Source of the DNA: Promethearchaeota archaeon
Lineage (GTDB): Archaea > Asgardarchaeota > Hermodarchaeia > Hermodarchaeales > Hermodarchaeaceae
Direction: 5' to 3'
Length of the DNA stretch: 64,000 nucleotides
Assembly (NCBI GenBank): GCA_048939625.1
Contig: JBHLPH010000002.1
Span: 1 to 64,000, forward strand
In this document: positions 1-64,000 of the stretch, piece by piece
Numbering within the stretch: position 1 is the stretch's first letter
How the letters are laid out: each line of letters opens with the position of its first letter
Made by a program: the position numbers and the translations under genes
Notes under the pieces: generated by a model
What the model was told of the DNA's origin: nothing
Database searches by the model: none
What the model saw: only the letters and a program-made list of their open reading frames with translations

Positions 1-117
1 ATCGACTTGGGTCGCGTCGTCAAAATAAACAAACCCTCAGTTCGAGTGCGCTATGAGCTTCAGGAGATCGGTAAACCCACTCTAGACGATGTATTCAAAG
101 ATTTCCCAAAGTCTTAG
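1..117 (+). CDS. 3' end of a CDS truncated by the window edge (IDLGRVVKINKPSVRVRYELQEIGKPTLDDVFKDFPKS*)
   Basis: Frame 1 is open from base 1 to TAG at 115-117; it converges on and overlaps the stop of the next gene by 4 bp. Confidence 0.5.
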   Translation: MDLGRVVKINKPSVRVRYELQEIGKPTLDDVFKDFPKS

Positions 118-1052
118 ACTTGAGTGATTCGTAGTCCACGAAGTGAGAGCCAAGGGCTTCCCACATTGGGTCCACGTTGAGGAGGCAATATTTTGATGGG
201 CCAGTGCTTTAGAATATATTGTGGTTTCCACGTCACTCCATTGATGCAGGATGAGCCGATCACTTCAAGGGATCTATTAAGAACCTTATGCTGTGTGATG
301 CCACTTTCTACTAAGGCTTGAGCAGCTTCGAAGATACTGCTTTGGTAGGAGCGGAAGTAGCCATATTTGAACCAGTTCTTATTTGGCTCTGGATATCGCC
401 GAGGATAATTCGCTGTAGCTAGTTCATGGGCAAGAAGGAAGTCTTGGATATTCTTGACAGACTGCTGATAATTCTTGGTCCGCCAATTTGTGGGGTATTC
501 ATTCAGCCAGCGAAGAGTGTGGACCATGACATAAGCGCAGGGATTTCCGTCAGTCCGGACGTGGCATTCTCCTTCGTGGTCAAGATTCCTTTCGAGATAT
601 TCCTCACAGGCTTGTTCGACTCGTTGATCGTCTGCAAATCCAAGGGCTAGCACCGCACGAAGGAATTTTGTGTTAGCACATTGATTGACTTTCCCACTGC
701 TTGCTATGAAAGCACCACCACGACGTGGATAGGTTGTGAAGGCATGGTCAATAGCATCAACAAGTTCAGGAATTTTGGTGCCATTGAGGCCAAGATAACC
801 AAAGAAGGAGAGGACTTCTTGGAAGCTTAGGAAGGTGCGTTTGCGATTCTTCTCAATCCATGAACCCATGCCTTTTTGTAACAGAGGTAGCACCCTCTTT
901 TGCTGTTGAAGAAAAACTGACCCTGAAATAGAAACGCCTGTAATGTCGCGTAGGAAAAGAAGCTTCACAAATTCCGAAATTTCAGGGATATCATAGTTTG
1001 TAACGTATTCTTTGGCTAGTCCAGGAGTAAAATTTGGAATCATTGGAGACAT
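114..1052 (-). CDS. Hypothetical protein, possibly prenyltransferase/terpene-cyclase-like alpha-barrel family
   Basis: 312-aa ORF; the C-terminal NWFKYGYFRSYQSSIFEAAQAL and SPWLSLRGL segments resemble an uncharacterised alpha/alpha-barrel family; function unclear. Confidence 0.55.
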   Translation of the reverse strand: MSPMIPNFTPGLAKEYVTNYDIPEISEFVKLLFLRDITGVSISGSVFLQQQKRVLPLLQKGMGSWIEKNRKRTFLSFQEVLSFFGYLGLNGTKIPELVDAIDHAFTTYPRRGGAFIASSGKVNQCANTKFLRAVLALGFADDQRVEQACEEYLERNLDHEGECHVRTDGNPCAYVMVHTLRWLNEYPTNWRTKNYQQSVKNIQDFLLAHELATANYPRRYPEPNKNWFKYGYFRSYQSSIFEAAQALVESGITQHKVLNRSLEVIGSSCINGVTWKPQYILKHWPIKILPPQRGPNVGSPWLSLRGLRITQV

Positions 1053-1200
1053 GGCTAGTCCTTAGAAAAGTGAGTTATAGAGAATTAATTTTGCTATCTT
1101 ATTATGTTTAGCGTGTTCACTATTTTGATTCGCTCTCGTTAATTCATTGGGTTTTTGAAGTATAATGGAAGATGAGGGAATCAGAATCGGTGAGATTAAA

Positions 1201-1758
1201 ATGAATCAAACCAATGAAATGGCACTTGCCACTTTGGGCGGTGGATGCTTTTGGTGTACCGAGGCAGTGTTTCTTCGATTGAAGGGTGTGCATAAAGTTG
1301 CCTCAGGATATTCTGGAGGAACTGCTGAAACAGCCACCTACAAACAAGTGAGTACAGGACGAACTGGACATGTTGAAGTAATCCAGATCACCTATGATTC
1401 TGCTATGATTACATTTCGAGAAGTACTTGAGGTGTTCTTTGCTACACATGATCCAACGACCTTGAATCGTCAAGGAAATGATGTTGGGACGCAATACCGT
1501 TCGGTCATTTTCTATCATGATGAAAAGCAAAAAGCTGTTGCTGAGGAAGTAATTAAGAACCTCGAAAAATCAGGTAAATACTCTAGACCGATTGTAACTG
1601 CCATTGAACCTTTTGAAGCCTTTTATGAAGCAGAAGCCTATCATCAGAACTTTTTTGCCCGAAATCCCAACCAAGCATATGCGAGAGCTGTGATTCCACC
1701 TAAACTATCGAAGCTGGAAAAAGGGTTCGCGGAGAAATTGAAGAGCGACGTTGAGTAA
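1201..1758 (+). CDS. msrA: Peptide-methionine (S)-S-oxide reductase MsrA
   Basis: GGGCFWC active site, GHVE, HDPTTLNRQGNDVGTQYRS, AEAYHQNF; ATG at 1201 follows a GGTGA SD-like motif (ORF is open from 1165). Confidence 0.95.
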   Translation: MNQTNEMALATLGGGCFWCTEAVFLRLKGVHKVASGYSGGTAETATYKQVSTGRTGHVEVIQITYDSAMITFREVLEVFFATHDPTTLNRQGNDVGTQYRSVIFYHDEKQKAVAEEVIKNLEKSGKYSRPIVTAIEPFEAFYEAEAYHQNFFARNPNQAYARAVIPPKLSKLEKGFAEKLKSDVE

Positions 1759-1783
1759 GGTCGCAGCCCTTGTGAATCATTTA

Positions 1784-2635
1784 TCACTCGTGGCGTTGCT
1801 TCTTAGGCAAAAGCTTGCTAAACGCCTGAGAGACCAGTTGTTTAGGACCTTCAATATCTCCGACGATATTGATTTTCTTTAGGTTGATTTCGCCTAGCTT
1901 CCTTCGTAAGGCTTCCTTTAATACTGGCATCTCGAGTGGATTGAAACCCATTAGGTGCATCCCAACTGCCTCGACAGCGAAGGCGTCTTTTCCAACGATG
2001 AGTTGATTAGGGGATATTGTGATGCGTTTCTTCTTCCAGCCGAGAAATGCATGTGTTGCATCGATGACCGCGAGGTCGATACCGCCCACAGCTTCATACA
2101 TATCTAAGAGTGCGGTGGCTAATTGATCATGGAATCTATGTTTGCTCGTATCTAGAACTAAGCCTAAGAGATTCTTGATGACAAAACCCATGTTCATCAG
2201 ATCCTCAAGTCCAGCCTGTTCATAGCGCCGTGGAACATGGGTACTGATGAAGGTCTTCGGCTCCAGCAGTGTATGAGCAAAGGGAATCTTTTCTCCCGCA
2301 ACATCTACCAGGGTAACCTGTTCATCTTCTGAAAGATTGAATGGCGTTGCTCTTTCTGTATAGCAGTCATTCCAGACCTCTAATCGTTTCAACCCCGGAC
2401 CTGCGCCACTATCTGATTCCGCGATTAAAATCTCAGGGACTTGATCGAAAGCATTGATGATTGCATTCACTGTCTTTACGGTGGAACAAATTCCGGTCTT
2501 CGGATTATAGATACCCACCTTTACTATAGCTCTTCGATCTGGAGCATTTAGCTCGTTTAGCCCGCCGATGATTTCTATGGCTTTGCCAAATGAATTTGTA
2601 TCAACGACTGCAACAGTGGTCATCGACATAACCAA
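1784..2635 (-). CDS. DUF362-family protein
   Basis: IAESD, KNLLG and D-x-x-AVE...MG...P-x-L pattern typical of DUF362. Confidence 0.65.
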   Translation of the reverse strand: MVMSMTTVAVVDTNSFGKAIEIIGGLNELNAPDRRAIVKVGIYNPKTGICSTVKTVNAIINAFDQVPEILIAESDSGAGPGLKRLEVWNDCYTERATPFNLSEDEQVTLVDVAGEKIPFAHTLLEPKTFISTHVPRRYEQAGLEDLMNMGFVIKNLLGLVLDTSKHRFHDQLATALLDMYEAVGGIDLAVIDATHAFLGWKKKRITISPNQLIVGKDAFAVEAVGMHLMGFNPLEMPVLKEALRRKLGEINLKKINIVGDIEGPKQLVSQAFSKLLPKKQRHE

Positions 2636-2649
2636 CCAGCATTTGTATC

Positions 2650-3591
2650 CTAGGCAGCAAAGGATTTTTTGAGTATTATTTCGAACATTTGAAGTTCAGG
2701 TCGCATTTCAGCGAAGTTAATGGCGATTGGGGCGTTTGTTGAGAAAAAGAAGTTGGTTCGTAGCGGTATATCACTCCAACCGGCAGTTTTCATCTCTTTG
2801 GCAATTTCGACCACTAATCGCTTCCACGCGTATTGGTAACCGGGTCTGATTGCGGTGAACCGCATTATAACCCGTGGTTCATCTGCGATGAGGAAGAGCT
2901 GATCGGGTTCAATTTTGAGGGGTGCACTAGCGGCTATCACTTTCTCTTTATCAAATAGGAGTACCGCATGACCATCTTTTAGTACACGGTCCTTGAAGTA
3001 ACTCTCGCGAGCTTCTTCGGTTTGAAATTCTCCTGAAAGCGTGGGATCCAGCTTGGATATTTCATATAGGTATTTGAGGTCCTTATTAGTGGCTTCGCGA
3101 CTTGTCAAAGTTGTGAGTTCTTTTCCTAGCTTCCATGAACCAATCTCTTTGACAGTAAAATCGAGAAGGTAACGGTAGAGCCGTTCATCTTCTTCAAAGC
3201 CTTTTTCTTGCCAGTAGGCAAGTTGTTGTTTGGCGATTTTCGCTGAAAGAACAACGGTTGTTGCAATTTCTTCAGTTTCCTTCCTCTTTTTTAAGAATGC
3301 GAATAAATCGTCAAATAACTTAGCTTGGACATCAGGAGGAGCACCGGGCATAGTCCAGGGGTATCCGATGTAGGTTCGTCCTTTTTCGCTGGTTGAATCC
3401 CGTGATGTGATATAGGCGAGAGGGTCGCCGTTTTCCTTTAGGGCGTAGCGAGTCATTTTGGGATCGCGGCTCATGTTTCGAGCTCGAATCTGCTCAGCCC
3501 GGACTGGGAGGCCAGATGCTTCTGTGTAGATTTTTGCTTGGATGTCTTCGAGCCCTTGGTCGGGCTCCCAGTGACGATATACGATTTTCAA
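2650..3591 (-). CDS. Hypothetical protein, probable tandem GNAT-like fold
   Basis: 313-aa ORF with TTG start; two repeats of a GNAT-like beta/alpha pattern (IVYRHW..., YWQEKGF; SREATNKD...). Confidence 0.55.
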   Translation of the reverse strand: MKIVYRHWEPDQGLEDIQAKIYTEASGLPVRAEQIRARNMSRDPKMTRYALKENGDPLAYITSRDSTSEKGRTYIGYPWTMPGAPPDVQAKLFDDLFAFLKKRKETEEIATTVVLSAKIAKQQLAYWQEKGFEEDERLYRYLLDFTVKEIGSWKLGKELTTLTSREATNKDLKYLYEISKLDPTLSGEFQTEEARESYFKDRVLKDGHAVLLFDKEKVIAASAPLKIEPDQLFLIADEPRVIMRFTAIRPGYQYAWKRLVVEIAKEMKTAGWSDIPLRTNFFFSTNAPIAINFAEMRPELQMFEIILKKSFAA

Positions 3592-3702
3592 AAGGAATCA
3601 TCTCCATTAAAACGAGCTGTAATGTTCTCGTTTAATGAGAATGTTAGTACATAATGTAATATTTAATTCTTGTTATATTAGACCATTAAGGCCGCTGCTA
3701 GC

Positions 3703-5571
3703 TTAAATGCGTTCTAGGGGTTCTATTCCTAGAAGTTCTAAGGCGTTGGAGAGAACCTGGCGACACAGATCGACAAGGAGTAGCCGAGCATTTTTGAGGG
3801 CAGACGTGTCTGCTTTTAAGACAGGGCAGTGATTGTAGAAAGAGTTGAAAGCCACACATAAAGCATGGGCGTATTCGGCTAGATGGAACAGCTCGATGCG
3901 GGTGCCCCAGACTTCGCGTTTTATGCCTTGAACGATTTCGAGAATAATAGCAGGGAAGCGGCCCAAGAGTTTGATAAGTTCTGTTTCATAGGGGTTAGTT
4001 AGCTCACTGAGTCGGGCTTTAGTTGGAGCTGGTTCTTTGTTAAGAATTGAGCTGGCGCGAGCGTGGGTGTACATGAGATAGGGGGCAGCATTGCCTTCGA
4101 AATTGAGCATGTCTTCCCATCGGAAGACAATCTGTTTTTCGACTGCTACTTTCAGGAGCGCATACCGGACGGATGCAGAACCTATGGCTTCGGCTACTTG
4201 TCGGAGGAACTTGGCATTAGCAGCAGGGTTTCGTTCTTTTACTTCTTTGCGGGCTCGTCGTGTGGCTTCGCGGATGACATCGTCGGTGCTGACTCCAATC
4301 CATGTGCCTTTTCTTCCGGAGAATCGGGTGTCGGGGAGGGTGACGAATTCATATGCGAGGTGATAGTAGTTAGAGGAAGCCTGTTCGTAGCCTAAGGTTT
4401 GAAGGGTGAGATAGACGGTTCGTTGGGCTTGATTTTGGGGCATACCGATGACGTTGTAGATAATATCAGCAGGATGATAATGTCCAGTTTCGCCCTTTTG
4501 GGTGGTTGTCCAGATAGTGCCTTCTTTGGCTTTAGGGCTTTTAAAGGGCGCGTAGTTGAACGGGTCTTTAATGATACCAAATTTCCAGAAGTGGAACGCG
4601 ATGTCCTTGCCTGTATACGTAGCGACGCCGTCGGAGCGAACAAGCACTTTATCTGTGTCTTTGAGTTGTTGAAATTCTTCGTAACTGCTGAGATCAACAA
4701 TGACACAGCCAGCCTTCTCGCCTGTGGCGGGTTTTGTAGTTGTGGGAGCCCCAAGCATTTTTTCCAGAGCTTCAGCAAACAAACCAGAGTGGGCAATATT
4801 ACTTTCCCAGACGAGTAAATCATGATGAACGTTGAGTTTTAAGTGGGTTTTATGGTGGGCGCGAAGGACCCGTTCAGACATCTTACGGACTTCGGTGGCA
4901 ACTTTGTTGTTACCTTGTTCCATTAATTTGAGATACTTGCGGACTTGGGATTCATCGTATTTTTCTTGAGCATCCACGTATAACCGCCCAATGACTTGAT
5001 CGTATTTGCCTTTGTATTTCGTGGCATCCAAGTGTTTTAGGGCCCAATATGCTACGGCGATTTGAAGTCCAAGATCATTTATGTAGTCCATTCGAGTGAC
5101 TTCGTATCCAACGGCATGTAGCAGTCGTGTTGTGGTATCCCCTAGAACAGCATTCCGGGCATGCCCGATGTGCAATGGGTTATTCGGATTCACAGCAGGG
5201 TATTCAACTACGACGTGTTTACCGGCGAATTTCGTTGATTTCCCATAGCCCTCATGTGTCTTTTTGATGGCATCAACAACGAGTCGACGATAGGGAATAA
5301 TGTTGATATAGAAATTCACATAGGGTCCTTGAGCAACGACTTGTTCTATCAAGGGAAAACGTGATGGATCGAATACTGCGAGATCTTTTGCAATTTCAGC
5401 AGGGCTCTTCTTATGTTGCTGAGCCAGATGAAATGCTGCTGTACAGGCGAGATCTCCGTGATGGGGTTCGGCAGGGAGTTCGAGGTACTGACTTAGGTCT
5501 TGACCACTGGCAAGTCGAAGCGCTTCAGTGACCTGTTTTTCAAACTCTGCCCAAGGATTTTCAACTTTCAC
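3703..5571 (-). CDS. argS: Arginine--tRNA ligase
   Basis: NPNNPLHIGHARN (HIGH motif), YINDLGLQ, RSDGVATY, FSGRKG, FEGNAAPYLMYTHARASSIL and DALR C-terminus; GTG start. Confidence 0.97.
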   Translation of the reverse strand: MKVENPWAEFEKQVTEALRLASGQDLSQYLELPAEPHHGDLACTAAFHLAQQHKKSPAEIAKDLAVFDPSRFPLIEQVVAQGPYVNFYINIIPYRRLVVDAIKKTHEGYGKSTKFAGKHVVVEYPAVNPNNPLHIGHARNAVLGDTTTRLLHAVGYEVTRMDYINDLGLQIAVAYWALKHLDATKYKGKYDQVIGRLYVDAQEKYDESQVRKYLKLMEQGNNKVATEVRKMSERVLRAHHKTHLKLNVHHDLLVWESNIAHSGLFAEALEKMLGAPTTTKPATGEKAGCVIVDLSSYEEFQQLKDTDKVLVRSDGVATYTGKDIAFHFWKFGIIKDPFNYAPFKSPKAKEGTIWTTTQKGETGHYHPADIIYNVIGMPQNQAQRTVYLTLQTLGYEQASSNYYHLAYEFVTLPDTRFSGRKGTWIGVSTDDVIREATRRARKEVKERNPAANAKFLRQVAEAIGSASVRYALLKVAVEKQIVFRWEDMLNFEGNAAPYLMYTHARASSILNKEPAPTKARLSELTNPYETELIKLLGRFPAIILEIVQGIKREVWGTRIELFHLAEYAHALCVAFNSFYNHCPVLKADTSALKNARLLLVDLCRQVLSNALELLGIEPLERI

Positions 5572-5662
5572 GGTTATTCGATTCCTGTTGAGAGTACACA
5601 GAGTCAGCCTTTTTTTTTCTTTCGCCAGAGTTTGGATTGGGTCAAAACATCGAAAACCGCAT

Positions 5663-5678
5663 CGAAACGATTAAAATG
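5663..5678 (+). promoter_or_regulatory. Putative BRE/TATA promoter of tRNA-Arg
   Basis: CGAAAC followed by TTAAAA at 5671-5676, about 35 nt upstream of the mature tRNA 5' end. Confidence 0.4.
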
Positions 5679-5709
5679 GGGGAGGTTATAACACGCCTGT
5701 TTCATTTGT

Positions 5710-5785
5710 GGGCCCGTGGCCAAGTGGATACGGCGACAGGCTTCGGACCTGTAGATCCGGGGTTCAAATCCCTGCGGGCCCGCCA
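5710..5785 (+). tRNA. tRNA-Arg (anticodon TCG), intronless, CCA encoded
   Basis: Acceptor stem GGGCCCG/CGGGCCC, discriminator G plus CCA, anticodon arm ACAGG-CTTCGGA-CCTGT, T-loop TTCAAAT; 76 nt. Confidence 0.96.
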
Positions 5786-5965
5786 TTCCTGTTTGAATTA
5801 ATTTTTGCAGGCTACCGTGTAAGGAAAGCTTGCAGCTTCGAGCGCCTGTGAATCTTACTGATGTAGCTCGACCCTTGAACAGCTACTTAGCTTATCAGTC
5901 TCATACACAATGAGGAACGTGTGCTTGAGGACCTTGAAGACTAGTTGTGGAAGTGAAGATTTGCA

Positions 5966-7075
5966 CTACTTAAGAGGTTTAAATCTGTTCTTTAGCTTCT
6001 TCAAGACCTGGGGAAGAGTGGTGTACTCCATGGAGGATGGAGGAAGCCGGTGGGGTTCGAAGGGTCCATGTCGACGAAGATAATCGGTTACATACATGCA
6101 TTGGTCTCGTGTGAGGTCCCAAGCGGGATCATCAAAGACGTCAATGGGTTCTGTTAGTACACCGTTTTTCATACTGAAAGCGAGACCTGTTATACGTGGG
6201 GGACCGTCAAAGCGTGTGCATTGGGAATAGTGGAGGGGCACAGGCATTAGAGGTCCGTTATGACTTCCACGCATCCAGCCAGTTACGAGATGACCAAGGG
6301 CAAAGCCTTCAAGAACTTCTCCTGTTGCAGGGAATCCACTTTGGGCACGAACGATGGCTGCAGGGTCATCTTTGCCGATATATTTTCCAGCGACAGCATA
6401 GAGTTTTTCAGTTGAAATGACTGCACCAATGCCTCGAGATTCGTCTTTGGAATAGACGCGTTTGATGACGTAATCTTCGGTTGAACCAATGAGGGCAAGA
6501 AGGTCATAGGTTTCGGTAGGAGTTTCTAATTTGACCATTTTATCGTTCTTGATGTCAAAGACTTCGAAAATGAAGCCATCGTGCATCTTTGGATCAATGA
6601 TGAGTCCTGCAGTATTGAAAGGGTCGGCAAAAATTCGGTAAATAGGATAATTATAGGCTCCTGGGGCGGTTTTATCTGCTGTAAAGACTACAAAAGGTTC
6701 AGCTGGGCGTTCTTCAAACTCCATTTCTGCAACGCCAGGACCCATTCCTCGGACATTTCCACTGAAAGCTTCTTTCAGGATGTCCTGCCCAGCTCCGTAC
6801 AGTCCACGTTCTTTCGCATTTTGGGCACCTTTCATGAGTGCGTCAAAAGCGGTTTTGTGGATTTCTTCATCATCAATTCCACGAGTGTGGGTCATCAGTA
6901 TCTCACTATCATCGCCCGCATTCCAGATCTTGTAGTCAATGATGAGTCCGGATTGATGGGCTTCGTCGATAGCTTGACAGATGACATCTGTTGTCACATC
7001 ACAGGTTCGAATATGACCGCCAATACTACCAATATCGGCTTTGATTAAACTGACAGTAATTTTCACAGGCTCCAC
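5966..7075 (-). CDS. fbp: Fructose-1,6-bisphosphate aldolase/phosphatase (class V FBPase)
   Basis: IKADIGSIGGH, GDD, LYGAGQD, FSGNVRGMGPG, YIGKDDP, GWMRGSH, RFDGPPR, RHGPFEPHRL, MEYTTLP. Confidence 0.97.
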   Translation of the reverse strand: MEPVKITVSLIKADIGSIGGHIRTCDVTTDVICQAIDEAHQSGLIIDYKIWNAGDDSEILMTHTRGIDDEEIHKTAFDALMKGAQNAKERGLYGAGQDILKEAFSGNVRGMGPGVAEMEFEERPAEPFVVFTADKTAPGAYNYPIYRIFADPFNTAGLIIDPKMHDGFIFEVFDIKNDKMVKLETPTETYDLLALIGSTEDYVIKRVYSKDESRGIGAVISTEKLYAVAGKYIGKDDPAAIVRAQSGFPATGEVLEGFALGHLVTGWMRGSHNGPLMPVPLHYSQCTRFDGPPRITGLAFSMKNGVLTEPIDVFDDPAWDLTRDQCMYVTDYLRRHGPFEPHRLPPSSMEYTTLPQVLKKLKNRFKPLK

Positions 7076-7214
7076 CTACAAAGGGTAACTTTGTGTCAGG
7101 TGTTGGCATGCAACACGTTGAAGGCAGATTATCTTATCACTATTAAATAATTTGGTTTGTGAATGCCCTGAAATTTGAATGGAACATCAATCCTGTGAAG
7201 TATCACTCGGTGTT

Positions 7215-7733
7215 CTATTCACGTAGTTGCTTTAGGTATCTGCGGCTCAGTTCGACATAGACCTTCCAAGTAACTTCCAATTCCTGTAAATCAGTAGGTG
7301 AAAGAGTCCGTACAACCTTGCCTGGCACTCCAACAACTAGGCTTTCAGGGGGAATTTGTTTCCCTGGATTAATCACACTTCCTGCGCCGATAATAGTGTG
7401 ATGTCCGATCTGAACATTGTTTAGGATGACTGCACCAATACCGACGAGTACATTATCATCAATGTTACAGCCGTGTGCAACGGAGTTGTGTCCTAGGGTA
7501 ACACGATTACCAATCTTTGTAGGAAAGCGAAGATCACAGTGTACTGTGCAGTTGTCTTGGATGCTTGAATCAGTGCCAATGGAGATAGTATTATAATCTG
7601 CACGAATTACGGCGTGTTCCCAAACGCTACTTCGTGCTCCAATGGTTGCAGCGCCAATGACGGAAGCGCGGGGTGAAATATAAGCATCTGTTGCGATTTT
7701 TGGTTTCTTATCTTTGTAGGGGATAATGGTCAT
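7215..7733 (-). CDS. Gamma-class carbonic anhydrase family protein (YrdA/PaaY/CaiE-like)
   Basis: Hexapeptide repeats; IRAD, IQDNCTVH and GHNSVAHGC Zn ligands; GVPGK. Confidence 0.92.
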   Translation of the reverse strand: MTIIPYKDKKPKIATDAYISPRASVIGAATIGARSSVWEHAVIRADYNTISIGTDSSIQDNCTVHCDLRFPTKIGNRVTLGHNSVAHGCNIDDNVLVGIGAVILNNVQIGHHTIIGAGSVINPGKQIPPESLVVGVPGKVVRTLSPTDLQELEVTWKVYVELSRRYLKQLRE

Positions 7734-7784
7734 GGGTGCACAACCTCTGTATCTGTGCTGGATGGATACTGCATCCCATAACTG

Positions 7785-8576
7785 TTACTCATTCACTTGA
7801 GCTACAGCGAGAATTGCGGCGCCCAATGCTCCAGTGTATTGCGGGTCTTCAGGAACCCATAAATCGGTGTGAAGTTCTTTCCCTAAATAGTGGCGAAATC
7901 CGGGATTGAGGGCGACGCCCCCGGTGACTGCGACAGGAGGGTTGACTCTGACCCGTTGGGCGAGTGTCGCGATTTTGCTAGCCATGGCTTTATGGACACC
8001 TGCGGCAATATCAGCTGGGTTGTCACCAGCCCCAATGCGTCCAATTACTTCACTTTCAGCGAATACGGTGCAAGTGCTGCTGATGATGGAAGGCGCCTTG
8101 GCTTTGAGGGATAGAGGTCCCAATTCGTTGATGGGTAGTTCAAGGACTTGGGCCATTACTTCGAGGAAACGACCTGTGCCTGCGCTACATTTGTCATTGA
8201 GTTCAAAATCTGTCGGACGTCCGTCCTTGCCGATACGAATGACTTTCGAGTCTTGTCCACCAACATCGATAAGAGTCACGATGTCGGGATTTAGGCTATG
8301 GACTCCCAAGCTATGGCAGGTAATTTCGGTAACAGATTTCATGGCATTGGGGGCTTGACGCCGCCCATATCCCGTGCTAATTGCGGGTATCTTGGTGAGA
8401 TCCTCCTCAGAGAGTGATGCTAGCTCATCAAGGCAGCGTTGTACTGATTTCTGAGCTGAGGCTCCTGTGGCTAATAGGTAGTGGGCTACTACGGTGTGGT
8501 TTTTGTCAAGCAGTACTGCTTTGGTAGTGGTGGATCCTACATCGATACCAATGCCGAGTTTTGCTTCGTTGACCAC
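7785..8576 (-). CDS. Acyl-CoA dehydratase activase (HgdC/BadF/BcrA-D family ASKHA ATPase with [4Fe-4S])
   Basis: GIDVGSTTTK, STGYGR, TEITCH, IDVGGQDSK, NDKCSAGTGRFLE, SSTCTVFAESE. Confidence 0.93.
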   Translation of the reverse strand: MVNEAKLGIGIDVGSTTTKAVLLDKNHTVVAHYLLATGASAQKSVQRCLDELASLSEEDLTKIPAISTGYGRRQAPNAMKSVTEITCHSLGVHSLNPDIVTLIDVGGQDSKVIRIGKDGRPTDFELNDKCSAGTGRFLEVMAQVLELPINELGPLSLKAKAPSIISSTCTVFAESEVIGRIGAGDNPADIAAGVHKAMASKIATLAQRVRVNPPVAVTGGVALNPGFRHYLGKELHTDLWVPEDPQYTGALGAAILAVAQVNE

Positions 8577-8588
8577 AGTTATCGGCTC

Positions 8589-9806
8589 TTATACTATCAT
8601 TTCAAGGAGGGCTTCCACTCTGGTTTCAGCTTGGGCTTCATTATACTGTTGGCTATCAACCATATCGCCTTCGATGATAACGCCTGGTACACCAGTTCGT
8701 CGAGTGATTTCTTCTTTGGTAACCATCTGACCTAATGAATAGCGTTTGCAGGAACGAACTGAGAAGAGGACAAATCCTTCCAAATCATAATCTTTGATAA
8801 GAGAACACATCTTGTCAATTTTGGCAGGGAGACCTTTGTTCAGGTAGACATTTGAATATACCTTAGCAATGCTTTCGATAACTTCGCCTCGAGGGATTTT
8901 CGCTGACCAGGCATGAGTGTAAGAATCCGCTGGGAAGACGACGCCCTGTTTTGCTAAGGTATTGAAGAATTTGTAGATTGTAAACCATGGGGGGATATTG
9001 TCCCAAAGGAGGCGCACCTTTTCGTCGACAATTGCACCAACACCATTTTTCACACGATCCTTGACTTCTGTGAGAAATGCCTGGTAGAAGTTAATGGCTT
9101 GCTGGGTTCCACGTAACGAAACAATGGGTGCCATGGAAAGAAATCGATCAGCACAATTAAGTGGAGAAGGTCTGTTTTTACACGCTTCGAGCGCGCGGGT
9201 CCAGAGGTTCACCGCCTCATTTGATACCTCGGCGACTTGAAGCAATTTGGTTTCATCATACTCTCGATCAAAGGTTTCACTTAGAAAGGTGATGAGTCCT
9301 TCAAGGCTCGATTTGACATAGGCAAGGTGGTGAGGAGGTTGATCTCCTTCAAGCGGTGGCGTATCGACAAGATACACAGGGGCCCCAGTCATTTCAGAGA
9401 CAGCCTCATACCAAGGAAGAACTGTGCCACAAATATTGTTACACGCTAGTAGTGCCTGTGGTGTAGGAAGGCCTGTGAGTGGACTTTGCTCAGGGCGTTG
9501 CACAGAACCAATGCTGGAACGGGCATATGAGCACAGTTCTTGGGAAAAGCCCAGTTCTTCAGCAAATCCGCAGAGGAGGGGACCACATTTATCTGAGCCT
9601 ACAATAGCCCCATATTGTTCTGGATAGGCAGCCGTGACATCGAAGGCAACTGGGATTTCAACTGGGAAGCCGGAAGTGACCCATGCCAATCGCCCTTCTT
9701 GGGAAGCTTGTTTAGTGCTCAGGATGTGTAAAGTCATGGTTTCACGAAGAAGTTTGCTGGTGTTGAGTTTACGGTAGGCTTTTTCTTTGGTTTCTGATGA
9801 CACCAT
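8589..9806 (-). CDS. 2-hydroxyacyl-CoA dehydratase / benzoyl-CoA reductase subunit (HgdA/FldB/BcrB-like)
   Basis: YPE, ELCSYAR, NNICGTV, RSCK and EGDMVD motifs; operonic with the activase. Confidence 0.88.
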   Translation of the reverse strand: MVSSETKEKAYRKLNTSKLLRETMTLHILSTKQASQEGRLAWVTSGFPVEIPVAFDVTAAYPEQYGAIVGSDKCGPLLCGFAEELGFSQELCSYARSSIGSVQRPEQSPLTGLPTPQALLACNNICGTVLPWYEAVSEMTGAPVYLVDTPPLEGDQPPHHLAYVKSSLEGLITFLSETFDREYDETKLLQVAEVSNEAVNLWTRALEACKNRPSPLNCADRFLSMAPIVSLRGTQQAINFYQAFLTEVKDRVKNGVGAIVDEKVRLLWDNIPPWFTIYKFFNTLAKQGVVFPADSYTHAWSAKIPRGEVIESIAKVYSNVYLNKGLPAKIDKMCSLIKDYDLEGFVLFSVRSCKRYSLGQMVTKEEITRRTGVPGVIIEGDMVDSQQYNEAQAETRVEALLEMIV

Positions 9807-9823
9807 TATTCACCTCAACGTAT

Positions 9824-11044
9824 TCATCTTGCTGAGAGAGTTTCCAAGAAACTTTGAATACGTCCCTCCAGACGTACACGATCCGAAAATTCAGGATCCA
9901 ATGGAAGACGAATGGCTGGAATTTTCCGTTTTTCCGCTAGTTTTAATGTGTCAGGGACCTCAAATTGATCGGGATCACAGAAAGATTGTTCACTAATAAT
10001 CAACCCGTTCACTTGTAGATTCTGCAAGAGTTGGTCGATAAAGTGTAATCGAGCGGGTAAACCCTCTTGCGTCGGTTCTGTGGGGGCGCTGAGGATACTC
10101 CGAGCCATTTCGGTGAAAGGATCCCCTTGGAGGTTCGGAGGTTTCACAAATATATTCCGGAACGAAAAGGAGAGTACATCAAGCATCAGTTCCAAGTTTT
10201 CCAGACCTGCACTGGTTTTTGCGTTTTCAAAATGGACTGCAAATCCTTCAGGATCAATCATCCCACCTAGAGCGAGGAGGCGTGGTTCATTGGTTGATTG
10301 GATGGCGATCTGGTGAGGAATTTGTCCTATGAGTAATCCATGCCGTAAAGCTTCTGCCACAGGGAGAAGCTGGACTTTCCGCAATTCATCTTGTAGATTA
10401 GAGGCGAGACCTTCGATTTCTTGGAGTGATTGTGCGTTGGGTGCAGTGAAAAATCGGCGCAGGAGCCGCGTATAATCCAAATACGGATAAAGTGAAGGCT
10501 GAAGGATTCGAGCAACGGTTACGAATTGGGCCGCAGCTCTAAATTCAGCAATAAGGGCAGCACCTTGCTGATAATGTTGCATCGAAAAGCGTGCACCCAG
10601 AGTAACTTCCAGCTGTTTACTTAATTCGCGGAGCTCATTGGTGAGGTATATGAGGGCAGCTTCATCATTTGCCACAGGGTAGGTGAGCCGAAAGACGTTG
10701 TCTTCTGGGAACCTGGCCTGCCAGACATCACCGAGGTTTTGGAGAGAATCACAGGTGCCCCCAGGAAAGACAAGGCCTTTGAGGTGAGGGAGTCGCTCTT
10801 TGGCGCGTTGGCTGAAGAGGTTTCGTGAATACGCGCAACAGAAAGTTTGTAGACTAGCCTCATACGCACCAGGAACCTTGGGTTCAGCCCATAAGAGAGT
10901 TGGCGTAAGGTTATGAGCAAGAAATAGTTCAAGGGGAGCATGAGGATATATATATCCAATGAGGGCACGGTTGGAGGCAATTTGGTCTTGAATAATCTGA
11001 TGGCGTTCGGTGACGAGGGAATTATAGCTAAATGGAGTACTCAT
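9824..11044 (-). CDS. 2-hydroxyacyl-CoA dehydratase / benzoyl-CoA reductase subunit (HgdB/FldC/BcrC-like)
   Basis: LQTFCCAYSR, TCDSLQNL, SFCDPDQFE, RIQSFLE. Confidence 0.85.
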   Translation of the reverse strand: MSTPFSYNSLVTERHQIIQDQIASNRALIGYIYPHAPLELFLAHNLTPTLLWAEPKVPGAYEASLQTFCCAYSRNLFSQRAKERLPHLKGLVFPGGTCDSLQNLGDVWQARFPEDNVFRLTYPVANDEAALIYLTNELRELSKQLEVTLGARFSMQHYQQGAALIAEFRAAAQFVTVARILQPSLYPYLDYTRLLRRFFTAPNAQSLQEIEGLASNLQDELRKVQLLPVAEALRHGLLIGQIPHQIAIQSTNEPRLLALGGMIDPEGFAVHFENAKTSAGLENLELMLDVLSFSFRNIFVKPPNLQGDPFTEMARSILSAPTEPTQEGLPARLHFIDQLLQNLQVNGLIISEQSFCDPDQFEVPDTLKLAEKRKIPAIRLPLDPEFSDRVRLEGRIQSFLETLSAR

Positions 11045-11125
11045 TGGAACCGACCAACAAGTGGAGATATCAGTTGCCTTTTGCCTTAAACTTTCGCACC
11101 CAACAAACTATCTCGTGGACTAGTT

Positions 11126-14110
11126 TTACAGATTTCGAAGGAGATTGCTCACCTCGACTTGTCCAGCCCGGCGAGCAGGAAGATAAGCACCAGCTATTAG
11201 CCCTAGAATTACTAGCCCTAAGATGGCAATGAGGAGACTAAAGGGATAGATGATGCTAAAGGGAATCACATAGGGTTGGGGGAATAGTTGAAGAAGTGAG
11301 AACATTAGTACCCAAGAGAATATAACGCCAATTATGAGACTGAAGATGAATGCGGCTAATATCAATCCAACGAATTCGCCTAGAACAATGGCTGTGATTT
11401 GGCGTCGGGTGCCTCCTAATGCACGCATGATAGCATATTCAGTTCGTCGTTCAGAGACAATTGTATTCACGAAGATGGTGAGAGCGACCACACTTATGCT
11501 GAGTGCAGCAAGGAACCCCACGGATAACAGACTGATGATTCCTTGCGAAAAGAGATAGCCATCAGGATAGGCAGATTCTAAATCAAAAGTTTGTGGAGCC
11601 CATGTGTAGTAAACAAAATCTATGGATTGGAGAGCATTGAGTGCACTTTGGATGGTATAAGCGTTGTTGAGTCTGGCAAGGAATGTTTGAGTCAGATTTA
11701 CATAGTCATAAACCTTCCACGAAGGGACTTCTACAAGAAAATAATCTTCGTGCACAAATGCAAAGGCGTTTCCTGTCTGGAAACCGAAACCGGGACTTGT
11801 TGACACGGAGGCACCTGGATCAGAGGGGTTGGCATAACCAAACCCAGGCGCAGTCCGCATTATCCCTACAACTTCGAAGGTTTTAGTTTCAAGAATTACA
11901 ATGCGTTGATCCCAGACACGGATATCAATAGGGTCACCTACAGCTTTGTTCCAGAGAGTAGCTAGATGTTCAGGTAGGATTATTCCATTAGGGTTAGCTT
12001 CGAGACGGTTTAGAACGGTAAGGTAGTCATCTCCCACCATGCTAGTTTGATCCCATTTCCCTACCTGTGCATAGCTTGCCGGGTCAATTCCATGTAACCG
12101 GAATTCAGTTTGTCCTAGGTTAGCGCGAACTTCTATGAAAGGTGTCGCAGAGTAAATCTGTGGAAGTGCTGTGATTTCCTGAACTCGTTGAGCTGGAACC
12201 GGACCACTGTAGATGCGGATATCAGCCCCAATGTAGTATTCGATTTGCCGATTGAGGTGAACTTGATAAGTTTGGGCTTCAACAGCAGAAAAGAATGTAA
12301 CTGAAAAAGTGAGCAGCAGAATGATTAGCAAAGGTACAATTCGTGAACGGCGTACCTTTACACTTTTAGCAAAAAGCGTGCTTTTTTGCCCGAATACCGG
12401 ACGAAGGAGATTGGAGAATCCAGCAATTCCTGGTCGAAGAACACGAGCAGTAGCATCGGTTAATATGACCCAGAATGCTACAGTGCCAATGAAGAGAAGA
12501 AGAGCCATATCAATTGTAAGTGGAACAGAGATAACGTAATTGATAAGTGGCCAGAAAACGACAATGACCAAGGCTACGTAGGCTACTTGCATCCAGGTTT
12601 TGATTTTCCATCGGGAATTATCCCCACGAATGGCAGAATACAGTTCGGTTTTAAGGAATGATCTGGTGATGAAAATTGTGTAAATAGCTGCAGGAAGAAT
12701 CACGACTAGTGCTGCAAAAAGCCAGGAAAATGGATTGAGTTGCGTAAAGGTGAGATACCGCATGAAAATGCTCAAGTCAAAGAGGAGGAAGGTAACCGCG
12801 GAGGGTATGAGGCAACCAATGAGGACACCTAAAAATCCACCGATAACTAATCCGACAACAGCTAATATTAAGAATTCAAGTAAGAGGGTACCGTACAATT
12901 GTCGATAACTTGCCCCGCGTGAACGAAGAATAGCGATTTCTGGACGCCGCCCAGAAATGAAAAGTGAGGTGGTAAATGTCGTAAGGAGGACGGATAGTAT
13001 TATTATGGGTAACACGAGGATTCCCATTGTTCGACGGTCAGTATAAGATTGGATATAGTTGATTAGACTGTTAAGTGCTGAGCGCCCACCCAGAAAGACA
13101 TCAAAGCTTTCTTCAATTGTTGCAAATAACCGATCCAAGATTGGTACCGTATTTTCCAAACCAGCCGCATAGAAAGGTACTGGATTGACTTCCACCAGTA
13201 ATCGCGGATAGGTGACGTGCAGAGTTATATAATTATAATCAGCGGCTGTGAGCTCGGTGTTTGAAAGTATCATGCTGTCGAGCCAGCCAAAGACGACTTC
13301 TTGCCCTGAAAATGGTCCCCAGTTGACTCGAGAATAAGTGGGGAAGGATTCTAAGAGTGGATCTAATGTGGTGCGCACCTCATAGATGCCAGCCACCCGT
13401 TTATCTCCGAGATAGGCGAGATTGAGAGCTCCGATAGTGCCTCCATAATAAGTTCGAGCAATGGAAATATCGATGGTGGTTCCCACTGTGACTTCAAGCC
13501 CCATAACAGTATACAGATCTTCGACGACCCGACGACTTAGAAGAACTTGTCCAGGGCCAACACGAAATGATCCTGCAATAATATCGAAGGAGCGTTCAGC
13601 TCGGGTTAGAAAATCATTATCAGTAAAGAGGGCTTGAGCGTCTTTGATTCCTCGCATGTACGGCCATGGTAAATATTGCACATCGGGACGAAAATCACGG
13701 GCCTCAAATAAGCCTACAGATCCGTACACGATATGCGATGATCGTGTGGTTTCTTGATTGTTGACAAAATCTCGGACCGGATAAATGGCATTGGGATCAT
13801 CATAGGGGTAGTTGGGGCTTTGGACGCAATAATAGTGAAAAGGTGTATCTGCAAAATAGTCATCAATAGCGACACGAGCTCCCGTATCTGTCCAGACAAA
13901 AACGGAGGTAACTAGCGCGACGCCAATCATGATACCGATTAACAGACTTAGTGATCGTCGCTTGTGCCGACGAATTCCGGTGAAAACATAGCCCCACACG
14001 TACAATCCTTGGGCTATACTACCCTTCTTGGGAGTTGGCGACACACTTTCTGTACTTGGTTCTTCATCTTGAGCAGTTGTCTCATCAACATCGTCGATAT
14101 CAGACGCCAA
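11126..14110 (-). CDS. FtsX/MacB-type ABC permease with duplicated FtsX domains
   Basis: 994 aa, multiple TM segments, RRPEIAILRSRGAS and ERRTEYAIMRALGG FtsX motifs; TTG start. Confidence 0.9.
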   Translation of the reverse strand: MASDIDDVDETTAQDEEPSTESVSPTPKKGSIAQGLYVWGYVFTGIRRHKRRSLSLLIGIMIGVALVTSVFVWTDTGARVAIDDYFADTPFHYYCVQSPNYPYDDPNAIYPVRDFVNNQETTRSSHIVYGSVGLFEARDFRPDVQYLPWPYMRGIKDAQALFTDNDFLTRAERSFDIIAGSFRVGPGQVLLSRRVVEDLYTVMGLEVTVGTTIDISIARTYYGGTIGALNLAYLGDKRVAGIYEVRTTLDPLLESFPTYSRVNWGPFSGQEVVFGWLDSMILSNTELTAADYNYITLHVTYPRLLVEVNPVPFYAAGLENTVPILDRLFATIEESFDVFLGGRSALNSLINYIQSYTDRRTMGILVLPIIILSVLLTTFTTSLFISGRRPEIAILRSRGASYRQLYGTLLLEFLILAVVGLVIGGFLGVLIGCLIPSAVTFLLFDLSIFMRYLTFTQLNPFSWLFAALVVILPAAIYTIFITRSFLKTELYSAIRGDNSRWKIKTWMQVAYVALVIVVFWPLINYVISVPLTIDMALLLFIGTVAFWVILTDATARVLRPGIAGFSNLLRPVFGQKSTLFAKSVKVRRSRIVPLLIILLLTFSVTFFSAVEAQTYQVHLNRQIEYYIGADIRIYSGPVPAQRVQEITALPQIYSATPFIEVRANLGQTEFRLHGIDPASYAQVGKWDQTSMVGDDYLTVLNRLEANPNGIILPEHLATLWNKAVGDPIDIRVWDQRIVILETKTFEVVGIMRTAPGFGYANPSDPGASVSTSPGFGFQTGNAFAFVHEDYFLVEVPSWKVYDYVNLTQTFLARLNNAYTIQSALNALQSIDFVYYTWAPQTFDLESAYPDGYLFSQGIISLLSVGFLAALSISVVALTIFVNTIVSERRTEYAIMRALGGTRRQITAIVLGEFVGLILAAFIFSLIIGVIFSWVLMFSLLQLFPQPYVIPFSIIYPFSLLIAILGLVILGLIAGAYLPARRAGQVEVSNLLRNL

Positions 14111-14291
14111 GATTCAGACTCCTTTCCGTGGTTGGTGTGGAACTACTCCTTAAGGATTGAACGCCACGAACCCCTTGATTGCCCAAAAAACTTTTGGAAG
14201 AGACAAAAAAATTAGAAGCATAGTGAATTCTTGTGTTATCACCAAAAGCTCCTTAAGATACAGAGAGCCTACGGGTCTGCAGTGATTCAAA

Positions 14292-15233
14292 GTGACATCC
14301 TCGATTGAAATGGCTGATTTGACGAAGCGATTTGAGAAGATTACAGCAGTGAAAGAGGTTTCCTTAGATGTTCACCGAGGTGAAGTCTTTGGATTCCTTG
14401 GACCGAACGCTGCTGGAAAATCAACGACTGTAAAAGTTGCTGCAACTCTTTTGACACCCACTAAAGGGTCCATTTCAATTGAAGGGTATGATGTGCAGGA
14501 ACAACCAGTTAAAGTTCGTTCGATTATCGGGCTTCTCCCCGAGGATGGAGCCGCGACTCATTATGATCGGCTATCAGCCTATCAGAACTTGTTCTATTTC
14601 GGACGATTATATGATGTTCCAGAAGAGGAGCTTGAGGACCGGATTGAGAGACTTCTTGAGTTCCTAGAGCTATCTGATCGCCAAGATGACTCGCCTTCGA
14701 CATTTTCGACGGGATTGAAGCAAAAACTCTCAATTGCTCGTTCGATGATTCATAATCCCACAGTGATTTTTCTTGATGAACCCACGTCGAGTCTCGACCC
14801 CATTATGTCGAAAAGAGTTCGTGAGTTCATTGACACGCAGGCCGAAGGTGGAAAACAGACTTTCTTTCTTTGTACACACCTGCTTTCTGAAGTCGAAGCA
14901 CTTTGTGACCGTGTAGGATTCATCTCAAAGGGAGAACTGGTCGAAGTGGGACGCCCTAAGGATTTACGTCGCAAGTTCTGGACGGTTCGTACATTTGAAT
15001 TACAATTAGCGGATTCTGACCCCAAACAAAGCATGGAAGCTATTACCGCTACAGGATTAGTCTTAGCTGCAAGAGTGGAAGGAAAACGGGTAATATTCGA
15101 TGTTGAAGATGCTGAGTCAAAAAATCCTCAGATTCTTCGTGCCTTAATCGAATCAGGAACTAGAGTTGTACAGCTTCGTGAACGTATACCAGACCTAGAA
15201 GCAGTATACATGAAGGTGATTGGAGGGAAATAG
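14292..15233 (+). CDS. ABC-2 type transporter ATP-binding protein (DrrA/NatA-like)
   Basis: GPNAAGKST Walker A, FSTGLKQK signature, IFLDEPT Walker B, THLL. Confidence 0.93.
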   Translation: MTSSIEMADLTKRFEKITAVKEVSLDVHRGEVFGFLGPNAAGKSTTVKVAATLLTPTKGSISIEGYDVQEQPVKVRSIIGLLPEDGAATHYDRLSAYQNLFYFGRLYDVPEEELEDRIERLLEFLELSDRQDDSPSTFSTGLKQKLSIARSMIHNPTVIFLDEPTSSLDPIMSKRVREFIDTQAEGGKQTFFLCTHLLSEVEALCDRVGFISKGELVEVGRPKDLRRKFWTVRTFELQLADSDPKQSMEAITATGLVLAARVEGKRVIFDVEDAESKNPQILRALIESGTRVVQLRERIPDLEAVYMKVIGGK

Positions 15234-15234
15234 C

Positions 15235-15969
15235 ATGTGGAAGAAAGCATGGTTTATGGCACGGATGGAAATCCGGATGGTCTTTAAGAGCCGCCAAGTT
15301 CGAATGATACCGATTTTAGTATTGATCATGTCCATTGTATTCGGGGGATTAATGACTTGGTTGATTCTTTCCTTTGGAACAGTTGATGTCTTCTTTTACA
15401 CAATGATGATGAATAGCATTATGGGCGTCGTTATCACACTTCTCCCTATCATGCTCCCAATTCTCATTGCAGCCGATTCGATTGTTGGTGAAAAAGAACG
15501 CCACACACTTGTTCCCTTACTAGCTACTCCATTATCTGATGGAGAGCTCTTGCTTGGAAAGTACCTTACTGCACTTATCCCTGGATTAGCTGTGGCATAT
15601 GGAAACCTCGCCTTGGCTGTTTTTATTGTGAATGGAGTGGTTCTCTTTATGGCTCCTAGTCTCTTATGGATTTGGCCTGATCCATTATCTTTGATACAGG
15701 CATTAGTACTTCCCATCCTCTTTTCAACCCTCGCCGTTGGCATGATGGTAATTATTTCAGGACGAGCCAATACAGTATATGAAGCGTATCAGACTGGTGG
15801 AATCATAATACTTCCAGCTATGGTGTTTGCTTATTCGGGATTCCTCGCAGGATTAAACTTGATAATTCTTGTTGTAGGAGTGATAATCCTCATCATCATC
15901 AATATTGTCCTGTTTCGCATTACTGTGCGATTATTCAAACGTGATGACTTAATGACCCGAACAGGGTAA
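15235..15969 (+). CDS. ABC-2 type transporter permease
   Basis: About 6 TM segments; AADSIVGEKERHTLVPLLATP...LLGK motif; ATG at 15235 lies directly after the ATPase stop (ORF is open from 15220). Confidence 0.9.
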   Translation: MWKKAWFMARMEIRMVFKSRQVRMIPILVLIMSIVFGGLMTWLILSFGTVDVFFYTMMMNSIMGVVITLLPIMLPILIAADSIVGEKERHTLVPLLATPLSDGELLLGKYLTALIPGLAVAYGNLALAVFIVNGVVLFMAPSLLWIWPDPLSLIQALVLPILFSTLAVGMMVIISGRANTVYEAYQTGGIIILPAMVFAYSGFLAGLNLIILVVGVIILIIINIVLFRITVRLFKRDDLMTRTG

Positions 15970-16039
15970 TCAGGGCTTCTTGTGGAACAACATTAAAGAC
16001 CTTAACTTGTCAAGAAGCAAACAATGAGTGTGAATCTTC

Positions 16040-16342
16040 ATGTCAAAGGTTTATCGAGTAATAGCACGTGTTCATGAAATGCGTGCCGAAAAAGGAAAAA
16101 TGCCTTGCCGCTTGTATAAAGTCGGCGACGAATTCGATCTCTCCAAACCAGAAGAAAAGGAGAAAGTGTGTCGCTGGGCTTATAATGCAATGTTTCCGTT
16201 CATTACAATCTTAGAATTTGACGGGACAATTCCATGGGAACCTGATGCAGATCGAGGATTTGTCGCCTGCCCAGATCCTCACAATATCGTAGTTTTCGAA
16301 ATACGCCGTGAAGAGCCTCTCAAAAAGCGAGAGAATCCTTAG
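16040..16342 (+). CDS. TIGR04076-family small Cys-containing protein
   Basis: C...YKVGDEF, C-x-x-AYNAMFP and ACPDP...VVFEI pattern. Confidence 0.75.
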   Translation: MSKVYRVIARVHEMRAEKGKMPCRLYKVGDEFDLSKPEEKEKVCRWAYNAMFPFITILEFDGTIPWEPDADRGFVACPDPHNIVVFEIRREEPLKKRENP

Positions 16343-16348
16343 TATGAA

Positions 16349-16738
16349 TTATTGAGTACTGTCAGAGTCTTTTGTTCCCTTCAGTGGATGTAAGAGGCAG
16401 GAGGGGTCTTCAGCAAGAGGATTCCCTGTAACTGCCCAAGACCTCCCACGACACCCACCACACAGTTTGCGATATTCACATTGCCCGCATTGACCTTGTA
16501 ATTTGCTTTCCCGGTCACGCAAATCTAAAAAGAGGGGCGTCTCACTCCAAATTTTGGAGAAAGGCATTTTTCGGACATTTCCACAGGAAACCGCGATGAA
16601 AGGACAAGGCCACACTTCACCATTTGGTTTGATATATACAAAACCATGTCCGGCTGAACATCCATGAAAGACTGTTTCGGCGAGTTTTAGAAGCAGACCA
16701 CTATGAATGCCGTTCTTGTGTAAAAACGGTAAAATCCT
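16349..16738 (-). pseudogene. C-terminal SPASM remnant of a radical SAM enzyme (AhbD/NirJ-like), 5' part missing
   Basis: The frame reads ...PFLHKNGIHSGLLLKLAETVFHGCSAGHGFVYIKPNGEVWPCPF...CGQCEYRKLCGGCRGRS...EDPSC; in-frame TAA at 16739-16741 with no start codon or CxxxCxxC core upstream. Confidence 0.75.
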
Positions 16739-16781
16739 TTATACATCTAACTTAGGGATAACCTCAGGGAAGGTCGGTGTT

Positions 16782-17798
16782 TTAGAGGGCTGTTCCACAA
16801 TTGGGACAAGTAACCCGATTTGAGGCAACCAGTTTGCCACAGATTCGGCAGGTGACCAGTCGGACTTGGACGGCAACAGCATCCTCAATTGCAGAGGGAG
16901 TCAAGATGATTTTGCTGTCTTCAACCTCGATTTGGAAGCGTCTTGGATGCCCCAATTCACGAAGTATGTTTTCAGGGAGGGGTAGTCGATCCTGGTTATC
17001 TAATTCAAGGACCCGGGTCCGTTCCAATTGTTTGAGATGGACACCCGCATCGTGGGTACCACTGATAATCCCGTCTCGGAGTTCAAGTGTTCGGCGAGCT
17101 TTAGAAGCAATGAGCTGGCTGTGTGTGACGATAAGGAATGCAGTACCGAATTGTTCGTTGAGGTCCTTGAAGAGGTCTAAGATTTCTTCTGCATTAATCA
17201 GGTCAAGATCACCAGTAGGCTCATCCGCAAGTACTAGAGAAGGATTGTTCATAAGCGCGGAAGCGATTGCTACTCGTTGGCGTTCGCCACCTGAGAGTTT
17301 GCCTGGAATAAAGTCCATGCGGTTACCAAGTCCGACGGCTTCAAGGAGTTCTGCAGACCGTTGGTGTCGCCACGATTTAGGAAATCCTGCAATTCGTGCG
17401 CTGAGTTCAACATTTTGTCGGGCAGTCATATGATGCAATAGGTTATCGACTTGGAAAACGAAGCCAATGAAGCCTCGTCGAGCCGCAGTTATAGTACGAT
17501 CATCTAATTTGGAAATATCTTGTTTGATATTAGACCAATAGACTTGGCCTGCACTGGGACGAAGTGTCCCGCCTAGAATATTCACGAAAGTAGTTTTTCC
17601 ACTACCCGAAGGGCCAACGACGGCGACGATTTCGCCTTGGAAGATTTGCAAGGATACACCACGAAGAGCGACCGTTTCGATTTCGCCAGTCTGGTAGATC
17701 TTATAGACATCATTGGCCATAAGAACCAGATCTTCAGGGACTTCTGCGAATTCTTCCTCTTTGACGAGACCGGTTGATAGTCCAGATATTTGATCCAT
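16782..17798 (-). CDS. MacB/LolD-type ABC ATPase with C-terminal AbrB-like and zinc-ribbon extension
   Basis: GPSGSGKT, LSGGERQR, LADEPTG; tail LDNQDRLPLP...IILTP and CRIC...CPNC. Confidence 0.9.
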   Translation of the reverse strand: MDQISGLSTGLVKEEEFAEVPEDLVLMANDVYKIYQTGEIETVALRGVSLQIFQGEIVAVVGPSGSGKTTFVNILGGTLRPSAGQVYWSNIKQDISKLDDRTITAARRGFIGFVFQVDNLLHHMTARQNVELSARIAGFPKSWRHQRSAELLEAVGLGNRMDFIPGKLSGGERQRVAIASALMNNPSLVLADEPTGDLDLINAEEILDLFKDLNEQFGTAFLIVTHSQLIASKARRTLELRDGIISGTHDAGVHLKQLERTRVLELDNQDRLPLPENILRELGHPRRFQIEVEDSKIILTPSAIEDAVAVQVRLVTCRICGKLVASNRVTCPNCGTAL

Positions 17799-17816
17799 GA
17801 TTAACGACTCTTTTAA

Positions 17817-20729
17817 TTACAGGTTGCGGAGCACCCGCCCAACGTTGATACGACCTGCACGGCGTGCAGGAATGTAGGTACCTATACTCATTCCGACGAT
17901 AACTATGCCAAGCACAATTACGAGGACAAGGAGCGGAACTGCAAGTGCGAAGGGTACTACAAAGGGGAAGGGAAAGAGGCTGAGTAGCACGTTCATTAGG
18001 AGCCAAGAGAATACAAAACCTAGAGCTAAGGCTACTAGAAATGAGGTTAGTATCAGCCCGATGAATTCTCCAAAGACAATCGAGATGATTTGTCTTCTTG
18101 TACTTCCGACAGCTCGCATGATAGCATATTCGGTTTGGCGTTCAGAGACTATTACACCGACGAAGAGCGTGAGTGCGATGATGCTGATGATTAGACAGGC
18201 AAGGAATCCAATAGAGAGAATGCTGACTACTCCTCGGTTGAAAAGGTATCCGTCAGGATAAGCTTCTTCAAGAGAGAAGGTTGCAGGTGAATAAACTCCA
18301 ATTGGAAATCCTAGTCCACGAATGTCAGATTCTACATTATCTATTTCGGAATCGCCATTGGTTAAGGTTAGGATTAGCTGGGTGTTAGTCATGTTAAGAC
18401 TAGTAAGATAACTGAGGTTCACAAAGGCGTAAGGTTGGGCAGTCTGAAATTGAAAGCCGTTTGTGGTATCTGGTGGACGTATAGGATCGTCAGGATCAAA
18501 ATACCCTAATCCCGGTGCACTTTGTCCAATACCAACAATGGTGAAGAGTGCGTCTTGAACCACACCCCCACCACCCTGATCATAGACGAGGATGCCCAAA
18601 TCTCTTCCCACCCAGCGTCCAAGTCGTTCAGCGATGGTGCGTGGTAGGATGACTCCGTTAGGTGTATCCCGGAGTCGGTTAAGAACGGTCACAGGATCTT
18701 CTCCAATAAAACTACTTGGATCCCAATATCCAATCTCGCCATAAGCGTCGGTATCTATTCCGTAGATGGCAAAAGAGATAGTGCCAATAAGCCCCCATGT
18801 ACGAACAAGGGGAGTTGCGGCTTCAACGCCAGAAACTTGTAGAATATCTTGAACTCTGGTGGTGGGTACCCAATTGCTTTCTACTCGGACATCTGCTCCA
18901 ATGAAGTATTCGATTTGCCGATTAGCGTTATCTTGCACGGTATAGGCTTCAACAACTGCGAATACAGTTACTGAGAAAGTGAGTGTTAGGATAAGAAGGA
19001 GGGGTACAATGCGTTCTCGTCGAGTGCGCATACTTTTCTCAAAAATGAAAGCCTTTTCTCCAAAGATTCCACGGAATCCCCGTGTGAGTCCTGCAACTCC
19101 TCGACGCACAATTCGAGATCCTGCATCACTTAGGAGTGTCCAAATCACAACTGCGTATATGAATTGGAGGATGGCAACCATCGGGGTTGCGGGGAAGAAA
19201 AGAACAGCGAAAACAAATGCTACGAGGAGAATAAGACAGATAGCAAAGTAGAATGATATTGCCAAGAGATCCGATTCCCCAGGAGGGTTGATACCGACCA
19301 TGGCTTGGTATATTTCAGTTCGTAAGAAGGATCGAACATAGATTAGAGTAAAGACAAGGGGAGGAATGATACAGGAGATAAGGGCGATAAGCCAGGTGAG
19401 GGGTTCCAGGCGTACAACGGAGAAGAACTCAAAAAAGATATTCATGTCAAATATCAGGAATCCTGTAGAAGCGGGTATGAGCGAGCCGACGAATAAGCTC
19501 AGAAACACCCCAAAAACCAGGGCTATGATGGCTATCACAATGAATTCGAGAATGAAAGCAGCATAAAGTTGGCGGAAGCTTGCCCCTCGAGCTCGGAGGA
19601 TAGCGACCTCTGAGCGGCGACCACTTAGGAAGATATTAGTGGCAAAAGTCGTGAGAAAGATTGATAGAATGATAACAGGGGCAACTAGCACTGCCATGGT
19701 TTGGCGTGAGCGATATGCGGCGATGTATTGTTCAAGATACAGAAGCTGACGTTCTCCCCCGATAATGATGTCACCTTGGAAAGCAGCTTCTGCTTGCGCC
19801 TTAACGTTACGGAGAATTTGTGGTACTCGGTCGATTCCGAATGCAAGAACTTCAGCAGAATTCAATCGAACGAGTAATCGGGGAAAGAGAGCATTGGTTG
19901 TAAGAACGTTCCGTTGCCCAGCATCCAATTGTTCATAATGGAAAATGAGCCCATCATTCCATCCGAAAACATTCTCCAACCCTGAAGCAGGATAATTAGT
20001 TCGACCAGAGCCTGAAAAAGTCCCATAAAGAACTGTGTCTTCGGGTCGGAGATTATAGATCCCGACCACTTGAATATTGGTTATATTGAATTGAGCGATA
20101 TCCCCTATCGTTGTGGGATCATCATACATAGAGGCAACTGCTATGTTGATATAACTGCCTTCTTGAATGGTCATGTTCAATATCTCTTCAGCATCTCTTA
20201 CTACTCGTGCGCTGACCAGGCACTGACCAGGTTGAACAGAAAAGCTGCCATTATAATCAAACTTGGATTGCACCTGAGTGAGAAATGAGGGGTCGACAAA
20301 AAATGTCTGAAAATCTTTGACATCATTCTCATACGGATATGGTAAATAGGGGTCACTAGCGGCTTTAGTGGTGCCATTGAGGATGCCCACTGATTGGTAT
20401 ATGACATAAGATGCCTCATATACGGATTGCGACATGAACCAGCTTTGAACTGAAAAAATCATCTCAGTATCAACGGGATATTCAAACCGTTGAACAATGT
20501 TGTATTGGAAAATGTTATCATCAAAATAATCATTAATGGATACTCGAGTGCCGGTGTCAGTCCAGACAAAAACTGAGGAAACAAGGCATACCCCGATAAC
20601 AATTCCTAGTAATAAGCTTAAGGAGCGAGTTTTGTGCTTTCGGATACTGTTACCAACATAACTGGCAATATAACTTCGACTTCCAGTTGCATTTAGGGAT
20701 CCCGCTCTAGTCTCCGCGGTCCCATTCAT
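17817..20729 (-). CDS. FtsX/MacB-type ABC permease, paralogue of 11126-14110
   Basis: 970 aa; shares SLSLL-GI-IGV-LV-SVFVWTDTG-RV, LE-AYPDGYLF, ER-TEYAIMRA and terminal LRNL with the other copy. Confidence 0.9.
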   Translation of the reverse strand: MNGTAETRAGSLNATGSRSYIASYVGNSIRKHKTRSLSLLLGIVIGVCLVSSVFVWTDTGTRVSINDYFDDNIFQYNIVQRFEYPVDTEMIFSVQSWFMSQSVYEASYVIYQSVGILNGTTKAASDPYLPYPYENDVKDFQTFFVDPSFLTQVQSKFDYNGSFSVQPGQCLVSARVVRDAEEILNMTIQEGSYINIAVASMYDDPTTIGDIAQFNITNIQVVGIYNLRPEDTVLYGTFSGSGRTNYPASGLENVFGWNDGLIFHYEQLDAGQRNVLTTNALFPRLLVRLNSAEVLAFGIDRVPQILRNVKAQAEAAFQGDIIIGGERQLLYLEQYIAAYRSRQTMAVLVAPVIILSIFLTTFATNIFLSGRRSEVAILRARGASFRQLYAAFILEFIVIAIIALVFGVFLSLFVGSLIPASTGFLIFDMNIFFEFFSVVRLEPLTWLIALISCIIPPLVFTLIYVRSFLRTEIYQAMVGINPPGESDLLAISFYFAICLILLVAFVFAVLFFPATPMVAILQFIYAVVIWTLLSDAGSRIVRRGVAGLTRGFRGIFGEKAFIFEKSMRTRRERIVPLLLILTLTFSVTVFAVVEAYTVQDNANRQIEYFIGADVRVESNWVPTTRVQDILQVSGVEAATPLVRTWGLIGTISFAIYGIDTDAYGEIGYWDPSSFIGEDPVTVLNRLRDTPNGVILPRTIAERLGRWVGRDLGILVYDQGGGGVVQDALFTIVGIGQSAPGLGYFDPDDPIRPPDTTNGFQFQTAQPYAFVNLSYLTSLNMTNTQLILTLTNGDSEIDNVESDIRGLGFPIGVYSPATFSLEEAYPDGYLFNRGVVSILSIGFLACLIISIIALTLFVGVIVSERQTEYAIMRAVGSTRRQIISIVFGEFIGLILTSFLVALALGFVFSWLLMNVLLSLFPFPFVVPFALAVPLLVLVIVLGIVIVGMSIGTYIPARRAGRINVGRVLRNL

Positions 20730-21466
20730 GACTTGGCCTCCTTAACCTCGACTTCTTTTCCGTACATGGAAGTGTCAGTGTGAAGCTTTCCATATTGGAG
20801 GACAAGAATTCGGTCTGCGGCACTAGCAACTTCTGGGTCGTGTGTAGCAACGACCATAGCCTTCCGTTGATTATGTGCTAACTCTTTGAAGAGCTTGATG
20901 ATTTCCACACCAGTAGCAGTATCCAGGTTCCCTGTAGGTTCATCGGCAAGCATGATGACAGGTTCATTGGCTAAGGCGCGCGCTACTGCAACTCGTTGCA
21001 TTTGTCCGCCGGACATTTCATTGGGGTATTGTTCAGCAGAATCTCTCATCCCAACAACATCTAACAAATCAAGTGCTCGTTGAACGCGTTCCTCTTTTGA
21101 TATGTCGGCAAAAATCATTGGAACTTCAACGTTTTCACGGGCATTCATGATATCTAATAAATAAAATCCCTGAAAGACAATGCCTATCTTGTGTCGCCGC
21201 ATTAAGGAGAGGTCTTTGTCTCCTAATCCATTAAGGGAGGCACCATCGATAACAATCTCGCCTTCTGTAGGTTTGTCTAGAAGCGCAAGAAGATTGATTA
21301 ATGTGGTTTTTCCGCTTCCACTTGCACCCACAATAGCGACAAATTCGCCCTGTCGGACTTTGAAATCTAAACCCTTCAACACTTCAACCTTGAGGGCCCC
21401 GTCATCATAGTTTTTGATTACCTGGTTGCATTCAATGACTATACGATTGGATGACAAGCTAAGCAC
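20726..21466 (-). CDS. MacB/LolD-type ABC transporter ATP-binding protein
   Basis: GASGSGKT, MSGGQMQR, LADEPTGNLD, ATHD. Confidence 0.93.
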   Translation of the reverse strand: MLSLSSNRIVIECNQVIKNYDDGALKVEVLKGLDFKVRQGEFVAIVGASGSGKTTLINLLALLDKPTEGEIVIDGASLNGLGDKDLSLMRRHKIGIVFQGFYLLDIMNARENVEVPMIFADISKEERVQRALDLLDVVGMRDSAEQYPNEMSGGQMQRVAVARALANEPVIMLADEPTGNLDTATGVEIIKLFKELAHNQRKAMVVATHDPEVASAADRILVLQYGKLHTDTSMYGKEVEVKEAKS

Positions 21467-21584
21467 CTATATGGTCACTATTGCGGGATCTGGTCGGTCC
21501 AGCTGAGCCAGCATCACAGTCCTCAGCTTTAAGTTGGTGGCATGTGCAAAATTTAGCTTTAGAAGTTTTTGGTTCAAGCACGGA

Positions 21585-22526
21585 TTATAATTTCGCGATT
21601 ATTGACTTGCCAAATCTCTTGATTTGGGTAATTTCCATCGTATGGGGAAACATAAAAATCATGTGTTCCACTCCGATCTCTTCAAATTCACGCAATCGTC
21701 TCACAATCGAATCTGCCGTGCCCCATAAGGCTTTGTTTATTCGTTCTCTGTATTCTTGAGTTGACACATTACGGGTTTTAGCGCTTTCAATGATAGCTGT
21801 TTCCATATCTTCGGCGGAATCGAAGATTCGAGTCCATAGTCCTAATGATTTCTTGAGTGCTGCTGAATCACGACCATATTTTTTGCATAATTGCGCAAGA
21901 CGGTCAAATCGTTCTTTTAATTCGGAAGGAGTACTCATCCATGCCACGTTAATGCCATCCCCGTATTTTGCCGTTGCACGGAGCATGAATTCCTTTGCGT
22001 TCTGGGCACCGACCCAAATCGGCATGGGTTCTTGGACCGGTTTTGGAAAAGCGATGACATCCTCAACCTGATAATATTCTCCTTTGAAGGTGAACCGCTC
22101 ATTCTCCCAAATCCCTCGAATAATTTGGATCGCTTCAGTCATTTGTTGAATCCGAACTTTTGGAGTAGGGAAAGGATATCCGTAAGCCTGGTATTCAATT
22201 TCTTTCCATCCTGCCCCTATACCAAACTCTAACCGCCCCTTTGACAAGAAATCTAATGATGTCGCCATCTTAGCGGTTAGAGCGGGATTGCGGTAACTCT
22301 GACAAAACACCATACTCCCAACCCGGATCGTGGGGTTTTGCTGAGTTAAAGCGGTCATAAGTAACCATGGGTCTAAGAGCACTCGATTAGTGGATACTTT
22401 ATCCAACATGAAATGATCCGAAAACCAAATTGTGCCAAATCCATTTTGTAAAGCAACATCAGATATTGAGGAAACTTCTTCAAAGGTGTAACCTAACTGT
22501 GGCTCGATTTGCACTCCAAACTCCAT
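21585..22526 (-). CDS. LLM-class (probably F420-dependent) oxidoreductase
   Basis: WFSDHF, YRNPALTAKMATSLDFLSKGRLEFGIGAGW, PKPVQEPMPIWVG. Confidence 0.9.
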   Translation of the reverse strand: MEFGVQIEPQLGYTFEEVSSISDVALQNGFGTIWFSDHFMLDKVSTNRVLLDPWLLMTALTQQNPTIRVGSMVFCQSYRNPALTAKMATSLDFLSKGRLEFGIGAGWKEIEYQAYGYPFPTPKVRIQQMTEAIQIIRGIWENERFTFKGEYYQVEDVIAFPKPVQEPMPIWVGAQNAKEFMLRATAKYGDGINVAWMSTPSELKERFDRLAQLCKKYGRDSAALKKSLGLWTRIFDSAEDMETAIIESAKTRNVSTQEYRERINKALWGTADSIVRRLREFEEIGVEHMIFMFPHTMEITQIKRFGKSIIAKL

Positions 22527-22644
22527 TCTAAATTCACTAACTCCTTCAGTTGCCTGAAGATATCAAACGCGGTTGGTGAGGTCGGCTTATATATTATAAA
22601 TTTGCTAGCCCTGAGCAAGACTCAATCGTTGGAGTGGACAATCC

Positions 22645-24081
22645 ATGCTCGACAAACTTCAGGCTGCAGTCTTGACCGGTGAGAAACTTGGCGCTGACTT
22701 TGTTGAAGCTCGTTTCGATGATTTCACCCTGCGTACACTTAGACGAATCAAAACCCGAAGTAACGATACTTGGAAAGATATCCTCTCAAAATCCCGAACG
22801 GGAATTGGAATAACCTGCTACTTCCATGGAACCCCCGGATATTCCTTCACTGCCAGTGAGGAAACAGAGGATATTGAAGAAACAGTCAAACGAGCCTTTC
22901 GGATGGCTAAAGCGGCATCCGCCGCGGCTTCCCTCAAACTAGAATTTGACCGAAGACCAGGAGTGAAAAGCAGACCTTCAGATACCCTCTCCGTGAAAAT
23001 CCATCCTGAAACCAAAGCACAGGAATATAAAATGGATCTTATCAACCGGATGGTAGATACTGCTTCTGTATACGGGAAAGAAATGGAAAACATCACAGGA
23101 GCCTACGGAGAACTATATGGACAAAAGATTTTCACAAATAGTGAGGCATCGAATATCGATTGGGAGTTTTTCGTCGTTGATTTGACCTGCAGAGTTACTT
23201 CGAAAACCAGTACTGGTGACATGGTATTTGCTTCAGAACGAAAAGCCGGCAGTCTAGGTCTTGAAGCCTATAACCAGAAAGGTTCCACACCTGAAGAGAT
23301 TGGTGAAACCGCAGGGACAATGGCGACAGAGCAGCTTAAGGCAAAAGCCTGTCCTGCAGGTAAGTTTCCGACTCTAATTGATAACGCTTTAGCTGGAGTA
23401 TTAGCACATGAGAGTTTTGGTCATCTTAGTGAAGCGGATTTCGTCACGATTGGTGTTTCTCCACTGGCAGGAAAAATTGGGACTACTCTCGGTACAGAAC
23501 ATGCCACCATAATTGATGGAGGAATTCCAGATATCGATAAAATCGGGGGATTGTGGCTTCCCTATGATGACCAAGGAATTCCAGCCAGCATGACCACTAT
23601 TCTTGATAAAGGTGTGTTGAAGCATTTTCTCCATAACCGGGGAACCGCCCACCAATTAGAACAAGAAGTCACAAGCAACTGCAGAGCAATTCATTTTGGT
23701 TTCATGCCTATTCCCCGAATGACAAACACCTTTTTTACTTCAGGCGATTTGACAGAAGAAGAAGCGCTTGAAGAATTGGGTACAGGTGTTTATGCGATTC
23801 AAACAGCTGGTGGACAAGTAGAAGGAGACGGGAGTTTTCTTTTCAAAGCGAATCGAGGGTATTGGGTGGAAAATGGACAGATCCAACATCCCATTCGAGA
23901 GGTAGCGCTTTCAGGTAATATTCTTCAACTCCTTCAACGGATTGTTGGAGCTACTCGCGACCTTGACTTGTGGGGAACATATTTCGGCGGATGCGGAAAA
24001 AGCGGACAACATCCATTACCCACAGGTCTTGGTGGACCAAAACTGCTCATAGAGGATGTGACCTTCGGAGGAAAAGCGTAG
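22645..24081 (+). CDS. tldD: TldD-family metalloprotease
   Basis: HESFGH zinc motif, YDDQG, PRMTNT, GGQV, GCGK near the C-terminus. Confidence 0.92.
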   Translation: MLDKLQAAVLTGEKLGADFVEARFDDFTLRTLRRIKTRSNDTWKDILSKSRTGIGITCYFHGTPGYSFTASEETEDIEETVKRAFRMAKAASAAASLKLEFDRRPGVKSRPSDTLSVKIHPETKAQEYKMDLINRMVDTASVYGKEMENITGAYGELYGQKIFTNSEASNIDWEFFVVDLTCRVTSKTSTGDMVFASERKAGSLGLEAYNQKGSTPEEIGETAGTMATEQLKAKACPAGKFPTLIDNALAGVLAHESFGHLSEADFVTIGVSPLAGKIGTTLGTEHATIIDGGIPDIDKIGGLWLPYDDQGIPASMTTILDKGVLKHFLHNRGTAHQLEQEVTSNCRAIHFGFMPIPRMTNTFFTSGDLTEEEALEELGTGVYAIQTAGGQVEGDGSFLFKANRGYWVENGQIQHPIREVALSGNILQLLQRIVGATRDLDLWGTYFGGCGKSGQHPLPTGLGGPKLLIEDVTFGGKA

Positions 24082-24099
24082 GCCCGGAGATGTAATCTG

Positions 24100-25491
24100 A
24101 TGGAGTATGAACAGATAAAGAACAACCTACTCGCTGAGATAGATTCTGGTTTGAAATTTGCCCAATCTCAAGATAGCGCAGCCAATTTTGAACTTTTTTT
24201 GTATTACCGTAGTGAATCTAATGTAGAAATCAAACAAGGCGTTGTTGAAGCGACAGATGGAATAGTAGCGGGAAATGCAGTCCGGGTGGCTAAAGATCAG
24301 CGTGTTAGTTTCTCTTCTTCGAGTGGAATCACTCCGTCACAGATTCAAAGGAGCGTTAATGCCGCTTTAGCGAGTTTGAAAGCAACCTCAGAAAGGGACA
24401 CCCGCTTCAAAGGTTTCTGTGAACCCAAACCACCAGGTAAAGAAGGGAAATTCTCTCATGAAATTTTAGAACTATCCACCGATGATTTAGTAAAGATGTC
24501 ACTTGAACTCATCGGAGACATGACTAGTGTAAATGGGCGTGTTCTTGCGGCTGTTGCGTGTGAAAGGACATGGGGTGGATTCGCCATTGGTAACACTTTG
24601 GGAGTACAACAGGCATCTTGCTCCGCGTATAATGCTTGCAGTGCATATGCAATGGCAATTGACGGAGATCAGCGAAAGACAGCGTCTGAAGAGTTAGTTA
24701 CCCGTGAAAAAGCCCTTGATGTTACCGGAATTGGAAAAAAAGCAGCAACGAAAGCGATTAACTTACTTGGAACCAAAAAATTCAATCGAACGACAAATCT
24801 ACCTACGCTTTGGGTACCTTGGGCAGCATCCAGCTATATTCTCTCGAGTCTTCAACAAGCAGCAAAAGGACAAGCTGTAGTTGAAGGATTATCTCCTCTA
24901 AGTGATAGACTTGGCGAAAAAATTGCCTACCCCAGTTTCACCCTTATTGATGATGGACAGGATCCCTTAGGCATCTCAACTGAAGCCATTGATGCAGAGG
25001 GACACCCTCAAGGAAAAACGAGCATCATCGAGCAAGGTGTTTTGAAAGGATATCTCTTCGACTCCTATTATGGTCGAATTGCTGGAAAAGACTCAACGGG
25101 TAATTGTGCTCGTTCCGGTGGACCATTTGGGTCGCGATTACCCTATGAAGAAGCCCCCAGCATCTTTAGCAAAAACTTAGAAGTTACTCCTGGGAATAAA
25201 ACCCTTGAAGAGCTCATAGCATCAATTGATGGCCAAGGAATATTGATCACAGATATTCCTATTGGAATATTCCATAGCTCAGTTGCAACTGGTGAATTCT
25301 CAGTGGTAGCGAATTCTGTATTTCTCATTGAAGATGGTGAAAAGAAACACCCCCTCGAACCGGTGTCAATTGCAGGGAATTTCTATCAAGGGCTAAAACA
25401 ACTTCGAGGTGTCGGCAATGATATTGAAATTACCTCATTATTTGTCACAACACCCAGCTTACTAATTGATGGATTTTCCATCACTAGTTAA
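24100..25491 (+). CDS. PmbA/TldE-family protein
   Basis: DAEG, G-L-GYLFD, STGN, TGEFSV and SIAGN motifs; no HExxxH; follows tldD. Confidence 0.9.
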   Translation: MEYEQIKNNLLAEIDSGLKFAQSQDSAANFELFLYYRSESNVEIKQGVVEATDGIVAGNAVRVAKDQRVSFSSSSGITPSQIQRSVNAALASLKATSERDTRFKGFCEPKPPGKEGKFSHEILELSTDDLVKMSLELIGDMTSVNGRVLAAVACERTWGGFAIGNTLGVQQASCSAYNACSAYAMAIDGDQRKTASEELVTREKALDVTGIGKKAATKAINLLGTKKFNRTTNLPTLWVPWAASSYILSSLQQAAKGQAVVEGLSPLSDRLGEKIAYPSFTLIDDGQDPLGISTEAIDAEGHPQGKTSIIEQGVLKGYLFDSYYGRIAGKDSTGNCARSGGPFGSRLPYEEAPSIFSKNLEVTPGNKTLEELIASIDGQGILITDIPIGIFHSSVATGEFSVVANSVFLIEDGEKKHPLEPVSIAGNFYQGLKQLRGVGNDIEITSLFVTTPSLLIDGFSITS

Positions 25492-25592
25492 AACCATTAT
25501 CATTCCAACTGAAATTTCTGCTCAAATCCTTTTAAACCACAACTTTTTTCGAAGTTCAGATACTCGATTCCCTTAGAGGTGTCTGAATTCCG

Positions 25593-26636
25593 ATGCCCGA
25601 AACACTCACATCCATCATATCTGAGGTAAAAGACTATTGGGGATTACGCCGTAAACAACCCATTGGCCAACTAGTAAAAATTCTGCGGAAAGAAGGCTTC
25701 AAATGCCCACATGTTCTTTCATCAATTGGCGAAGATTCGGCTGCTATTGATTTGGGAGGAAATAACCTTATTTTACTTTCAACTGATGCGGTCATCCCCG
25801 AATTAGCTGAATCGAAACCATATGCCGCAGGGTATTCGTCGATCTTAGTCAATGTCAACGATATCTATGCGGCTGGAGGCCGACCGATTGTTGCTATGGT
25901 GAATATTGCCTTCACCAAGATGGAAGCGGGAGTCAAGTTTATGGAGGGAATCTGTACAGCGGGTCAGAAATTCAAAGTTGAGGTCGTTCGCGGTCACACT
26001 ACCCCCTTCGCTCCTGTTAACGGAGTTAGTGCCTCGATTTGCGGAACAGTGGCCCGTGAGTCATACATTAGTGCGGGTGGAGCACAGACCGGTGATGAGT
26101 TAATTTTAGCTGTAGATTTAAACGGACGGATTTCCCCGAATTATGAATTTGGATGGGATACAACATCTATTAAGACCTCAGAAGAGGTTCTGAGACGCTA
26201 TGAGGCGATGCGAGTTCTTGCTGAAAGACGAATGCTTTCAGCGTCTAAGGATTTGAGTAATGGTGGAATCATCGGAACTACACTGTTAATGCTTGAATAT
26301 GGGCAAAAGGGAGCATTGATTGACCTGGCAACAATCCCAATTCCAAATGGGCTTGATCTAATTACTTGGCTGAAAATGTATATTTCAACAGGCTTTGTGG
26401 TCTCTACTATCCCAGAGAAATCCAAGGAGGTGATAGCCACTTTTAGAAAACATGGATTGACAGCTGTACGGATTGGAACAGTAGATGCATCACAAAAACT
26501 AACGGTCGAGTATAAAGGCGAAGCTAATACGATTTTTGATTTCGCTCAAGAGTCAATTGTAGCGCCACCACCGCCCCCTCAATTGAATCGGATAGCTCCT
26601 CGCAAATCAAGGGAAAAACAAGGAGAGAGACCCTAA
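25593..26636 (+). CDS. AIR synthase-related (PurM/ThiL/HypE superfamily, sll0787/marker-2-like) protein
   Basis: GEDSAAI, VNVNDIYAAGGRP, RGHT, ASKDLSNGGIIGT. Confidence 0.85.
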   Translation: MPETLTSIISEVKDYWGLRRKQPIGQLVKILRKEGFKCPHVLSSIGEDSAAIDLGGNNLILLSTDAVIPELAESKPYAAGYSSILVNVNDIYAAGGRPIVAMVNIAFTKMEAGVKFMEGICTAGQKFKVEVVRGHTTPFAPVNGVSASICGTVARESYISAGGAQTGDELILAVDLNGRISPNYEFGWDTTSIKTSEEVLRRYEAMRVLAERRMLSASKDLSNGGIIGTTLLMLEYGQKGALIDLATIPIPNGLDLITWLKMYISTGFVVSTIPEKSKEVIATFRKHGLTAVRIGTVDASQKLTVEYKGEANTIFDFAQESIVAPPPPPQLNRIAPRKSREKQGERP

Positions 26637-26681
26637 TCATAAATAGAGGAACGCCCCACAATTCTATATGGAAAATACAGG

Positions 26682-27293
26682 GTGAGTAATATGGCAACAA
26701 AGAAGTCTAATGAAAAAGATTACACCGATGAAGTGGCAAAAGCAACAAAACGCATCCAAAAGATTGTCAAAGACATGAATAGGGAGCTTTTAGAACAGCG
26801 TGAATTCAACCTAACCTCCCAGACCCGGTTTGAAGAATTAACTCAAGAGTTACAAACGAAAGACGCAACAATCGAACGCCTCGAACGGACTATCGCAGAG
26901 TTAAAAGAATCGGCTGATCAAACAACCGATCTTATGGTAAAAAATCGTGCGATGGAATCGGAGCTTAATGCGATTAAGAGTCAATTAGAAAAAATGTCTG
27001 ATACATATAAAGAGCTTGTCGCTGAACACGAAGCGTCGATTCCAGTCCAAGAGTTATTAGCTCTTTACATCGCTTTGCTTGAAGATGTCTTTTATGCCCA
27101 ACCACATGCCAAGACCCTGTTTTTACTTCATGGACGCAAGAAGGAAATGACGCGTGAAGAAATTGTAAAAACTGCAGGACATGAAGCCACAGCCATTAGA
27201 AAAGCTTTGGGTGATCTCTCTCGGGCTAATCTAATCGATTATAATGTGGAAACAGGGAAAGCCCAATTGAAAAAACGCCTTTACCCCACTTAG
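26682..27293 (+). CDS. Hypothetical protein: N-terminal coiled coil plus C-terminal winged helix
   Basis: Heptad-rich residues ~15-115; C-terminal TLFLLH...MTREEIVKTAG...AIRKALGDLSRANLIDY wHTH pattern. Confidence 0.7.
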   Translation: MSNMATKKSNEKDYTDEVAKATKRIQKIVKDMNRELLEQREFNLTSQTRFEELTQELQTKDATIERLERTIAELKESADQTTDLMVKNRAMESELNAIKSQLEKMSDTYKELVAEHEASIPVQELLALYIALLEDVFYAQPHAKTLFLLHGRKKEMTREEIVKTAGHEATAIRKALGDLSRANLIDYNVETGKAQLKKRLYPT

Positions 27294-28300
27294 ACCTTCA
27301 TATCTGTTAGTAACTGGTTGAAGCGCGGTAAATTATGGAGAGTCGATGTAAGGGCGCTGATGTAGCGGCTAAGCTCAGCTTGAATAATTCGTTCTATATC
27401 AGACAAAGTTTTACTATCTGCGGCTTTATCAACCAGTTCGCGAGCACTACGATGAATGACGCCGACTACTCGTTTTTCGACATCAGCTGGTCCCCAATCA
27501 AATGAACGGAGGTTTCGTTTCGCTTCACTTAGACTTGATTTGGGTGAATTATCTTTCAATGCGTTTTCGAGCTGATCATAAAATTCCCGGCTTGCTTCGG
27601 CAATTTTATTTTGCTCTCGACTCGTTAATTCCGTCCCCAATGTTCCTCGTCGAGATAACTCTTGCAGTAATCCCGCACAGGGGGCCTCAGCTAGGAAGCG
27701 TCGAATAAGCGTGTAAAAGACCTGGCTGGCCGTAGTGGTGACTTCTTTGATTATTTCACGAGGTTCGCTATATCGGAATAATTCACGACAGGATTCAAAC
27801 CAAAAATTCGGTAAGAGTAAATGGCTACGACTGGAATATTTGTCTAGCAATTGCTGTAAAGGAGGGAGCTTCTTATCAGGATCGTAAATGGAGAGTCTCC
27901 GTTGGAAGGGTTTCCCTGTCAGTCCTGCCAGATCCTCACTCGCTTCGGCAATCAGTTGCTGTGTAGCTAGTAGTGGTTCCTTGATTTTAGTTTTTGAAAT
28001 CTTTTCTTTCCGAGATTTCGAATAAGAGTCTAGAGCTGTTTCAATTCGTTCCAGATGGGTAAGAATGACCTTTATCGTGTCATCAACAAAAGAAGAGCCT
28101 GAGGAAGCGTGGTTATTTTTTGAATCAACGAGTGCTTGTTTTACGGATTTGCGAACGGTTCGAACACCATTGGCTAATTGGTTAATTTGTTGAGGATCTA
28201 AATCCCCTTCGGCTTCAATCGTGATAAGAGCATGGATTAGTGTTGAGTTGACGGTTGTAAGTATGAGGATGCGTTCCAGCAATTCTTCTGCTGTAATCAA
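27290..28300 (-). CDS. Hypothetical all-helical protein, third gene of the tubulin-like operon
   Basis: 336-aa ORF, TTG start after a purine-rich SD-like run, 26 bp downstream of the tubulin-like gene. Confidence 0.75.
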   Translation of the reverse strand: MITAEELLERILILTTVNSTLIHALITIEAEGDLDPQQINQLANGVRTVRKSVKQALVDSKNNHASSGSSFVDDTIKVILTHLERIETALDSYSKSRKEKISKTKIKEPLLATQQLIAEASEDLAGLTGKPFQRRLSIYDPDKKLPPLQQLLDKYSSRSHLLLPNFWFESCRELFRYSEPREIIKEVTTTASQVFYTLIRRFLAEAPCAGLLQELSRRGTLGTELTSREQNKIAEASREFYDQLENALKDNSPKSSLSEAKRNLRSFDWGPADVEKRVVGVIHRSARELVDKAADSKTLSDIERIIQAELSRYISALTSTLHNLPRFNQLLTDMKV

Positions 28301-28326
28301 CCTTCTTTCTCTCCACTACCGTTGGT

Positions 28327-29676
28327 CTATTTCATTTCGAGATTGAAGAGTTCGGCGACATCGCGAATTGCAGCTCGGAGGACTTCTTCACTAACCCCTT
28401 TGGACTTTTTGAACCAACCTCGGCGCAAAGGAGAGGGGCCTGAATGTAAATCGACAAGTTCAGTGGCAGAATTGACAAGGTCTTCAATTTCGGGAATCTG
28501 GGGAAGCCCTAAGAGGAGGAGTAAGTCTGAAGGATGAGCTTCGTCTTCATAGGAAACAAAACAGGGAGTAATTGCTGCACCCTTTGCCGTGTATGGACGG
28601 AGAGCCTGTTTGATGTGCGGGTCATATTCAGCCCGGGCGTATTCTTTGGTACCAGAAAATGTGTAGTATGTTGATGAGGCTCCGGGTTCTGAACCAATTT
28701 CTGCGAAGCTGCAATGTTCGACTGCATACTTTACCATTGTTTTTAGCTGGGTGGGAATATTGCCAGCAGATGGGATGAGGCTAACATCAGTGTATAAGCA
28801 TGGGACAACGATTGGATCTAATTTCCGGGCATAATCAGCAATATCCGTTGTTGGAAAGACTTCTTTTCCAGGTTCGACTACACCGGGACTCAGCATATGC
28901 TCTACAAATCTTAGAGCAAGTGGGTTTACAAGTTCAACAAAAGCTGACTCTTGGGCCTTAGAAACGTCATTAGCACCATCTACGGTTGATGGAACCATCC
29001 CTTCGACATCAGTTACCTTTGCAACATCTATTTGCAATTGTTTTTGCAAAAAGTCAGCCACTTCACCCTCTCTCCAAGCTAGGATACGACGAAGCATCGC
29101 ACGATTACTAAGTAAACAAACAAGATCGGCTCCACGGTCCTCTAATTGCCCTCGAAGAAGCTTCGAAAGGGACCACATCGTGTTGAGGGCTTCCGAGGTC
29201 TGATCCTTGAAAGGCAGTACCGTAAAGACATAGACAAAGATGCGGCGTCCCTCTTCTTCTTGAAACCGTTCCTTTAGTATCTCGATTAGTGCTGGGGCAC
29301 CACCGCACCCTGTTCCACCACCAGATGAGGTGAAAATGACAAAGCCAGAAACTCCTTCGAAGCCTAATTGAGTCAGCTGACCCATTATGACCTCTTTGAA
29401 GTCATGAACATAAGTATAGCCATCTGTAAAGTTACCCCCACAGCCAATATCTGAAGCGCCATAGAGGAGGGTATTCTCTTTAGGAATGTCATATTTCTGG
29501 CGAAGCTTTGTGATGTCTGAGCGATCGGTGTTCATACACAGGTACCCACGGATTCGTGGAGGTAGCATGCGTTCACGAGCTTGTTTGAGGTAAGCACCGA
29601 CGAGGTTGCTTCCACATTCTCCAATTCCGATGGCAAATACTTCCGCAACACGCGGTCCTTCATCTGATGCTTCCAT
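28327..29676 (-). CDS. Divergent tubulin/FtsZ-superfamily GTPase (CetZ-like)
   Basis: IGIGECGSN (T1), NTD (T2), GCGGN (T3), SSGGGTGCGG (T4 signature), VLPF (T5), LSN (T6), TDIAD (T7), C-terminal LLLGLPQIPEIEDL; GGTGA SD. Confidence 0.9.
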   Translation of the reverse strand: MEASDEGPRVAEVFAIGIGECGSNLVGAYLKQARERMLPPRIRGYLCMNTDRSDITKLRQKYDIPKENTLLYGASDIGCGGNFTDGYTYVHDFKEVIMGQLTQLGFEGVSGFVIFTSSGGGTGCGGAPALIEILKERFQEEEGRRIFVYVFTVLPFKDQTSEALNTMWSLSKLLRGQLEDRGADLVCLLSNRAMLRRILAWREGEVADFLQKQLQIDVAKVTDVEGMVPSTVDGANDVSKAQESAFVELVNPLALRFVEHMLSPGVVEPGKEVFPTTDIADYARKLDPIVVPCLYTDVSLIPSAGNIPTQLKTMVKYAVEHCSFAEIGSEPGASSTYYTFSGTKEYARAEYDPHIKQALRPYTAKGAAITPCFVSYEDEAHPSDLLLLLGLPQIPEIEDLVNSATELVDLHSGPSPLRRGWFKKSKGVSEEVLRAAIRDVAELFNLEMK

Positions 29677-29687
29677 GTTGTTTCACC

Positions 29688-32384
29688 CTATTTCTTCTTG
29701 GCTTTTTCTTTCTGTTCAACCATTGCAGCTCCCAGTTCTCGAGCAGCCCACGTGAGGTAATTTGCGGTATCCTCACGAGAATAGGTCTCTCGAATTCGTT
29801 TTTCAATTTCGTTCAATTGGCGATTTCGTTCAGCTTTAGGCGCTGCGGGATTAAAGTCTGCAAGAAATACGCGAAGCGCCTTGTGCCATTCATCAAGTTC
29901 TTTAATTTTCTCCAGCCATTGTTGTTCTAGGCTTCGAATTGTGGTGAAGATATCTATGGCTTCAGGAAGAGAATTAACGGTTTCTAGTTTTCCACGTAAA
30001 TTCTGTAAAGTGTCGATTGGAAAGATAATTTTGCTAAACTCAGTTGGTCGAGATGCATAAACACGTTTAATTGTGGAATAATATTCAGTCGTATTCTCAA
30101 GTAATTGTTCAAATGCGGATTCAGTCTTTTGTTCCATATTTCGAAGGATGTCAAGAACACTATTTTGGGCTTCAACTAAAGCCATACAGATTTCCAGTAC
30201 CGTGTTTACTTGTTCCGCCTCCAAAGCATCAGGAACCCGAGCAAGGAGATCCTTGAGTTTAACAACAATCTCTGCCTGACCATGTCTTTCAAGTAGATCA
30301 GTGACCGAATTGAGATTACGCCAAACCTCATTGGCTTTGGAACGGATGTCTTTCAGTAATTTTGCGTCTGTTAATAATTCCCGAAGTTCGTCAAAACGAT
30401 CCGGTAGTTCTTCAATATTGGCTGGCAATTTATCCTGTAATTTCATTGATTGCTTGACATAGGTGTCGGTTTTAATTCCAAGAGTGGCGGAGACGCTAGT
30501 TAATTCAGAGAAGGCTTTGATTTGTTCATTAAGAGTCTGGTTGAAATACCCTACGATGCGCTTCTCAAAGAGTTCGACTATGTGATGAGCTTTACGAATT
30601 GCTTCCTCATAGGTTTCGCTCGCAGGAACGATCTGGGTGAGCTCTTGAATGGCAGCCTGAACTTCTGAGGGGATGGTTAAGCCCATCCCAAGGAGTTTGG
30701 AAACCGCAAGCCGCAGCTTGAGGTCGAGTCGATATTTAAGATTCTCAATGGCATCTTGCGCCTTATAGAGAGCATCTCCTTGTGCTTCCCGGGCAACTCC
30801 TTCAATCTCTTCGAAGCTGGTGCTATTCCTAATTTGTGCAATTGAATTTTCTAAAAATTCTTCCATAGTTTTGAAAGATTCACGATAGGTTGGCTTGATA
30901 ACTTGAATTTCAGCTAAGAGGGCGTTGAGTTCACGCTCCCAAGCTTTTCGGAATAAATCGATTCGATTTTCGACATGCTTATGAAGGCGGGCGTACGCCT
31001 CAACTAGTTCGGGGAAACTAATATCTGAACTTCGAACTGGCGCTGGGGCAGCACCCATTGTGGTTTTATCAAGGACGGTGCTTGCCGTTTCAGAAATCCG
31101 TGTAAGTAACGCTTCCTGCGTTCGAATCTCTGCAAGCAGTTTCCCATGTTCTTCAATAATCTGTGCGGCAACATCTGAGTAGACCTTGACAAAGGCTTTG
31201 AGATCGCCTTTTTGCAACTTCTTGGTTTGAGTTTTGACAAATTTGTCCAGATCATCCGTATTTGCCAAGACTTTGCGTTTTACTGCTCGCATTAAATCAT
31301 CTAAAATCCGCGTGGATTCAGCCCGAATTGCTGTTTCAACATTAGTTTTGTAAGCCTGTAATCGCTCAAAGCTAGCAATGAGAGCTGCTAAATCCGCTTC
31401 TTTAGGAACTTCAGGAGGTGCAGGCGGAAGAAATGTCGCTTCTTGGGAGATATTCGCGCTAGCTAGTATACGGTTTAAGTTATGGCCGAATTCTAAAATT
31501 TGACTTCTAATTTCACTCGAAGCTTTGAGAACCTGTCCATCATATTGCTGAACCAATCCCAGAAGTGTAGTGAGGTTAGTTTCTCCTTTGAGTTGTTTCT
31601 TCAAGCCTTCTAATGACGTGGAAATCGCCATGGGCACCTTTAGGTTTAGACTCCGAGCACTTTCTAACAGCGATATGGAAGATTCAATACTAGCCTGTAG
31701 TTTTGCACGTAAGGTATCGACGACCTCTCCTCGCCGGCTAGTGAGGTATTCATGCTCTTTCCGGAGAGTCTTCCGAATCTCGAAAAGCTCCGGGATTGTG
31801 TTTACTCCAACTGATTCACGTTCAGCACTAATTGATACATCGCTGGTGTCAATACCAACAAAACGATCATAGGTTTTAATCAATGCCCGATTTTGTTCAA
31901 GCATATCATTTGTTTGTTTTTGCAAAGCTTCACGAAGTTGTTTAGAAAGGCCTTCTAGATTTGATACAAACCGGGAGAGAACGGGCAACACAACTGCATA
32001 GCCCCCTTGTGTTGAGGGAAAGGAGAGGCTATTGAGGTCGCGCCCTAGTTTGATATCAAAAGTCATGATTGTAGCTTTCAATTCTTCAAGCTCAGTCATG
32101 TAAGATTTCAGTAATTCGATATGAAGACGTAATGAACGTGATAAATCCTCATCAACTTTAGGAATGCTCTGATCGATTTGTTTTACAAGTCGGCGTTTCT
32201 TGGGACTAAGAGACCAACTTGTTTTTGCGTCTCTATCAAAGCCTTCAAGGGCTACAAGCTCCCGCCCAGTATCCTCTAACGAGGTCTCGATTTCTGACGG
32301 AAGACCGCCCATTATTGTTTGGCATTTAGCGCTAACATCTTTGAGCATAGAGTAGTACTTGCGAAGCTCTGCTAATGTCGTCAA
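29688..32384 (-). CDS. Large all-helical/coiled-coil hypothetical protein, first gene of the tubulin-like operon
   Basis: 898-aa L/E/K/R/A-rich ORF with no TM segment or nucleotide-binding motif; ends 11 bp before the tubulin-like start; TTG start. Confidence 0.8.
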   Translation of the reverse strand: MTTLAELRKYYSMLKDVSAKCQTIMGGLPSEIETSLEDTGRELVALEGFDRDAKTSWSLSPKKRRLVKQIDQSIPKVDEDLSRSLRLHIELLKSYMTELEELKATIMTFDIKLGRDLNSLSFPSTQGGYAVVLPVLSRFVSNLEGLSKQLREALQKQTNDMLEQNRALIKTYDRFVGIDTSDVSISAERESVGVNTIPELFEIRKTLRKEHEYLTSRRGEVVDTLRAKLQASIESSISLLESARSLNLKVPMAISTSLEGLKKQLKGETNLTTLLGLVQQYDGQVLKASSEIRSQILEFGHNLNRILASANISQEATFLPPAPPEVPKEADLAALIASFERLQAYKTNVETAIRAESTRILDDLMRAVKRKVLANTDDLDKFVKTQTKKLQKGDLKAFVKVYSDVAAQIIEEHGKLLAEIRTQEALLTRISETASTVLDKTTMGAAPAPVRSSDISFPELVEAYARLHKHVENRIDLFRKAWERELNALLAEIQVIKPTYRESFKTMEEFLENSIAQIRNSTSFEEIEGVAREAQGDALYKAQDAIENLKYRLDLKLRLAVSKLLGMGLTIPSEVQAAIQELTQIVPASETYEEAIRKAHHIVELFEKRIVGYFNQTLNEQIKAFSELTSVSATLGIKTDTYVKQSMKLQDKLPANIEELPDRFDELRELLTDAKLLKDIRSKANEVWRNLNSVTDLLERHGQAEIVVKLKDLLARVPDALEAEQVNTVLEICMALVEAQNSVLDILRNMEQKTESAFEQLLENTTEYYSTIKRVYASRPTEFSKIIFPIDTLQNLRGKLETVNSLPEAIDIFTTIRSLEQQWLEKIKELDEWHKALRVFLADFNPAAPKAERNRQLNEIEKRIRETYSREDTANYLTWAARELGAAMVEQKEKAKKK

Positions 32385-32562
32385 ATTCGGAGCCCCCGAG
32401 GTAAGTGGCTTACATCCACCTTCCTAACCATTGGAAAGTCTATTCTTAACTCTTTTGAGCCCAAGTCAAACATGGAGCAATAGCTAAATTAAAGTCAACA
32501 GCCGATTTTAACTAGTACCCACCCTTTTTCTTGGGTAATTTGTCTGGTTGGATTGAAAAGAG

Positions 32563-33498
32563 ATGGCTGCTACGGAGAGACATGAAAAAGTCCGTGAAAA
32601 GCTATTAGAGGCTGGTAAAATTGCCTCCCAAGCCCTTGCATTCACGTGTGAACTCGTGAAAGTGGGATCTTCGTTACTCACAATCGCTGAGGCAGGCGAG
32701 AAGAAAATTCTGGAATTAGGAGGAAAACCAGCTTTTCCAATTAATATCTCAGTCAATCATCATGCTGCCCACTACACGCCAGGTTTGGAGGACACGACTG
32801 AGGTACCTACACAGTCTCTTGTGAAAATTGATTTAGGAGCACATGTCGACGGGTATGTGGCGGATAACGCTCGAACCGTGCTCGTGGGAGATGATGAAGC
32901 GCTCCAACAGCTTATTGTTGGGGCTGAAGCCGGATTACAAGCCGCTTTGGAAACGGCTCGATCGGGAATACGGATATGGCACTTATCGCAAGCCATCTCC
33001 AAAGCGATGCGCAAGGCAAACACCCGACCCATAGAGAACTTAACAGGCCATAGTATAGAACAATTTAATCTACATGCAGGGATTTCAGTACCCGCCGTAA
33101 CCCATTCAATTAGTCGAGTAGCGTCCCCAAGATTAGAGGAACACATGGTTGTCGCAATTGAACCTTTTTCTACTTATAGCCGAAACCCCTACGTTGAGAA
33201 TCTAGAACCCGGGCACATTTACGGTTTTACACCAAGGCGCAACCCCAAAGATGCTGAGTTGCGGATGCTTTTCAGTAAGATGAAGATTGAATTTGTACAA
33301 CTCCCCTTTGCCTCACGGTGGATGACAAAATTCGTAGAACCAAGTCAGATCACTCAAACACTTAACAAACTTAGAGACCAAGGGTGCATTCACAATTATG
33401 CTCTCTTAGGGCTTCGGGATGAAAATTCCATTGCTCAAGCAGAGCATACAATTATTGTAGAAAAGAAGGGATGTACAGTAACTACTACACGCCCTTAA
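32563..33498 (+). CDS. map: Methionine aminopeptidase type II
   Basis: PAFP, AAHYTP, KIDLGAHVDGYVAD, TGH, LHAG, AIEPF, AQAEHT. Confidence 0.93.
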   Translation: MAATERHEKVREKLLEAGKIASQALAFTCELVKVGSSLLTIAEAGEKKILELGGKPAFPINISVNHHAAHYTPGLEDTTEVPTQSLVKIDLGAHVDGYVADNARTVLVGDDEALQQLIVGAEAGLQAALETARSGIRIWHLSQAISKAMRKANTRPIENLTGHSIEQFNLHAGISVPAVTHSISRVASPRLEEHMVVAIEPFSTYSRNPYVENLEPGHIYGFTPRRNPKDAELRMLFSKMKIEFVQLPFASRWMTKFVEPSQITQTLNKLRDQGCIHNYALLGLRDENSIAQAEHTIIVEKKGCTVTTTRP

Positions 33499-33516
33499 GA
33501 ATGGAGTGATCACTTT

Positions 33517-34854
33517 ATGGAGTATCAGAGCATTTTACAGAAACTCATTTCATTACCTACAGTCAATGATCCTGCGAAGGAGGTGCGTCCCACTCGAGAG
33601 TGCCCCGAATTCCTACATGAAAAGCTCTCTGAGATTGGCTTCAATTCGATAATTCTTGAAAAGAACGGCTTCTACTCTGTTTTAGGAATCTATGGAAAAG
33701 GTCGTCCCGTTACGTTACTTATTTCTCATTTTGATGTGGTGCCCATTGGTCCCGGATGGACGACTGACCCTTTTGAATTAACCGTGCGCGACAGATTTGG
33801 CTATGGACGAGGAACCGCAGATGATAAGGGAAATACGACTGCACTCCTCCTCTCAGCTGAGGAGATTCCTCATCAGAAAATTAAGGGTACCGTTGCTTTT
33901 GCGATGACGGGCGATGAGGAAATTGGTGGCACCAATGGAGCTACTGCAGTTCGTTCAAAACTCGAAAAACAGCACTTGTTTCCGAATTATTTGATTACTG
34001 CAGATGGGGTGGGTATGCAGATTGTTACTCGCCGTCGGAACACTGTCTCGGTCTCAGTTAGTGTTCCTCAACACCCTTTACAGTATGATGGAGCTGTTGA
34101 AACACACCGATTCACTACGGATTACGTTGGCCGAGCATCCCGTCATTCAGCTTACTTCATACCCGGAGTGGACCGACATGCCCTCCTTGCGGCATCGAAT
34201 TTTCTACTTCAAAATCCACACATGAGAGTCACCTCGACAGCGGGCAGTTATGTCAAAAGTAATGTTGTCCCAGACTGGTTTGAGCTCGAAGTTATCAACC
34301 CACAAGCTTCCGCCAACCAAGCAAACTATAAGATTGATCAAAATCTTACTACGCTTCTTCAAGCGTTACTTCCAATTTCACGAGTGCAGTTTACTACGAA
34401 TCTCAGTGATTATGGAATTACATTTTGTCCTAATTTGCTGTTTGAACGCGAAAATCGCTGGGAAGTTTATTTTGATGGACGTGCAATGACCAACGATGTC
34501 CAGGCAGTAAGGAAAGCATTGAACGCAGTGTTAGCAGAGAAGCTCGCTGGCATTGATTATCAAATGAAAGTTCGATTAGGAAAAGCTTTCATGAATACAG
34601 CCACTAATTCCCAATTAGTACGAGTTGCACAAAAGGTCGCACAGGAATTGGGTCAAAAGACAAGCCCAATTGAATTAGGGGGGGCTAGTGATACGCGGCA
34701 TTTTACAGACCGGCCCATTCAAGCTATCGACTTTGGTCCTATTGGGTATGGGATCCATGGTTCCGATGAACATGTTCTCCTTGAATCCATTCCTCAAACC
34801 GCAAAATTCTATACTTCTGTTGTTCGGGCCCTCCATTCATCTTTCAAACCTTAG
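33517..34854 (+). CDS. M20-family metallopeptidase (DapE/ArgE-like)
   Basis: SHFDVVP, GRGTADDKG, DEEIGG, GGASD, IHGSDE. Confidence 0.9.
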   Translation: MEYQSILQKLISLPTVNDPAKEVRPTRECPEFLHEKLSEIGFNSIILEKNGFYSVLGIYGKGRPVTLLISHFDVVPIGPGWTTDPFELTVRDRFGYGRGTADDKGNTTALLLSAEEIPHQKIKGTVAFAMTGDEEIGGTNGATAVRSKLEKQHLFPNYLITADGVGMQIVTRRRNTVSVSVSVPQHPLQYDGAVETHRFTTDYVGRASRHSAYFIPGVDRHALLAASNFLLQNPHMRVTSTAGSYVKSNVVPDWFELEVINPQASANQANYKIDQNLTTLLQALLPISRVQFTTNLSDYGITFCPNLLFERENRWEVYFDGRAMTNDVQAVRKALNAVLAEKLAGIDYQMKVRLGKAFMNTATNSQLVRVAQKVAQELGQKTSPIELGGASDTRHFTDRPIQAIDFGPIGYGIHGSDEHVLLESIPQTAKFYTSVVRALHSSFKP

Positions 34855-36131
34855 GGAGCCCGTTCAGGTCCAGGAATTGGTGGCACCGTTGGAGCGGGGA
34901 CTTTTACAAGAGTCTCATTAATGGTGAGATACCCCATAGAAACAATGATTCGAATAACGACTATGGTTAGCATCATCGCTATAACAACACTTGCATAGGG
35001 AAGAAACGAGACCATGTAATCTAGCAAGAGACCAGAAACCATGGCAGCACAAAAAGCGCTGAGTCCCGTGAAGAAGTTGAATAGCGCAACGACAGTACCA
35101 CGATAGACCTTTGGAGCAGAATCAAGAAGCCATGCTGTGCTACTAACGATGAATAATCCTGTTAGAAAGCCACCGGCGATATTACTTGGTAAAAGAAACC
35201 AAAAATTGCCTGTGATTGCGCCTAGTGCATGAGAAAGAGGAGCAAGAAAGATGACTGATCGACTTACAATGATAATGGGTTTGCGACCATACCGATCAGT
35301 AAGGACACCTCCACTGAGTTGGGCGATTCCTGAACTGATACTGAAAATCGCAGTGAAAAAGGCGATGAAAAATAAATCGATATTTAGGATGCCTCGCGTT
35401 ATGATTGGGAAAAGTGGCCAAGCGGCACCCATTGCAGCAAAGAAGAGCGTGTTTACAATTAAAAATCGTCTGAAGTGTGGTGTGCGTTTGATTGAATCTC
35501 GAATCTGAAATAAGCGACGTTTTGAAGGTCGCACGGTTTCGCTGAGAACTAACACACAAATAACGGCGATAGCCATCGAAACAGCTGCAGTATACATAGG
35601 CACTTGATACTGGGCTAGGCCCGTCAATCCAATAGAAACAGCAACGAAGCCTACAGTGACTAGAGAAACTGCTGAGGCTATTGTTCCGATTGCTGTTATG
35701 ATTCCTACAAATCGCCCTCGCCCAGTTATTGTGGTAAGATCCCCGAGGAGACCATTCCAAGCGGGGATAGCAGCGCTTCCAATGATGGTCGGAACCAAAA
35801 GGAGTAGGATTAGGTGCCAGGCATTCGTAGCGAACGGAACCAGGGCTGCTGTCATGCCAATGGCGAGTAGCCCTAAGAATAGAAATGGTCGTCGTCCAAA
35901 GCGATCAGTTAGGCTCCCCCAAGCCCACTGCATGGAGGCGTTACCGAGGGTTTGAACACCAGTTACAGTGCTTTGTTGCACTCCAGTTGCACCAAGATCA
36001 ACGGCGAGAGCACCCGTATAAGCCCACAGGAGATTAGCGCCAACTTGCCAAGAGGACCAGAGTGTCGCCACTTGGATTGGTTGCTGACTTAGCGGCGTCT
36101 CTTCGGCAGTAGGGTTTTGGGTCAAAATCAT
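34851..36131 (-). CDS. MFS transporter
   Basis: About 12 TM segments; GSLTDRFGRR and GVLTDRYGRK motif A repeats. Confidence 0.9.
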   Translation of the reverse strand: MILTQNPTAEETPLSQQPIQVATLWSSWQVGANLLWAYTGALAVDLGATGVQQSTVTGVQTLGNASMQWAWGSLTDRFGRRPFLFLGLLAIGMTAALVPFATNAWHLILLLLVPTIIGSAAIPAWNGLLGDLTTITGRGRFVGIITAIGTIASAVSLVTVGFVAVSIGLTGLAQYQVPMYTAAVSMAIAVICVLVLSETVRPSKRRLFQIRDSIKRTPHFRRFLIVNTLFFAAMGAAWPLFPIITRGILNIDLFFIAFFTAIFSISSGIAQLSGGVLTDRYGRKPIIIVSRSVIFLAPLSHALGAITGNFWFLLPSNIAGGFLTGLFIVSSTAWLLDSAPKVYRGTVVALFNFFTGLSAFCAAMVSGLLLDYMVSFLPYASVVIAMMLTIVVIRIIVSMGYLTINETLVKVPAPTVPPIPGPERAP

Positions 36132-36248
36132 CGCCTGCAGTTAAGGTCAGCCTTCCGGTGTTAGTGTTGAAAAAGCTTGTTCAACCACATACATTCTAAT
36201 GAAAGGAATACCAGAAGTCCCAATGACCAGCTTTGGAGTCGATTAATC

Positions 36249-37442
36249 ATGTGTGCTGAAATTGCTGAAAAAATCCATTCAAGTATGCGCAAACATGAGG
36301 ACTGGCGGCAACATTGCTTGAACCTTATTCCCTCCGAGAATCTGACAAGCCCACAAGTCCGAGCCATGTTAGCATCAGATTTTGGCCATCGCTATGCTTG
36401 GGATGAGCCATGGTATGGTGGACAGAAATATTCAGTGGAAGTGGAAAAACTCGCCATCAATGCTGCAAAGAAACTGTTTCATGCACAATATGCAAATGTT
36501 CGGCCCCTATCAGGGCACCTTTCACTTATGGCCGTAATCATGGGAATATGTCGACCTAATGATCCCATTCTCATTTCGCATTTTGATAATGGTGGATATC
36601 CGCTAAACCTTCAGGCTCGGTTTCCGTTAGAGGTTCATTATCTCCCCTATCTTGCTGATAATTATTCGATGGATATTCAAGGGGCGATTCAACAGGTGGA
36701 ACAGATTCGTCCAAAGATCCTCATTTTAGGTGCGAGTATTATTCTAAAGCCACATCCGGTATCTGAGTTAGCAAAGATATGCCAAGAGGTAGGTACTATC
36801 TTGGTCTATGATGGTTCCCATGTTCTTGGGTTAATCGCAGGCGGGCAATTTCAGAACCCATTTCAAGAAGGCGCACAGATTATGCTTGGGAGCACACATA
36901 AGACCCTTTTCGGTCCACAGGGAGGAATTGTGCTAGTAAAAAACAATGCTGAACTCGCGGAACAGATTGATTTTACTTTGCGCCCAAATCCAGTCTTAGT
37001 TGATAATTATCACCACCATCGAGTGGCAGCGCTTGGCATTGCCCTAACAGAACTCCTTGCCTTTGGCAAAGATTATGCAAAGCAGGTTGTAAACAATTCA
37101 CAGCAGTTAGCGAAAGAACTAGCAGAAAGGCAAATTCCCCTTATTGGAGAAGCCTGGGGGTATACAAGATCCCATCAAGTTTTGTTACACACCGAGAATT
37201 TCAACCAAGGTGAAAAAATGTGTGCCAGATTAGAGGCTGCTGATATCATTGCTGATGCCGGGGTTCGTTTAGGATCTCAGGAGATAACTCGTCGAGGAAT
37301 GAAATCCGATCAGATGCCAATCGTTGCTAATTTAATCGCAAGATGTCTTCAAGGCGAGACACCGAAGACGATCAAAGCAGAAGTCCATTTGCTCACCCGT
37401 CAATTCCAAACACCAATCTATTGTTTTGATTATGAAGTGTGA
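36249..37442 (+). CDS. glyA: Serine hydroxymethyltransferase, archaeal type
   Basis: LNLIPSEN, RYA, NVRPLSG, YDGSHVLGLIAGGQFQNP, STHKT (PLP Lys), GVRLGSQEITRRG; ATG at 36249 is the likely start (ORF is open from 36177). Confidence 0.92.
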   Translation: MCAEIAEKIHSSMRKHEDWRQHCLNLIPSENLTSPQVRAMLASDFGHRYAWDEPWYGGQKYSVEVEKLAINAAKKLFHAQYANVRPLSGHLSLMAVIMGICRPNDPILISHFDNGGYPLNLQARFPLEVHYLPYLADNYSMDIQGAIQQVEQIRPKILILGASIILKPHPVSELAKICQEVGTILVYDGSHVLGLIAGGQFQNPFQEGAQIMLGSTHKTLFGPQGGIVLVKNNAELAEQIDFTLRPNPVLVDNYHHHRVAALGIALTELLAFGKDYAKQVVNNSQQLAKELAERQIPLIGEAWGYTRSHQVLLHTENFNQGEKMCARLEAADIIADAGVRLGSQEITRRGMKSDQMPIVANLIARCLQGETPKTIKAEVHLLTRQFQTPIYCFDYEV

Positions 37443-37558
37443 TTGAACCAGAAAATTGAGTATTTTGTGATACGCGAGATTTCGTTCTTCTCAAAGTGTT
37501 AGCCACAAAGTTTTTTGAATACGCTTCTTGATAGTCTAGTACTGATAGGGGAATTCTT

Positions 37559-38650
37559 ATGCCCACTGAGTTACCTGAGGAGCCAAGTAATTCTTCTGAA
37601 AAGAAATGGAGATTCCGCAGACCAGGAGAGCAAACCAAGGAGTCTGCAATGGAAACAGTTGAGGAGCCATCCATTGATGATTCTGAAACAATCGTGGAGG
37701 AGTCTTCTGAAGAAGCGGATTTTGAAATCGATGATGAATCCATAGAAGTAGAATCAGTCAGCCAAGAAGATGAAGTGATTATTGAACGGTCTGATGAGGA
37801 ACTAGTTGAGGAAAGCACCGAAGAAGAGGAAAGTCCTCTAGAGGAAGTTGAGGATACTTTCGTAGCAGCTGAGAGGGAAGAAGCCAGTGAAGAAAACCAG
37901 AAACTTACTCAACAGGTTGCTGATTTGCTTCAGCAAGTTGAGGAGATTAATACTAAGAAAATTGCTCTGTCAGATCAGGTTAAGGATCTGAGTGAGCAAC
38001 TGGACCAAGCGAACAATGATAATGCTGAACGCCAAGAACAAATATCTCAATTGCAAGAGAAACTCGATGAAATGATCGCCAGCGATAAGGAGAAATCCAA
38101 ACAGCTCAAAGACATGAGCACAAAATTATCATCAACAGAACAGACGAATATGAAATTAGAAGAGGACATTAAGACAGCAGAAAACACTGCAAAAGAAAGA
38201 GAAGAGCATCTGTTAACTCAACTGGAAGCCATGGCTGAACGCATGGGGAAATTACGCGAGGTCGTGAAAAAGCGTGATGAAGAGCTACTGGCTCTGCAAA
38301 AGGATATACTCGTGAAAAAAGATATTGCTCAAGATGCACAGGAAGAAGTGTCACAGCTCAGAACTGTGAGTATTGTACAACGTGAAGCAGTGCAGGACAC
38401 AACCGTCCTGCAGCGGCGAGTCACTGATCTGGAAGTCGAACTTGAGCGGTTGAAGAAAGCCCTCGAAAAAGATCCCAAGTACCGAATATACATGTTAGTA
38501 CGTGAAACAGGTCAGCGAACCCTCGAAGAACTCAGTAAAATCCTAGGTGTTGGTGTCTATGAGGCACGGCGTCGAGTCCAAGAGTTAGTTCGCGGGGGAT
38601 TATTGGAACTGAAAGACGAAACAGTCACAATTAAACGACGGGGCAAGTAA
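37559..38650 (+). CDS. Hypothetical protein: acidic disordered N-terminus, long coiled coil, C-terminal winged helix
   Basis: E/D/S-rich residues ~25-110, heptads ~110-305, then KYRIYMLVRETGQRTLEELSKILGV...ARRRVQELVRGGLL. Confidence 0.75.
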   Translation: MPTELPEEPSNSSEKKWRFRRPGEQTKESAMETVEEPSIDDSETIVEESSEEADFEIDDESIEVESVSQEDEVIIERSDEELVEESTEEEESPLEEVEDTFVAAEREEASEENQKLTQQVADLLQQVEEINTKKIALSDQVKDLSEQLDQANNDNAERQEQISQLQEKLDEMIASDKEKSKQLKDMSTKLSSTEQTNMKLEEDIKTAENTAKEREEHLLTQLEAMAERMGKLREVVKKRDEELLALQKDILVKKDIAQDAQEEVSQLRTVSIVQREAVQDTTVLQRRVTDLEVELERLKKALEKDPKYRIYMLVRETGQRTLEELSKILGVGVYEARRRVQELVRGGLLELKDETVTIKRRGK

Positions 38651-38735
38651 ACAAAGGCAAGTTTTCAATCTTTTAATACCCCCTCCAATACATACATGAA
38701 CAACTCCTCCTAATCATCGGAGGGTTCGAAGCCAA

Positions 38736-39752
38736 ATGATCCAGGTGTATTACACACAAAAAGATGAGTTCCACAAACTGGCAAAAAGCGAGGATTTTCA
38801 AAAAATCTGGCGTGATACAGACTTCATTTGGCTTTCTGCAATAAATCCAACCGCAGAAGAATACAATCAACTCGGTTTGTTTTTATCCGTTGATTCCAAA
38901 AGCCTTTCACGGGTTTTTGAACGAACCCTTGAAGGTCGGTATCACCGTTTCTACGATTACTCAGCATTCCACGTCCCCACCGTAATTGCCAAACCAGTTC
39001 AACTTTTAGAACCCGTCTTAATCCTTTTAGGAGAGAAAATGGTTGCCACGGTTGGAAAGAACATTCCACCGGATGCCATTGAAGAAGTTGAACAAACACT
39101 GCGAAACCTTGTATCCGCTGGAATGGAAATTTCGCCTTCTTTGGTTTCCGTTCGTATTGTACAAGAGCTCATTGAAAGGAATACCCTCATCATTAACCAA
39201 ATTATTGAAGCAACAAAGGAACTGGAATCAAAATACGCTGACATTAACATTAACACATTATTAGCGGAGATTCAACGAATTCGCGCCCTTCAAAACGAAT
39301 TCTATCAACATCTTACAACCCAGCGACATTTTGTAGACATGATGCTACAACACGTTCCACGATACCTCCACCTCAATGATGAACTACGAGCACTCCTTGA
39401 CACAACTATTGGCGAATTAGAACGCCAACAACAGTCACTAGAAATCAATGCCCGTAACCTGACGGACCTAGTTTCATTGCATTCGATTTTACTCGCCAAT
39501 CGGTTGAACCGAATAATCGTCATCCTTACTGCAATCACAGTGACTGTGGCCGTACCCTCTCTGATAGCCAATATTTTAGGCATGTATAACATTTTTTGGC
39601 CATTCCCAATCCTCTATCTTCCAAATGGGATTCCAATCTATACATGGCAAATCCAATTATCAATCATGATTCCTGCAATCCTTATACCCATTGCGTGGGT
39701 AATAAGGAAAGGCTGGATTGGATTCTCAGCGCCTCCCCGGGAAAAGAAATAA
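38736..39752 (+). CDS. CorA-family divalent cation transporter
   Basis: W-x-x-x-x-NPT N-terminus, long stalk helix, N-LNRIIVILTAIT...P-LIANILGM and two C-terminal TM segments; signature reads GMY rather than GMN. Confidence 0.85.
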   Translation: MIQVYYTQKDEFHKLAKSEDFQKIWRDTDFIWLSAINPTAEEYNQLGLFLSVDSKSLSRVFERTLEGRYHRFYDYSAFHVPTVIAKPVQLLEPVLILLGEKMVATVGKNIPPDAIEEVEQTLRNLVSAGMEISPSLVSVRIVQELIERNTLIINQIIEATKELESKYADININTLLAEIQRIRALQNEFYQHLTTQRHFVDMMLQHVPRYLHLNDELRALLDTTIGELERQQQSLEINARNLTDLVSLHSILLANRLNRIIVILTAITVTVAVPSLIANILGMYNIFWPFPILYLPNGIPIYTWQIQLSIMIPAILIPIAWVIRKGWIGFSAPPREKK

Positions 39753-39807
39753 GGAATCTCCAAAGCTCTCAGAATCTGAGATACCAAACATCAAGGTCGA
39801 ATGAATT

Positions 39808-40716
39808 ATGACTGAATCCAGTAAAATTACCTCGTTGGCTAATCTAATAGGTCAAAACATCACGGATGGATGTCACATCTATTTAGAGGGAATCCTAGCA
39901 AATCGATTACCCATGGCCGCAATCCATGAAATCATTCGTGCACAGGCTAAGAAGTTACGTATAGTAAGTGCACCTAACAGTATTGGTGTCGATCAGCTCA
40001 TTGGTGCAGGCTTGATTTCAGAACTTGAATTCTACTTCCTTGGCGTGATGACCAAGAACGGGTTTTCGACAATGCGGCGCTTTCGAGAGGCAGCTGAAAG
40101 TGGAATGATTGATGTGAAAGAAAGCATGGGTTATGCGATTTGTATGGCTTTACGAGCAGGAGCATATGGCATTCCCTTCATTCCACTACCAGATTTCAGA
40201 GGGTCCGATTTGCTTTCAAGCCGTGAGGATTATCACATTTTACCCTCTCCCTACAATTCAACAGAAACGGTCATTACAGTCCCAGCTCTGTGCCCTGATA
40301 TCTTGTTGCTTCATGCACATAAGGCTGATACAAAAGGAAATGTAGTCCTTGATGAACCGTGGACGGCCTTCACTCTAACGACAGCTCAAGCGTGTAAGAG
40401 AGTGCTGGTCACCGTTGAAGAAATTGTTGAGCCAGACACCTTAAATCCCAAGCATATCACCATTCCCCATTTCTTGGTCGATGCCATTGCGCATGTTCCT
40501 TATGGGGCAGCTCCTACAGCCCTAAATCAAAAATATGAAATCGATATGACTCACTTCGCTTACTATCAAGATATGGCCCAAACCAAAGAACAGTTTGCCC
40601 AATATTTACAGTCCTATGTGTTAGAATGCTCAAATCATGCAGCCTTTCTTGAGAAGGTAGGTTTACCACCTCCTTGGAAAACCACCTCAGAAATTAATTC
40701 GGGGGAAAATAAGTGA
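39808..40716 (+). CDS. CoA-transferase-fold subunit A (GctA/AibA-like)
   Basis: PMAAIHEIIR, DQLIGAG, LRAGAYGIPF, GSDL, HAHKAD-KGN, VTVEEIV, PYGAAP. Confidence 0.88.
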   Translation: MTESSKITSLANLIGQNITDGCHIYLEGILANRLPMAAIHEIIRAQAKKLRIVSAPNSIGVDQLIGAGLISELEFYFLGVMTKNGFSTMRRFREAAESGMIDVKESMGYAICMALRAGAYGIPFIPLPDFRGSDLLSSREDYHILPSPYNSTETVITVPALCPDILLLHAHKADTKGNVVLDEPWTAFTLTTAQACKRVLVTVEEIVEPDTLNPKHITIPHFLVDAIAHVPYGAAPTALNQKYEIDMTHFAYYQDMAQTKEQFAQYLQSYVLECSNHAAFLEKVGLPPPWKTTSEINSGENK

Positions 40717-41501
40717 ACGCCCCAGCAAAAGACTACTCTTTTGATGAACTCATCATTTCAACGCTTGCCCGTCAGCTAAAGAATGGAGAGCGGGTCTTTA
40801 CTGGAGTGGCTAGCCCTGTCCAAATGATAGCAACACTATTAGCGCGGGCAACACATGCTCCCGATTTATTATATTTCACAATACTAGGCACTATTAATCC
40901 GAAACCCCAGGTGCTACCCTACTCCACAGGTGATCCCCATCTTTTTGATAGATGTGAAAATGCAATCACTTTTCCTGAAATATTCGATTTAGCGAATAAA
41001 GGACGCATGGATGTAGCTTTTTTGGGTGGAGTCCAGATTGACCAATTTGGCAGCTTAAACATGAGCATAATTGGTTCCGACCCTCACCACCCAAAGGTAC
41101 GATTACCTGGTGGAGCAGGAGGACCGCTCATGATCCGAAGTTTCCGTCGCATCATTTCATGGCGACCAAACCACAGTTCGAAAAACTTAGTTAAGGAAGT
41201 ACCATTCGTTACGAGCCCCGGGTGGATTCCTATAGCAAAGGGTCCACGTCATGGAGGACCAGATATTATTGTAACTGACCTATGTATTTTCCAGTTTGAT
41301 CGGAGCTCCAAACGTATTATTCTCAAATCTGTTCATCCGGGTGTAAAATTACAAGATGTTCTAGAAAACACTGGATTTCAATTCAAAATTTCTGAAAAGA
41401 TTGCTGAAACAGCACCCCCTTCAAAGCGGGAAATCGAGATTCTCTCATCACAAATTGACCCAGACAACATGCGGAGAACCTTGCTTTCCCCTCCCAAATG
41501 A
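40713..41501 (+). CDS. CoA-transferase-fold subunit B (GctB/AibB-like)
   Basis: ARATHAP, FLGGVQIDQFGSLN, PKVRLPGGAG, FVTSPG, SVHPGV...ENTGF; overlaps the subunit A stop. Confidence 0.88.
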   Translation: MNAPAKDYSFDELIISTLARQLKNGERVFTGVASPVQMIATLLARATHAPDLLYFTILGTINPKPQVLPYSTGDPHLFDRCENAITFPEIFDLANKGRMDVAFLGGVQIDQFGSLNMSIIGSDPHHPKVRLPGGAGGPLMIRSFRRIISWRPNHSSKNLVKEVPFVTSPGWIPIAKGPRHGGPDIIVTDLCIFQFDRSSKRIILKSVHPGVKLQDVLENTGFQFKISEKIAETAPPSKREIEILSSQIDPDNMRRTLLSPPK

Positions 41502-41587
41502 GGTTAAAGAAACCGAGAGGACACAAATGTTTATAAGTTGTTTATCCACTGTCGCGAAGCGAGCGCGGGAAATCCATAACCTAGTTC

Positions 41588-42154
41588 ATGGTGAGAGTTG
41601 TGTTAACAGACAAGCAGTTTAGTTATCTCAAGCGGCTTATCGAACGGCGCGGGTATGAAATCACCAAACGTGTAGAAGGCGAAAAAGAAGGCATTGCTGA
41701 TGTTCATGCGAAATCAACCAAGAAACCCAAAGATACACTCCTCGTGCGTATTATTCTTGATACTCCAACAGTAGGAGTGGAAATTCTTCGAAATACCATC
41801 AAAGAGCGAGATAATGGCGAATTCACGCATGCCATCATCATAGGGGGCGAGCGGTACACTTACGCAGCGCGACGCGAAGCCAAAGAAATGGATGTTGAAC
41901 TGCTACACCGTCGTTTTCTCTCAATTGATTTGTTCCTTCATGATTTGGTACCCGAACATGACATCATTACAGAGAAAGAAATCGAAGAGATTGAAAAGAA
42001 ATACGGAATACACCGAGAGAAATTACCGAAAATTAAAGCTGGAGATCCGGCAGCGAAGGCGATTGGTGCCCGTCCCGGTGACGTGATTCGGATTGTTCGT
42101 GCAAAATCTGAAACAGCGGGTAACCATGAAGTGTACCGGTATTGTGTAGCCTAG
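41588..42154 (+). CDS. rpo5: RNA polymerase subunit Rpo5/RPB5 with N-terminal jaw-like domain
   Basis: C-terminal HDLVPEH, LPKIKAGDP, GDVIRIVR, SETAG, YRYC; extra ~110-aa N-terminal domain with RRGY and TVGV motifs. Confidence 0.9.
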   Translation: MVRVVLTDKQFSYLKRLIERRGYEITKRVEGEKEGIADVHAKSTKKPKDTLLVRIILDTPTVGVEILRNTIKERDNGEFTHAIIIGGERYTYAARREAKEMDVELLHRRFLSIDLFLHDLVPEHDIITEKEIEEIEKKYGIHREKLPKIKAGDPAAKAIGARPGDVIRIVRAKSETAGNHEVYRYCVA

Positions 42155-43170
42155 CCTTCAAGTTTCTCGAAGTCTTTTAGGAATTTTGTTAGTTCCATTT
42201 CTGTTGGAAGAGCAGTCATTGCACCCATTTTAGTGATTACCAACGATGCAACGGCAGTACCCCATAATACAGCTTTCTGAAAGGGTAACTGACGGACAAG
42301 GCCTGCTAATAGTCCAGCGTCATAGCCATCCCCAGCACCTGTAGTATCGACTACCTGAACCGGATATGGAGATTGAAAATATCCTTGCGTTTCACCACTG
42401 GAAGTTCTCTGAGAATTATAACTTCCTTGGCGCCCCCGTTTTACGCAGACAGTAGAAGGCCCATTTTCATGAGCAAGTAGAACCGCTGTATTAAGATCTG
42501 TTGTGTTCATTAGTATCGTCAATTCTTCTTCGGAGGGTAGAAAGATATCAGTATATTCAAGGAGTTCACGAATTGTATTCCGGCATTCCTTGATTCCTTT
42601 TTGCCAGAGAGCTAACCTGAGATTTGGATCAAAGGTGATTGTGGCACCATAATCGTGAGCAGTCTTTACGGCATACAAGGTTGCATCTCGGCTTGGTTGG
42701 CGAGTTAAACTTACACCTCCGACGTGAAGGTACTGGATGTTCTGTAACCAGTCGTGGGGTATATCGGTTTTCTGCAGGAGAATATCAGCACAAGGATTGC
42801 GATAAAAGAGAAAGTCTCGGTCGCCACTGGCAGACCGACTGACGAAGGTTAATGCCGTTGGGGCTTCGGTTGTCTGGGTAATCCCGTCCGTATTAACACG
42901 GTTTTGTTCTAATTGGGTTTTTACAAAATCCCCAAAGATATCAGTGCCGATTTTACCGATGAACCCAGTTGCCACATTTAAGCGTGCAAGGCCAACGGCA
43001 ACATTAGCTGGTGCCCCACCAGGATATTTATGGAAAGAACGAACAACGTTCAGGGTTCCGGTTTCTTTGGCGATGAAGTCGATAAGGGCCTCACCCAAGC
43101 AAGCGACGATGGGAGAACCTTTTTTTATGGAATAAGGAGTCATCAAAGGACCATTTCTTGTTTTATACAT
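42151..43170 (-). CDS. PfkB-family carbohydrate kinase (fructokinase-like)
   Basis: GEALIDF, PGGAPANVA, FDPNLR, VDTTGAGDGY; the true start may be the second Met. Confidence 0.93.
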   Translation of the reverse strand: MYKTRNGPLMTPYSIKKGSPIVACLGEALIDFIAKETGTLNVVRSFHKYPGGAPANVAVGLARLNVATGFIGKIGTDIFGDFVKTQLEQNRVNTDGITQTTEAPTALTFVSRSASGDRDFLFYRNPCADILLQKTDIPHDWLQNIQYLHVGGVSLTRQPSRDATLYAVKTAHDYGATITFDPNLRLALWQKGIKECRNTIRELLEYTDIFLPSEEELTILMNTTDLNTAVLLAHENGPSTVCVKRGRQGSYNSQRTSSGETQGYFQSPYPVQVVDTTGAGDGYDAGLLAGLVRQLPFQKAVLWGTAVASLVITKMGAMTALPTEMELTKFLKDFEKLEG

Positions 43171-43940
43171 TAAAATGTAAACTTCGTGTTATCTGAACCG
43201 ACATGAATCTCTCCCGCAAAATATCTTGCAGCTCCAGCGAATAAACTATGGTCATCTCGAGCCCGAGCGCGACTAGTATGGATTAAAACTAGCGTTTCTA
43301 CTCCTGCTTTAGCTGCATCCAGACCTGCACCTTCGGGACTGGAATGTCCTTTTGTGGCAGCGAAGTTATGGACAGCGGTGGGGAAAGTGGCGTCATGGAA
43401 TAGGGCCTTCGCGTCTTTGGCTAAAGCAAGGAGTGTTTTACAGTTTGGAGCTGTGTCTGGCACGATAACTACTTTTGTGTCACCCTGAATGATGCCGTAT
43501 CCCGCCGCCATTGTAGTATGACAAGCTGCTGCAGCCCACATTTCAGTGTTTGATTTAGGGAGCGTTATGAGATATTCTGGTTCATCAGGTGTAAAGGTTT
43601 CAAAATTAACGAAATCCGGAACCCCCGACGGATTATAGAACCGAATGAATCCGATAATATGATAAAATGCATTTTCAGGACAGAAAATCGTTAAAGGCTT
43701 TTTTCGGTGATTTCGTTTCATCCGACTAAGTAATGCACCTAGAAACATAATATGATCGGGGTGCCGATGTGTAATGAAGATATGACTTACTGAGAGAACA
43801 TCTTTTCGTCGTCCAAGTAGTCGCCGTGTCCCAGCATCGATAAGAATGCGATCGCCTTTTCCAAGGTTAATAAGGAAACTCGACCAGCTCCCCTTGATTG
43901 TGGGGATGAATGATGAGCTTCCTAAAACTTCAATTTGCAT
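43170..43940 (-). CDS. RNase Z/BN-like metallo-beta-lactamase
   Basis: LIDAG, THRHPDH, PDT, HDATF, GHSS, LIH. Confidence 0.8.
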   Translation of the reverse strand: MQIEVLGSSSFIPTIKGSWSSFLINLGKGDRILIDAGTRRLLGRRKDVLSVSHIFITHRHPDHIMFLGALLSRMKRNHRKKPLTIFCPENAFYHIIGFIRFYNPSGVPDFVNFETFTPDEPEYLITLPKSNTEMWAAAACHTTMAAGYGIIQGDTKVVIVPDTAPNCKTLLALAKDAKALFHDATFPTAVHNFAATKGHSSPEGAGLDAAKAGVETLVLIHTSRARARDDHSLFAGAARYFAGEIHVGSDNTKFTF

Positions 43941-44027
43941 GGCGAATGGTCACAACCAGTTTATTTGAGTTCTAGCTCCGATGGGCAATAGGGGGTTTCT
44001 TATTCTAAAAGATTGAGGACTTACAGT

Positions 44028-44636
44028 TCAGTCATTTTCGGCTGAGTCATCCATTTCTGTCGGAATTTCCTCTGCTGAAATCGAGGGAGTTGCGGCGGTC
44101 TCCATCCGGGTAATTGTATAGAGGATACTTGCTAACAGCCATGTGGAATCTGAGTCAAGATGGCATTCAATTTGGTAGTGTAATGGCGCGGGTTTGTCTT
44201 TGAATCGAAGGCGACCAACAGAGGTTGTGGGTGTGCAGAGATGGACAATTTCGGGAGTGAGGGGGATGAAGCGGGCTATCACCTTCCGAGAAGATTCACG
44301 AACAAGAATAGTGGAAGAGGGGAGAGTTAGAAGAATGGATAATTGTTCTAGGTGACCTTTGTAGAGTGAGAATCGAGGAATACCATTAATAGAGGTTGAT
44401 TTGATTTTCATCGGAGGTGCTTTAGCCGGTTTGTAAGAGTGAAGCGTGTAAGAAATCGGTTTAGTAGGCTTTCTGGTCACTTTGTGAAATAGGGTTTGTT
44501 CCTTGTCCCTGACTTCAAGTTTCCAACCATTTGGATGCAGCAAAGGAGTCAGAATATACTGAAAGGGGCGTTGTGAGGCTGAGGAAGGTGGTGACACTTT
44601 CCCGAGTTCATCAGTATATGGCATAGAAGCAACCAC
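44028..44636 (-). CDS. Hypothetical protein, possible LURP-one/scramblase (tubby-like) fold
   Basis: Series of short beta-strand-like segments ending in YQIE...WLLASILY hydrophobic helix; weak. Confidence 0.45.
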   Translation of the reverse strand: MVASMPYTDELGKVSPPSSASQRPFQYILTPLLHPNGWKLEVRDKEQTLFHKVTRKPTKPISYTLHSYKPAKAPPMKIKSTSINGIPRFSLYKGHLEQLSILLTLPSSTILVRESSRKVIARFIPLTPEIVHLCTPTTSVGRLRFKDKPAPLHYQIECHLDSDSTWLLASILYTITRMETAATPSISAEEIPTEMDDSAEND

Positions 44637-44644
44637 AGAGGCTT

Positions 44645-46252
44645 TTAGGGGAGAGGTGGGGTGATTCTTTCACCTCGTGGATATTCAACCTGAAAGGAGT
44701 AGTTGATTTTGGTTTCTCCCTCTTTGGGGATTTCGATTTCCCAAGTGAGGATACCTAACTCATTTTTATTCGGTTGTGGGGAAAACTTCTGGTCCTCAAT
44801 TTTGATGATTTCTGAATCGCTGTGGGGGATCCGATCCATGATTTTGATTGCACTCATTTTTGAGCGGAAGTTTTTGATGGTTAATTCGTAAGCATAGTCT
44901 CGGGCTACATTGCCTTTCAGCAATCCCTTCTTTTCAGTACTCTTGGAAACGAGTTTCTTTTCCACTTTTAGATCGTAGGAGAAGCGCATGCCTACATCGA
45001 CTTTTTCGTTGGGTGCGATGAGTCCAAGATGAGTTTCACCGAGGTATTCATCTTGGAAGTAGATTCGAGCCCGTCCAGGGAGCAACACACTGGCACCATT
45101 TTCAATCGTAGTTACTTCAATGGCCTCAGCAAAATCTACCGCGTTCCAAAAGAATTTTCGTTCAGCTTCAAGAGTAAGTTGACTGGTTGGAAAAGCATGG
45201 GGCTCACCATCCGCTGCGACCTTCACAGGATCTGGTAATAAAAACACATAAACGCCACCTACTTCCATTGCAGTTGCAGTGACAGGTGGAGGCGCCATAT
45301 CGGGGAGTGGTTCTTCTGGTACCATTTCTAATTCGGCAACTTCAAATTCATCAGTTGCAGCTCCAGAGGCAGCAGGTGCAGCCATTTTCGCAGCCTTCAT
45401 CCTTTCCCGTCGTGGTGCCGGGGGTGGAGGATGATAGATTGAAACAAAGTAGGGTGAAGGCTCAGTGATTGATGCAGTACGTCTAGAGGCTGTTGATACG
45501 GTAAGATTCACTTTCTCCCAGTCTTCTTGAGTGTTATTCTGAACCACCGTGTACATGGTGACTTCGGTTGAGTCCTCAGAGAGAACGAAATCATATGTAG
45601 GCTCCCAGTAGGCATTACTGACAAAATAGGAGATGTTAAACTCACATTTACCTAACTTATGGGCATCAACATTTACGAACACGCTGTTGCTAATTTCGTA
45701 TTGATTCATTTCACTTCGAAACTTTTCGATTTCACGGTTCAGGATCGCGATTTCCTTCTGGATATCTTCCCGCTTTTCTTGAAGTTTCATTTGTGATTGG
45801 GTGAGTGAATCAACTTGTGTCGTCACCAAAGTTTCTAGCGAGCTAAGTTGGTCAACATTACTTTCGCCTGCAGGGATCCACCGGGAAAATTCACCTGCAG
45901 AGTTATCCAGAACTTGTGTATAGAAGTTCATCCGACGGGTTAATCGTTGGAGTTCACTTTGAATTGATGTAAGTTGCTTTTGTAAATTTTCACGTTTCTT
46001 GATGAGGGTGTCAAGTTTATCATAACCGCTTACCTCGACAGTTGTGTCAACCGTGTCGAAACTCACAATGGTGGCGTGGCCACGCCCGGATACTCGTACA
46101 CTTTCCTTGTCTAAAAAGCGGGTGAGATTTGCGATTTCAAGTTTATGGGCGCCGGGTTTTAATTCAATATGTCCTGTCCGTTCGATTTTGGCACCATTTC
46201 GATAAATCGTGACAGCTTTAATTTTGGTATCAAGTTTAGGTAATTTTGCCAT
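44645..46252 (-). CDS. DUF4140/DUF4139 (MuiA-like) protein
   Basis: VTIYRNGAKIER, ESVRVSG, coiled coil, SYFV-NAYW-P-YD, QNNTQEDW-V-LT-ST. Confidence 0.88.
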   Translation of the reverse strand: MAKLPKLDTKIKAVTIYRNGAKIERTGHIELKPGAHKLEIANLTRFLDKESVRVSGRGHATIVSFDTVDTTVEVSGYDKLDTLIKKRENLQKQLTSIQSELQRLTRRMNFYTQVLDNSAGEFSRWIPAGESNVDQLSSLETLVTTQVDSLTQSQMKLQEKREDIQKEIAILNREIEKFRSEMNQYEISNSVFVNVDAHKLGKCEFNISYFVSNAYWEPTYDFVLSEDSTEVTMYTVVQNNTQEDWEKVNLTVSTASRRTASITEPSPYFVSIYHPPPPAPRRERMKAAKMAAPAASGAATDEFEVAELEMVPEEPLPDMAPPPVTATAMEVGGVYVFLLPDPVKVAADGEPHAFPTSQLTLEAERKFFWNAVDFAEAIEVTTIENGASVLLPGRARIYFQDEYLGETHLGLIAPNEKVDVGMRFSYDLKVEKKLVSKSTEKKGLLKGNVARDYAYELTIKNFRSKMSAIKIMDRIPHSDSEIIKIEDQKFSPQPNKNELGILTWEIEIPKEGETKINYSFQVEYPRGERITPPLP

Positions 46253-46353
46253 GTCCGTCTACCTCGATATTCAAAGAATCTGAGACTGTCTTTCAGGCTA
46301 GGAATTCATCCGTAAAAACCTTCTGGGTCTTTTTCCTATTCTAAGAGAATCAG

Positions 46354-48783
46354 TTATTTCAGGAGGTGAAGTTCCCGTCGTTTACGTGTGTCAGGAAAAA
46401 CGACTCTGACTGTCTTGTCATGAGTCTGCCAGAACCAACCTTGAGTTGATTTCTTGAACGAGGTTTCATCAGAGATGGATGCAAGCATTTCTCCATCCAG
46501 CGTAATATGGTTTGGTGGTTGACTGAAGCACCGAAAGATTAAGACATAGATTCGGTTTGCTGGGGTAAAGCTTCCATCAGGCAATTGAATCGTAAAGATA
46601 ACTCCTTGGGGCTCTGTGTAGCACCAGTATTGCGTGGTAACGTAGTCACCATTTTGATAATCGAGGGAGTGATAGTCGTCTTCATAATGGCAGTACTCGA
46701 TTCCATCTTCACAGTCCAGACAAGGATAGATGTCCAACTGAATCTGATTCACGGCTTCATCCGAATGCTGCACCACGGGTTGAAGTGGTAGAATGCATCC
46801 ACGGCGAATAAAAATGGGACAGACCGTTAAGGGAGTTGGAACTGTGATTGTGGTTGGACCACGATAGGTCTCTTGGCTATGGGGATCAAACCAGTCACCC
46901 TCGGGAAGATAGACTTGTCGAGTAGTAAGACCCTGCTGAAGAACCGGTGCCACTAGGACCGAAGGCCCAAGTAAGAATTCGTCTTCGATGCTATGACAGC
47001 GATCATCTGAAGGAAATTCGAGAATAAGTGGCCGCATTATCGGAACGCCCGTTAGTGAGGCATCTCGAGTAATATCATAAAGGTACGGTAATAGCATATA
47101 ACGGAAAGAGATGAACCGTCGGCTGATTTCTTCGACTTCAGACCCGAATTCCCAAGGTTCCTGATTGGGAGTGCCGTTTGCAGTATGGTTGCGACAAAGT
47201 GGACTGAACACCCCTAGCTGGTTCCATCGTGTGAATAATTCGGGTGTTGGCGCCTGATAGAATCCCCCAATGTCACTGCCAATTAAGGGGATTCCAGCCA
47301 TTCCGAGATTCAATAATTGGGGAACTGTTTGTTCAAGATGTTCCCAAGTACTATGATTGTCGTGGGTCCACACAGCAGCATATCTTTGAATTCCCGCCCA
47401 TCCTGCTCGTGAGAGAATCCAAGGACGTGCATTAGGACGACCCTTCAACATCCCAGCATAGGTAGCCTGGGTCATGGCTAGCCCGTAGAGGTTGTGAACT
47501 TCAGCATTAGTGTAGGCGTGTTTTTCATCCGAGTGTATGATTTTAGCCATTTCCTCATATTCGGGTGTAAGAAAGACCTGGGGTTCATTTAGGTCATCCC
47601 AAATCGCTGCAATTCCGAAGTCAAGTAATGGTTTGTGGAGATTCGCCCACCATTCACGCACTTCGGGGTTGAGGAAATTCGGGAAAACAGATTGAGTAGG
47701 CCAAGTGGTTCCAATGAAGAGTTCGCCGTCTTGTTTACGAAGAAAATAATCGTGTTTAATGCCTTCTTGATAGACGGTGTACTGATCATCTACTTTTACA
47801 CCAGGATCGATAATGGTAATCACTTTGAAGCCATCATTCCTCAAATCATCAATCAAGGCTTGGGGGTCTGGGAAGCTCAGGGGATTCCAGGTGAATACTC
47901 GATACTCGTCCATATAGTCGATGTCAATCCATATTCCATCACATGGAATCTTGCGGTTGCGTAGTTCGGAGGCAATTTCTCGGACCCGTTTATCGGGGGT
48001 ATAGCTCCAGCGACATTGGTGATAACCTAGAACCCAACGAGGGGGCAAAGACATCTGGCCGGTTAGTTGACTATAGCTATAGAGGACTTGTTTCGGATCC
48101 GGACCAACGATAAAGTAGTAATCAAGTTCGGTATCATTAGCGGTAATGATGTAGTTTTTGGAATCAGTCGCCCCCATGTCAAAGATAGATTTTGCAGGTG
48201 TGTCCAGATAGATGCCGTAGGCGGTGCCATTTTGAATAGCGATGAAGAAAGGCACACAGGTAGAGAGAGGATCTGAGGTGAGATCATAAATTTGGTAATG
48301 ATTCCACATTTCCATGCGGGTGCCTCGTTTGTCAAAGCGACCCGTTTTGTGTCCGAAACCGTAGAAGTGTGATTTTTCTGAGAGTGTCTTCGAGAGCCGA
48401 ATCTGATTAGCAGAGAACAACATACCTGTCGGGTGACTATCTTCTACAATGGTAATTCCTTGAAGATCTAAGAAGCTAAGCCGACATGGACTCCGATACA
48501 CCTGAATATGCATGGTGGGTGATTGGATTTGCCAGCCTGATTTGGTTTCTTGGATTTCCAAGTGACCCACTATTTCTTTTGAAGGTGGAAGAACAATGAA
48601 GGAGGAAGTTTCCTTGAACGACGTCTGGGAAGTTGCTTGGATACGAAGTACATGTTTGTCATGTAATGATAACCTGAGGATGGCGTTGGTGCATTGAAAC
48701 GTGACAGCGGTTTCGTCGACATCAATCTGGGTAACATCCCCGATGGAAGTGAAAGTTGTTTGGAGTTCTTTATTGTGGGTCAT
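46354..48783 (-). CDS. Glycoside hydrolase family 31 (alpha-glucosidase-like)
   Basis: LGYHQCRWSY, WIDIDYM, WDDLNEP nucleophile motif, WTHDN acid/base motif, GSDIGGF, RNH. Confidence 0.93.
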   Translation of the reverse strand: MTHNKELQTTFTSIGDVTQIDVDETAVTFQCTNAILRLSLHDKHVLRIQATSQTSFKETSSFIVLPPSKEIVGHLEIQETKSGWQIQSPTMHIQVYRSPCRLSFLDLQGITIVEDSHPTGMLFSANQIRLSKTLSEKSHFYGFGHKTGRFDKRGTRMEMWNHYQIYDLTSDPLSTCVPFFIAIQNGTAYGIYLDTPAKSIFDMGATDSKNYIITANDTELDYYFIVGPDPKQVLYSYSQLTGQMSLPPRWVLGYHQCRWSYTPDKRVREIASELRNRKIPCDGIWIDIDYMDEYRVFTWNPLSFPDPQALIDDLRNDGFKVITIIDPGVKVDDQYTVYQEGIKHDYFLRKQDGELFIGTTWPTQSVFPNFLNPEVREWWANLHKPLLDFGIAAIWDDLNEPQVFLTPEYEEMAKIIHSDEKHAYTNAEVHNLYGLAMTQATYAGMLKGRPNARPWILSRAGWAGIQRYAAVWTHDNHSTWEHLEQTVPQLLNLGMAGIPLIGSDIGGFYQAPTPELFTRWNQLGVFSPLCRNHTANGTPNQEPWEFGSEVEEISRRFISFRYMLLPYLYDITRDASLTGVPIMRPLILEFPSDDRCHSIEDEFLLGPSVLVAPVLQQGLTTRQVYLPEGDWFDPHSQETYRGPTTITVPTPLTVCPIFIRRGCILPLQPVVQHSDEAVNQIQLDIYPCLDCEDGIEYCHYEDDYHSLDYQNGDYVTTQYWCYTEPQGVIFTIQLPDGSFTPANRIYVLIFRCFSQPPNHITLDGEMLASISDETSFKKSTQGWFWQTHDKTVRVVFPDTRKRRELHLLK

Positions 48784-49565
48784 TTGTTTTCACTAGCCTC
48801 CATCGATGGGGGCCTTGGGGTGAGGAGTCCATAGTCCTGTATCAATGGTATTTCTGTTCGTGGGAGCAGGCGAAGCAGACTAAATCCCACCGTGATAGAA
48901 AATAGTGTTCCTAGAACGACTTTAGTGGGTGTGATTATCCCTGCGGTGATCCATATCCAGTAGAGGGCATCAGGAGTTAACCCATAAAAAAGCCAATAGG
49001 TCTGCCCGGGAACCAGTACAAATACACGAAATAGGATATCTGCTTCAAGCCCGATAATCGCTGCAAAAAGGAGCAGAAACCATACACTTGTCCAACGATT
49101 CGATGGCCACCAGCTGCGACTCATTAAAATAGAGAACAGAAGAAGAAGCCCAAAGGCAAGTAAAATATCCCAGATTCCGATGATCGGTAAAGTCCAAGAC
49201 ACAGGATACAGGAGATAACCACCCAGCAATATGGCGTATATGACGAGCACTGGTTTCCAGCGTCGTTGAAAAATGAGAGCGGCACATAAGGTTCCGACAC
49301 ACGCGCCTAGCATGAAAACTAGCTCAAAGGGATCTCGAAAATAGATGATGTGCCCAAGCAGACTGCCGAATCCTACTGCGAGGAATCCAAAGAATGGACC
49401 CAGTAATACCCCGATGAGGGGGCCAAACAGAAAAATCCAGGAATCCCAGATGCCCCCATAAAACCCAGGAAGCATGGGGATAACATCGAAGACTGTAATA
49501 AGCGCAATAAACACTGCGAGATAGGCGACTATACGACTCCGGATTTTTCCTATTTCGAGCACCAT
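48780..49565 (-). CDS. Integral membrane protein, ECF S-component-like
   Basis: About 7 TM segments; PLIGVLLGPFFG motif typical of ECF substrate components. Confidence 0.6.
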   Translation of the reverse strand: MVLEIGKIRSRIVAYLAVFIALITVFDVIPMLPGFYGGIWDSWIFLFGPLIGVLLGPFFGFLAVGFGSLLGHIIYFRDPFELVFMLGACVGTLCAALIFQRRWKPVLVIYAILLGGYLLYPVSWTLPIIGIWDILLAFGLLLLFSILMSRSWWPSNRWTSVWFLLLFAAIIGLEADILFRVFVLVPGQTYWLFYGLTPDALYWIWITAGIITPTKVVLGTLFSITVGFSLLRLLPRTEIPLIQDYGLLTPRPPSMEASENK

Positions 49566-49625
49566 ATCGTCCGCTTACCCCTATCTTCGTGATTTAAGCT
49601 CTCGTCTCATTCTAGCGACTGATTG

Positions 49626-50354
49626 TTAAAGCACTTGCCGAGCAAATTGAAGCGATAGTTTGATTTCACGCTGCCCATCTTTCATCGCAATGCCCATGTG
49701 CCCGGGAAGCAGCATCTCAACGGGCAAACTTGCTAGACGTTCAATGGATTCTTTGAGAATCTGTCCGTTTCCTGTGGGAAAGTCGACTCTACCAAAGGAC
49801 CCATGACGAAATACCACATCCCCTGAAATCAACAACTTGTGTTTCGGTTCAAAGAAGCATAAACTGCCAGCACTATGTCCAGGCGTGAGCAATACTTCGA
49901 AGGAATATTGTCCGACTTCGATTTTATCCCCTTCGTGGAGTTTCTTGGCAACTGGGATTGGGGGCAGGCGTTGTCCCAACATACTCCCCAAAACAATAGT
50001 GTCATCGCCTTTCTCCAGAAGCGTTCCCTCCTCTTCTGACACCCACACTTTAAGATCTTTTAGTCGTCCTTTAAATTCGGGAACTGACCCTGAATGATCT
50101 AAATGTGTATGCGTCAAAATGAGCCGGTCCATCTGTTTGAGATCCAATCCTAACTCGTTAATCGCCTCAACGGTATCTTTGAAAAAATGATGAATTCCAG
50201 CATCAAATAACACAAACTGATCTCCATCTTTAACTAAGAAGATATTACTATCCGGTAGCATTCCTTCCCGCGCCATAATCCAATAAAAATCATCCAAGAC
50301 TTTTTGAACTGTTTTTGCAGCCATCGCGATTAACACCACTGAGGTATGCATCAA
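49626..50354 (-). CDS. MBL-fold metallo-hydrolase (glyoxalase II-like)
   Basis: THTHLDH, TPGHSAGS, SGD, LPGH; the true start may be the downstream Met of MAAK. Confidence 0.9.
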   Translation of the reverse strand: MMHTSVVLIAMAAKTVQKVLDDFYWIMAREGMLPDSNIFLVKDGDQFVLFDAGIHHFFKDTVEAINELGLDLKQMDRLILTHTHLDHSGSVPEFKGRLKDLKVWVSEEEGTLLEKGDDTIVLGSMLGQRLPPIPVAKKLHEGDKIEVGQYSFEVLLTPGHSAGSLCFFEPKHKLLISGDVVFRHGSFGRVDFPTGNGQILKESIERLASLPVEMLLPGHMGIAMKDGQREIKLSLQFARQVL

Positions 50355-50464
50355 GAAGTTGATTATTTCAGCTAGCGTTCCGTCTGCTGACCTTCATCAA
50401 AAGCTTTTGCCACTTGCCTCCTTGTCTTCGTCTTTAAATCCCCCGATAATATCCAGACCTAGAA

Positions 50465-50623
50465 CCAGATGATATGCAGATACATACCAAAGGAGTACCC
50501 ACCCTTATACTCAAATCTGCGACAAGAACTGATGAGCTCTCCCAGATCCAAAACGGATCGTGAAGAGACTAACCTCTCTTCGTCCCAGTCCTTAAGGCCC
50601 GCAAGGGCCTTAACCTCTTTTTT
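50465..50623 (+). ncRNA. Candidate structured non-coding RNA (strand uncertain)
   Basis: Intergenic run of nested and adjacent stems: GCAGAT/ATCTGC, GAGTA/TACTC, GATCC/GGATC, GAAGAGA/TCTCTTC, TTAAGGCCC/GGGCCTTAA; TTTAAA at 50433-50438. Confidence 0.35.
50592..50623 (+). terminator. Perfect 9-bp hairpin with GCAA tetraloop followed by a T-tract
   Basis: TTAAGGCCC-GCAA-GGGCCTTAA (50592-50613), then CCTC and TTTTTT (50618-50623). Confidence 0.55.
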
Positions 50624-50632
50624 GCGCGAATC

Positions 50633-51205
50633 TTATCGTTCAGCAAACCGCTGTTCAAGCCACGGATCTGCGCCTTGATGATAACCCCGTTTCTCCCAAA
50701 AGCCCAGTACAGCTTCTGTTAGAAAACTGATTCGCCGCACCCATTTCACACTTTTCCAAGCATAAAGCCGTGGAACAACGAGGCGAAGGGGCCAGCCGTC
50801 TTCAATGCGGAGTGGCTCATCATTACGGTTCCAAGCCAAGATTACGTCATCTTCCATCGCAACTTCCAAATTGATGCCTGATGTGTACTCGTGTTCCGCG
50901 TAAAAGAGAACAAATGTTGCTGAAGGTTTTGGCTTCACAATTTTAGTAATTTCTTTGAAAAGCACACCTTCCCACTTATTATCAGGCACCGACCAGGTCT
51001 CAACGCAATGGAAATCACTGAGCTGGGTTGTCACGGGAAGGGTCTTTAGTTCCTCGTAGGAGAAGGTATGGGGGTTTTTGACTTCACCATTGACGGTGAG
51101 AGTCCAAGTTTCGGGATTGAAGGGTTCTGGCATGCGTTCGGCAGTGCGGACAGGAAATCCGGTAATCCATCGTTGACCGGGTGGGAGGCGGGGTTTCCGT
51201 GACAT
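50633..51205 (-). CDS. Sulfite oxidase-like molybdopterin-binding oxidoreductase (YuiH/MsrP-like)
   Basis: RLPPGQ, DFHCVETWS, GWPLRLVVP, YAWKSVKW, GFWEKRGYH. Confidence 0.92.
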   Translation of the reverse strand: MSRKPRLPPGQRWITGFPVRTAERMPEPFNPETWTLTVNGEVKNPHTFSYEELKTLPVTTQLSDFHCVETWSVPDNKWEGVLFKEITKIVKPKPSATFVLFYAEHEYTSGINLEVAMEDDVILAWNRNDEPLRIEDGWPLRLVVPRLYAWKSVKWVRRISFLTEAVLGFWEKRGYHQGADPWLEQRFAER

Positions 51206-51354
51206 GGACGTGACCTCGGTAGATGTCTCGCACGGTTAGAGTTCATATAACCTTCGGATTATCCTTTGACTCTTCTATATTGAGTGGAGATGCCGCATTG
51301 AGTAGGAATAAAAAGTCTGCTGTCAGGATTCAAAGAGTTCTGGAGGCTTCACAT

Positions 51355-51585
51355 ATGAGAAGTTACTTGACAATATATGTGAGTAGCGAGGGTGCAGCGC
51401 CTAGCGAAGTCGTTGAGCGACTCATGCGGATGGGGTTTCAGCCTGTGGCAGGAAATTACGATTTTGTTATCGAGTGGGATGAGAACGGCACGGTGCAGGA
51501 TATGATTGAGGTGGCGAATCAGGTCCATGCTACGCTGAAGGGCTGCAAGGTTATTTTCAAGATGGAATCAGTCCCGTCGAAGTGA
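51355..51585 (+). CDS. Small hypothetical protein (76 aa, MRSYLTIY...)
   Basis: ATG at 51355 follows a GGAGG SD; SSEGAAPSEV and GF-P--G-YDF pattern; the longer 51223 start is unlikely. Confidence 0.7.
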   Translation: MRSYLTIYVSSEGAAPSEVVERLMRMGFQPVAGNYDFVIEWDENGTVQDMIEVANQVHATLKGCKVIFKMESVPSK

Positions 51586-51600
51586 GATTTAAGACCTTCA

Positions 51601-52710
51601 TTATTCGATGACTTTCCTGAGGAACTTACCGTTTTTGTAGAAGAGCTCATTATCCGCAAAGATCTTCCCGTCTTTAGTCATATCCGCGAGAATATCCCAA
51701 TGAATGGCTGATTCGTTTTTGCCACCACTTTCCTCAAAGCCATTACCAAGAGCGCAGTGGATTGTTCCAGTGAGTTTCTCATCGAAGAGAATGTTTTTCG
51801 TGAACTTTGTGATGCCAGGATTCGTTCCAATTGCGATTTCACCGAGTCGCTTCGCTCCATCATCAATACTCAGTATGTGATCGAGCAGGTCTTGTCCCTC
51901 CTCGGCAGTGGCTTTGGTGACTACTCCCTTCTCGAAGGTAAGGGTAATGTCTTCGACTTCTTTTCCCATGAAAATACCTGGATACGAAAACCGGATGGTG
52001 CCTTCGACACTATCTTCGATAGGAGATGTGAATACCTCGCCATCGGGCATATTCAAGTGTCCGTCGGCGTTGACCCAATTTCGACCAGTGACTTTGGCTG
52101 TGAGGTCGACGTCGCTACTTTCGAAGCGGATCGTGTTCTTGGTGTTGAGATAATTGGTGATTTTGGCTTGTTTTTTACTTAGTTGTTGCCAGAGTTTCAC
52201 AGGGTTAGGTTTGTCCACGAGGCACGCTTTGTAGACAAATTCTTCGTATTCCTCAGTGCCCATGTTACCCTCTTGAGCCAGGCTGGATGAGGGGTAGGGA
52301 ACGAGGGCGTACCAACCCTGTTTGAGTCGAGCAGTAAATCGTTTGTGGATTTCAGTTTGCGCTTTTGCTGCACGAGCTTGTTTTGCTGGGTCAACGTTAG
52401 CCATCGCTTTTCGGTTATCAGATGAGAAGACGACGAGGTAACTGTCGAGTTTGTCAATCATTTCGAGGATTATTGGATTAACGTAATCGAGTTGGTGGTC
52501 TTGGGCATATTTGAAAAAGATTTCTTGCGCACGGGGAAGATAAATCCTAGTAAAGGGGTGACCGCCAGCTTTCATGATTTCCCGGGATAATTCGAGGACT
52601 AAGGGTTCAGCAAAAGCAGGGGCGCTCACTCCGACTAAATCACCTTTTTTGACGCCGAGTGAGTATTCAACGGTGAGTTGAGCTAATCGTGAAATACGCT
52701 CATCAACCAT
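51601..52710 (-). CDS. Aminopeptidase, M29 family (AmpS/AmpT-like)
   Basis: NMPDGEVFTSP, LGEIAIGTN, ILFDEK, HCALG, NESAIHWD; MVDERI start at 52710. Confidence 0.92.
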   Translation of the reverse strand: MVDERISRLAQLTVEYSLGVKKGDLVGVSAPAFAEPLVLELSREIMKAGGHPFTRIYLPRAQEIFFKYAQDHQLDYVNPIILEMIDKLDSYLVVFSSDNRKAMANVDPAKQARAAKAQTEIHKRFTARLKQGWYALVPYPSSSLAQEGNMGTEEYEEFVYKACLVDKPNPVKLWQQLSKKQAKITNYLNTKNTIRFESSDVDLTAKVTGRNWVNADGHLNMPDGEVFTSPIEDSVEGTIRFSYPGIFMGKEVEDITLTFEKGVVTKATAEEGQDLLDHILSIDDGAKRLGEIAIGTNPGITKFTKNILFDEKLTGTIHCALGNGFEESGGKNESAIHWDILADMTKDGKIFADNELFYKNGKFLRKVIE

Positions 52711-52783
52711 AGTATGTTCACCTTGAAGGTGGTCGTGAATATGCGATGTTAATTGGAAAAAGGTTTGCATTAGAACCATACGC

Positions 52784-55657
52784 TTAGAAGGAGATACCAC
52801 GGTTTTGGCAAATCCATTTGACACCTTCCATTCCAAAAATAGCAGGAGCTGCCAGAAGGAAGGCAACTACCCAGTCAACGGCCGTTAGCGGTATGAATCT
52901 GAAGTCGATGCCAAAGGTGGCAAGGAGTAGATTAGCATCAGGGATATACATCACTCCAGCGAACATGAGAAACACAAGTCCGATCAGGAGATAAACAAGC
53001 CAGAAACTTTCAAAGCGGATTGAGCGCCACATGGATTGGTTAATTCGCCGTATACTGAGAACCATGAGTGATTCCGCAAAAAGGAGGACCGCGATAGTCA
53101 TGGTGAGACCTTTATAAAAAGCCTCAGGGCTGTATGGTTCAAGAAAATTACTGCCAGGAAGCATTGCAGTAGTAGTGAAATAGTAGGCAATAGCGGATCC
53201 AATGAATATCAGAAAAGCGTTGAGGAGAAGATAGAAGCCAAGGCGTCGTGTGATGATTGATTCGGTGTCCCGTGGTTTTTCTTCCATTACGTATTTTGCT
53301 GTCTTGTCGAATACTAATGCTAGTCCAGGCCATGAGTGACTTGAAATGGTCAGAAAGATATGTTGGGGTGGAGTAAGGAAAGGGATCCCTAGTATGAAGG
53401 TACCGAAGAAGAGAATGGATTCTCCGACATTAATGCAGATATAGAAGAAAATCATCATCCGTATTTTATTAAACAGCCCCCGACCTTGTCTGACGCCTTC
53501 AACAATGGATGTGTAGCTATCATCAGCGATAATCATATCAGAGGCTTCTTTTGCCACATCTGTCCCCGTGATTCCCATTGCAATTCCAACATCACTCATA
53601 CTCAAAGCTAAGGCATCGTTAACGCCATCACCAGTAACAGCGACGGCGCGTTTGGCATTTTTATGGCGTTCAACAATGAGTTGTTTATCTTCGGGATCAA
53701 CTCGGGCAAAAACGCTGATGCGATTGAATTGATCATCGGGAACGTTTGCAATATCTTTACCTTCGATGACTAAATCATCTTTTTCAACAATTGCTAATTG
53801 GCGTCCAATGGTTTCTGCCGTTGCTGCAGCATCTCCAGTTATCATAACGGTTTTGATGCCTGCATTTGCTACTTCGACTACAGCCTCCCGTACACCTTCA
53901 CGGGGTGGATCAACAATACATACGAATCCAACAAAAGTCAGGTTCTTTTCAATGCGTTCTCTAAGGGTTTTCTCACTGCCAGCAGGTAATGTATCGAACC
54001 GACGAACAGCAAAAGAGAGGACGCGATATCCTCCGGCAGCGAATTCGTTGGCAAATTGTTCGATTTCTTTACCTCGTTTCTTAGTAAGCCGTTGAGCTTG
54101 ATGGTCATCACCAATCTGATTACACCGTGGAATCAACACATCTGTGGCACCTTTTACGAAGGCAATGTAACCACCTTCTGGGTGAGAGAACATGCGTGTC
54201 ATCCGTTTCAATCGAGAATCAAAGGGGTAATCTTGTTCTAAGGTGTATGCAGCACGGAGTGAAGTTTCGTCTATACCACTTTTACCAAGTAAAACGAGAA
54301 GAGCCGCTTCAGTTGGATCTCCGATGGCTCGCCACCGCAAGGCCCCGCCTTCAGTTGCTTTATCTTCAACAAGTTGGGCGTCATTATTCAGACTCCCAGC
54401 ACGAATCAAAAGTGCAAGTTGGTCATAGCTTTCAATTTCGATTGAGCTTGCTGAAATGATTTCAGATTTCGTATTTGGGCTATTAACTAGAAGAATTTTA
54501 CCCCGTGGTTCAAAACCTTCACCAGTTACCTGGAAAAGATTGGCTGCATCCCAAATGAAACTAACCATCATCTCGCTCCGAGTGAGAGTGCCAGTTTTAT
54601 CAGTGCAGAGAACACTGACTCGACCGAGGCTTTCAACAGCAGAAAGGTTACTAACAATGACCCCAACCCCTGCCATAGCTAAAACTCCAGTGAGTAAGAC
54701 AATGGTTGTGAGTAGTGGGATGTTGATTGGCATTACAGTCATTGCATTAATTATTGCTTCGACGGCTACTTCAGGTGGTGTAAGAATAACACCATCTATT
54801 GGACGTGGAAAGAGAATATAGGAAACAAAACCAACAATTCCAAGGAAAATGGCTACACTGCCTAAGTAGATTGCAAGTCGGTTAACTTTTCGACGGAGTG
54901 GAATATCGCCGGTGTTGAGCGTTTCCAATCCCTGACTGATGTCTCCAATTTCTGTTGCTTCGCCAGTTCCAGTGACAAGGTACCGTCCTGAGCCTGTTGC
55001 GATATAGGTTCCACTGTATACCATGGTGTGACGCTCATGAAGGGGAGTGTCTTCATCAAGTGGTGACTGGGATGCAGTCTTGAGTACGGGTGCACTCTCG
55101 CCGGTGAGTGAGGCTTCTACTGTCGTAAGTTGGTTCGCATCTAACAAACGTCCATCTGCAGGTATTCGGTCACCTTGTGCCAATACAACAATATCGCCAG
55201 GTACAACTTCACTTGTAGAAATTTCAGTTTTCAATCCTTCTCGGATAACCATACTGGTATCCGCGGTAAGTGATTGGAGGGCTTCTAATTGTTTCTGGGC
55301 ACGAAATTGCTGAATGATTGCCAAGAGTGCATTAAAGGCGATGACGACAATCCAGATAATTACATTGGAGGTACCTGGTGTGTCGAAGAAGATGACGATA
55401 GACGCTAGAAGAACAATGACTATCAGATAAATGAGAATGAGCCCATTAAGAATTGGCGCAAGATAAACACGCCAGAATGACCCACTAATTTTAGGAAGTT
55501 GATTAGGACCGTAAATATTCAACCGCCGTTGGGCTTCTCTGCTCATGAGTCCATGGTCCAAATCGGTTTCGAGTTGTTGGGCTAATTTGGATACGGATTG
55601 ACTATGTCCATTGCGAATCGGTTCAATGTCTGGGTTAGTCTCTCCGCTGGAAGACAT
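52784..55657 (-). CDS. P-type ATPase, P2A-like scaffold with non-canonical membrane site
   Basis: PADGR, TGES, DKTGT, GDPTE, KGA, DPPR, TGD, GDGVND; TM4 reads PINIP. Confidence 0.92.
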   Translation of the reverse strand: MSSSGETNPDIEPIRNGHSQSVSKLAQQLETDLDHGLMSREAQRRLNIYGPNQLPKISGSFWRVYLAPILNGLILIYLIVIVLLASIVIFFDTPGTSNVIIWIVVIAFNALLAIIQQFRAQKQLEALQSLTADTSMVIREGLKTEISTSEVVPGDIVVLAQGDRIPADGRLLDANQLTTVEASLTGESAPVLKTASQSPLDEDTPLHERHTMVYSGTYIATGSGRYLVTGTGEATEIGDISQGLETLNTGDIPLRRKVNRLAIYLGSVAIFLGIVGFVSYILFPRPIDGVILTPPEVAVEAIINAMTVMPINIPLLTTIVLLTGVLAMAGVGVIVSNLSAVESLGRVSVLCTDKTGTLTRSEMMVSFIWDAANLFQVTGEGFEPRGKILLVNSPNTKSEIISASSIEIESYDQLALLIRAGSLNNDAQLVEDKATEGGALRWRAIGDPTEAALLVLLGKSGIDETSLRAAYTLEQDYPFDSRLKRMTRMFSHPEGGYIAFVKGATDVLIPRCNQIGDDHQAQRLTKKRGKEIEQFANEFAAGGYRVLSFAVRRFDTLPAGSEKTLRERIEKNLTFVGFVCIVDPPREGVREAVVEVANAGIKTVMITGDAAATAETIGRQLAIVEKDDLVIEGKDIANVPDDQFNRISVFARVDPEDKQLIVERHKNAKRAVAVTGDGVNDALALSMSDVGIAMGITGTDVAKEASDMIIADDSYTSIVEGVRQGRGLFNKIRMMIFFYICINVGESILFFGTFILGIPFLTPPQHIFLTISSHSWPGLALVFDKTAKYVMEEKPRDTESIITRRLGFYLLLNAFLIFIGSAIAYYFTTTAMLPGSNFLEPYSPEAFYKGLTMTIAVLLFAESLMVLSIRRINQSMWRSIRFESFWLVYLLIGLVFLMFAGVMYIPDANLLLATFGIDFRFIPLTAVDWVVAFLLAAPAIFGMEGVKWICQNRGISF

Positions 55658-55716
55658 CCGGCGTCCCTATTGGGGCTTGTGCGAATATTGCTTAAAAGTG
55701 AATTGCGGTTCGCGGT

Positions 55717-58113
55717 CTAGTTCCCGGGGCGATTATGTTCTCGCATGATGTTCGCCATTTCCTGTAACCGCTTATCGACACGTCCAAAGATCGAGTCCTC
55801 AGGATAGGTGCCATCTGCTTGTCGTTTTCCAGCGGGAATCCCTGTGAGGAGTTCAATTCCGTCTTCGATGGTTCTTACCGAATAGATATGGAATTTCCCT
55901 GCTTCGATAGCCTCGATAACTTCATCTTTCAGCATAAGGTTTTGCACATTAGATTCAGGGACCAAGACGCCTTGATCTCCGGTTAGACCATTTTCTTTGC
56001 AGACTGCGAAGTAGCCTTCAATTTTCTGGTTGACACCACCGATGGCTTGGACATGCCCATGCTGGTTGACTGAGCCTGTCACAGCAAACCGTTGTTGAAT
56101 GGGGACCTCGGATAGCGCGGATAGCATAGCATAGAGTTCAGTGCTACTTGCGCTATCGCCATCAACACCTCCATAACTTTGTTCGAAGGTAATCCGTGCG
56201 GAGAGACTCAAGGGTTTGTCTTGACCAAAGACTTCGTGGAGAAATCCTGTGAGAATTTGGACCCCTTTGATTTGGATGGGTCCACTAAGTTGGGCTTCCC
56301 TTTCGATGTCAATAACTTGTCCACGGCCTGGTGCGACGGTTGCTGTAATGCGAGACGGTTGCCCGAAACTGAAATCGCCAAGAGAGAGTACTGATAACCC
56401 GTTAATTTGACCGATCGCTTCACCCTCTGTATCGATTAGGATGACACCTTTCTTGATATATTCCCGGACTTTTTCGGCATACAAACTTGACCGGAAGAAG
56501 CGCTCATCGAGGGATTTTTTGATGTGAGATATTTCAATGATGGATTTTCCGTCCTTTTTCGCATAGAAATTGGCTTCACGAATGACATCTGCGATAATAT
56601 CAAACCGTGTAGATAATTTATTTTGGTCATCAGCAAGCCGCGAACTGAAATCGACAACCTCAGCTATTGCATCAGCATCCAAATGGAGCAAGTCTTCTTT
56701 AGCAGTCAGAGTGCAGACAAAGTCGCCGTAGATTTTCACAGAAGCTTTATTCCGGTCCATGGATGTGTCGAAATCGGCTTTCACTTTAAACAGCTCGCGG
56801 AAATCAGGATCCAATTGATACAGTTGCTGATACCATAGAGGCTGACCGATGAGGATAACCTTAAGTTTTAGCGGAATAGGCTCAGGATGCAGGGTTTTCA
56901 CGGAGAGAAATCCCAGAGTTGCAGCAGGTTCTTCAATGACAATCTGATCATTTTGTAGCGCACGCTTCAACGCTTGATAAGATGCAGGAGCAATCAGCAA
57001 TTCTCTTACAGGAATCACCAGATAGCCCCCGTTTGCCTGGTGTAAACTACCTGCCCGTATCATGGTGGTGTCGGTTACGAGCGCACCGAAGCGGGGTTCC
57101 TTTTCAATGACCCCGAAGAGTCGATCATAAGCAGCATTCGTAACGGTGACTATCGGAGCGCCTTCTGTTTCGGAATTATCAACTAGAAGATTGACCCTGT
57201 AACGTTTGGCAAAATCTTCGGGAGACGGCATCCGCATGAGAAGTTCGGGAGGCAATCCTTGGGGTTGCCTACCGATGAACTCGTTCAGATTTTTAATTAG
57301 ATCATCAGCCAATTCCGTAAGCCAAGTAACAACTTTTTCATTGCCAGCGAATTCTTCTTCAATTTCATTTAATAATGGTTCAAGTGTAAATCTGACGGCC
57401 TTTTCTTCCATATCATGAAGTTGATTACGTAAATCCCGCTCTAAGGATCGCAATTTTCGGAAAGCCGACCGTAACTCCGTTTCCAAAGCTTCCCGACGTT
57501 TCTCGATTTCTTTTCGGACTTCTGGCTTTAGCTTAGGAATCGCATCTGGCGTAATAGGTTTGCCGTTGATCATAGGCACCATTAACAAGCCAGTTTGGGT
57601 CCCTTGCAAAACAAACCCCGCGTGCTCAGCCTTTTGCCGCATCTGCTCTGTGAGTTCGTCGCGTTCCTGTTCAAATTTCCGAGTCAACTCTTCACGTTGT
57701 TGCGCGTATTCTTCACTTTCGAGCATCCGCTGAATCATATTCCGTGCGGCTTCGATGAATTGATCAATCTTAGCCACAAAGACCTTCCCCATACCTGCAG
57801 GAAACTCCAAGGCTTGGGGTTTGAATTGGTTCTTGTAATTCGTGACATAGCACCAATCAGAGGGCACTTCACGTAATTTGGCTGCAATATCTTCCAAATA
57901 CCGTTCCGTGGCAGTATGTCGACCAGTCCCAGGACTACCTGCGACATAGACATTGAATCCTTTGTCAGGAATCTCCAAGCCAAATTGCAGGGCGTTCAGG
58001 GCACGTGGTTGCCCGACGACCCCTTCGAGAGGGGATAGTTCGGCACTTGTTTTACATGCAAACTCGCGTGATTTACAACGCGCACGCAATTGGTCAGATT
58101 TTAATTCAGACAT
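55717..58113 (-). CDS. Lon-like protease, LonC (AAA_32) type
   Basis: GQPRA, degenerate Walker A GSPGTGR, coiled insert, ANGGYL, GQINGL, EQSYGGVDGDSAS (catalytic Ser), GGVNQK (Lys). Confidence 0.92.
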   Translation of the reverse strand: MSELKSDQLRARCKSREFACKTSAELSPLEGVVGQPRALNALQFGLEIPDKGFNVYVAGSPGTGRHTATERYLEDIAAKLREVPSDWCYVTNYKNQFKPQALEFPAGMGKVFVAKIDQFIEAARNMIQRMLESEEYAQQREELTRKFEQERDELTEQMRQKAEHAGFVLQGTQTGLLMVPMINGKPITPDAIPKLKPEVRKEIEKRREALETELRSAFRKLRSLERDLRNQLHDMEEKAVRFTLEPLLNEIEEEFAGNEKVVTWLTELADDLIKNLNEFIGRQPQGLPPELLMRMPSPEDFAKRYRVNLLVDNSETEGAPIVTVTNAAYDRLFGVIEKEPRFGALVTDTTMIRAGSLHQANGGYLVIPVRELLIAPASYQALKRALQNDQIVIEEPAATLGFLSVKTLHPEPIPLKLKVILIGQPLWYQQLYQLDPDFRELFKVKADFDTSMDRNKASVKIYGDFVCTLTAKEDLLHLDADAIAEVVDFSSRLADDQNKLSTRFDIIADVIREANFYAKKDGKSIIEISHIKKSLDERFFRSSLYAEKVREYIKKGVILIDTEGEAIGQINGLSVLSLGDFSFGQPSRITATVAPGRGQVIDIEREAQLSGPIQIKGVQILTGFLHEVFGQDKPLSLSARITFEQSYGGVDGDSASSTELYAMLSALSEVPIQQRFAVTGSVNQHGHVQAIGGVNQKIEGYFAVCKENGLTGDQGVLVPESNVQNLMLKDEVIEAIEAGKFHIYSVRTIEDGIELLTGIPAGKRQADGTYPEDSIFGRVDKRLQEMANIMREHNRPGN

Positions 58114-58331
58114 TATACATCCTCCCCATGAGTGGAGAAAGTTAATACTATCTACTATTTAAGACACTTGAGGATTTTCAATTTCTTTTCTACGACGACT
58201 TCGTTACACAAGCGAAGCAATACAAGTAAAGCAACGACTTAACGCTGTGAATGGTTGTGAAAACCAAAATCTCTTAAGGAAGAATACGGCATGAAAAGAC
58301 TACACTGAACCTTTCAGGTAGTTGACCCATC

Positions 58332-59537
58332 ATGGCCAAAACACCCACAACCATGACCATCCCAATTGGTCCCCAACACCCTGCGCTCAAAGAGCCAGAA
58401 AACTTCACCCTCACCGTCGACGGGGAAGTCGTCGTCGACGTCGCACCCCGAATTGGTTACGTCCACCGAGGTATCGAAAAAGCATTTGAAAGCCGAACGT
58501 TTAGCCAAAACGTCTACCTCGCGGAACGGATTTGCGGTATCTGCTCCCAATCCCATACCACATGCTACGTCCAAGCCGTCGAAGAAATTCTCGATTTAGA
58601 AGTTCCCCCACGTGGATTATACATTCGGGGCATCATGAATGAGCTGAACCGGATTCACAGCCACATCCTCTGGCTAGGCGTGGCTGGTCACGAAATCGGA
58701 TGGGACACCCTCTTCCACTATTCGTGGCGTGATAGGGAATACAGCATGGATATTATTGAAGAAATTTGTGGGAACCGTGTCAACTACGCCAACAACATCA
58801 TTGGCGGCGTCCGCCATGATGTGGAGAAGAGCCAAGTCCCGGGCATGGTGGAACGCCTCGAAAAAATCCGTGACCGCATGCACCACTACCTGAAATTAAT
58901 CCTGAATGAACAAACCATTTTAGACCGGGCCCTTGGTGTGGGCATCCTCGAAACTGAAGTCGGAAAAGCCCTCTGTGCCACTGGTCCCACTGCCCGCGCC
59001 TCCGACATCCACTGGGACGTGCGCAACACCCAACCCCGCACCCCCTACCAAGAAAGCGAAAACAAACACTGGGAAATCCGCACCTCCGACCTCTGCGACG
59101 TCGCCGGCCGCGTCGTCGTCCGAATACTTGAAACCGTCGACGCCTGCACCTGCTGCATCGACTGGCTCAAACACCTCCCCCCAGGCGACATCAGCGTCCG
59201 CGCCCCCCGCCGCGTCCCACCCGGCAAAGCCCTCAGCACCTTCGAAGCCCCCCGCGGCGAAGTCGTCCACTTCGTCGTCAGCAACGGCACCGACAAACCC
59301 GAACGCCACAAAGCCCGCGCCCCCACCCTCGGCAACATCCCCAGCGTCGTCGAAATCATCAAAGGCGGCAAAATCGCCGACGTACCCATCGCCCTAGCCA
59401 GCATAGATCCCTGCTTTTCATGTACTGATAGAATCATTCTCGCGTATCCCGATGGTTCAAAGGAGGAAAAGCCTTGGGCATGGTTCCAAGAAAAAAGCCG
59501 CGAAGAGAGAGAAAAAGTGAAAGCTTGGCGCCGTTAG
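58332..59537 (+). CDS. Group 4 (energy-converting, Mbh/Ech-like) [NiFe]-hydrogenase large subunit
   Basis: PIGPQHP, GYVHRGIEK, ERICGIC (L1), EAPRGE, DPCFSC (L2) followed by TDR and a cleavable-type tail. Confidence 0.93.
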   Translation: MAKTPTTMTIPIGPQHPALKEPENFTLTVDGEVVVDVAPRIGYVHRGIEKAFESRTFSQNVYLAERICGICSQSHTTCYVQAVEEILDLEVPPRGLYIRGIMNELNRIHSHILWLGVAGHEIGWDTLFHYSWRDREYSMDIIEEICGNRVNYANNIIGGVRHDVEKSQVPGMVERLEKIRDRMHHYLKLILNEQTILDRALGVGILETEVGKALCATGPTARASDIHWDVRNTQPRTPYQESENKHWEIRTSDLCDVAGRVVVRILETVDACTCCIDWLKHLPPGDISVRAPRRVPPGKALSTFEAPRGEVVHFVVSNGTDKPERHKARAPTLGNIPSVVEIIKGGKIADVPIALASIDPCFSCTDRIILAYPDGSKEEKPWAWFQEKSREEREKVKAWRR

Positions 59538-59554
59538 TGATTCAGCCTCTTATC

Positions 59555-61567
59555 CTAGAGTAACCTTTCCATTCCTATCTTTGCCTTCCCTTTTCGGTCA
59601 ATTGACTTAAGGGATTTTTGCTTTTGATAATCCTTAATCCATTCGAGAGCCGCTTTTCTTTTCTCCCCAGAACTTGGTGGAGTTATGATTGCCCAGCAAT
59701 AGGTATCATTTTCGGATTTGGTATAGATTTCCCAGATTGCTGATACCCGATTGGTTTCATGGAGAATGATTTTTTTAAAGATCGTTGTCATTTGAATGCC
59801 TAAACTTTTGATTAGATTCTTTTCATCTTCAAGAAGTTCACAAGGATGGTTTTTAATAATTCGTCTTAATTCCCTGGCTATTTGTTCATCTTTTTGTGTC
59901 ATAGCTTGAGACGTTAGTTTATCTAGCCTTCCCTTCAATATTTCCATTCGTTTTCTGGGTTTATCATCTCGTATGGCTTCATATCGCTCTATACCATACT
60001 TCTGGATGAATTGATTATGTCTATGTGTGATCATTGGTTTGTATCTATACAGCTTGGTTTTGGGTCCTGCGTCGAGTACATGAGCACGTTTGATTCCGAA
60101 TTTCATTTGTCCATTTCTTTCAACAAAAAACCCATCTTCGGGGACAACTTCAGCAAGGTAAGCAGATCTCATCTCAAGTGTACCTTGTTTAATGGTTTGT
60201 GGTAAACGAAAATCGGGGCTGAGTAGTTTGTCGCCTTTGGGGACGCCCCAGTGTTCGAGGAGTCGACCGACGACTGCTGTTATTGTGAGACGTTTTCGTT
60301 GTCCTTGAAGTTCTTCGGTTTTGTAGTCGGTTTCTCCGAGTTGTCGGAAGAGGGTTCGGACGTATTCAATTCGTTTTGGATCTTTTTCGTGGTAGGTGAG
60401 GACGTGGGTGGTTTTGTTGATGTGGCAGTCGCTGAGGGCGATGGCGATGAGGCGGGCGCGGAGTTCGTTGAGTTCTTTACCTTCGGGGAAACGTGGGTTG
60501 TGGATGCCGCCGCTGTGTTCGGTGGTGCTGATGCGGCCGATGTGGGTTATGTGGGGGGTGATGGTGTTGAATGGTTGGTTGGTGGTGTTGAGGAGGAGGT
60601 GGAGGGTGTCGCCGTGGAGGTAGTGGTTGTATTTGGTGGACCAGAGTTCGTAGGGGGCGGCGCGGGGGTTGTAGGTGCGGTGGCGGGGGTGGGTGGTGAG
60701 TTGGTTGAGGAGTTGGCCGAGTTGTTGGGTGTTGGTGTTGAGGTGGTGTTGGGCGGTGGTGAGGAGTTGTTCTTTGATGTGGGGGGTGAGGTAGAGGAGT
60801 TCGTGGTGGTAGGTGTTGAGCCAGTGGTCGGGGAGGGTGGTTTTGCGCCAGAGGTAGAGGACATCATGATCGATGGCGAGGCGAAGTTCTTCGTGGGTGT
60901 TGGCGAGTTGTAGGCGTTCGGTGAGTTTGCGTTCGAGTTCAGATCGGTGTTTTTGAATGGAGTGGGCGATGGTGCGGAGCTGTTGGGGGCCGCGTTTGTG
61001 GTAGGGTTTGAGTTCGGCGATGAGGAGCCGTTGGTCGGATTTGTGGTGGTAGAGGGTGGCGAGCGCGGTGGTGAGGGGGGCTGGGGTGTGGGTTGTGGGG
61101 TCGTCGAGTAAGTGTTGGAAGGTGGTGTAGACGAGGCTGGGATCGAGGAGGTGGGGTTGGGTTTCAGTTGGCAGATGGCGTTCCCAGCGGTGGCGGGCAG
61201 CCTCATGAATGGTGAGGGTGCGTTCGAGGTGGGGCTGTTTGATGCCAAGGTGCCAGTCGCGGAGGCGTCCGGCGGGGATGCCGGTGAGGTCTTGGAGGTC
61301 TTTGTAGGTTTTGTTGCTGAGGTGGCCATCGTGACGTGCCGCGGTGAGGATGCGGTGCCAGAGGGCATTAATGGAGGAGTGAGTGCATGTAGTGCGGGTT
61401 TGGAGGTAGGGGTGGCGTGCAAGGTCGTGTTCGAGGGTTTTCCAAGCGCGTGTGCCATATGTGTTGAGGAGTTGTCGGGCTTCGGGAGTTGCAGCTAGGG
61501 TGTCTCGGAGCATGGCCCAGTCGTGGATGGATGTCCAAGTCTGGTGAATGGAGTTGGTGGGAGACAT
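59555..61567 (-). CDS. Free-standing protein with an HTH-like segment and two LAGLIDADG-like motifs
   Basis: TYKDLQDLTGIPAGRLRDW HTH-like segment; LIAIALSDCHI and YLAEVVPEDGF motifs with GVPKGDK...FRLP between, as in DOD endonucleases; no intein splicing termini. Confidence 0.65.
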   Translation of the reverse strand: MSPTNSIHQTWTSIHDWAMLRDTLAATPEARQLLNTYGTRAWKTLEHDLARHPYLQTRTTCTHSSINALWHRILTAARHDGHLSNKTYKDLQDLTGIPAGRLRDWHLGIKQPHLERTLTIHEAARHRWERHLPTETQPHLLDPSLVYTTFQHLLDDPTTHTPAPLTTALATLYHHKSDQRLLIAELKPYHKRGPQQLRTIAHSIQKHRSELERKLTERLQLANTHEELRLAIDHDVLYLWRKTTLPDHWLNTYHHELLYLTPHIKEQLLTTAQHHLNTNTQQLGQLLNQLTTHPRHRTYNPRAAPYELWSTKYNHYLHGDTLHLLLNTTNQPFNTITPHITHIGRISTTEHSGGIHNPRFPEGKELNELRARLIAIALSDCHINKTTHVLTYHEKDPKRIEYVRTLFRQLGETDYKTEELQGQRKRLTITAVVGRLLEHWGVPKGDKLLSPDFRLPQTIKQGTLEMRSAYLAEVVPEDGFFVERNGQMKFGIKRAHVLDAGPKTKLYRYKPMITHRHNQFIQKYGIERYEAIRDDKPRKRMEILKGRLDKLTSQAMTQKDEQIARELRRIIKNHPCELLEDEKNLIKSLGIQMTTIFKKIILHETNRVSAIWEIYTKSENDTYCWAIITPPSSGEKRKAALEWIKDYQKQKSLKSIDRKGKAKIGMERLL

Positions 61568-61832
61568 GGTCTGTTCAGTAGGAGGGGGTGGAGAATTGGC
61601 TTTATACTCCTCAAATGGGGTGGTGGGAGTTATGGTGATGAGGACACCTCTCCCAGGGGCCCGGATTTTATTTCCTTTAAATGGATTACGGTGAGCAGAA
61701 CGGGAGGTGTGTCTGTGAGCATGGTTCCAGGCGAAGAGTTGGGGAGAGCGGGAACGCGTGAAGGCGTGGCGTCGTTAATCATCCTGAATGAGGTTGGTTA
61801 TTCGCACCCTGCAATTCAAACAGTAGTTCGTC

Positions 61833-62342
61833 TTAGGTCTTGTTATAGGAGAGTTGTTTGTTTTTTCGTTTCAGCATAAGGGCAAAAGTGCCGATTAGTG
61901 CGATGAGAATCGCAGGCCACGGGAATCCAGGAATGGGTATTGGTTCTTCACTCCAGGCTACTGTAAGTTGACCATATTCTGCGGTGGTGGTGGCTCGTTC
62001 GAGGATAACTCTCGTTGGTGTCTCGATGGTGAGGGTTAGATTGTATGTTCCAGGACTGGTTTTGGACACGATTGCTGTGGGTGCCCACCCATAAGTTGGA
62101 TTGGTTCGATTGAATTGGTAGGTGGTGCTTGTGTTGCCAGAAATTTGGTGAATGTCGGATCTGGCACCGTAACTGCCCGACCAGTCTCCCTCACAGTACA
62201 CGCAAATAATAACACTTTCAGTCGTTTCTCCGGTAACTCGGTTTGGGAATGCTAACAAGCCACTAATAACTATCACAACTAAAATGGCGATACTCAACCT
62301 TCGGCTCAACAAACCATTCACTTTCCGACCCTCCAGTTCCAC
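61833..62342 (-). CDS. Secreted/surface protein with a C-terminal PGF-type sorting signal
   Basis: N-terminal signal/TM segment, Thr-rich beta domain, IPGFPW plus TM helix plus KRKNK. Confidence 0.75.
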   Translation of the reverse strand: MELEGRKVNGLLSRRLSIAILVVIVISGLLAFPNRVTGETTESVIICVYCEGDWSGSYGARSDIHQISGNTSTTYQFNRTNPTYGWAPTAIVSKTSPGTYNLTLTIETPTRVILERATTTAEYGQLTVAWSEEPIPIPGFPWPAILIALIGTFALMLKRKNKQLSYNKT

Positions 62343-62402
62343 TTCAGAACCCTAAGCTAGTATTAGGTGTCGTGTTCTTAAATTTTTGTGAAGTTTCTGT
62401 GG

Positions 62403-63254
62403 TCATGAGAAGGCTTTGGTCCAGGTGGTTTTGATTTCATCTGTTGTTATTTTTCTGATGGTGTTAGTTTTGGTTTCGATGACGGCGGCGTTGAGTTCGT
62501 CGGGTGTTCGGGTTTTGTCGCGGAGGAGGGATTTGATGGTAAGGGCGAGAGCCTTGTTAAAGGCGTGGTTGGGTGCGTATTCTTCGTTGAGAATGGTGTT
62601 GGTTTCGTTGCGGTGGGTACCTTCGCACCAGGTGAGGACTTCGCGGTATGTGCCACTGGGATCAAGAACATAGAGGTGGAGGCCGGTGTCGTCGATTCCT
62701 CCGATGAGGGCGAGAAGGCCGAGGGGGCGGATGTCTTTTTTGGTTGTATAGGAGTGGATGAAGAGAGCGAGACGGTTGGTAAGTTCTTCTACGGGGATTG
62801 GTGTTTCAGTTTCTCTTTGATAGGTTTGTGCTTCATGGATGGCTCTGTGTTTGAGGAGGAGAAAATCCCCAGAGAGGCCAGTTGGTACCATGCCGATATG
62901 GTCGGTGATTTGGAAGGTTTCCCAAGGCTGAGTGAGGATGGTGTGGTGTTTCTCCGTTTGGGAAGCTTGGGGACGTTCTTTGGCGAGGATAATGCCGCCT
63001 TTGTAGCGGAGGCCGAGGATGGTGACGCCACGGGGTGGAGATTCCATGGCGTATTCAATTTGGAAGATGCGTCCGTCAGGGGAGAAGAGGTTGGTATCGT
63101 CGTAGCCGCTGGGGACGCGGATGGGGAGGGTTTCGATGTAACGGATGAGGGCAGCGCGGATGAGTTCGGCTTTACTGCCAAACATGCCTTTCTGAACGAC
63201 GGTGTTCATATATCGGTCCAGCTCATTAGACACAACAACGCGTACTTCAGGCAT
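62403..63254 (-). CDS. Proteasome alpha-subunit paralogue with N-terminal ribbon-helix-helix domain
   Basis: Residues 1-42 (EVRVVVSNELDRYM...GMFGSKAELIRAALIRY) fit an RHH; then GYDDTNLFSPDGRIFQIEYA, RPLG...GGID, DPSG; AGGAG SD. Confidence 0.85.
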   Translation of the reverse strand: MPEVRVVVSNELDRYMNTVVQKGMFGSKAELIRAALIRYIETLPIRVPSGYDDTNLFSPDGRIFQIEYAMESPPRGVTILGLRYKGGIILAKERPQASQTEKHHTILTQPWETFQITDHIGMVPTGLSGDFLLLKHRAIHEAQTYQRETETPIPVEELTNRLALFIHSYTTKKDIRPLGLLALIGGIDDTGLHLYVLDPSGTYREVLTWCEGTHRNETNTILNEEYAPNHAFNKALALTIKSLLRDKTRTPDELNAAVIETKTNTIRKITTDEIKTTWTKAFS

Positions 63255-63272
63255 ACATGAAAACTCCTATTC

Positions 63273-63326
63273 AATGGATATATTACGGATACTTTTAAAT
63301 GCTCTGCGCATTACGGAGTAAATGGA
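63273..63326. promoter_or_regulatory. Four AYGGA boxes flanking the TATA element upstream of the RHH-proteasome gene
   Basis: AATGGA 63273, ATTACGGA 63282, TTTTAAAT 63293-63300, ATTACGGA 63310, AATGGA 63321. Confidence 0.4.
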
Positions 63327-63463
63327 GTAGCTCCATGAAAAAGATTAGCTTACCCGAGGACAGTTATTGGAAACTAGTTGAGTTGAAAGGTAAATTCCGT
63401 TGCACAACATGGAAGGACCTGGTTGATCTGATTCACCAAAAATACCTGAACGACTGATTCCTG

Positions 63464-63676
63464 TTATCCAGTTACATTTGGTTCATCGTCGAAGAAGAAG
63501 ATGTCTTCGATTCGTTTCCCTAATTGTTGTGCTATGCGGTGGGCTAGTCGCAGGGAGGGGTTATAGGTTCCTTTTTCGAGGAAGAGGATGGTTTGGCGGG
63601 TGACACCAACAGCTTCAGCCAAGTCTTCTTGAGTTAAGTTATGTTGTTGGCGTAGTTCTCGGATCTTGGTCTTCAT
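63464..63676 (-). CDS. XRE-family HTH transcriptional regulator
   Basis: [17 protein letters not shown]...[11 protein letters not shown]...IEDIF. Confidence 0.93.
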
Positions 63677-63682
63677 GGTGGT

Positions 63683-64000
63683 CTAGTCTCCGCGTTTGTC
63701 ATAGTACATCATTGAAGCCCCCCACATTGTATAGCCTACAACCATGATGAGGACAAGGGCAGCAAAGAAGAGCTCTTGGACTGGTGGTCCACCGATGGCA
63801 AGCCAGGCGATGGCGATTACAGCACCCATTAAGGTGATGAGGAACATCACGGCGATGAAGCCATTTCGGGAGGCTTTGACGAAGTTGTTGACCAGTCGCT
63901 CATCACCTCGTCCTTCGAAGCGAAAGAAGCTGAAAAACCCAAAAAAACCGAAGAAGCCAAACCAAGCCACAGAGCCAGTTAATAGATAGAGAAGCCCTAA
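63683..64000 (-). CDS. Small membrane protein (DUF3796/DUF2178-like), 5' end outside the window
   Basis: Frame is open to base 64000 (LGLLYLLTGSVAWFGFFGFFGFF...DERLVNN..KASRNGF); commonly paired with XRE regulators. Confidence 0.7.
   Translation of the reverse strand, partial: LGLLYLLTGSVAWFGFFGFFGFFSFFRFEGRGDERLVNNFVKASRNGFIAVMFLITLMGAVIAIAWLAIGGPPVQELFFAALVLIMVVGYTMWGASMMYYDKRGD

Follow-up and report, generated by a model that had tools for sequence, protein, structure and literature searches.

The Asg.Tub family of the tubulin superfamily was named by Santana-Molina, del Saz-Navarro, and Devos (2023, Front Microbiol 13:1100249; PMC9871819), who described it without structure or function. 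The Asg.Tub clade in their supplementary trees contained four sequences (OLS26264.1, PWI48967.1, KXH77455.1, and OLS30664.1), its position was unstable between CetZ and tubulin, and the neighboring genes were coiled-coil-rich and had no assignment. The "CetZ-related Asgard archaeal clade" that serves as an outgroup in a preprint (bioRxiv 10.64898/2026.02.15.705738) is probably the same family. No bench study of any Asg.Tub member was found in the literature that we searched. The known systems to which we compared the family were CetZ (Haloferax volcanii CetZ1 and CetZ2, structures 4b46 and 4b45; PF00091 plus PF21011), the tubulins (OdinTubulin, 7evb; AtubA/B, 9f6t; BtubA/B, 5o09; and eukaryotic tubulins), and FtsZ (archaeal FtsZ1 and FtsZ2; TIGR00065).

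We examined an Asg.Tub gene in the window (the whole stretch of DNA analyzed, 64,000 nucleotides). The sequence-only reading had placed this gene correctly; the open reading frame is on the minus strand, and the plus strand there is riddled with stops (Table 1). The encoded protein, P0001, is 51% identical over 98% of its length to OLS26264.1 (P0086), a sequence in the Asg.Tub-C alignment file of PMC9871819. Because this Asg.Tub member falls in the same 100/99 clade as P0001 (see below), P0001 is a new member of a family that was already named.

P0001 matched the Tubulin/FtsZ GTPase family (Pfam PF00091) with an E value of 3.2e-18 (67.2 bits; cutoff, 33). There was no Pfam match to CetZ_C (PF21011), FtsZ_C, or Tubulin_C (PF03953), with E values up to 1 considered for CetZ_C and Tubulin_C, and the score against the NCBIfam model of FtsZ (TIGR00065) was 24.9 bits, below the cutoff of 295.2. 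The AF2 model of P0001 (pLDDT, 84.8; pTM, 0.86), taken with its superpositions, has the two-domain fold of the superfamily: a Rossmann-type GTPase domain, H7, and an activation domain. By structure comparison, it matched CetZ2 (Z, 35.1; rmsd, 2.8; 327 residues aligned) and OdinTubulin (Z, 35.0; rmsd, 2.8; 362 residues aligned), and FtsZ was absent among the top structural matches. The fold shared with CetZ1 and CetZ2 had Z scores of 34.6 to 35.1.

Table 1. Positions in the window of the Asg.Tub gene, its parts, and the two genes beside it
Feature	Position	Strand	Basis
Asg.Tub tubulin-superfamily GTPase P0001, 449 aa	28327..29676	-	ORF; Pfam PF00091; AF2; clade with OLS26264.1
N-terminal GTPase (Rossmann-type) domain, residues 12-195, loops T1-T6	29092..29643	-	Pfam match and genome scan
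T1 loop GIGECGSN, residues 17-24	29605..29628	-	G19, E20, G22, N24 invariant; C21 in at least 90% (117 sequences)
T3 loop GCGGN, residues 78-82	29431..29445	-	G78, G80, G81 invariant
T4 signature GGGTGCG, residues 119-125	29302..29322	-	glycines invariant; Cys124 in at least 90%
Family-specific acidic insertion, H6-H7, residues 198-245	28942..29085	-	alignment and AF2 model
T7 loop / H8 start PTTDIADY, residues 275-282	28831..28854	-	D278, D281 invariant (117 sequences)
Predicted helices 395-411, 416-426, 430-443 (H11 / H11' / H12-like)	28348..28494	-	DSSP and superposition
BIG (P0122), 898 aa, all-helical, without Pfam family	29688..32384	-	upstream of Asg.Tub
SML (P0123), 336 aa, helical, without Pfam family above cutoff	27290..28300	-	downstream of Asg.Tub

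The nucleotide loops of P0001 combined features of several relatives. The T1 GECG, T3 GCGGN, T4 GGGTGCG, and T7 TDIAD motifs picked out in the sequence-only reading were all present, and these motifs are not due to chance, because 14 of their residues and those of T6 (G19, E20, G22, N24, G78, G80, G81, G120, G123, G125, S190, N191, D278, and D281) were invariant across 117 family members. D278 and D281 align with the catalytic positions of FtsZ (D-F-A-D), CetZ (D-x-x-D/E), and tubulin (D-x-x-E), so the putative catalytic aspartates are indeed retained, as that reading had claimed. In the alignment, GECGSN of Asg.Tub T1 stands against GQAGGK in CetZ, GGGGNN in FtsZ, and GQ(A/G)GNQ in tubulin; Glu20 is thus replaced by Gln in tubulin and CetZ and by Gly in FtsZ. 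Cys124 of T4 is Ser or Thr in CetZ, FtsZ, and tubulin (GGGTGSG in CetZ), and T6 is Ser-Asn, in contrast to Asp-Asn in all three. Given these Glu, Cys, and Ser variants, nucleotide handling by Asg.Tub could differ from that of its relatives. The Cys79 of T3 was confined to the sub-clade of P0001, the remaining members having Val.

The front half of Asg.Tub is CetZ/FtsZ-like, with a short H1-S2 loop, an NTD motif, and LPF in T5. In common with CetZ, Asg.Tub has that short loop, an N-T-(D/A) motif, and a D-x-x-(D/E) T7; in common with FtsZ, it has the GTPase domain, the PF of T5, and a D-x-A-D T7. The tubulins, in contrast, have a specific block of ∼17 to 24 residues before S2 (the long H1-S2 loop), which Asg.Tub lacks, and have PS in T5 and D-x-x-(E/K) in T7; further, Asg.Tub is a single gene and not an A/B pair, and its identity to tubulins is 13 to 21%. 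The spacing after T3 is tubulin-like: the 3-residue insert that precedes T3 in CetZ and FtsZ is missing, and the sequence continues F..GY.

The unusual insertion after T6 that the sequence-only reading described proved to be specific to the family. Across 116 members, the segment was 38 to 57 residues long with a median net charge of −5, and between the R197 and F246 columns of an 83-row alignment it was 38 to 51 residues long. The same H6-H7 segment has 4 to 12 residues in most CetZ, FtsZ, and tubulin sequences (CetZ, 4 to 10, with two outliers of 17 and 21; Asgard FtsZ, 9; tubulins, 5 to 12). The flanks of the insertion were conserved (D217 and E243 in at least 90% of members) and its center was variable; the AF2 model has two short helices there at low pLDDT (∼50). 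In structures of the tubulin family, the insertion site is close to the longitudinal interface, and the insertion could alter or block the canonical protofilament contacts. It may also dock partners, as the sequence-only reading had suggested.

The C terminus of P0001 is predicted to carry a tubulin-style pair of surface helices, H11-H12. The helices modeled between residues 395 and 443 had block pLDDT values of 85 to 95 (AF2 model, DSSP). When superposed on OdinTubulin, BtubB, and eukaryotic tubulins, the model matched from residue 9 to residue 446 or 447, these helices included, whereas the CetZ superpositions ended at residues 409 to 420. Residues 418 to 444 read RRGWFKKSKG...LRAAIRDVAELF, and W421, F422, S425, K426, G427, L443, and F444 were conserved in at least 90% of members. 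This is the basic, aromatic, and then amphipathic tail for which membrane binding had been suggested; the sequence is there, but in the model the segment is part of a packed, highly conserved set of helices matching tubulin H11-H12, and we rejected a membrane-binding tail as the best reading. Because just 2 to 25 residues, variable and mildly acidic, follow the last helix in the family alignment, there is no free amphipathic tail. The C-terminal motif LLLLLGLPQIPEIEDL, at residues 385 to 400, was likewise present, but the CetZ likeness attributed to it was not significant (domain 2 score, −4.0); the turn into H11, G-x-P-x-(I/V)-P-x-(I/L), is only loosely alike in the two families.

Asg.Tub is the middle gene of a fixed, tightly spaced, co-directional three-gene operon. 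All 24 loci compared had an orthologue of the upstream protein, BIG, immediately before Asg.Tub (pairwise E values, 1e-126 and 5e-27), and 22 had an orthologue of the downstream protein, SML, immediately after it (2e-40 and 2e-15). The order BIG (∼900 to 1,170 aa), Asg.Tub, SML (∼340 aa) therefore held in 22 of the 24 loci, which came from nine Asgard genome families. In the window, 11 nucleotides with a Shine-Dalgarno-like GGTGA separate BIG from the ATG of Asg.Tub, and 26 nucleotides with GGAGAG (Shine-Dalgarno-like GGAG) separate Asg.Tub from the TTG start of SML. A scan for bacterial-type promoters and terminators, with models that are ill-suited to archaea, gave nothing over the shuffled expectation. 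A second Asg.Tub paralogue in one lineage (f10) kept BIG and had no SML downstream; a co-directional 311-aa gene upstream of BIG at that second locus was considered as SML and found to be unrelated (hhalign probability, 0.06%). The gene downstream of P0127, a remote relative of the family, had a 24%-probability match to the F-D-W-G motif of SML. The near-constant flanking of Asg.Tub by the same two helical proteins suggests a filament system that has yet to be explored. BtubAB likewise shares an operon with a helical partner, BtubC.

The two partners resembled little else. When profiles of BIG and SML were searched against PDB sequences, only helical noise of the ApoA-I type came back (E values of 8e-4 or weaker), and ESM Atlas features for the partner proteins gave their own cluster or nothing. 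BIG was considered as a GCP/GRIP-like γ-tubulin-complex protein and rejected, since the Pfam and PDB profile searches gave no sequence support. In the AF2 model of SML, the C-terminal domain (residues 140 to 336) had a pLDDT of >90; a structure search with this model found generic three-helix-bundle matches (Z up to 9.4), all to the low-confidence N terminus, with the domain at 140 to 336 barely covered. Among proteins of 787 to 2,245 aa, there were no fusions of Asg.Tub with a partner, which is itself weak evidence.

Complex prediction hints that Asg.Tub may bind SML. The pair scored 0.56, with no interface reported, and the best of three controls scored 0.00; the runs agreed in at least 91% of contacts, with a partner pLDDT of at least 79. 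Of 80 solved complexes, 58 passed the same score mark as this pair, as did 2 of 110 mismatched pairs; these counts hold only roughly here because the prediction used custom alignments. Scores of 0.60 or less comprised only 7 of the 80 solved complexes and both of the mismatches that passed.

To place the family, we used a site-heterogeneous maximum likelihood tree (LG+C20 PMSF). Asg.Tub formed a clade with support of 100/99 and a stem of 0.59, outside the CetZ_C-positive clade (98/96), Asgard FtsZ (100/100), and the Tubulin_C-positive tubulins (100/100). Nesting with short branches inside CetZ or FtsZ was not seen in the tree, nor was the insertion common there in the alignment, and the distinct clade proposed from the sequence was thus borne out. 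As a canonical CetZ, FtsZ, or tubulin, P0001 was rejected, each of the three failing on its defining Pfam or NCBIfam model and on the tree.

The family is restricted in its known range and common within it. A search of 1.84 billion representatives yielded only two full-length family clusters and then the one remote relative, P0127 (E value, 5e-28), after which all matches were N-terminal only (4e-9 or weaker). All named homologues were from Asgard archaea. Among 400 Asgard genomes, 126 carried Asg.Tub and 8 carried the true Asgard tubulins, and Asg.Tub was missing from each Asgard genome family with Tubulin_C-positive tubulins; a PF03953 scan of the genome of P0001 gave no match. Across Asgard classes, identity was 50 to 65% for Asg.Tub and 20 to 30% for the flanking proteins, and Asg.Tub is under strong purifying selection.

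We consider it likely that Asg.Tub is an Asgard-specific branch of the superfamily, neither CetZ, FtsZ, nor bona fide tubulin, that forms GTP-dependent cytoskeletal filaments. Judging from homology, Asg.Tub would be an active GTPase and would polymerize. GTP would be held by loops T1 to T6 of one subunit, with the active site completed by D278 and D281 (T7/H8) of the next subunit in a head-to-tail protofilament; polymerization would in this way turn on GTP hydrolysis, the mechanism known from FtsZ, CetZ, and tubulin. BIG and SML, to which Asg.Tub presumably binds, are probably dedicated partners of the filament, for example assembly regulators, bundlers, or anchors.

Asg.Tub might instead be a CetZ that has diverged, orthologous to the euryarchaeal tubulin homologue that shapes cells and acting, like it, in rod formation and motility. 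The best PDB sequence match of P0001 was CetZ1 (4b46; E value, 3.6e-9), CetZ2 was narrowly the top structural match, some records bear the annotation "Tubulin-like protein CetZ," and half of the scanned non-family relatives (20 of 40) matched CetZ_C (E values of 4e-9 to 2e-54). Santana-Molina et al. also placed Asg.Tub nearer CetZ than tubulin (PMC9871819). P0001 itself, however, has no CetZ_C match, reads GECGS in T1 where CetZ reads GQAGG, and has ∼40 extra residues in H6-H7 and two further C-terminal helices, the H12-like ones extending past the end of the CetZ superpositions. The tree also separates the two: constraining Asg.Tub to join CetZ cost 39.3 lnL (p-AU, 0.033), a marginal result for a group named after the first tree had been viewed. 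Finally, Asg.Tub is found in Asgard and CetZ in Euryarchaeota, and the gene context of Asg.Tub is family-specific, the contexts having been noted as unrelated in PMC9871819 too. We regard orthology with CetZ as unlikely.

Another reading makes Asg.Tub a stem-lineage tubulin, intermediate to eukaryotic tubulin, that would form tubes of multiple protofilaments with an H11-H12 docking surface. The superposition of residues 9 to 447 on OdinTubulin, BtubB, and eukaryotic tubulins (Z, 33 to 35), the tubulin-like stretch after T3, and the absence of Asg.Tub from the genome families that carry Tubulin_C-positive tubulins are in line with this, as is the free tree, which put Asg.Tub on the tubulin side; a constrained clade of Asg.Tub and tubulin was not rejected (p-AU, 0.155). 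The joining node, however, had support of only 57/40 in a tree with long branches that was sampled without identified artubulins, Halo.Tub, bacterial FtsZ, or the diversity of eukaryotic tubulins. P0001 also lacks a Tubulin_C match and the long H1-S2 loop, its T5 reads LPF as in FtsZ, and indels speak against a tubulin affiliation (PMC9871819). A stem tubulin is therefore an improbable description of the family.

A role in cell division, with Asg.Tub replacing or supplementing either of the two FtsZ paralogues of archaea, is quite improbable. The genome of P0001 has a single FtsZ beside Asg.Tub, as does another carrier that is 99% complete (G075), but the genome of P0001 is 88% complete, two carriers (G312 and G307) have two FtsZ genes plus Asg.Tub, and two non-carriers (G002 and G015) have one canonical FtsZ. 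Further, P0001 falls far short of the FtsZ model, lacks an FtsZ_C match as well as any long C-terminal linker or peptide, and lies in a clade separate from FtsZ. A GTPase that does not polymerize and works only in complex with the helical partners (as a nucleator, a cap, or a chaperone-like subunit, for example), in the manner of γ-tubulin with GCP, is very improbable, too: the large all-helical BIG at every locus loosely recalls that arrangement, the big insertion is near the longitudinal face, and γ-tubulins followed CetZ1 among the PDB sequence matches (E value, 1.6e-5), but the invariant acidic pair of T7 makes sense mainly where one subunit activates another, the profile searches with BIG and SML found no GCP or meaningful relatives among PDB sequences, and carrier genomes have no filament to nucleate except FtsZ.

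Taking Asg.Tub as a likely filament former of its own branch, a broader and more tentative proposal is that Asg.Tub, BIG, and SML make up a cytoskeletal system of Asgard archaea, so far uncharacterized, in which a CetZ-like GTPase core would already have tubulin-type H11-H12 helices on its outer surface, and these or the acidic H6-H7 loop would recruit the helical partners. The system would be a living intermediate between FtsZ/CetZ and tubulin filaments decorated by associated proteins, and in the Thor-, Hermod-, Baldr-, and Heimdall-type lineages it would fill the niche that true tubulin has in the Loki- and Odin-type lineages. We see this as possible but doubtful.

P0001 represents the family cleanly and at full length, its operon is intact, and it adds no further new biology of its own. 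What is new for the family is the three-gene operon, the distribution across Asgard genomes, and the definition of the H6-H7 insertion and the predicted H11-H12-like helices. In the genomes that we surveyed, the studied true tubulins of Asgard archaea are much rarer than Asg.Tub. Because the family combines a CetZ/FtsZ-like front half, a predicted tubulin-like C-terminal surface, and two co-inherited partners, it makes testable whether filament-associated proteins and an H11-H12 docking surface preceded true tubulin.

The protein under study (P0001) is a new member of Asg.Tub, a named and experimentally untouched family of Asgard tubulin-like GTPases. The name was given to a CetZ-like Asgard group whose position was unstable between CetZ and tubulin and whose neighboring genes were unknown and rich in coiled coils (Santana-Molina et al. 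2023, PMC9871819). Four sequences make up the Asg.Tub clade in the supplementary trees of that study; OLS26264.1 (P0086), from its supplementary Asg.Tub alignment, shares 51% identity with P0001 and lies with it in one 100/99 clade (paired support values). The "CetZ-related Asgard archaeal clade" (bioRxiv 10.64898/2026.02.15.705738) is probably the same group. The literature searched contained no other mention of the accession or of the name Asg.Tub, and no biochemical or structural work on the family.

The Pfam Tubulin/FtsZ GTPase domain covers residues 12 to 195 of P0001 (E = 3.2e-18; 67 bits versus a cut-off of 33), and the Pfam CetZ_C, FtsZ_C, and Tubulin_C domains gave no match at E up to 1. 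The NCBIfam FtsZ model scored 24.9 bits (cut-off, 295). The top PDB sequence match, to H. volcanii CetZ1 (E = 3.6e-9), was limited to the N-terminal domain; gamma-tubulins and AtubA came next at about 1e-5. A word-indexed search recovered 140 homologs with 49 to 94% identity to P0001, almost all annotated as hypothetical. Those with a named source were 100% Asgard (Thor-, Heimdall/Hod-, Hermod-, and "Asgardarchaeia"-, plus one "Loki"-labeled record whose 90% cluster also includes a Thorarchaeota record), and labels in the 90% cluster of P0001 were mostly Hermodarchaeota. An exhaustive HMMER search of 1.84 billion cluster representatives yielded two family clusters at full length plus a single remote relative (P0127; E = 5e-28), beyond which matches fell to E = 4e-9 or weaker and covered the GTPase domain only. 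By this search, the family is isolated. When 40 non-family neighbors were scanned with Pfam, 20 were CetZ_C positive and the remainder were TubZ-like, tubulin, or unclassified.

A maximum-likelihood tree (83 rows, 393 columns; LG+C20+F+G4 PMSF, careful search) was built from 22 family members, non-family HMMER matches labeled by their Pfam C-terminal domain, 8 Asgard FtsZ, 12 Asgard Tubulin_C-positive tubulins from genome scans, and one further Tubulin_C-positive protein. In this tree, whose sampling contained no Halo.Tub, bacterial FtsZ, or identified artubulins and did not span eukaryotic tubulin diversity, the Asg.Tub family formed a 100/99 clade with a stem of 0.59, apart from the CetZ_C-positive (98/96), FtsZ (100/100), and tubulin (100/100) clades. 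The sequence-only reading had proposed a distinct clade, and with this separate position and stem the family is not a short-branched group nested within CetZ or FtsZ. Its sisters were the uncharacterized metagenomic proteins P0127, P0137, and P0138 (96/85), and the node joining Asg.Tub to the tubulin side had only 57/40 support. In AU tests, constraining the family and its sisters to CetZ cost 39.3 lnL and was marginal (P = 0.033); constraining them to tubulins cost 13.7 lnL and was not rejected (P = 0.155). The longest branch in the tree (3.6) belonged to a very divergent 381-aa tubulin-superfamily ORF (L015, G015:C1:2686998-2687531; borderline PF00091 match, 32.5 bits) in a single-contig genome from a lineage without Asg.Tub.

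The plus strand across the Asg.Tub gene has many stops and no intact reading. All motifs quoted in the sequence-only reading are present in the P0001 translation, whose C-terminal end contains WFKKSKG...DVAELF. These motifs are strongly constrained: in a 117-member alignment, G19, E20, G22, N24, G78, G80, G81, G120, G123, G125, S190, N191, D278, and D281 are invariant, and C21, C124, W421, F422, S425, K426, G427, and F444 are at least 90% conserved. The catalytic aspartates (D278 and D281) are thus retained, as had been proposed. Cys79 in T3 is confined to the window's sub-clade, with Val in the remaining members.

The mosaic character claimed earlier was borne out in an 83-sequence superfamily alignment. 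The short H1-S2 loop followed by NTD resembles CetZ and FtsZ; T3, which lacks the three-residue CetZ/FtsZ insert and runs on F..GY, resembles tubulin; and T5 (LPF) resembles FtsZ. T6 is S-N, in contrast to D-N in all other groups aligned, and T7 (T-D-x-A-D) aligns with FtsZ D-F-A-D, CetZ D-x-x-D/E, and tubulin D-x-x-E. The insertion, located between H6 and H7, is likewise unusual. Counted between the R197 and F246 alignment columns, it spans 38 to 51 residues in the family, compared with 4 to 10 in CetZ (two outliers, 17 and 21), 9 in Asgard FtsZ, and 5 to 12 in tubulins. Among 116 members, residues 198 to 245 correspond to 38 to 57 residues (median net charge, −5), versus 4 to 12 in most CetZ, FtsZ, and tubulins; conserved flanks (D217, E243) enclose a hypervariable middle. 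The AlphaFold2 model places two short, low-confidence helices there.

This model of P0001 (117-sequence alignment; pLDDT, 84.8; pTM, 0.86) has low confidence only at residues 1 to 9 and about 200 to 240. By Foldseek and VIA-align, CetZ and tubulins are level as predicted structural matches. CetZ2 (4b45) superposed with Z 35.1 (rmsd, 2.8; 327 aligned; model residues 11 to 413) and OdinTubulin (7evb) with Z 35.0 (rmsd, 2.8; 362 aligned; residues 9 to 447); BtubB, AtubB, and eukaryotic tubulins gave Z 33 to 34.6, all extending to residue 446 or 447. CetZ superpositions stop at residues 409 to 420, whereas those of tubulins continue, and therefore the three C-terminal helices of the model (395 to 411, 416 to 426, and 430 to 443; block pLDDT, 85 to 95) would be the counterparts of tubulin H11, H11', and H12. 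In the model at least, the conserved W-F-x-(R/K)-S-K-G element lies within a packed surface helix pair. A free membrane-binding tail had been suggested for this region; the confident tubulin-like helices, with only 2 to 25 variable, mildly acidic residues after F444 across the family, argue against it.

Asg.Tub is the middle gene of a co-directional trio, between an upstream large helical partner, BIG (P0122), and a downstream small one, SML (P0123). The gaps are 11 nt with GGTGA (BIG/Asg.Tub) and 26 nt with GGAGAG (Asg.Tub/SML). Iterated HMM searches of 24 loci spread over nine Asgard genome families placed BIG immediately upstream in 24/24 (one copy truncated) and SML immediately downstream in 22/24. 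The two loci without SML carry a second, paralogous Asg.Tub copy of one lineage, with a convergent 740-aa gene instead. This more divergent paralog, with its own BIG (about 1,140 aa) and no SML, occurs in many f10 genomes (L041:5992-10752 and L042:2558-7329 in G067 and G072). At the P0127 locus (L050:8001-10149; Logan contig, SRR7811641), there is no BIG upstream, and P0127 overlaps a 262-aa gene with a faint SML-like F-x-W motif (hhalign probability, 24%); P0127 itself, the nearest out-group protein, has T1 GEGGGN, T4 AGGTGCG, and 17 residues in place of the ∼45-residue insert.

Between lineages, the partners are 17 to 29% identical versus 50 to 65% for Asg.Tub, and BIG and SML evolve much faster. 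Neither could be linked to a known fold or family through Pfam, profiles against PDB sequences, the ESM Atlas, or a structure search with the SML model (chiefly its N terminus). In that model, a helical C-terminal domain (140 to 336; pLDDT above 90; invariant D140, P164, P207, L211, G270, E275, and R277) follows a poorly defined three-helix bundle. A predicted complex of Asg.Tub and SML scored 0.56 (best of three controls, 0.00), with at least 91% contact agreement between runs and partner pLDDT of at least 79, and tentatively suggests that Asg.Tub binds SML; the output gives no interface. Among solved complexes, 58 of 80 pass this mark, and among mismatched pairs 2 of 110 do; scores of 0.60 or under occurred in only 7 of the 80 and in both passing mismatches. 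These counts hold only roughly here because the prediction used alignments built in this study. No fused Asg.Tub-partner form was found among proteins of 787 to 2,245 aa.

A profile scan detected Asg.Tub in 126/400 Asgard genomes (32/90 of high quality). It is near-universal in genome families f1 (14/18), f5 (4/4), f10 (21/22), and f28 (5/5) and absent from f7 (0/31) and f20 (0/135). Tubulin_C-positive tubulins occurred in 8/400 genomes, only in families f9, f19, f26, and f27, where the scan found Asg.Tub in 0/33. This non-overlap is only suggestive of functional replacement, since related genomes are not independent. In the window's genome (2.3 Mb), PF00091 matched only one FtsZ and the Asg.Tub gene. 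Its sole canonical FtsZ is on contig 28; since the assembly is 88% complete, a second may simply be missing.

Elsewhere in the window, the peptidase and AIR-synthase-related context of the operon is not conserved at other Asg.Tub loci. The only compositionally odd stretch (GC, 0.55 versus about 0.45; GC skew, +0.46 at 60 to 62 kb) contains a 670-aa ORF that is possibly mobile or of foreign origin.

Features of the window and of P0001 (nucleotide positions unless residues are indicated)
Feature	Position	Strand	Remark
tRNA-Arg(TCG)	5710-5785	plus	sole RNA gene detected
Permease/ABC ATPase group	11126-14110, 16782-17798, 17817-20729	minus	two very large FtsX/MacB-type permeases (994, 970 aa) beside ABC ATPase ending in zinc ribbon
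TldD/PmbA metallopeptidase pair	22645-25491	plus	tandem
AIR-synthase-related protein	25593-26636		within a few kb of operon
SML	27290-28300	minus	336 aa; no Pfam family above cut-off
Asg.Tub (P0001)	28327-29676	minus	449 aa
T1 GIGECGSN	residues 17-24
T3 GCGGN	residues 78-82
T4 GGGTGCG	residues 119-125
T7 PTTDIADY	residues 275-282
LLLLLGLPQIPEIEDL	residues 385-400
BIG	29688-32384	minus	898 aa; all-helical; no Pfam family
M24 peptidase	32563-33498		within a few kb of operon
M20 peptidase	33517-34854		within a few kb of operon
670-aa ORF	59555-61567	minus	no Pfam family; N-terminal half His/Thr/Leu-rich

Beyond the motifs, fold, clade, synteny, and distribution shown here, we infer GTPase activity, a polymer, and partner binding: Asg.Tub is most likely a tubulin-superfamily protein that forms filaments in a GTP-dependent manner. 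Loops T1 to T6 of one subunit would bind GTP, whose hydrolysis would be switched on by D278 and D281 of the neighboring subunit upon head-to-tail assembly, with BIG and SML as putative dedicated partners of the filament. Candidates for the partner-binding surface are the H11-H12-like helices and the acidic H6-H7 loop, both family-specific, conserved, and exposed. The interest lies in the Asg.Tub family and its operon more than in the window's own copy.

Follow-up and report, generated by a model that had tools for sequence, protein, structure and literature searches.

The closest described counterparts of the locus reported here are the WHO elements at the FBA1 locus of Torulaspora and Lachancea yeasts, where 3' ends are replaced at each integration (Coughlan et al. 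2020, eLife, PMC7282813). The stretch of DNA under analysis, hereafter the window, comprises positions 1 to 64,000 of the forward strand of contig JBHLPH010000002.1 from the assembly GCA_048939625.1 of a Promethearchaeota archaeon. As in the WHO elements, a predicted free-standing gene for a LAGLIDADG-fold endonuclease adjoins a conserved metabolic gene, the apparent unit consists of a nuclease and a resistance-conferring tail, this tail is recoded and has a discordant history, and old 3' ends accumulate downstream together with older cargo (PMC7282813). In contrast to the WHO elements, the locus belongs to an archaeal host and affects a [NiFe]-hydrogenase/NuoD-like gene. Instead of an intein (Hint) domain and a zinc finger, its nuclease carries an N-terminal HTH-like helical domain, the endonuclease gene is convergent with its target, and the boundary of the swapped unit falls inside this endonuclease gene, of which only the C-terminal ~200 codons are included. 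A term search of the WHO paper (PMC7282813) did not return the word 'synonymous', and no paper describing a mirror strand skew that flanks an endonuclease module was found in the searchable literature. A further likeness is provided by the strand-switching mutation clusters at yeast double-strand breaks, which arise by bidirectional resection in the presence of a mutagen of single-stranded DNA and show a 5'C-3'G switch (PMC6786661). These clusters likewise consist of mirror, strand-coordinated changes on both sides of a site-specific break at the kilobase scale. Their polarity, however, is opposite, as the left side loses C and the right side G; they contain only C>T changes, whereas all bases change to C or G at the archaeal locus; and they represent single laboratory events, whereas the archaeal locus displays an equilibrium composition that is kept across species (PMC6786661).

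The target gene of the element encodes a solitary group-4 [NiFe]-hydrogenase large-subunit/NuoD-like protein of 401 amino acids (58332-59537, plus strand) with Pfam matches to Complex1_49kDa (3e-54) and NiFeSe_Hases (6.5e-18), and its orthologues in 10 congeners share 82-95% amino acid identity. Within this gene, 98 of the 100 in-frame codons at 59100-59399 have C or A in the third position (all but CTT and TGG), and segmentation delimited a patch at 58992-59405 in which 96% of the codons are C/A-ending. This left arm, with a plus-strand G+T fraction of 0.33 and a GC content of 65%, is followed by a neutral, AT-rich centre at 59406-60214 (GC 39%) that comprises the hydrogenase tail (the last 44 codons, 359-401, at 59406-59537) and, beyond an 18-bp spacer, the part of the endonuclease gene P0001 that encodes the C-terminal ~219 residues. 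The latter gene (59555-61567, minus strand, 670 amino acids) is convergent with the hydrogenase gene. The core of the right arm (60215-61486), where the plus strand is G/T-rich with a G+T fraction of up to 0.77 and a GC content of ~60%, corresponds to residues 27-451 of P0001 on the minus strand; 90% of the respective codons end in C or A and the encoded sequence is rich in H, T, L, Q and P. A weaker continuation of this arm on the plus strand (61487-63200) extends across intergenic DNA and a pseudo-tail and through the following cassette, whose genes encode a 169-aa membrane protein (61833-62342, minus strand) and an N-terminally extended proteasome-alpha-like protein (62403-63254, minus strand; Pfam Proteasome 1e-30). 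The proteasome-alpha-like gene has 82% C/A-ending codons and is the fifth and most divergent of the proteasome paralogues, with 108 bits versus 153-188 bits for the other four.

The plus-strand G+T fraction amounts to 0.51 over the initial 57 kb of the window, and rises to 0.73 at 60230-61630 (0.77 at 60400-61200), 0.64 at 61900-62160 and 0.67 at 62365-63200. Since it also reaches 0.61 in the mostly non-coding segment 61631-61899, intergenic DNA is skewed as well. A C/A island at 62180-62350 on the plus strand, with a G+T fraction of 0.37, covers the 5' end of the 169-aa gene, whose initial ~55 codons are G/T-ending; it possibly represents an older cassette junction. A small C/A-to-G/T switch is located at ~62350-62400, where neither a tail copy nor an endonuclease gene is present. 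The peak GC skew at the locus is +0.75. In the entire genome, 200-bp windows have a mean G+T fraction of 0.50 (sd 0.054), and 8 of the 32 windows (among 23,021) with a fraction of at least 0.72 or at most 0.28 fall into this locus. The GC content of the arms (60-65%) differs both from that of the centre and from that of the genome (~45%), and the right arm weakens with distance. Changes in the hydrogenase gene occur at synonymous sites only, whereas the amino acid composition of the less constrained P0001 protein has been rewritten, with 15% L, 13% T and 9% H in the N-terminal 451 residues and a K/I/R/E-rich sequence in the C-terminal 219 residues. With respect to the initial annotation of this DNA, the codon count was exact, the edge at about 59405 coincides with the end of the segmented patch, the coordinates of the G/T tracts and of the C/A island all hold, and the distinction between a synonymous bias in the hydrogenase and an altered composition of the 670-aa protein is borne out. 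Together the patches form a single mirror-symmetric domain, with one arm on either side of the neutral AT-rich centre; that annotation had recognised real patches and had missed both that they are centred on a putative homing-endonuclease swap module and that the sharp edge at 59405 coincides with a recombination junction of this module.

The P0001 protein is predicted to be a free-standing HTH-LAGLIDADG homing endonuclease. An AF2 model (pLDDT 87) displays a helical HTH-like N-terminal part and a double-LAGLIDADG fold, and Foldseek matched it to PI-SceI, I-DmoI and I-Tsp061I with E-values of 1e-5 to 1e-4, along with a weak match to Pfam LAGLIDADG_3. The residues D380 and E477 are invariant across 15 homologues, and members of the family occur only in Asgard MAGs.

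Sequence comparisons show that the centre is a mosaic, swapped module of ~810 bp that joins the hydrogenase 3' tail with the specificity half of the putative endonuclease, and that the sharp edge at 59405 corresponds to the recombination junction of this module. Identity breaks at the centre in comparison with two relatives: versus genome G010 the nucleotide identity is 48-75% in the centre and 79-91% in the arms, and versus G012 it is 92-96% in the centre and thus higher than in the arms. The protein identity between P0001 and its G010 homologue is 56-88% and falls to 41-48% from residue ~469. The nucleotide identity of the hydrogenase tail is lower than its amino acid identity, which indicates that the tail was recoded. 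Moreover, a decayed copy of the last ~20 hydrogenase codons was detected by tblastn at 61716-61782 (plus strand, direct repeat D2), which is 72% identical to 59475-59541 and marks a cassette boundary, and the contig carries further tail copies at 64104-64236 and 64741-64872, just past the end of the window. Such old hydrogenase tails are stacked behind the endonuclease gene in this genome as well as in G012, G007 and G010. Changes in the decayed tails show only a modest excess toward G/T (232 vs 170), parts of these tails being poorly aligned.

The hydrogenase patch is present at the same place in the orthologues of 10 independently assembled congeners and of one genome of another genus, and additionally in two further MAGs with P0001 homologues of 44-65% identity. 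Downstream, it terminates at codons ~350-358 in 11 of 11 orthologues, and its upstream reach has a species-specific length. G007 has kept the hydrogenase arm even though the gene now beside it does not encode an endonuclease. The promoter region in L057 at 3601-4000 is skewed as well. A matrix of differences between weak-arm and strong-arm species yielded ratios on the amino strand of 348:17 for T>C, 178:69 for A>C, 129:68 for G>A and 107:40 for G>C. The largest single class of change is accordingly A>G on the G/T strand.

Within the window the coding strand is the C/A strand in every arm, so the local data alone cannot separate an effect of position from one of the coding strand. The whole genome of 2.3 Mb was surveyed by a step statistic, the right-arm minus left-arm keto skew, which is unchanged by reverse complementation. 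This statistic exceeded +0.4 at 143 positions and was below -0.4 at 5, and its peaks comprised 13 C/A-to-G/T switches, several of them inside single genes, and none of the opposite kind. A scan for two-armed domains with a central gap of 700 bp detected 12 domains of C/A|G/T polarity and one of opposite polarity, with arm lengths of 0.4-1.5 kb. The four strongest domains coincide with the only four free-standing HTH-LAGLIDADG genes of the genome, P0001, P0002, P0003 and P0019, and the LAGLIDADG part is always central, regardless of gene orientation or domain order. In P0019, the LAGLIDADG part is N-terminal, and the C-terminal HTH part lies in the G/T arm and is rich in V, R, G and W. No recognisable nuclease is present at the centre of the eight weaker domains, and the intein-borne LAGLIDADG sites C12, C36, C65 and C67 lack a clear two-armed skew, which indicates that endonuclease cutting as such is not sufficient.

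Where the G/T-rich strand is the coding one, genes show the mirror-image codon usage, NNG/NNT, for instance GAT over GAC (42:1) and GAG over GAA (35:7), and the codons GCG, CCG, ACG and CGG, the rarest genome-wide, dominate in the G/T arms. The four-fold third positions amount to C 1100, A 176, T 125 and G 34 in the C/A arms (77% C, 12% A) and to G 204, T 55, A 40 and C 22 for such genes in the G/T arms (64% G, 17% T). The skew tracks position and not the coding strand; a bias bound strictly to the coding strand, which the initial annotation had named as refuting evidence, is not seen genome-wide. The localised, strand-asymmetric process under purifying selection that this annotation had proposed is supported and not tied to translation. 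The genome contains 48 C/A-coding and 12 G/T-coding patches, and given this excess, a coding-strand effect or selection may add to the positional effect.

Several other processes were weighed. Deamination of single-stranded DNA (C>U and A>hypoxanthine, either spontaneous or by a processive deaminase) on a strand displaced by outward synthesis from a central nick appears unlikely. Such displacement would expose the G/T-rich strands, some LAGLIDADG enzymes are nickases, and the predominance of A>G on the G/T strand is in its favour. However, contrary to the initial annotation, the change does not consist mainly of A>G and C>T transitions; transitions alone yield neither G>>T nor C>>A at four-fold sites and leave the excess of A>C and G>C unaccounted for, and displaced 5' flaps are normally removed, so that their mutations would not be inherited. 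If the 3' tails of resection are considered instead, canonical 5'-3' resection exposes the C/A-rich strands and predicts a polarity opposite to that observed (PMC6786661).

Slightly less likely still is a selective origin of the arms, by which C/A-rich 3' tails that cannot self-pair would load recombinase and invade the donor efficiently, giving hosts or elements with such flanks an advantage in repair or homing. On both sides the strand whose 3' end faces the centre is indeed C/A-rich, a strand composed of C and A is devoid of self-complementarity, and the pattern is kept at the same place across species. This explanation nevertheless demands that selection for an infrequent event act effectively at hundreds of individual silent sites, it leaves the C>>A asymmetry and the raised GC content unexplained, and RecA/Rad51-type recombinases reportedly prefer GT-rich and not CA-rich DNA.

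Improbable on the genome-wide data is selection at the codon or mRNA level, either for C/A-ending codons as optimal ones (GNN/UNN anticodons) or for an unfoldable C/A mRNA. It would fit the C/A-rich coding strand of every patch in the window, the use of a single codon for each amino acid (NNC in four-fold and pyrimidine-ending sets, NNA in purine-ending sets), the excess of C/A-coding patches, and the plausibly high expression of several patched genes, including peroxiredoxin, POR and hydrogenases. It is largely refuted by the mirror codon usage of right-arm genes, rarest codons included. The skew also flips within single genes, extends to intergenic DNA and to the plus-oriented decayed tail, ends abruptly at the recombination junction, and is present in Spt5 and absent from the adjoining ribosomal-protein genes of the same operon; an altered amino acid composition, moreover, is not an outcome of codon selection.

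A replication origin or local initiation zone was rejected as very improbable, although the C/A-to-G/T switch on the plus strand has the polarity of bacterial and archaeal origins, as the initial annotation had noted while doubting an origin. The keto skew of origins extends over megabases, whereas at least 12 domains with arms of merely 0.4-1.5 kb occur in 2.3 Mb, the large-scale skew keeps its sign across the site, and the centre is a mosaic mobile module. No origin-type repeats were found at the locus, the scanned ORFs included no Orc1/Cdc6 gene, and to our knowledge a skew amplitude of up to 0.75 is far above that of replication-associated skews. A foreign origin of the DNA, or an error or chimera in the assembly, suggested by the GC content of the arms and a bin contamination estimate of 6%, can practically be dismissed, since the arms occupy the same codons in 11 orthologues from independent assemblies and recur in distant MAGs, the hydrogenase arm is an orthologous sequence co-linear with the genes around it, and we know of no donor genome with such a single-strand composition. 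A DGR was also rejected, in agreement with the initial annotation, as no reverse transcriptase was found and the sole repeat is the hydrogenase tail.

We consider it rather probable that the skew is the recurrent footprint of endonuclease-triggered repair or conversion flanking a mobile module, a role of cleavage and repair that we infer from the co-location at four loci of one genome and in its relatives. The proximate agent would be a biased misincorporation on the resynthesised strand, mainly of G opposite T, possibly combined with GC-biased conversion. The latter process resembles the present case in the local rise of GC (60-65% versus 45%) where recombination recurs and in pushing synonymous sites against the codon preference of the genome; it is strand-symmetric, however, and alone cannot produce C>>G in one flank together with G>>C in the opposite flank. 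Y-family polymerases insert G opposite T, and in somatic hypermutation pol eta causes strand-biased mutagenesis of A:T pairs in repair patches by placing G opposite template T. This T>C / A>G strand bias matches the largest class of change at the locus, and since the genome encodes a Y-family polymerase, such an enzyme is a candidate agent in the arms. Transversions to G are untypical of pol eta, in which organism and process are unrelated, and we know of no archaeal polymerase with such a strong misinsertion of G opposite T, A and G.

According to this footprint model, P0001 presumably cuts sensitive hydrogenase alleles where the conserved DPCxxC motif is encoded (about codons 355-366), and donor-templated repair would swap the tail and the adjacent half of the nuclease gene, displacing the old tail downstream. 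In each round, hydrogenase sequence upstream of the module and the N-terminal portion of the nuclease gene would serve as homology arms, which over many rounds would gain a strand-asymmetric, GC-raising substitution bias. The strand running 5'->3' away from the centre, which is the strand resected and resynthesised in standard break repair, would thereby become G>>T and its partner C>>A, and the centre would be left unskewed because it is copied on both strands and often replaced. In the hydrogenase, purifying selection would permit the bias to act at synonymous sites only, and the weaker constraint on the N-terminal domain of the endonuclease would let its composition drift to H, T, Q, L and P.

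Pfam searches assigned the plus-strand gene at 58332-59537 to a solitary group-4 [NiFe]-hydrogenase large subunit or NuoD-like protein. Its stop codon is separated by 18 bp from the convergent minus-strand gene (59555-61567) of a 670-aa protein, P0001, which lacks a Pfam family: the match by sequence was sub-threshold, a PDB sequence search gave no match, and clear recognition came from the fold search only. The AF2 model of P0001 (pLDDT 87) comprises a helical HTH-like N-terminal part and a double-LAGLIDADG fold, and Foldseek matched it to PI-SceI, I-DmoI and I-Tsp061I with E values of 1e-5 to 1e-4. The acidic residues D380 and E477, one in each LAGLIDADG helix, are invariant among the homologues. 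The latter are labelled as Hermodarchaeia, Hod- or Thorarchaeota in the sources, and the host is an Asgard archaeon encoding Arf/Ras GTPases. An Rfam search of 56-64 kb detected no RNA family.

The locus consists of a left arm at 58992-59405 with a plus-strand G+T content of 0.33, an AT-rich centre at 59406-60214 and a right arm, rich in G and T on the plus strand, that starts at 60215. The codon bias and the tracts described in the initial annotation were reproduced: 98 of the 100 hydrogenase codons at 59100-59399 have C or A at the third position (all except CTT and TGG), and the plus-strand G+T content amounted to 0.73, 0.64 and 0.67 in the tracts 60230-61630, 61900-62160 and 62365-63200, to 0.37 in the C/A island at 62180-62350 and to 0.51 in the remainder of the window. 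The highest value, 0.77, was found at 60400-61200. The GC skew reached a maximum of +0.75, and only 32 of 23,021 200-bp windows across the 2.31-Mb assembly were equally extreme, eight of them at this locus. Inside the patches, nearly one codon is used per amino acid, NNC for pyrimidine-ending and four-fold sets and NNA for purine-ending sets, and the arms are GC-rich (60-65% GC). The C/A island within the right arm covers the first ~55 codons of a gene for a 169-aa membrane protein; these codons end in G or T, and the plus strand is C/A-rich. At about 62350-62400 the skew reverts, resulting in a small additional C/A-to-G/T switch that is possibly an old cassette junction, a copy of the hydrogenase 3' end and a nuclease gene both being absent there. 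Near 51.0 kb (50600-52600), a skew change on the keto scale from about -0.15 to +0.19 was seen inside and beyond a minus-strand gene, far weaker than the domain at 59 kb.

A search of the whole assembly for two-armed domains, allowing a central gap of 700 bp, yielded 12 domains with C/A-to-G/T polarity versus one of the opposite polarity. The strongest four, namely the present locus (C34) and those designated C38, C61 and C19, correspond to the only four free-standing HTH-LAGLIDADG genes detected in the genome. Each of them shows a neutral AT-rich centre of ~0.7-0.8 kb that contains the LAGLIDADG-coding part and is bordered by GC-rich arms. The last 18-44 codons of the adjacent gene are also located in the centre at C34, C38 and C61, that is, at no fewer than three of the four loci, the adjacent gene having been identified at these three. 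The distal HTH part of P0001 and of its counterparts P0002 and P0003 falls within an arm and is encoded by C/A-rich codons, resulting in a composition rich in H, T, Q, P and L. In the fourth protein, P0019, orientation and domain order are reversed, and the HTH part falls into the G/T arm and is rich in V, R, G and W. Amino-acid composition is accordingly set by the side of the centre and not by the gene.

The centres of the eight weaker domains (arm skew 0.2-0.3; C10:7020, C7:5940, C60:4540, C61:64780, C9:124030, C9:40320, C67:34530 and C72:8760) contain no recognisable nuclease; the genes found next to these domains are, among others, those for a second NiFe hydrogenase, Arf/Ras GTPases, a thioredoxin and a LigD phosphoesterase. 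Arf/Ras-family small GTPase genes at C38:1871-2791, C60:4542-5411 and C9:124636-125154 belong to the genes with the highest usage of C-ending codons in the genome, the one on C38 directly adjoining the LAGLIDADG gene as its apparent target. A short frame at C53:75504-75782 shows 35% identity to P0001 residues 559-650 and is located directly upstream of a gene for an acyl-CoA dehydrogenase that bears a C/A patch of its own; this frame is possibly what remains of a nuclease module. At C19:3650-4159 (L045:651-1160), within the C/A-rich left arm, the longest ORF specifies a low-complexity product rich in P, H, R, T and Q and is probably spurious.

The hydrogenase arm is present in all ten congeners and in a genome of another genus, with a constant 3' edge at codons ~350-358 and a species-specific upstream extent. 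Moreover, homologues in other assemblies, 44% and 65% identical to P0001, are likewise arranged convergently to the gene of a NiFe large subunit, with the same arms and an AT-rich centre. Since the same arms occur in these independently assembled relatives, an assembly artefact, considered in the initial annotation, is excluded, and the skew has been maintained for a long time and did not arise in a recent burst. In the congener G007, the hydrogenase arm is kept although the neighbour is not a nuclease gene.

The centre is a mobile module whose history differs from that of the arms. Nucleotide identity to the congener G010 was 79-91% in the arms and 48-75% at 59382-60272, whereas the centre was 92-96% identical to that of G012, above the 83-98% of the arms. 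P0001 and its G010 homologue share 56-88% identity up to residue ~468 and 41-48% beyond. These mosaic breaks fall at 59405 and 60215, the edges of the skewed arms; the sudden return to ordinary codon usage at 59405 thus marks a recombination junction. In the tail, i.e. the 3' end of the hydrogenase gene, protein identity exceeds nucleotide identity, indicating that this segment was recoded, whereas nucleotide identity in the arm equals or exceeds protein identity because silent sites were homogenised. Additionally, decayed copies of the last 20-45 hydrogenase codons were found downstream, one at 61716-61782 and two more shortly after the end of the window (64104-64236 and 64741-64872), and similar stacks of two to four copies exist in G012, G007 and G010. 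No such arrays were found at the other three LAGLIDADG loci, C38 terminating at a contig end. The minus-strand gene at 62403-63254 encodes the fifth and most divergent proteasome-alpha paralogue of the genome (108 bits versus 153-188 for the others) with an N-terminal extension of ~50 residues, and represents cargo of the tail array, not a housekeeping subunit.

A free-standing LAGLIDADG-fold endonuclease gene adjoining its target, decayed tail copies stacked downstream, and a tail and nuclease history discordant with the remainder of the target gene are shared with the WHO elements of yeast (PMC7282813). The WHO/HO family is characterised by an intein-derived Hint domain and a C-terminal zinc finger, whereas P0001 carries a helical HTH-like N-terminal part, and neither a Hint nor a zinc-finger match was found in Pfam even at E<=5. 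The element is therefore an analogue of WHO, not a member of its family.

The direction of change was deduced on the C/A-rich strand by comparing species whose arm reaches codons 130-220 with species whose arm does not. The resulting pairwise matrix, which is unpolarised and derived from non-independent species pairs, gave ratios of 348:17 for T>C, 178:69 for A>C, 129:68 for G>A and 107:40 for G>C and thus identifies C on this strand, and G on its partner, as the sink. Directional transitions of the A>G and C>T type, as suggested in the initial annotation, are insufficient on their own, in view of the A>C and G>C values. In the decayed tails, used as neutral reporters, changes toward G/T were modestly overrepresented (232 versus 170) in an alignment that is partly unreliable.

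Cutting at the centre, predicted to fall near hydrogenase codons 355-366, is a step that we infer. A break there followed by 5'-3' resection would leave the C/A-rich strands to persist and the G/T-rich strands to be resynthesised, and outward nick translation from the centre would assign the strands identically. In the simplest reading, resynthesis would insert an excess of G, chiefly opposite T, and a smaller excess of T; this bias may be combined with GC-biased correction. The centre would remain unskewed if both strands are copied and the segment is frequently replaced. A Y-family polymerase gene is encoded in the genome, and nothing links it to the skew. We tentatively propose, as an idea that is rather unlikely to hold, that endonuclease-triggered repair in these Asgard archaea recruits a synthesis step with extreme G-insertion bias on the resynthesised strand, acting as a natural site-anchored, strand-specific mutator that over time recodes ~1 kb to the left and right of a homing site and alters the proteins encoded in these flanks. 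In that case, the skew domains would document the places and the frequency of past break repair, and they would hint at a repair polymerase activity or a rule of mismatch correction that is undescribed in archaea.

Among the other explanations, GC-biased gene conversion would account for the GC content of the arms being raised to 60-65%, but the arms violate strand symmetry, so that it is at most one component. Translational selection was initially favoured, since the NNC/NNA codon set, its local match with the coding strand and the excess of C/A-ending over G/T-ending coding patches in the genome (48 versus 12) resembled codon selection. It was dropped in view of mirror codon sets and of skew reversals within genes. 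A step statistic compared the keto content to the right and to the left of each position and is unchanged by reverse complementation. Genome-wide, this statistic exceeded +0.4 at 143 positions and fell below -0.4 at five, with 13 positive and no negative peaks, several of them within single genes. Four-fold sites comprised C 1100, A 176, T 125 and G 34 in the C/A arms, versus G 204, T 55, A 40 and C 22 in G/T-arm genes coded on the G/T-rich strand. There, the mirror set GAT, TGT, TTT, AAT, GAG, AAG and CAG is favoured, and the rarest codons of the genome become the commonest. The skew is also present in intergenic DNA of the arms, and within a single operon a patched gene is flanked by unpatched ones. 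The bias thus does not strictly follow the coding strand, a possibility raised in the initial annotation; given the excess of C/A-coding patches, a further factor is at work as well, either selection against G/T-rich coding or the prevailing convergent layout.

A donor lineage with C/A-rich codon usage is ruled out by G018, the genome of another genus, in which the genes around the fully patched orthologue have normal usage, and convergent gene orientation by P0019, which is co-directional and reversed in domain order with unchanged geometry. Deamination of resected tails predicts the opposite polarity: break-associated clusters in yeast lose C on the strand whose 3' end lies at the break, giving a 5'C-3'G switch (PMC6786661), whereas here this strand is enriched in C to either side. 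The notion that intein sites generally form the centre of skew domains was rejected, as the flanks of the intein-type LAGLIDADG_3 sites in long ORFs of the assembly (C12:79612-79851, C36:18637-19182, C65:940-1149 and C67:24511-24984) lack clear arms. A replication origin is not consistent with 12 two-armed domains, the lack of origin-like repeats and of a large-scale change of skew sign, and no Orc1/Cdc6 was found among the local ORFs. A diversity-generating retroelement had already been discounted, and indeed no reverse transcriptase occurs among the ORFs, the sole repeat is the hydrogenase tail, and differences between its copies are not restricted to A.

In the literature searches, no paper turned up that reports mirror-image skew, codon recoding or codon bias near homing endonucleases. 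We regard the pattern as a novel form of known kinds of process, namely strand-biased mutagenesis linked to break repair, biased conversion and WHO-like elements.

If the reading as a footprint of endonuclease-triggered repair holds, repeated repair of site-specific breaks would leave a lasting mirror-image compositional scar. By means of such scars, homing sites, whether active or extinct, could be located in uncultured genomes, and the direction of the repair process could be read. The arms would also be a hazard for annotation, yielding spurious P/H/R/T-rich ORFs on the skewed strand, and tests based on codon usage or GC content would mislabel native arm genes as foreign or highly expressed. 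WHO-like tail-replacing homing elements would range from yeasts to Asgard archaea, here with a module boundary within the nuclease gene. The loci would further constitute a natural experiment in which mutation bias overrides codon preference and drives amino-acid composition, rendering a single domain family H/T/Q/P-rich or V/R/G/W-rich by the side of the site alone.

What the first reader, a model, noticed from the sequence alone, without database searches (positions are those of the whole stretch)
62403..63254. Ribbon-helix-helix domain fused to the gate of a proteasome alpha subunit
Seen: a CopG/MetJ-like RHH (residues 1-42) in frame directly before the alpha-subunit signature GYD..T.FSPDGRIFQIEYA and a full-length alpha body. 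The body is diverged: ESPPRG for the usual EAVKRG, and ETF where EKI carries the HbYX-pocket Lys. No beta subunit is adjacent. Known: alpha N-termini form the 20S gate, and RHH domains are dimeric DNA binders. Inference: a DNA-tethered or auto-regulating alpha-ring, a transcription factor sensing proteasome subunits, or a gate-modifying paralogue. It may instead be a decaying copy, since it lies in a skewed tract.
Basis: partly seen in the sequence, partly recalled or inferred. Interest (0 to 1): 0.78.

Follow-up and report, generated by a model that had tools for sequence, protein, structure and literature searches.

The report
DNA-binding domain fused to proteasome alpha paralogue
This Asgard archaeon carries, besides its normal proteasome genes, a conserved and selected extra alpha-type subunit whose gate tail is replaced by a small DNA-binding (ribbon-helix-helix) domain. 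The family is not described in the papers I could search, and it hints at a link between proteasome parts and gene control.

Summary
Window 62403-63254 (-) encodes a 283-aa protein with three parts:
- a ParD/CopG/NikR-like ribbon-helix-helix (RHH) domain, residues 1-42;
- an 8-residue linker;
- a full proteasome alpha-subunit fold.

**Not an artefact or a decaying copy.**
- About 48 full-length homologues exist in independent assemblies.
- dN/dS against the nearest relative is 0.11 overall and 0.02 in the RHH.
- Contigs of an unrelated study tile across the domain junction.

**Family.** At least 20 clusters at 50% identity carry the same RHH. They are long forms in Asgard archaea and short forms in Thermoplasmata-type archaea. 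A tree built on the body alone fits a single fusion event. The gene is rare: 5 of 400 Asgard species genomes, and 1 of 14 genus-mates.

**Alpha features.** The lysine of the activator (HbYX) pocket is Glu112 here. The gate residues Tyr, Asp, Pro and Tyr are kept.

**New for this clade.** A 40-aa gene under purifying selection lies divergently 80 bp upstream in every locus examined. The shared promoter region is conserved.

**Most likely function (inferred, not shown).** A DNA-binding, self-regulating alpha paralogue.

No paper found describes it. The scan has met this family before in at least seven other genomes.

The parts
62403..63254 (-). Coding sequence of the RHH-alpha fusion protein (283 aa plus stop)
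   Evidence: ORF list and translation. About 48 full-length homologues of 278-301 aa. dN/dS 0.11 against L042.
63129..63254 (-). Ribbon-helix-helix domain, residues 1-42: strand 3-8, helix 10-21, G-S-K turn, helix 28-41
   Evidence: AF2 models. Foldseek top 50 are all RHH proteins. Best PDB profile hits are ParD, weakly. E3, R5, G23, K28, A29, E30, R33 and A35 are invariant across the whole family.
63105..63128 (-). Short linker, residues 43-50 (L-P-I-R-V-P-S-G), standing where the canonical gate tail would be
   Evidence: Low-confidence segment 46-59 in the full model. Linker length is near-constant across the family, apart from a 7-residue insertion in the P0049/P0054 clade.
63042..63098 (-). 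Proteasome alpha N-terminal signature (H0 helix), residues 53-71; the aligned gate-cluster residues are Y51, D52, P59 and Y68
   Evidence: PF10584, 39.1 bits. Column conservation against 42 canonical alphas.
62520..63032 (-). Proteasome alpha-subunit fold, residues 75-245
   Evidence: PF00227 1e-30. phmmer against archaeal alpha structures 2e-31. Foldseek TM 0.82-0.90 normalised to the target, best match 1j2p_A.
62919..62921 (-). Codon of Glu112, at the position of the HbYX-pocket lysine of canonical alpha subunits
   Evidence: Alignments to solved archaeal alphas and to the genome's own alphas. This column is K in 95% of canonical alphas, E in 48% of long forms and K in 92% of short forms.
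63255..63334 (.). 80-bp shared divergent promoter region. It holds four conserved yTCC boxes, at 63324-27, 63315-18, 63287-90 and 63276-79 on the minus strand.
   Evidence: Spacer length is 79-82 bp in seven loci. Pairwise identity is 57-78% where synonymous sites are saturated.
63310..63317 (-). First copy of the 8-mer TCCGTAAT (candidate operator half)
   Evidence: The pair is unique in the 2.3-Mb genome. Only the TCC core is conserved in the orthologous promoters.
63282..63289 (-). Second copy of TCCGTAAT, 28 bp from the first
63293..63299 (.). AT-rich TATA-like element (TTTTAAA) between the two repeat copies
   Evidence: Read from the sequence. It lies in the AT-rich centre of the aligned spacers; that centre carries few conserved columns (ACTT core only).
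63264..63267 (-). GGAG ribosome-binding-like site 9 nt before the ATG of the fusion gene
   Evidence: Invariant in seven loci.
63335..63457 (+). Conserved divergent 40-aa gene (starts MKKISLPE; strand-helix-helix pattern) with GGAG at 63324-63327
   Evidence: Found in the window and in L006, L007, L009/L010/L012, L013, L014 and L042/L043. Mean pN 0.17 against pS about 0.9. 21 clusters, on the same contigs as the fusion gene where checked.

Best explanation
**What it is (shown).** An accessory paralogue of the 20S proteasome alpha subunit. Its N-terminal gate tail is replaced by a ParD/CopG/NikR-type ribbon-helix-helix domain. It belongs to an old, undescribed family found in Asgard and Thermoplasmata-type archaea.

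**How it most likely works (inferred).**
- Two RHH domains pair through their N-terminal strands and bind DNA.
- The first target is the conserved 80-bp promoter region that the gene shares with a divergent 40-aa gene, so the protein sets its own level and that of its small neighbour.
- The alpha body supplies higher-order assembly, as a ring or part of a ring. The C-terminal domains of NikR and PutA play that role for their RHH domains.
- In this clade the pocket that receives HbYX activator tails has Glu for Lys. The protein therefore probably does not dock PAN or Cdc48 in the usual way.
For: **Fusion real and conserved.**

**RHH fold.** Models and fold search. ParD is the best sequence match, both in Pfam (15 of 19 members) and in the PDB.

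**Surface residues typical of DNA-binding RHH proteins.** The strand face E3-R5 and the helix-2 cap G/S-K28 are invariant across at least 20 clusters at 50% identity.

**Selection.** dN/dS is 0.02 in the RHH and 0.12 in the body.

**Alpha fold.** The H0 helix and the Y51, D52, P59, Y68 cluster are kept.

**Pocket lysine.** It is Glu112 here.

**Origin.** A tree on the body alone places all RHH forms on one side of a branch (SH-aLRT 92), away from the genome's own alphas.

**Promoter.**
- Spacer length and four yTCC boxes are conserved where synonymous sites are saturated.
- The TCCGTAAT pair is unique in the genome and absent upstream of the canonical proteasome genes.

**Neighbouring gene.** A divergent small gene is kept in this clade, and an AbrB/MazE-type gene takes its place in the distant long-form loci examined (L044/L045 and L015).
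Against: - No DNA binding, dimerisation, ring formation or expression has been measured.
- RHH scores stay under the Pfam cut-offs.
- The outer yTCC boxes coincide with the two ribosome-binding-like GGAG sites, so they may be conserved for translation rather than for a repressor.
- The perfect 8-mer repeat is specific to this genome.
- Short-form loci show no constant divergent partner.
- An invariant Glu on the DNA-facing strand is unusual for a DNA reader.
- Nothing shows that the alpha body acts only as an assembly module and not as a true proteasome subunit.
Confidence: 0.5

Rival explanations
1. It is a working alternative alpha subunit. It enters alpha rings together with, or instead of, the two canonical alphas. 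Its RHH domains pair over the axial pore. They then cap the gate, keep HbYX activators off, or tether the particle to DNA. Any self-regulation would be secondary.
For: - The H0 helix and the gate cluster Y51, D52, P59, Y68 are conserved as in canonical alphas.
- The alpha fold is complete.
- The 8-residue linker forces the RHH to sit next to the pore.
- The pocket lysine is replaced by Glu in this clade.
- The genome supplies two alphas and two betas as possible partners.
- From general knowledge, Haloferax builds two alpha forms into its 20S.
Against: - Many positions conserved in canonical alphas are changed, for example the R of the D-A-R motif, the G-G before R-P-F-G, and F178L.
- NCBIfam alpha models score far below their cut-offs: 159 against 219, and 144 against 287.
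- Short forms lack the C-terminal part of the body.
- The gene is present in only 5 of 400 Asgard species genomes and is never next to proteasome genes.
- Seven RHH domains cannot all pair in a heptamer.
Confidence: 0.25
2. The RHH is only a protein-protein module, as in antitoxins. The two-gene cassette is a toxin-antitoxin-like or conflict module that acts on proteasome assembly, without sequence-specific DNA binding.
For: - The RHH is closest to ParD antitoxins.
- The partner in the distant clade is of the MazE/AbrB antitoxin type.
- The distribution is patchy, and the gene sits in a variable island between hydrogenase-type genes.
Against: - There is no toxin-type domain and no ParE or MazF gene next to it.
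- There are no PADLOC hits, and the only PHROGs hit is marginal (E 0.023, 'DNA binding protein', over the RHH).
- Antitoxin RHH domains do bind their own operators, so this reading does not remove DNA binding.
- The genes are divergent, not co-transcribed as toxin-antitoxin pairs are.
Confidence: 0.08
3. The gene is a decaying duplicate or an assembly chimera, and the N-terminal part is not translated.
For: Composition is unusual: 55% C and 6% G at third codon positions. The tract around it is skewed.
Against: - dN/dS is 0.11 overall and 0.02 in the RHH.
- About 48 intact homologues come from independent assemblies.
- The skew is shared with the nearest relative and lies at synonymous sites.
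- Contigs of another study bridge the junction.
- GGAG before the ATG is conserved.
Confidence: 0.02

Closest known systems
Archaeal 20S proteasome alpha subunit PsmA (PF00227 + PF10584; NF003075 / TIGR03633; e.g. Archaeoglobus fulgidus 1J2P, Methanocaldococcus jannaschii 3H4P)
   Same: Full alpha fold, with TM 0.82-0.90 normalised to the target and about 30% identity. The H0 helix signature and the aligned Tyr, Asp, Pro, Tyr gate cluster are kept.
   Different: - A 48-residue RHH plus linker stands in place of the roughly 10-residue gate tail.
- The HbYX-pocket Lys is Glu.
- Several positions conserved in canonical alphas are changed.
- Scores fall below the NCBIfam cut-offs.
- It forms a separate clade from all canonical alphas.
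- It is a rare accessory gene, not a universal one.
NikR (RHH + C-terminal tetramerisation/nickel-binding domain) and PutA (RHH fused to the front of an enzyme that represses its own operon)
   Same: An N-terminal RHH is fused to a larger domain that sets oligomeric state or senses a signal. The RHH domains of NikR and PutA are among the fold matches. NikR-like proteins of 137-155 aa were the nearest other RHH proteins in Asgard genomes.
   Different: The partner domain is a proteasome alpha fold. There is no ACT-like metal-binding domain and no enzyme. Self-regulation here is inferred, not shown.
ParD antitoxin (PF03693; 3KXE, 7B22, 7YCW)
   Same: It is the best sequence and fold match of the RHH. 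It shares the G-x-S turn and the A-E-x-I-R helix-2 motif.
   Different: There is no C-terminal toxin-binding tail and no ParE gene nearby. Scores are below the family cut-off.
New proteasome homologues catalogued by Fuchs, Alva and Lupas 2021 (PMC8665760)
   Same: That work shows the proteasome fold has many undescribed prokaryotic relatives.
   Different: The text contains no mention of ribbon-helix-helix, RHH, CopG, DNA-binding, fusion or fused. A 2026 review of proteasome plasticity (PMC13022661) does not mention such a subunit either.

Membership tests
Proteasome alpha subunit (Pfam PF10584 + PF00227) | N-terminal alpha signature (H0 helix) and the proteasome Ntn-type fold above the Pfam cut-offs | tested here: met
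   PF10584 scores 39.1 bits (cut-off 27.7) and PF00227 107.3 bits (cut-off 22.4). Foldseek best hit is 1j2p_A at 4.6e-23.
Archaeal PsmA equivalog (NCBIfam TIGR03633 / NF003075) | Score above the curated whole-protein cut-off | tested here: not met
   144.4 bits against 287.35, and 159 bits against 219. On the tree it lies outside the canonical alpha clade.
Proteasome alpha subunit (functional features) | Lysine of the inter-subunit pocket that binds the C-terminal carboxylate of HbYX activators (Lys66 in Thermoplasma numbering, from general knowledge) | tested here: not met
   The canonical K aligns with Glu112. The column is K in 95% of canonical alphas and E in 48% of long forms. Short forms keep K in 92%.
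Proteasome alpha subunit (functional features) | Gate-stabilising cluster Tyr8, Asp9, Pro17, Tyr26 (Thermoplasma numbering, from general knowledge) | tested here: met
   Y51, D52, P59 and Y68 align to columns that are 100% conserved in canonical alphas.
Proteasome alpha subunit (functional features) | Assembly into heptameric rings that stack on beta rings | not testable with these tools
   A heptamer (1981 residues) exceeds the size limit of the complex predictor. There are no experimental data.
Ribbon-helix-helix superfamily (CopG/Arc/MetJ/ParD) | Strand-helix-helix topology with a G-x-S/T/N turn before helix 2 | tested here: met
   AF2 model with pLDDT 92: extended 3-8, helices 10-21 and 28-42, with G26-S27-K28 at the turn. 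All 50 best PDB fold matches are RHH proteins.
Ribbon-helix-helix superfamily (CopG/Arc/MetJ/ParD) | Sequence score above a Pfam RHH family cut-off | tested here: not met
   For this protein, ParD_antitoxin scores 18 bits against 21 and RHH_1 13.2 against 20.5. Of 19 family members, 15 hit ParD_antitoxin at E up to 1, the best at 3e-4.
Ribbon-helix-helix superfamily (CopG/Arc/MetJ/ParD) | Dimerisation through an antiparallel two-stranded ribbon, and DNA binding through that ribbon | not tested
DNA binding cannot be tested here.
ParD-ParE type II toxin-antitoxin system | Adjacent ParE toxin gene and a C-terminal toxin-binding tail on the antitoxin | tested here: not met
   The neighbours are a 169-aa protein without a family, the 40-aa gene and an HTH_3 gene. 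The RHH is followed by the alpha body. There are no PADLOC hits.

The most novel reading that the evidence does not exclude
Some archaeal 20S proteasomes, including those of close relatives of eukaryotes, can take up a DNA-binding alpha subunit. Its RHH domains pair over the gate and shut out HbYX activators through the Lys-to-Glu change. They hold the particle on specific DNA, so that proteolysis is placed at, or controlled from, a genomic site. The divergent 40-aa protein would act as its co-regulator.
Probability: 0.15. Interest if true: 0.85.

Novelty: new variant of a known kind. Interest (0 to 1): 0.62.

Why it matters
Alpha-subunit N-termini form the gate of the 20S proteasome. Here a conserved archaeal family places a DNA-binding domain exactly there, and no paper I could search describes it.

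If the protein is a transcription factor built on an alpha fold, it shows a new use of the proteasome fold. It may also give cells a way to couple gene expression to proteasome subunit pools. If it enters 20S particles, it would be the first prokaryotic proteasome with a built-in DNA-binding cap. It occurs in Asgard lineages near the root of eukaryotes, where alpha subunits diversified into seven paralogues.

Both readings can be tested directly with recombinant protein and an 80-bp DNA fragment.

Tried and rejected
- **Complex prediction.** The full-length fusion (alignment A2) with the 40-aa protein (A4) gave no answer: score 0.00, controls not run. This is no evidence either way.
- **40-aa profile against the fused RHH.** A profile-profile comparison found nothing. 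Pfam and PDB profile searches of the 40-aa family found nothing credible. The protein atlas gave only leads below 0.9: DUF7557 'putative antitoxin' and DUF5371. Its RHH nature therefore remains a reading of its strand-helix-helix pattern.
- **RNA evidence.** No RNA holder was listed among public runs, so nothing can be said on expression.
- **Defence and phage libraries.** PADLOC gave no hit and PHROGs only a marginal one (E 0.023) for the fusion, the 40-aa protein and the two downstream ORFs.
- **Conserved third gene.** The 328-aa neighbours in L006 and L007 are unrelated: one is NurA-like, the other metallo-beta-lactamase-like. Beyond the small divergent gene, no neighbour is shared.
- **Standalone copy of this RHH.** A search of shorter proteins gave only fragments cut at contig ends. 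One 69-aa standalone RHH in another Asgard genome matched the profile at 7e-11 and was not followed up.
- **TCCGTAAT motif.** It was not found, allowing one mismatch, within 250 bp upstream of the four canonical proteasome genes. Its count in the window (2) is no more than chance; only the pairing is unusual.
- **Bacterial-type promoter and terminator scan.** It was uninformative for an archaeon.

Full report
**1. The observation**

The minus strand of window 62403..63254 carries one open frame of 283 codons.
- Pfam places the alpha-subunit N-terminal signature at residues 53-71 and the proteasome fold at 75-245, both well above their cut-offs.
- The best solved relatives by sequence are archaeal alpha subunits, at 2e-31 and about 30% identity.
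- A full-length AlphaFold2 model built from 45 homologues (pLDDT 85) matches alpha subunits with TM 0.82-0.90 normalised to the target. The best match is the Archaeoglobus alpha ring 1J2P.

**2. Is the N-terminus a ribbon-helix-helix domain?**

Sequence scores alone are not enough.
- ParD_antitoxin scores 18 bits against a cut-off of 21, and RHH_1 scores 13 against 20.5.
- They are consistent, though. 15 of 19 family members hit ParD_antitoxin, and the two best PDB profile hits are ParD proteins aligned over the strand end, helix 1, the G-x-S turn and helix 2.

The fold test is clearer.
- A model of residues 1-48 (pLDDT 92) has an extended segment 3-8 and helices 10-21 and 28-42.
- All 50 best Foldseek matches are RHH proteins: ParD/PrpA, NikR, CopG, Arc, MazE, PutA, ORF56. 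TM-scores are mostly 0.6-0.8 (range 0.46-0.81) and rmsd is mostly 1-3 Å over about 40 columns.
- The individual E-values are weak because the domain is short. It is the uniformity of the list that carries the weight.

I therefore take the RHH fold as shown, and DNA binding as inferred.

**3. Real, selected, and not an assembly product**

- About 48 proteins of 278-301 aa align over the full length, from NCBI, JGI, ENA and Logan assemblies. Source names include Candidatus Hodarchaeota and Promethearchaeota.
- Against the closest relative (L042, 86% identical, another sample), dN/dS is 0.109 overall, 0.020 in the RHH and 0.120 in the body. More distant pairs have saturated synonymous sites and low pN.
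L042 shares it (58% C, 8% G), but more distant orthologues do not. It therefore lies at synonymous sites of one lineage and has not damaged the protein.
- Contigs of an unrelated 2021 sediment study tile across the RHH/alpha junction near 63110 with no or few differences.
- A GGAG 9 nt before the ATG is invariant in seven loci.

**4. The family is larger and older than this clade**

A profile search of 1.84 billion cluster representatives found at least 20 clusters at 50% identity that begin with the same RHH.
- Long forms are 276-301 aa. One cluster has a member named Candidatus Sigynarchaeum.
- Short forms are 237-252 aa. Source names include Thermoplasmata (Candidatus Sysuiplasma acidicola), 'Euryarchaeota archaeon' and 'Methanobacteriota archaeon'.
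- Across all of them E3, R5, G23, K28, A29, E30, R33 and A35 are invariant, and the distance from helix 2 to the G-Y-D motif is near-constant apart from a 7-residue insertion in the P0049/P0054 clade.
- A maximum-likelihood tree built on the alpha body alone, with the RHH columns removed, separates 42 canonical alphas from all RHH forms. The canonical set includes the genome's own two. SH-aLRT support for that branch is 92, long forms have 90 and short forms 97.
- This fits one fusion event followed by independent descent. The tree is unrooted and the search was quick, so I claim no more than that.

**5. Distribution**

- Among 400 species-level genomes of the same phylum, the fusion was found in five, with both a protein query and a more sensitive RHH profile.
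- The five are the window's genome, one of 14 genus-mates, one other genome of the same family, and two genomes of two other families.
- The genus-mates are 72-91% complete, so incompleteness cannot explain twelve or thirteen absences.
- The gene is an accessory one.

**6. Surroundings**

- In the window the gene lies in about 7 kb of unrelated cargo between a hydrogenase-type large-subunit gene (Complex1_49kDa/NiFeSe_Hases, 58332-59537) and a NADH-dehydrogenase subunit-1-type gene further along the contig.
- In the related species (L010) it again lies downstream of a NiFe-hydrogenase large subunit, but with different genes between them.
- In other loci the neighbours are unrelated.
- No proteasome gene is adjacent anywhere. 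The genome's two canonical alphas (236 and 240 aa) and two betas lie on other contigs.

**7. A constant partner in this clade**

Eighty base pairs upstream, on the other strand, lies a 40-codon gene (63335..63457) that starts MKKISLPE.
- It occurs at the same place and distance (79-82 bp) in every main-clade locus I examined.
- It is under purifying selection: mean pN is 0.17 against pS near 0.9.
- It forms a family of 21 clusters of 39-65 aa with no Pfam hit and no name. Several lie on contigs of exactly the lengths that carry the fusion gene.
- Its pattern (short strand, helix, C-x-T turn, helix) looks RHH-like, but I could not test this.
- In the distant long-form loci examined (L044/L045 and L015) the divergent neighbour is instead a 74-79-aa AbrB/MazE-type protein, PF04014 at 7.6e-10.
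- Short-form loci show no constant partner.

**8. The shared promoter region**

- The 80-bp spacer keeps 57-78% pairwise identity among loci whose synonymous sites are saturated.
- Reading in the direction of the fusion gene, the conserved columns form four yTCC boxes arranged as two pairs. The boxes within a pair are 9 and 11 bp apart.
- The pairs lie on either side of an AT-rich centre, TTTTAAA in the window.
- A GGAG precedes each start codon. The outermost box is the complement of the small gene's GGAG, so it may be kept for translation rather than for a repressor.
- In this genome the inner boxes are part of a perfect 8-mer, TCCGTAAT, present twice 28 bp apart.
  - The window holds just these two copies, about what chance gives.
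  - The pair is the only one in the 2.3-Mb genome.
  - No copy, allowing one mismatch, lies upstream of the canonical proteasome genes.
- The 8-mer is not conserved in the orthologues; only the TCC core is.
- This is a candidate operator, no more.

**9. What has changed in the alpha body**

- Three independent alignments put the lysine of the activator pocket opposite Glu112, so W-E-T-F aligns with E-K-I-F. That column is K in 95% of 42 canonical alphas and in both of the genome's own.
- The main clade mostly has Glu there, other long forms vary, and short forms keep Lys in 92%.
- Kept as in canonical alphas: Y51, D52, P59, G61, R62, Q65, E67, Y68 and A69 (the H0 helix and the gate cluster), plus the glycine and proline skeleton.
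- Changed: the R of D-A-R, the G-G before R-P-F-G (here K-K-D-x-R-P-L-G), F178L and several others.
- NCBIfam's archaeal alpha models score 159 and 144 bits, far below their cut-offs.
- It is an alpha-type fold, but not an orthologue of PsmA.

**10. How it most likely works**

Shown:
- an RHH fold joined by eight residues to the point where the gate tail leaves the alpha body;
- strong constraint on the RHH surface residues;
- a conserved promoter region shared with a conserved small gene.

Inferred:
- RHH domains act as dimers that read DNA with their paired strands. This is established for the superfamily.
- The protein should therefore be at least dimeric and should bind DNA.
- The nearest and best-conserved candidate site is its own promoter.
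- RHH regulators usually need a second domain or higher-order contacts for cooperative binding, as in NikR, PutA, Arc and CopG. The alpha body, whose relatives self-assemble into rings, would supply this.

I give this self-regulating DNA-binding reading 0.5.

The main rival, at 0.25, is that it is a true subunit of a special 20S particle whose RHH pairs cap the gate or tether the particle. The kept gate cluster and the Lys-to-Glu change speak for this. The rarity of the gene, the many changed conserved positions and the truncated short forms speak against it. The two readings are not exclusive.

A toxin-antitoxin-like module without DNA binding gets 0.08. A dead gene or artefact gets 0.02.

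**11. Comparison with what is known**

- Full-text searches for proteasome together with ribbon-helix-helix, RHH, Asgard, Hodarchaeales, paralogue or fused found nothing that describes this architecture.
- The catalogue of new proteasome homologues by Fuchs, Alva and Lupas (PMC8665760) does not contain the words ribbon-helix-helix, RHH, CopG, DNA-binding, fusion or fused. A 2026 review of proteasome plasticity (PMC13022661) does not mention such a subunit either.
- Source annotations call the proteins 'hypothetical protein' or 'proteasome alpha subunit'.
- Within this scan the family has been met before, in at least seven other genomes, with similar conclusions.
- This window adds four things:
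  - the Hodarchaeota-type long-form clade with its own 40-aa partner gene;
  - the measured selection;
  - the corrected reading of the pocket residue;
  - the rarity within the genus.

**12. Verdict**

The finding is a new domain architecture built from two known kinds. Its function is open, but simple experiments can test it.

Noticed in passing
window 59100-63200 and locus L042 6001-6852: The genes here prefer C- and A-ending codons to an extreme degree. The fusion gene has 55% C and 6% G at third positions. GC skew on the plus strand reaches 0.46-0.56 at 60.2-61.4 kb. The nearest relative of the fusion gene, from another sample, shares the bias, but more distant orthologues do not. The bias follows the coding strand, so it looks like a codon-usage or donor signature rather than a replication-strand effect.
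   Followed up: partly
window 59555-61567 (-): A 670-aa ORF rich in Thr, His, Pro and Leu converges on the hydrogenase-type gene. It has no credible Pfam, NCBIfam, PADLOC or PHROGs match. Another first-stage note calls it LAGLIDADG-like; I did not test that.
   Followed up: no
window 58332-59537 (+) and contig C34 66473-67636 (+) (locus L041 2333-3538 and 10474-11637): A Complex1_49kDa/NiFe-hydrogenase large-subunit gene and an NADHdh (subunit-1-type) gene are separated by about 7 kb of unrelated genes. These are the 670-aa ORF, a 169-aa membrane-anchored protein, the fusion cassette, HTH_3, DUF3796, a flavodoxin and MsrB. This suggests a variable island inside or beside a hydrogenase or complex-I-like cluster. 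In a genus-mate the fusion gene also lies downstream of a NiFe-hydrogenase gene, but with different cargo.
   Followed up: partly
window 63464-63676 (-) and 63683-64051 (-): A 70-aa XRE-type HTH_3 regulator is followed by a DUF3796 membrane protein. This small regulator-membrane protein pair lies directly beside the 40-aa gene.
   Followed up: no
loci L044 2015-2254 (-), L045 621-845 (-), L015 upstream of 1710: In the distant long-form loci examined, the divergent upstream gene is an AbrB/MazE-type protein of 74-79 aa instead of the 40-aa gene. Two different small DNA-binding-type partners therefore occupy the same position.
   Followed up: partly
another Asgard genome, G122:C37:12850-12972 (+): A 69-aa open frame matches the RHH profile of the fusion family at 7e-11 without an alpha body. 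It may be a standalone relative or a split form.
   Followed up: no
protein P0056 (495 aa, from the representative search): This is a head-to-tail duplication of a complete eukaryote-like alpha subunit in one predicted protein. It may be a tandem gene fusion or an assembly or gene-calling artefact.
   Followed up: no
window 63235-63267, run X4: One 226-nt contig of an unrelated sediment run matches the first codons of the fusion gene (2 differences in 33 nt) and then runs on into unlike sequence upstream. It is probably a related strain with a diverged promoter region.
   Followed up: no
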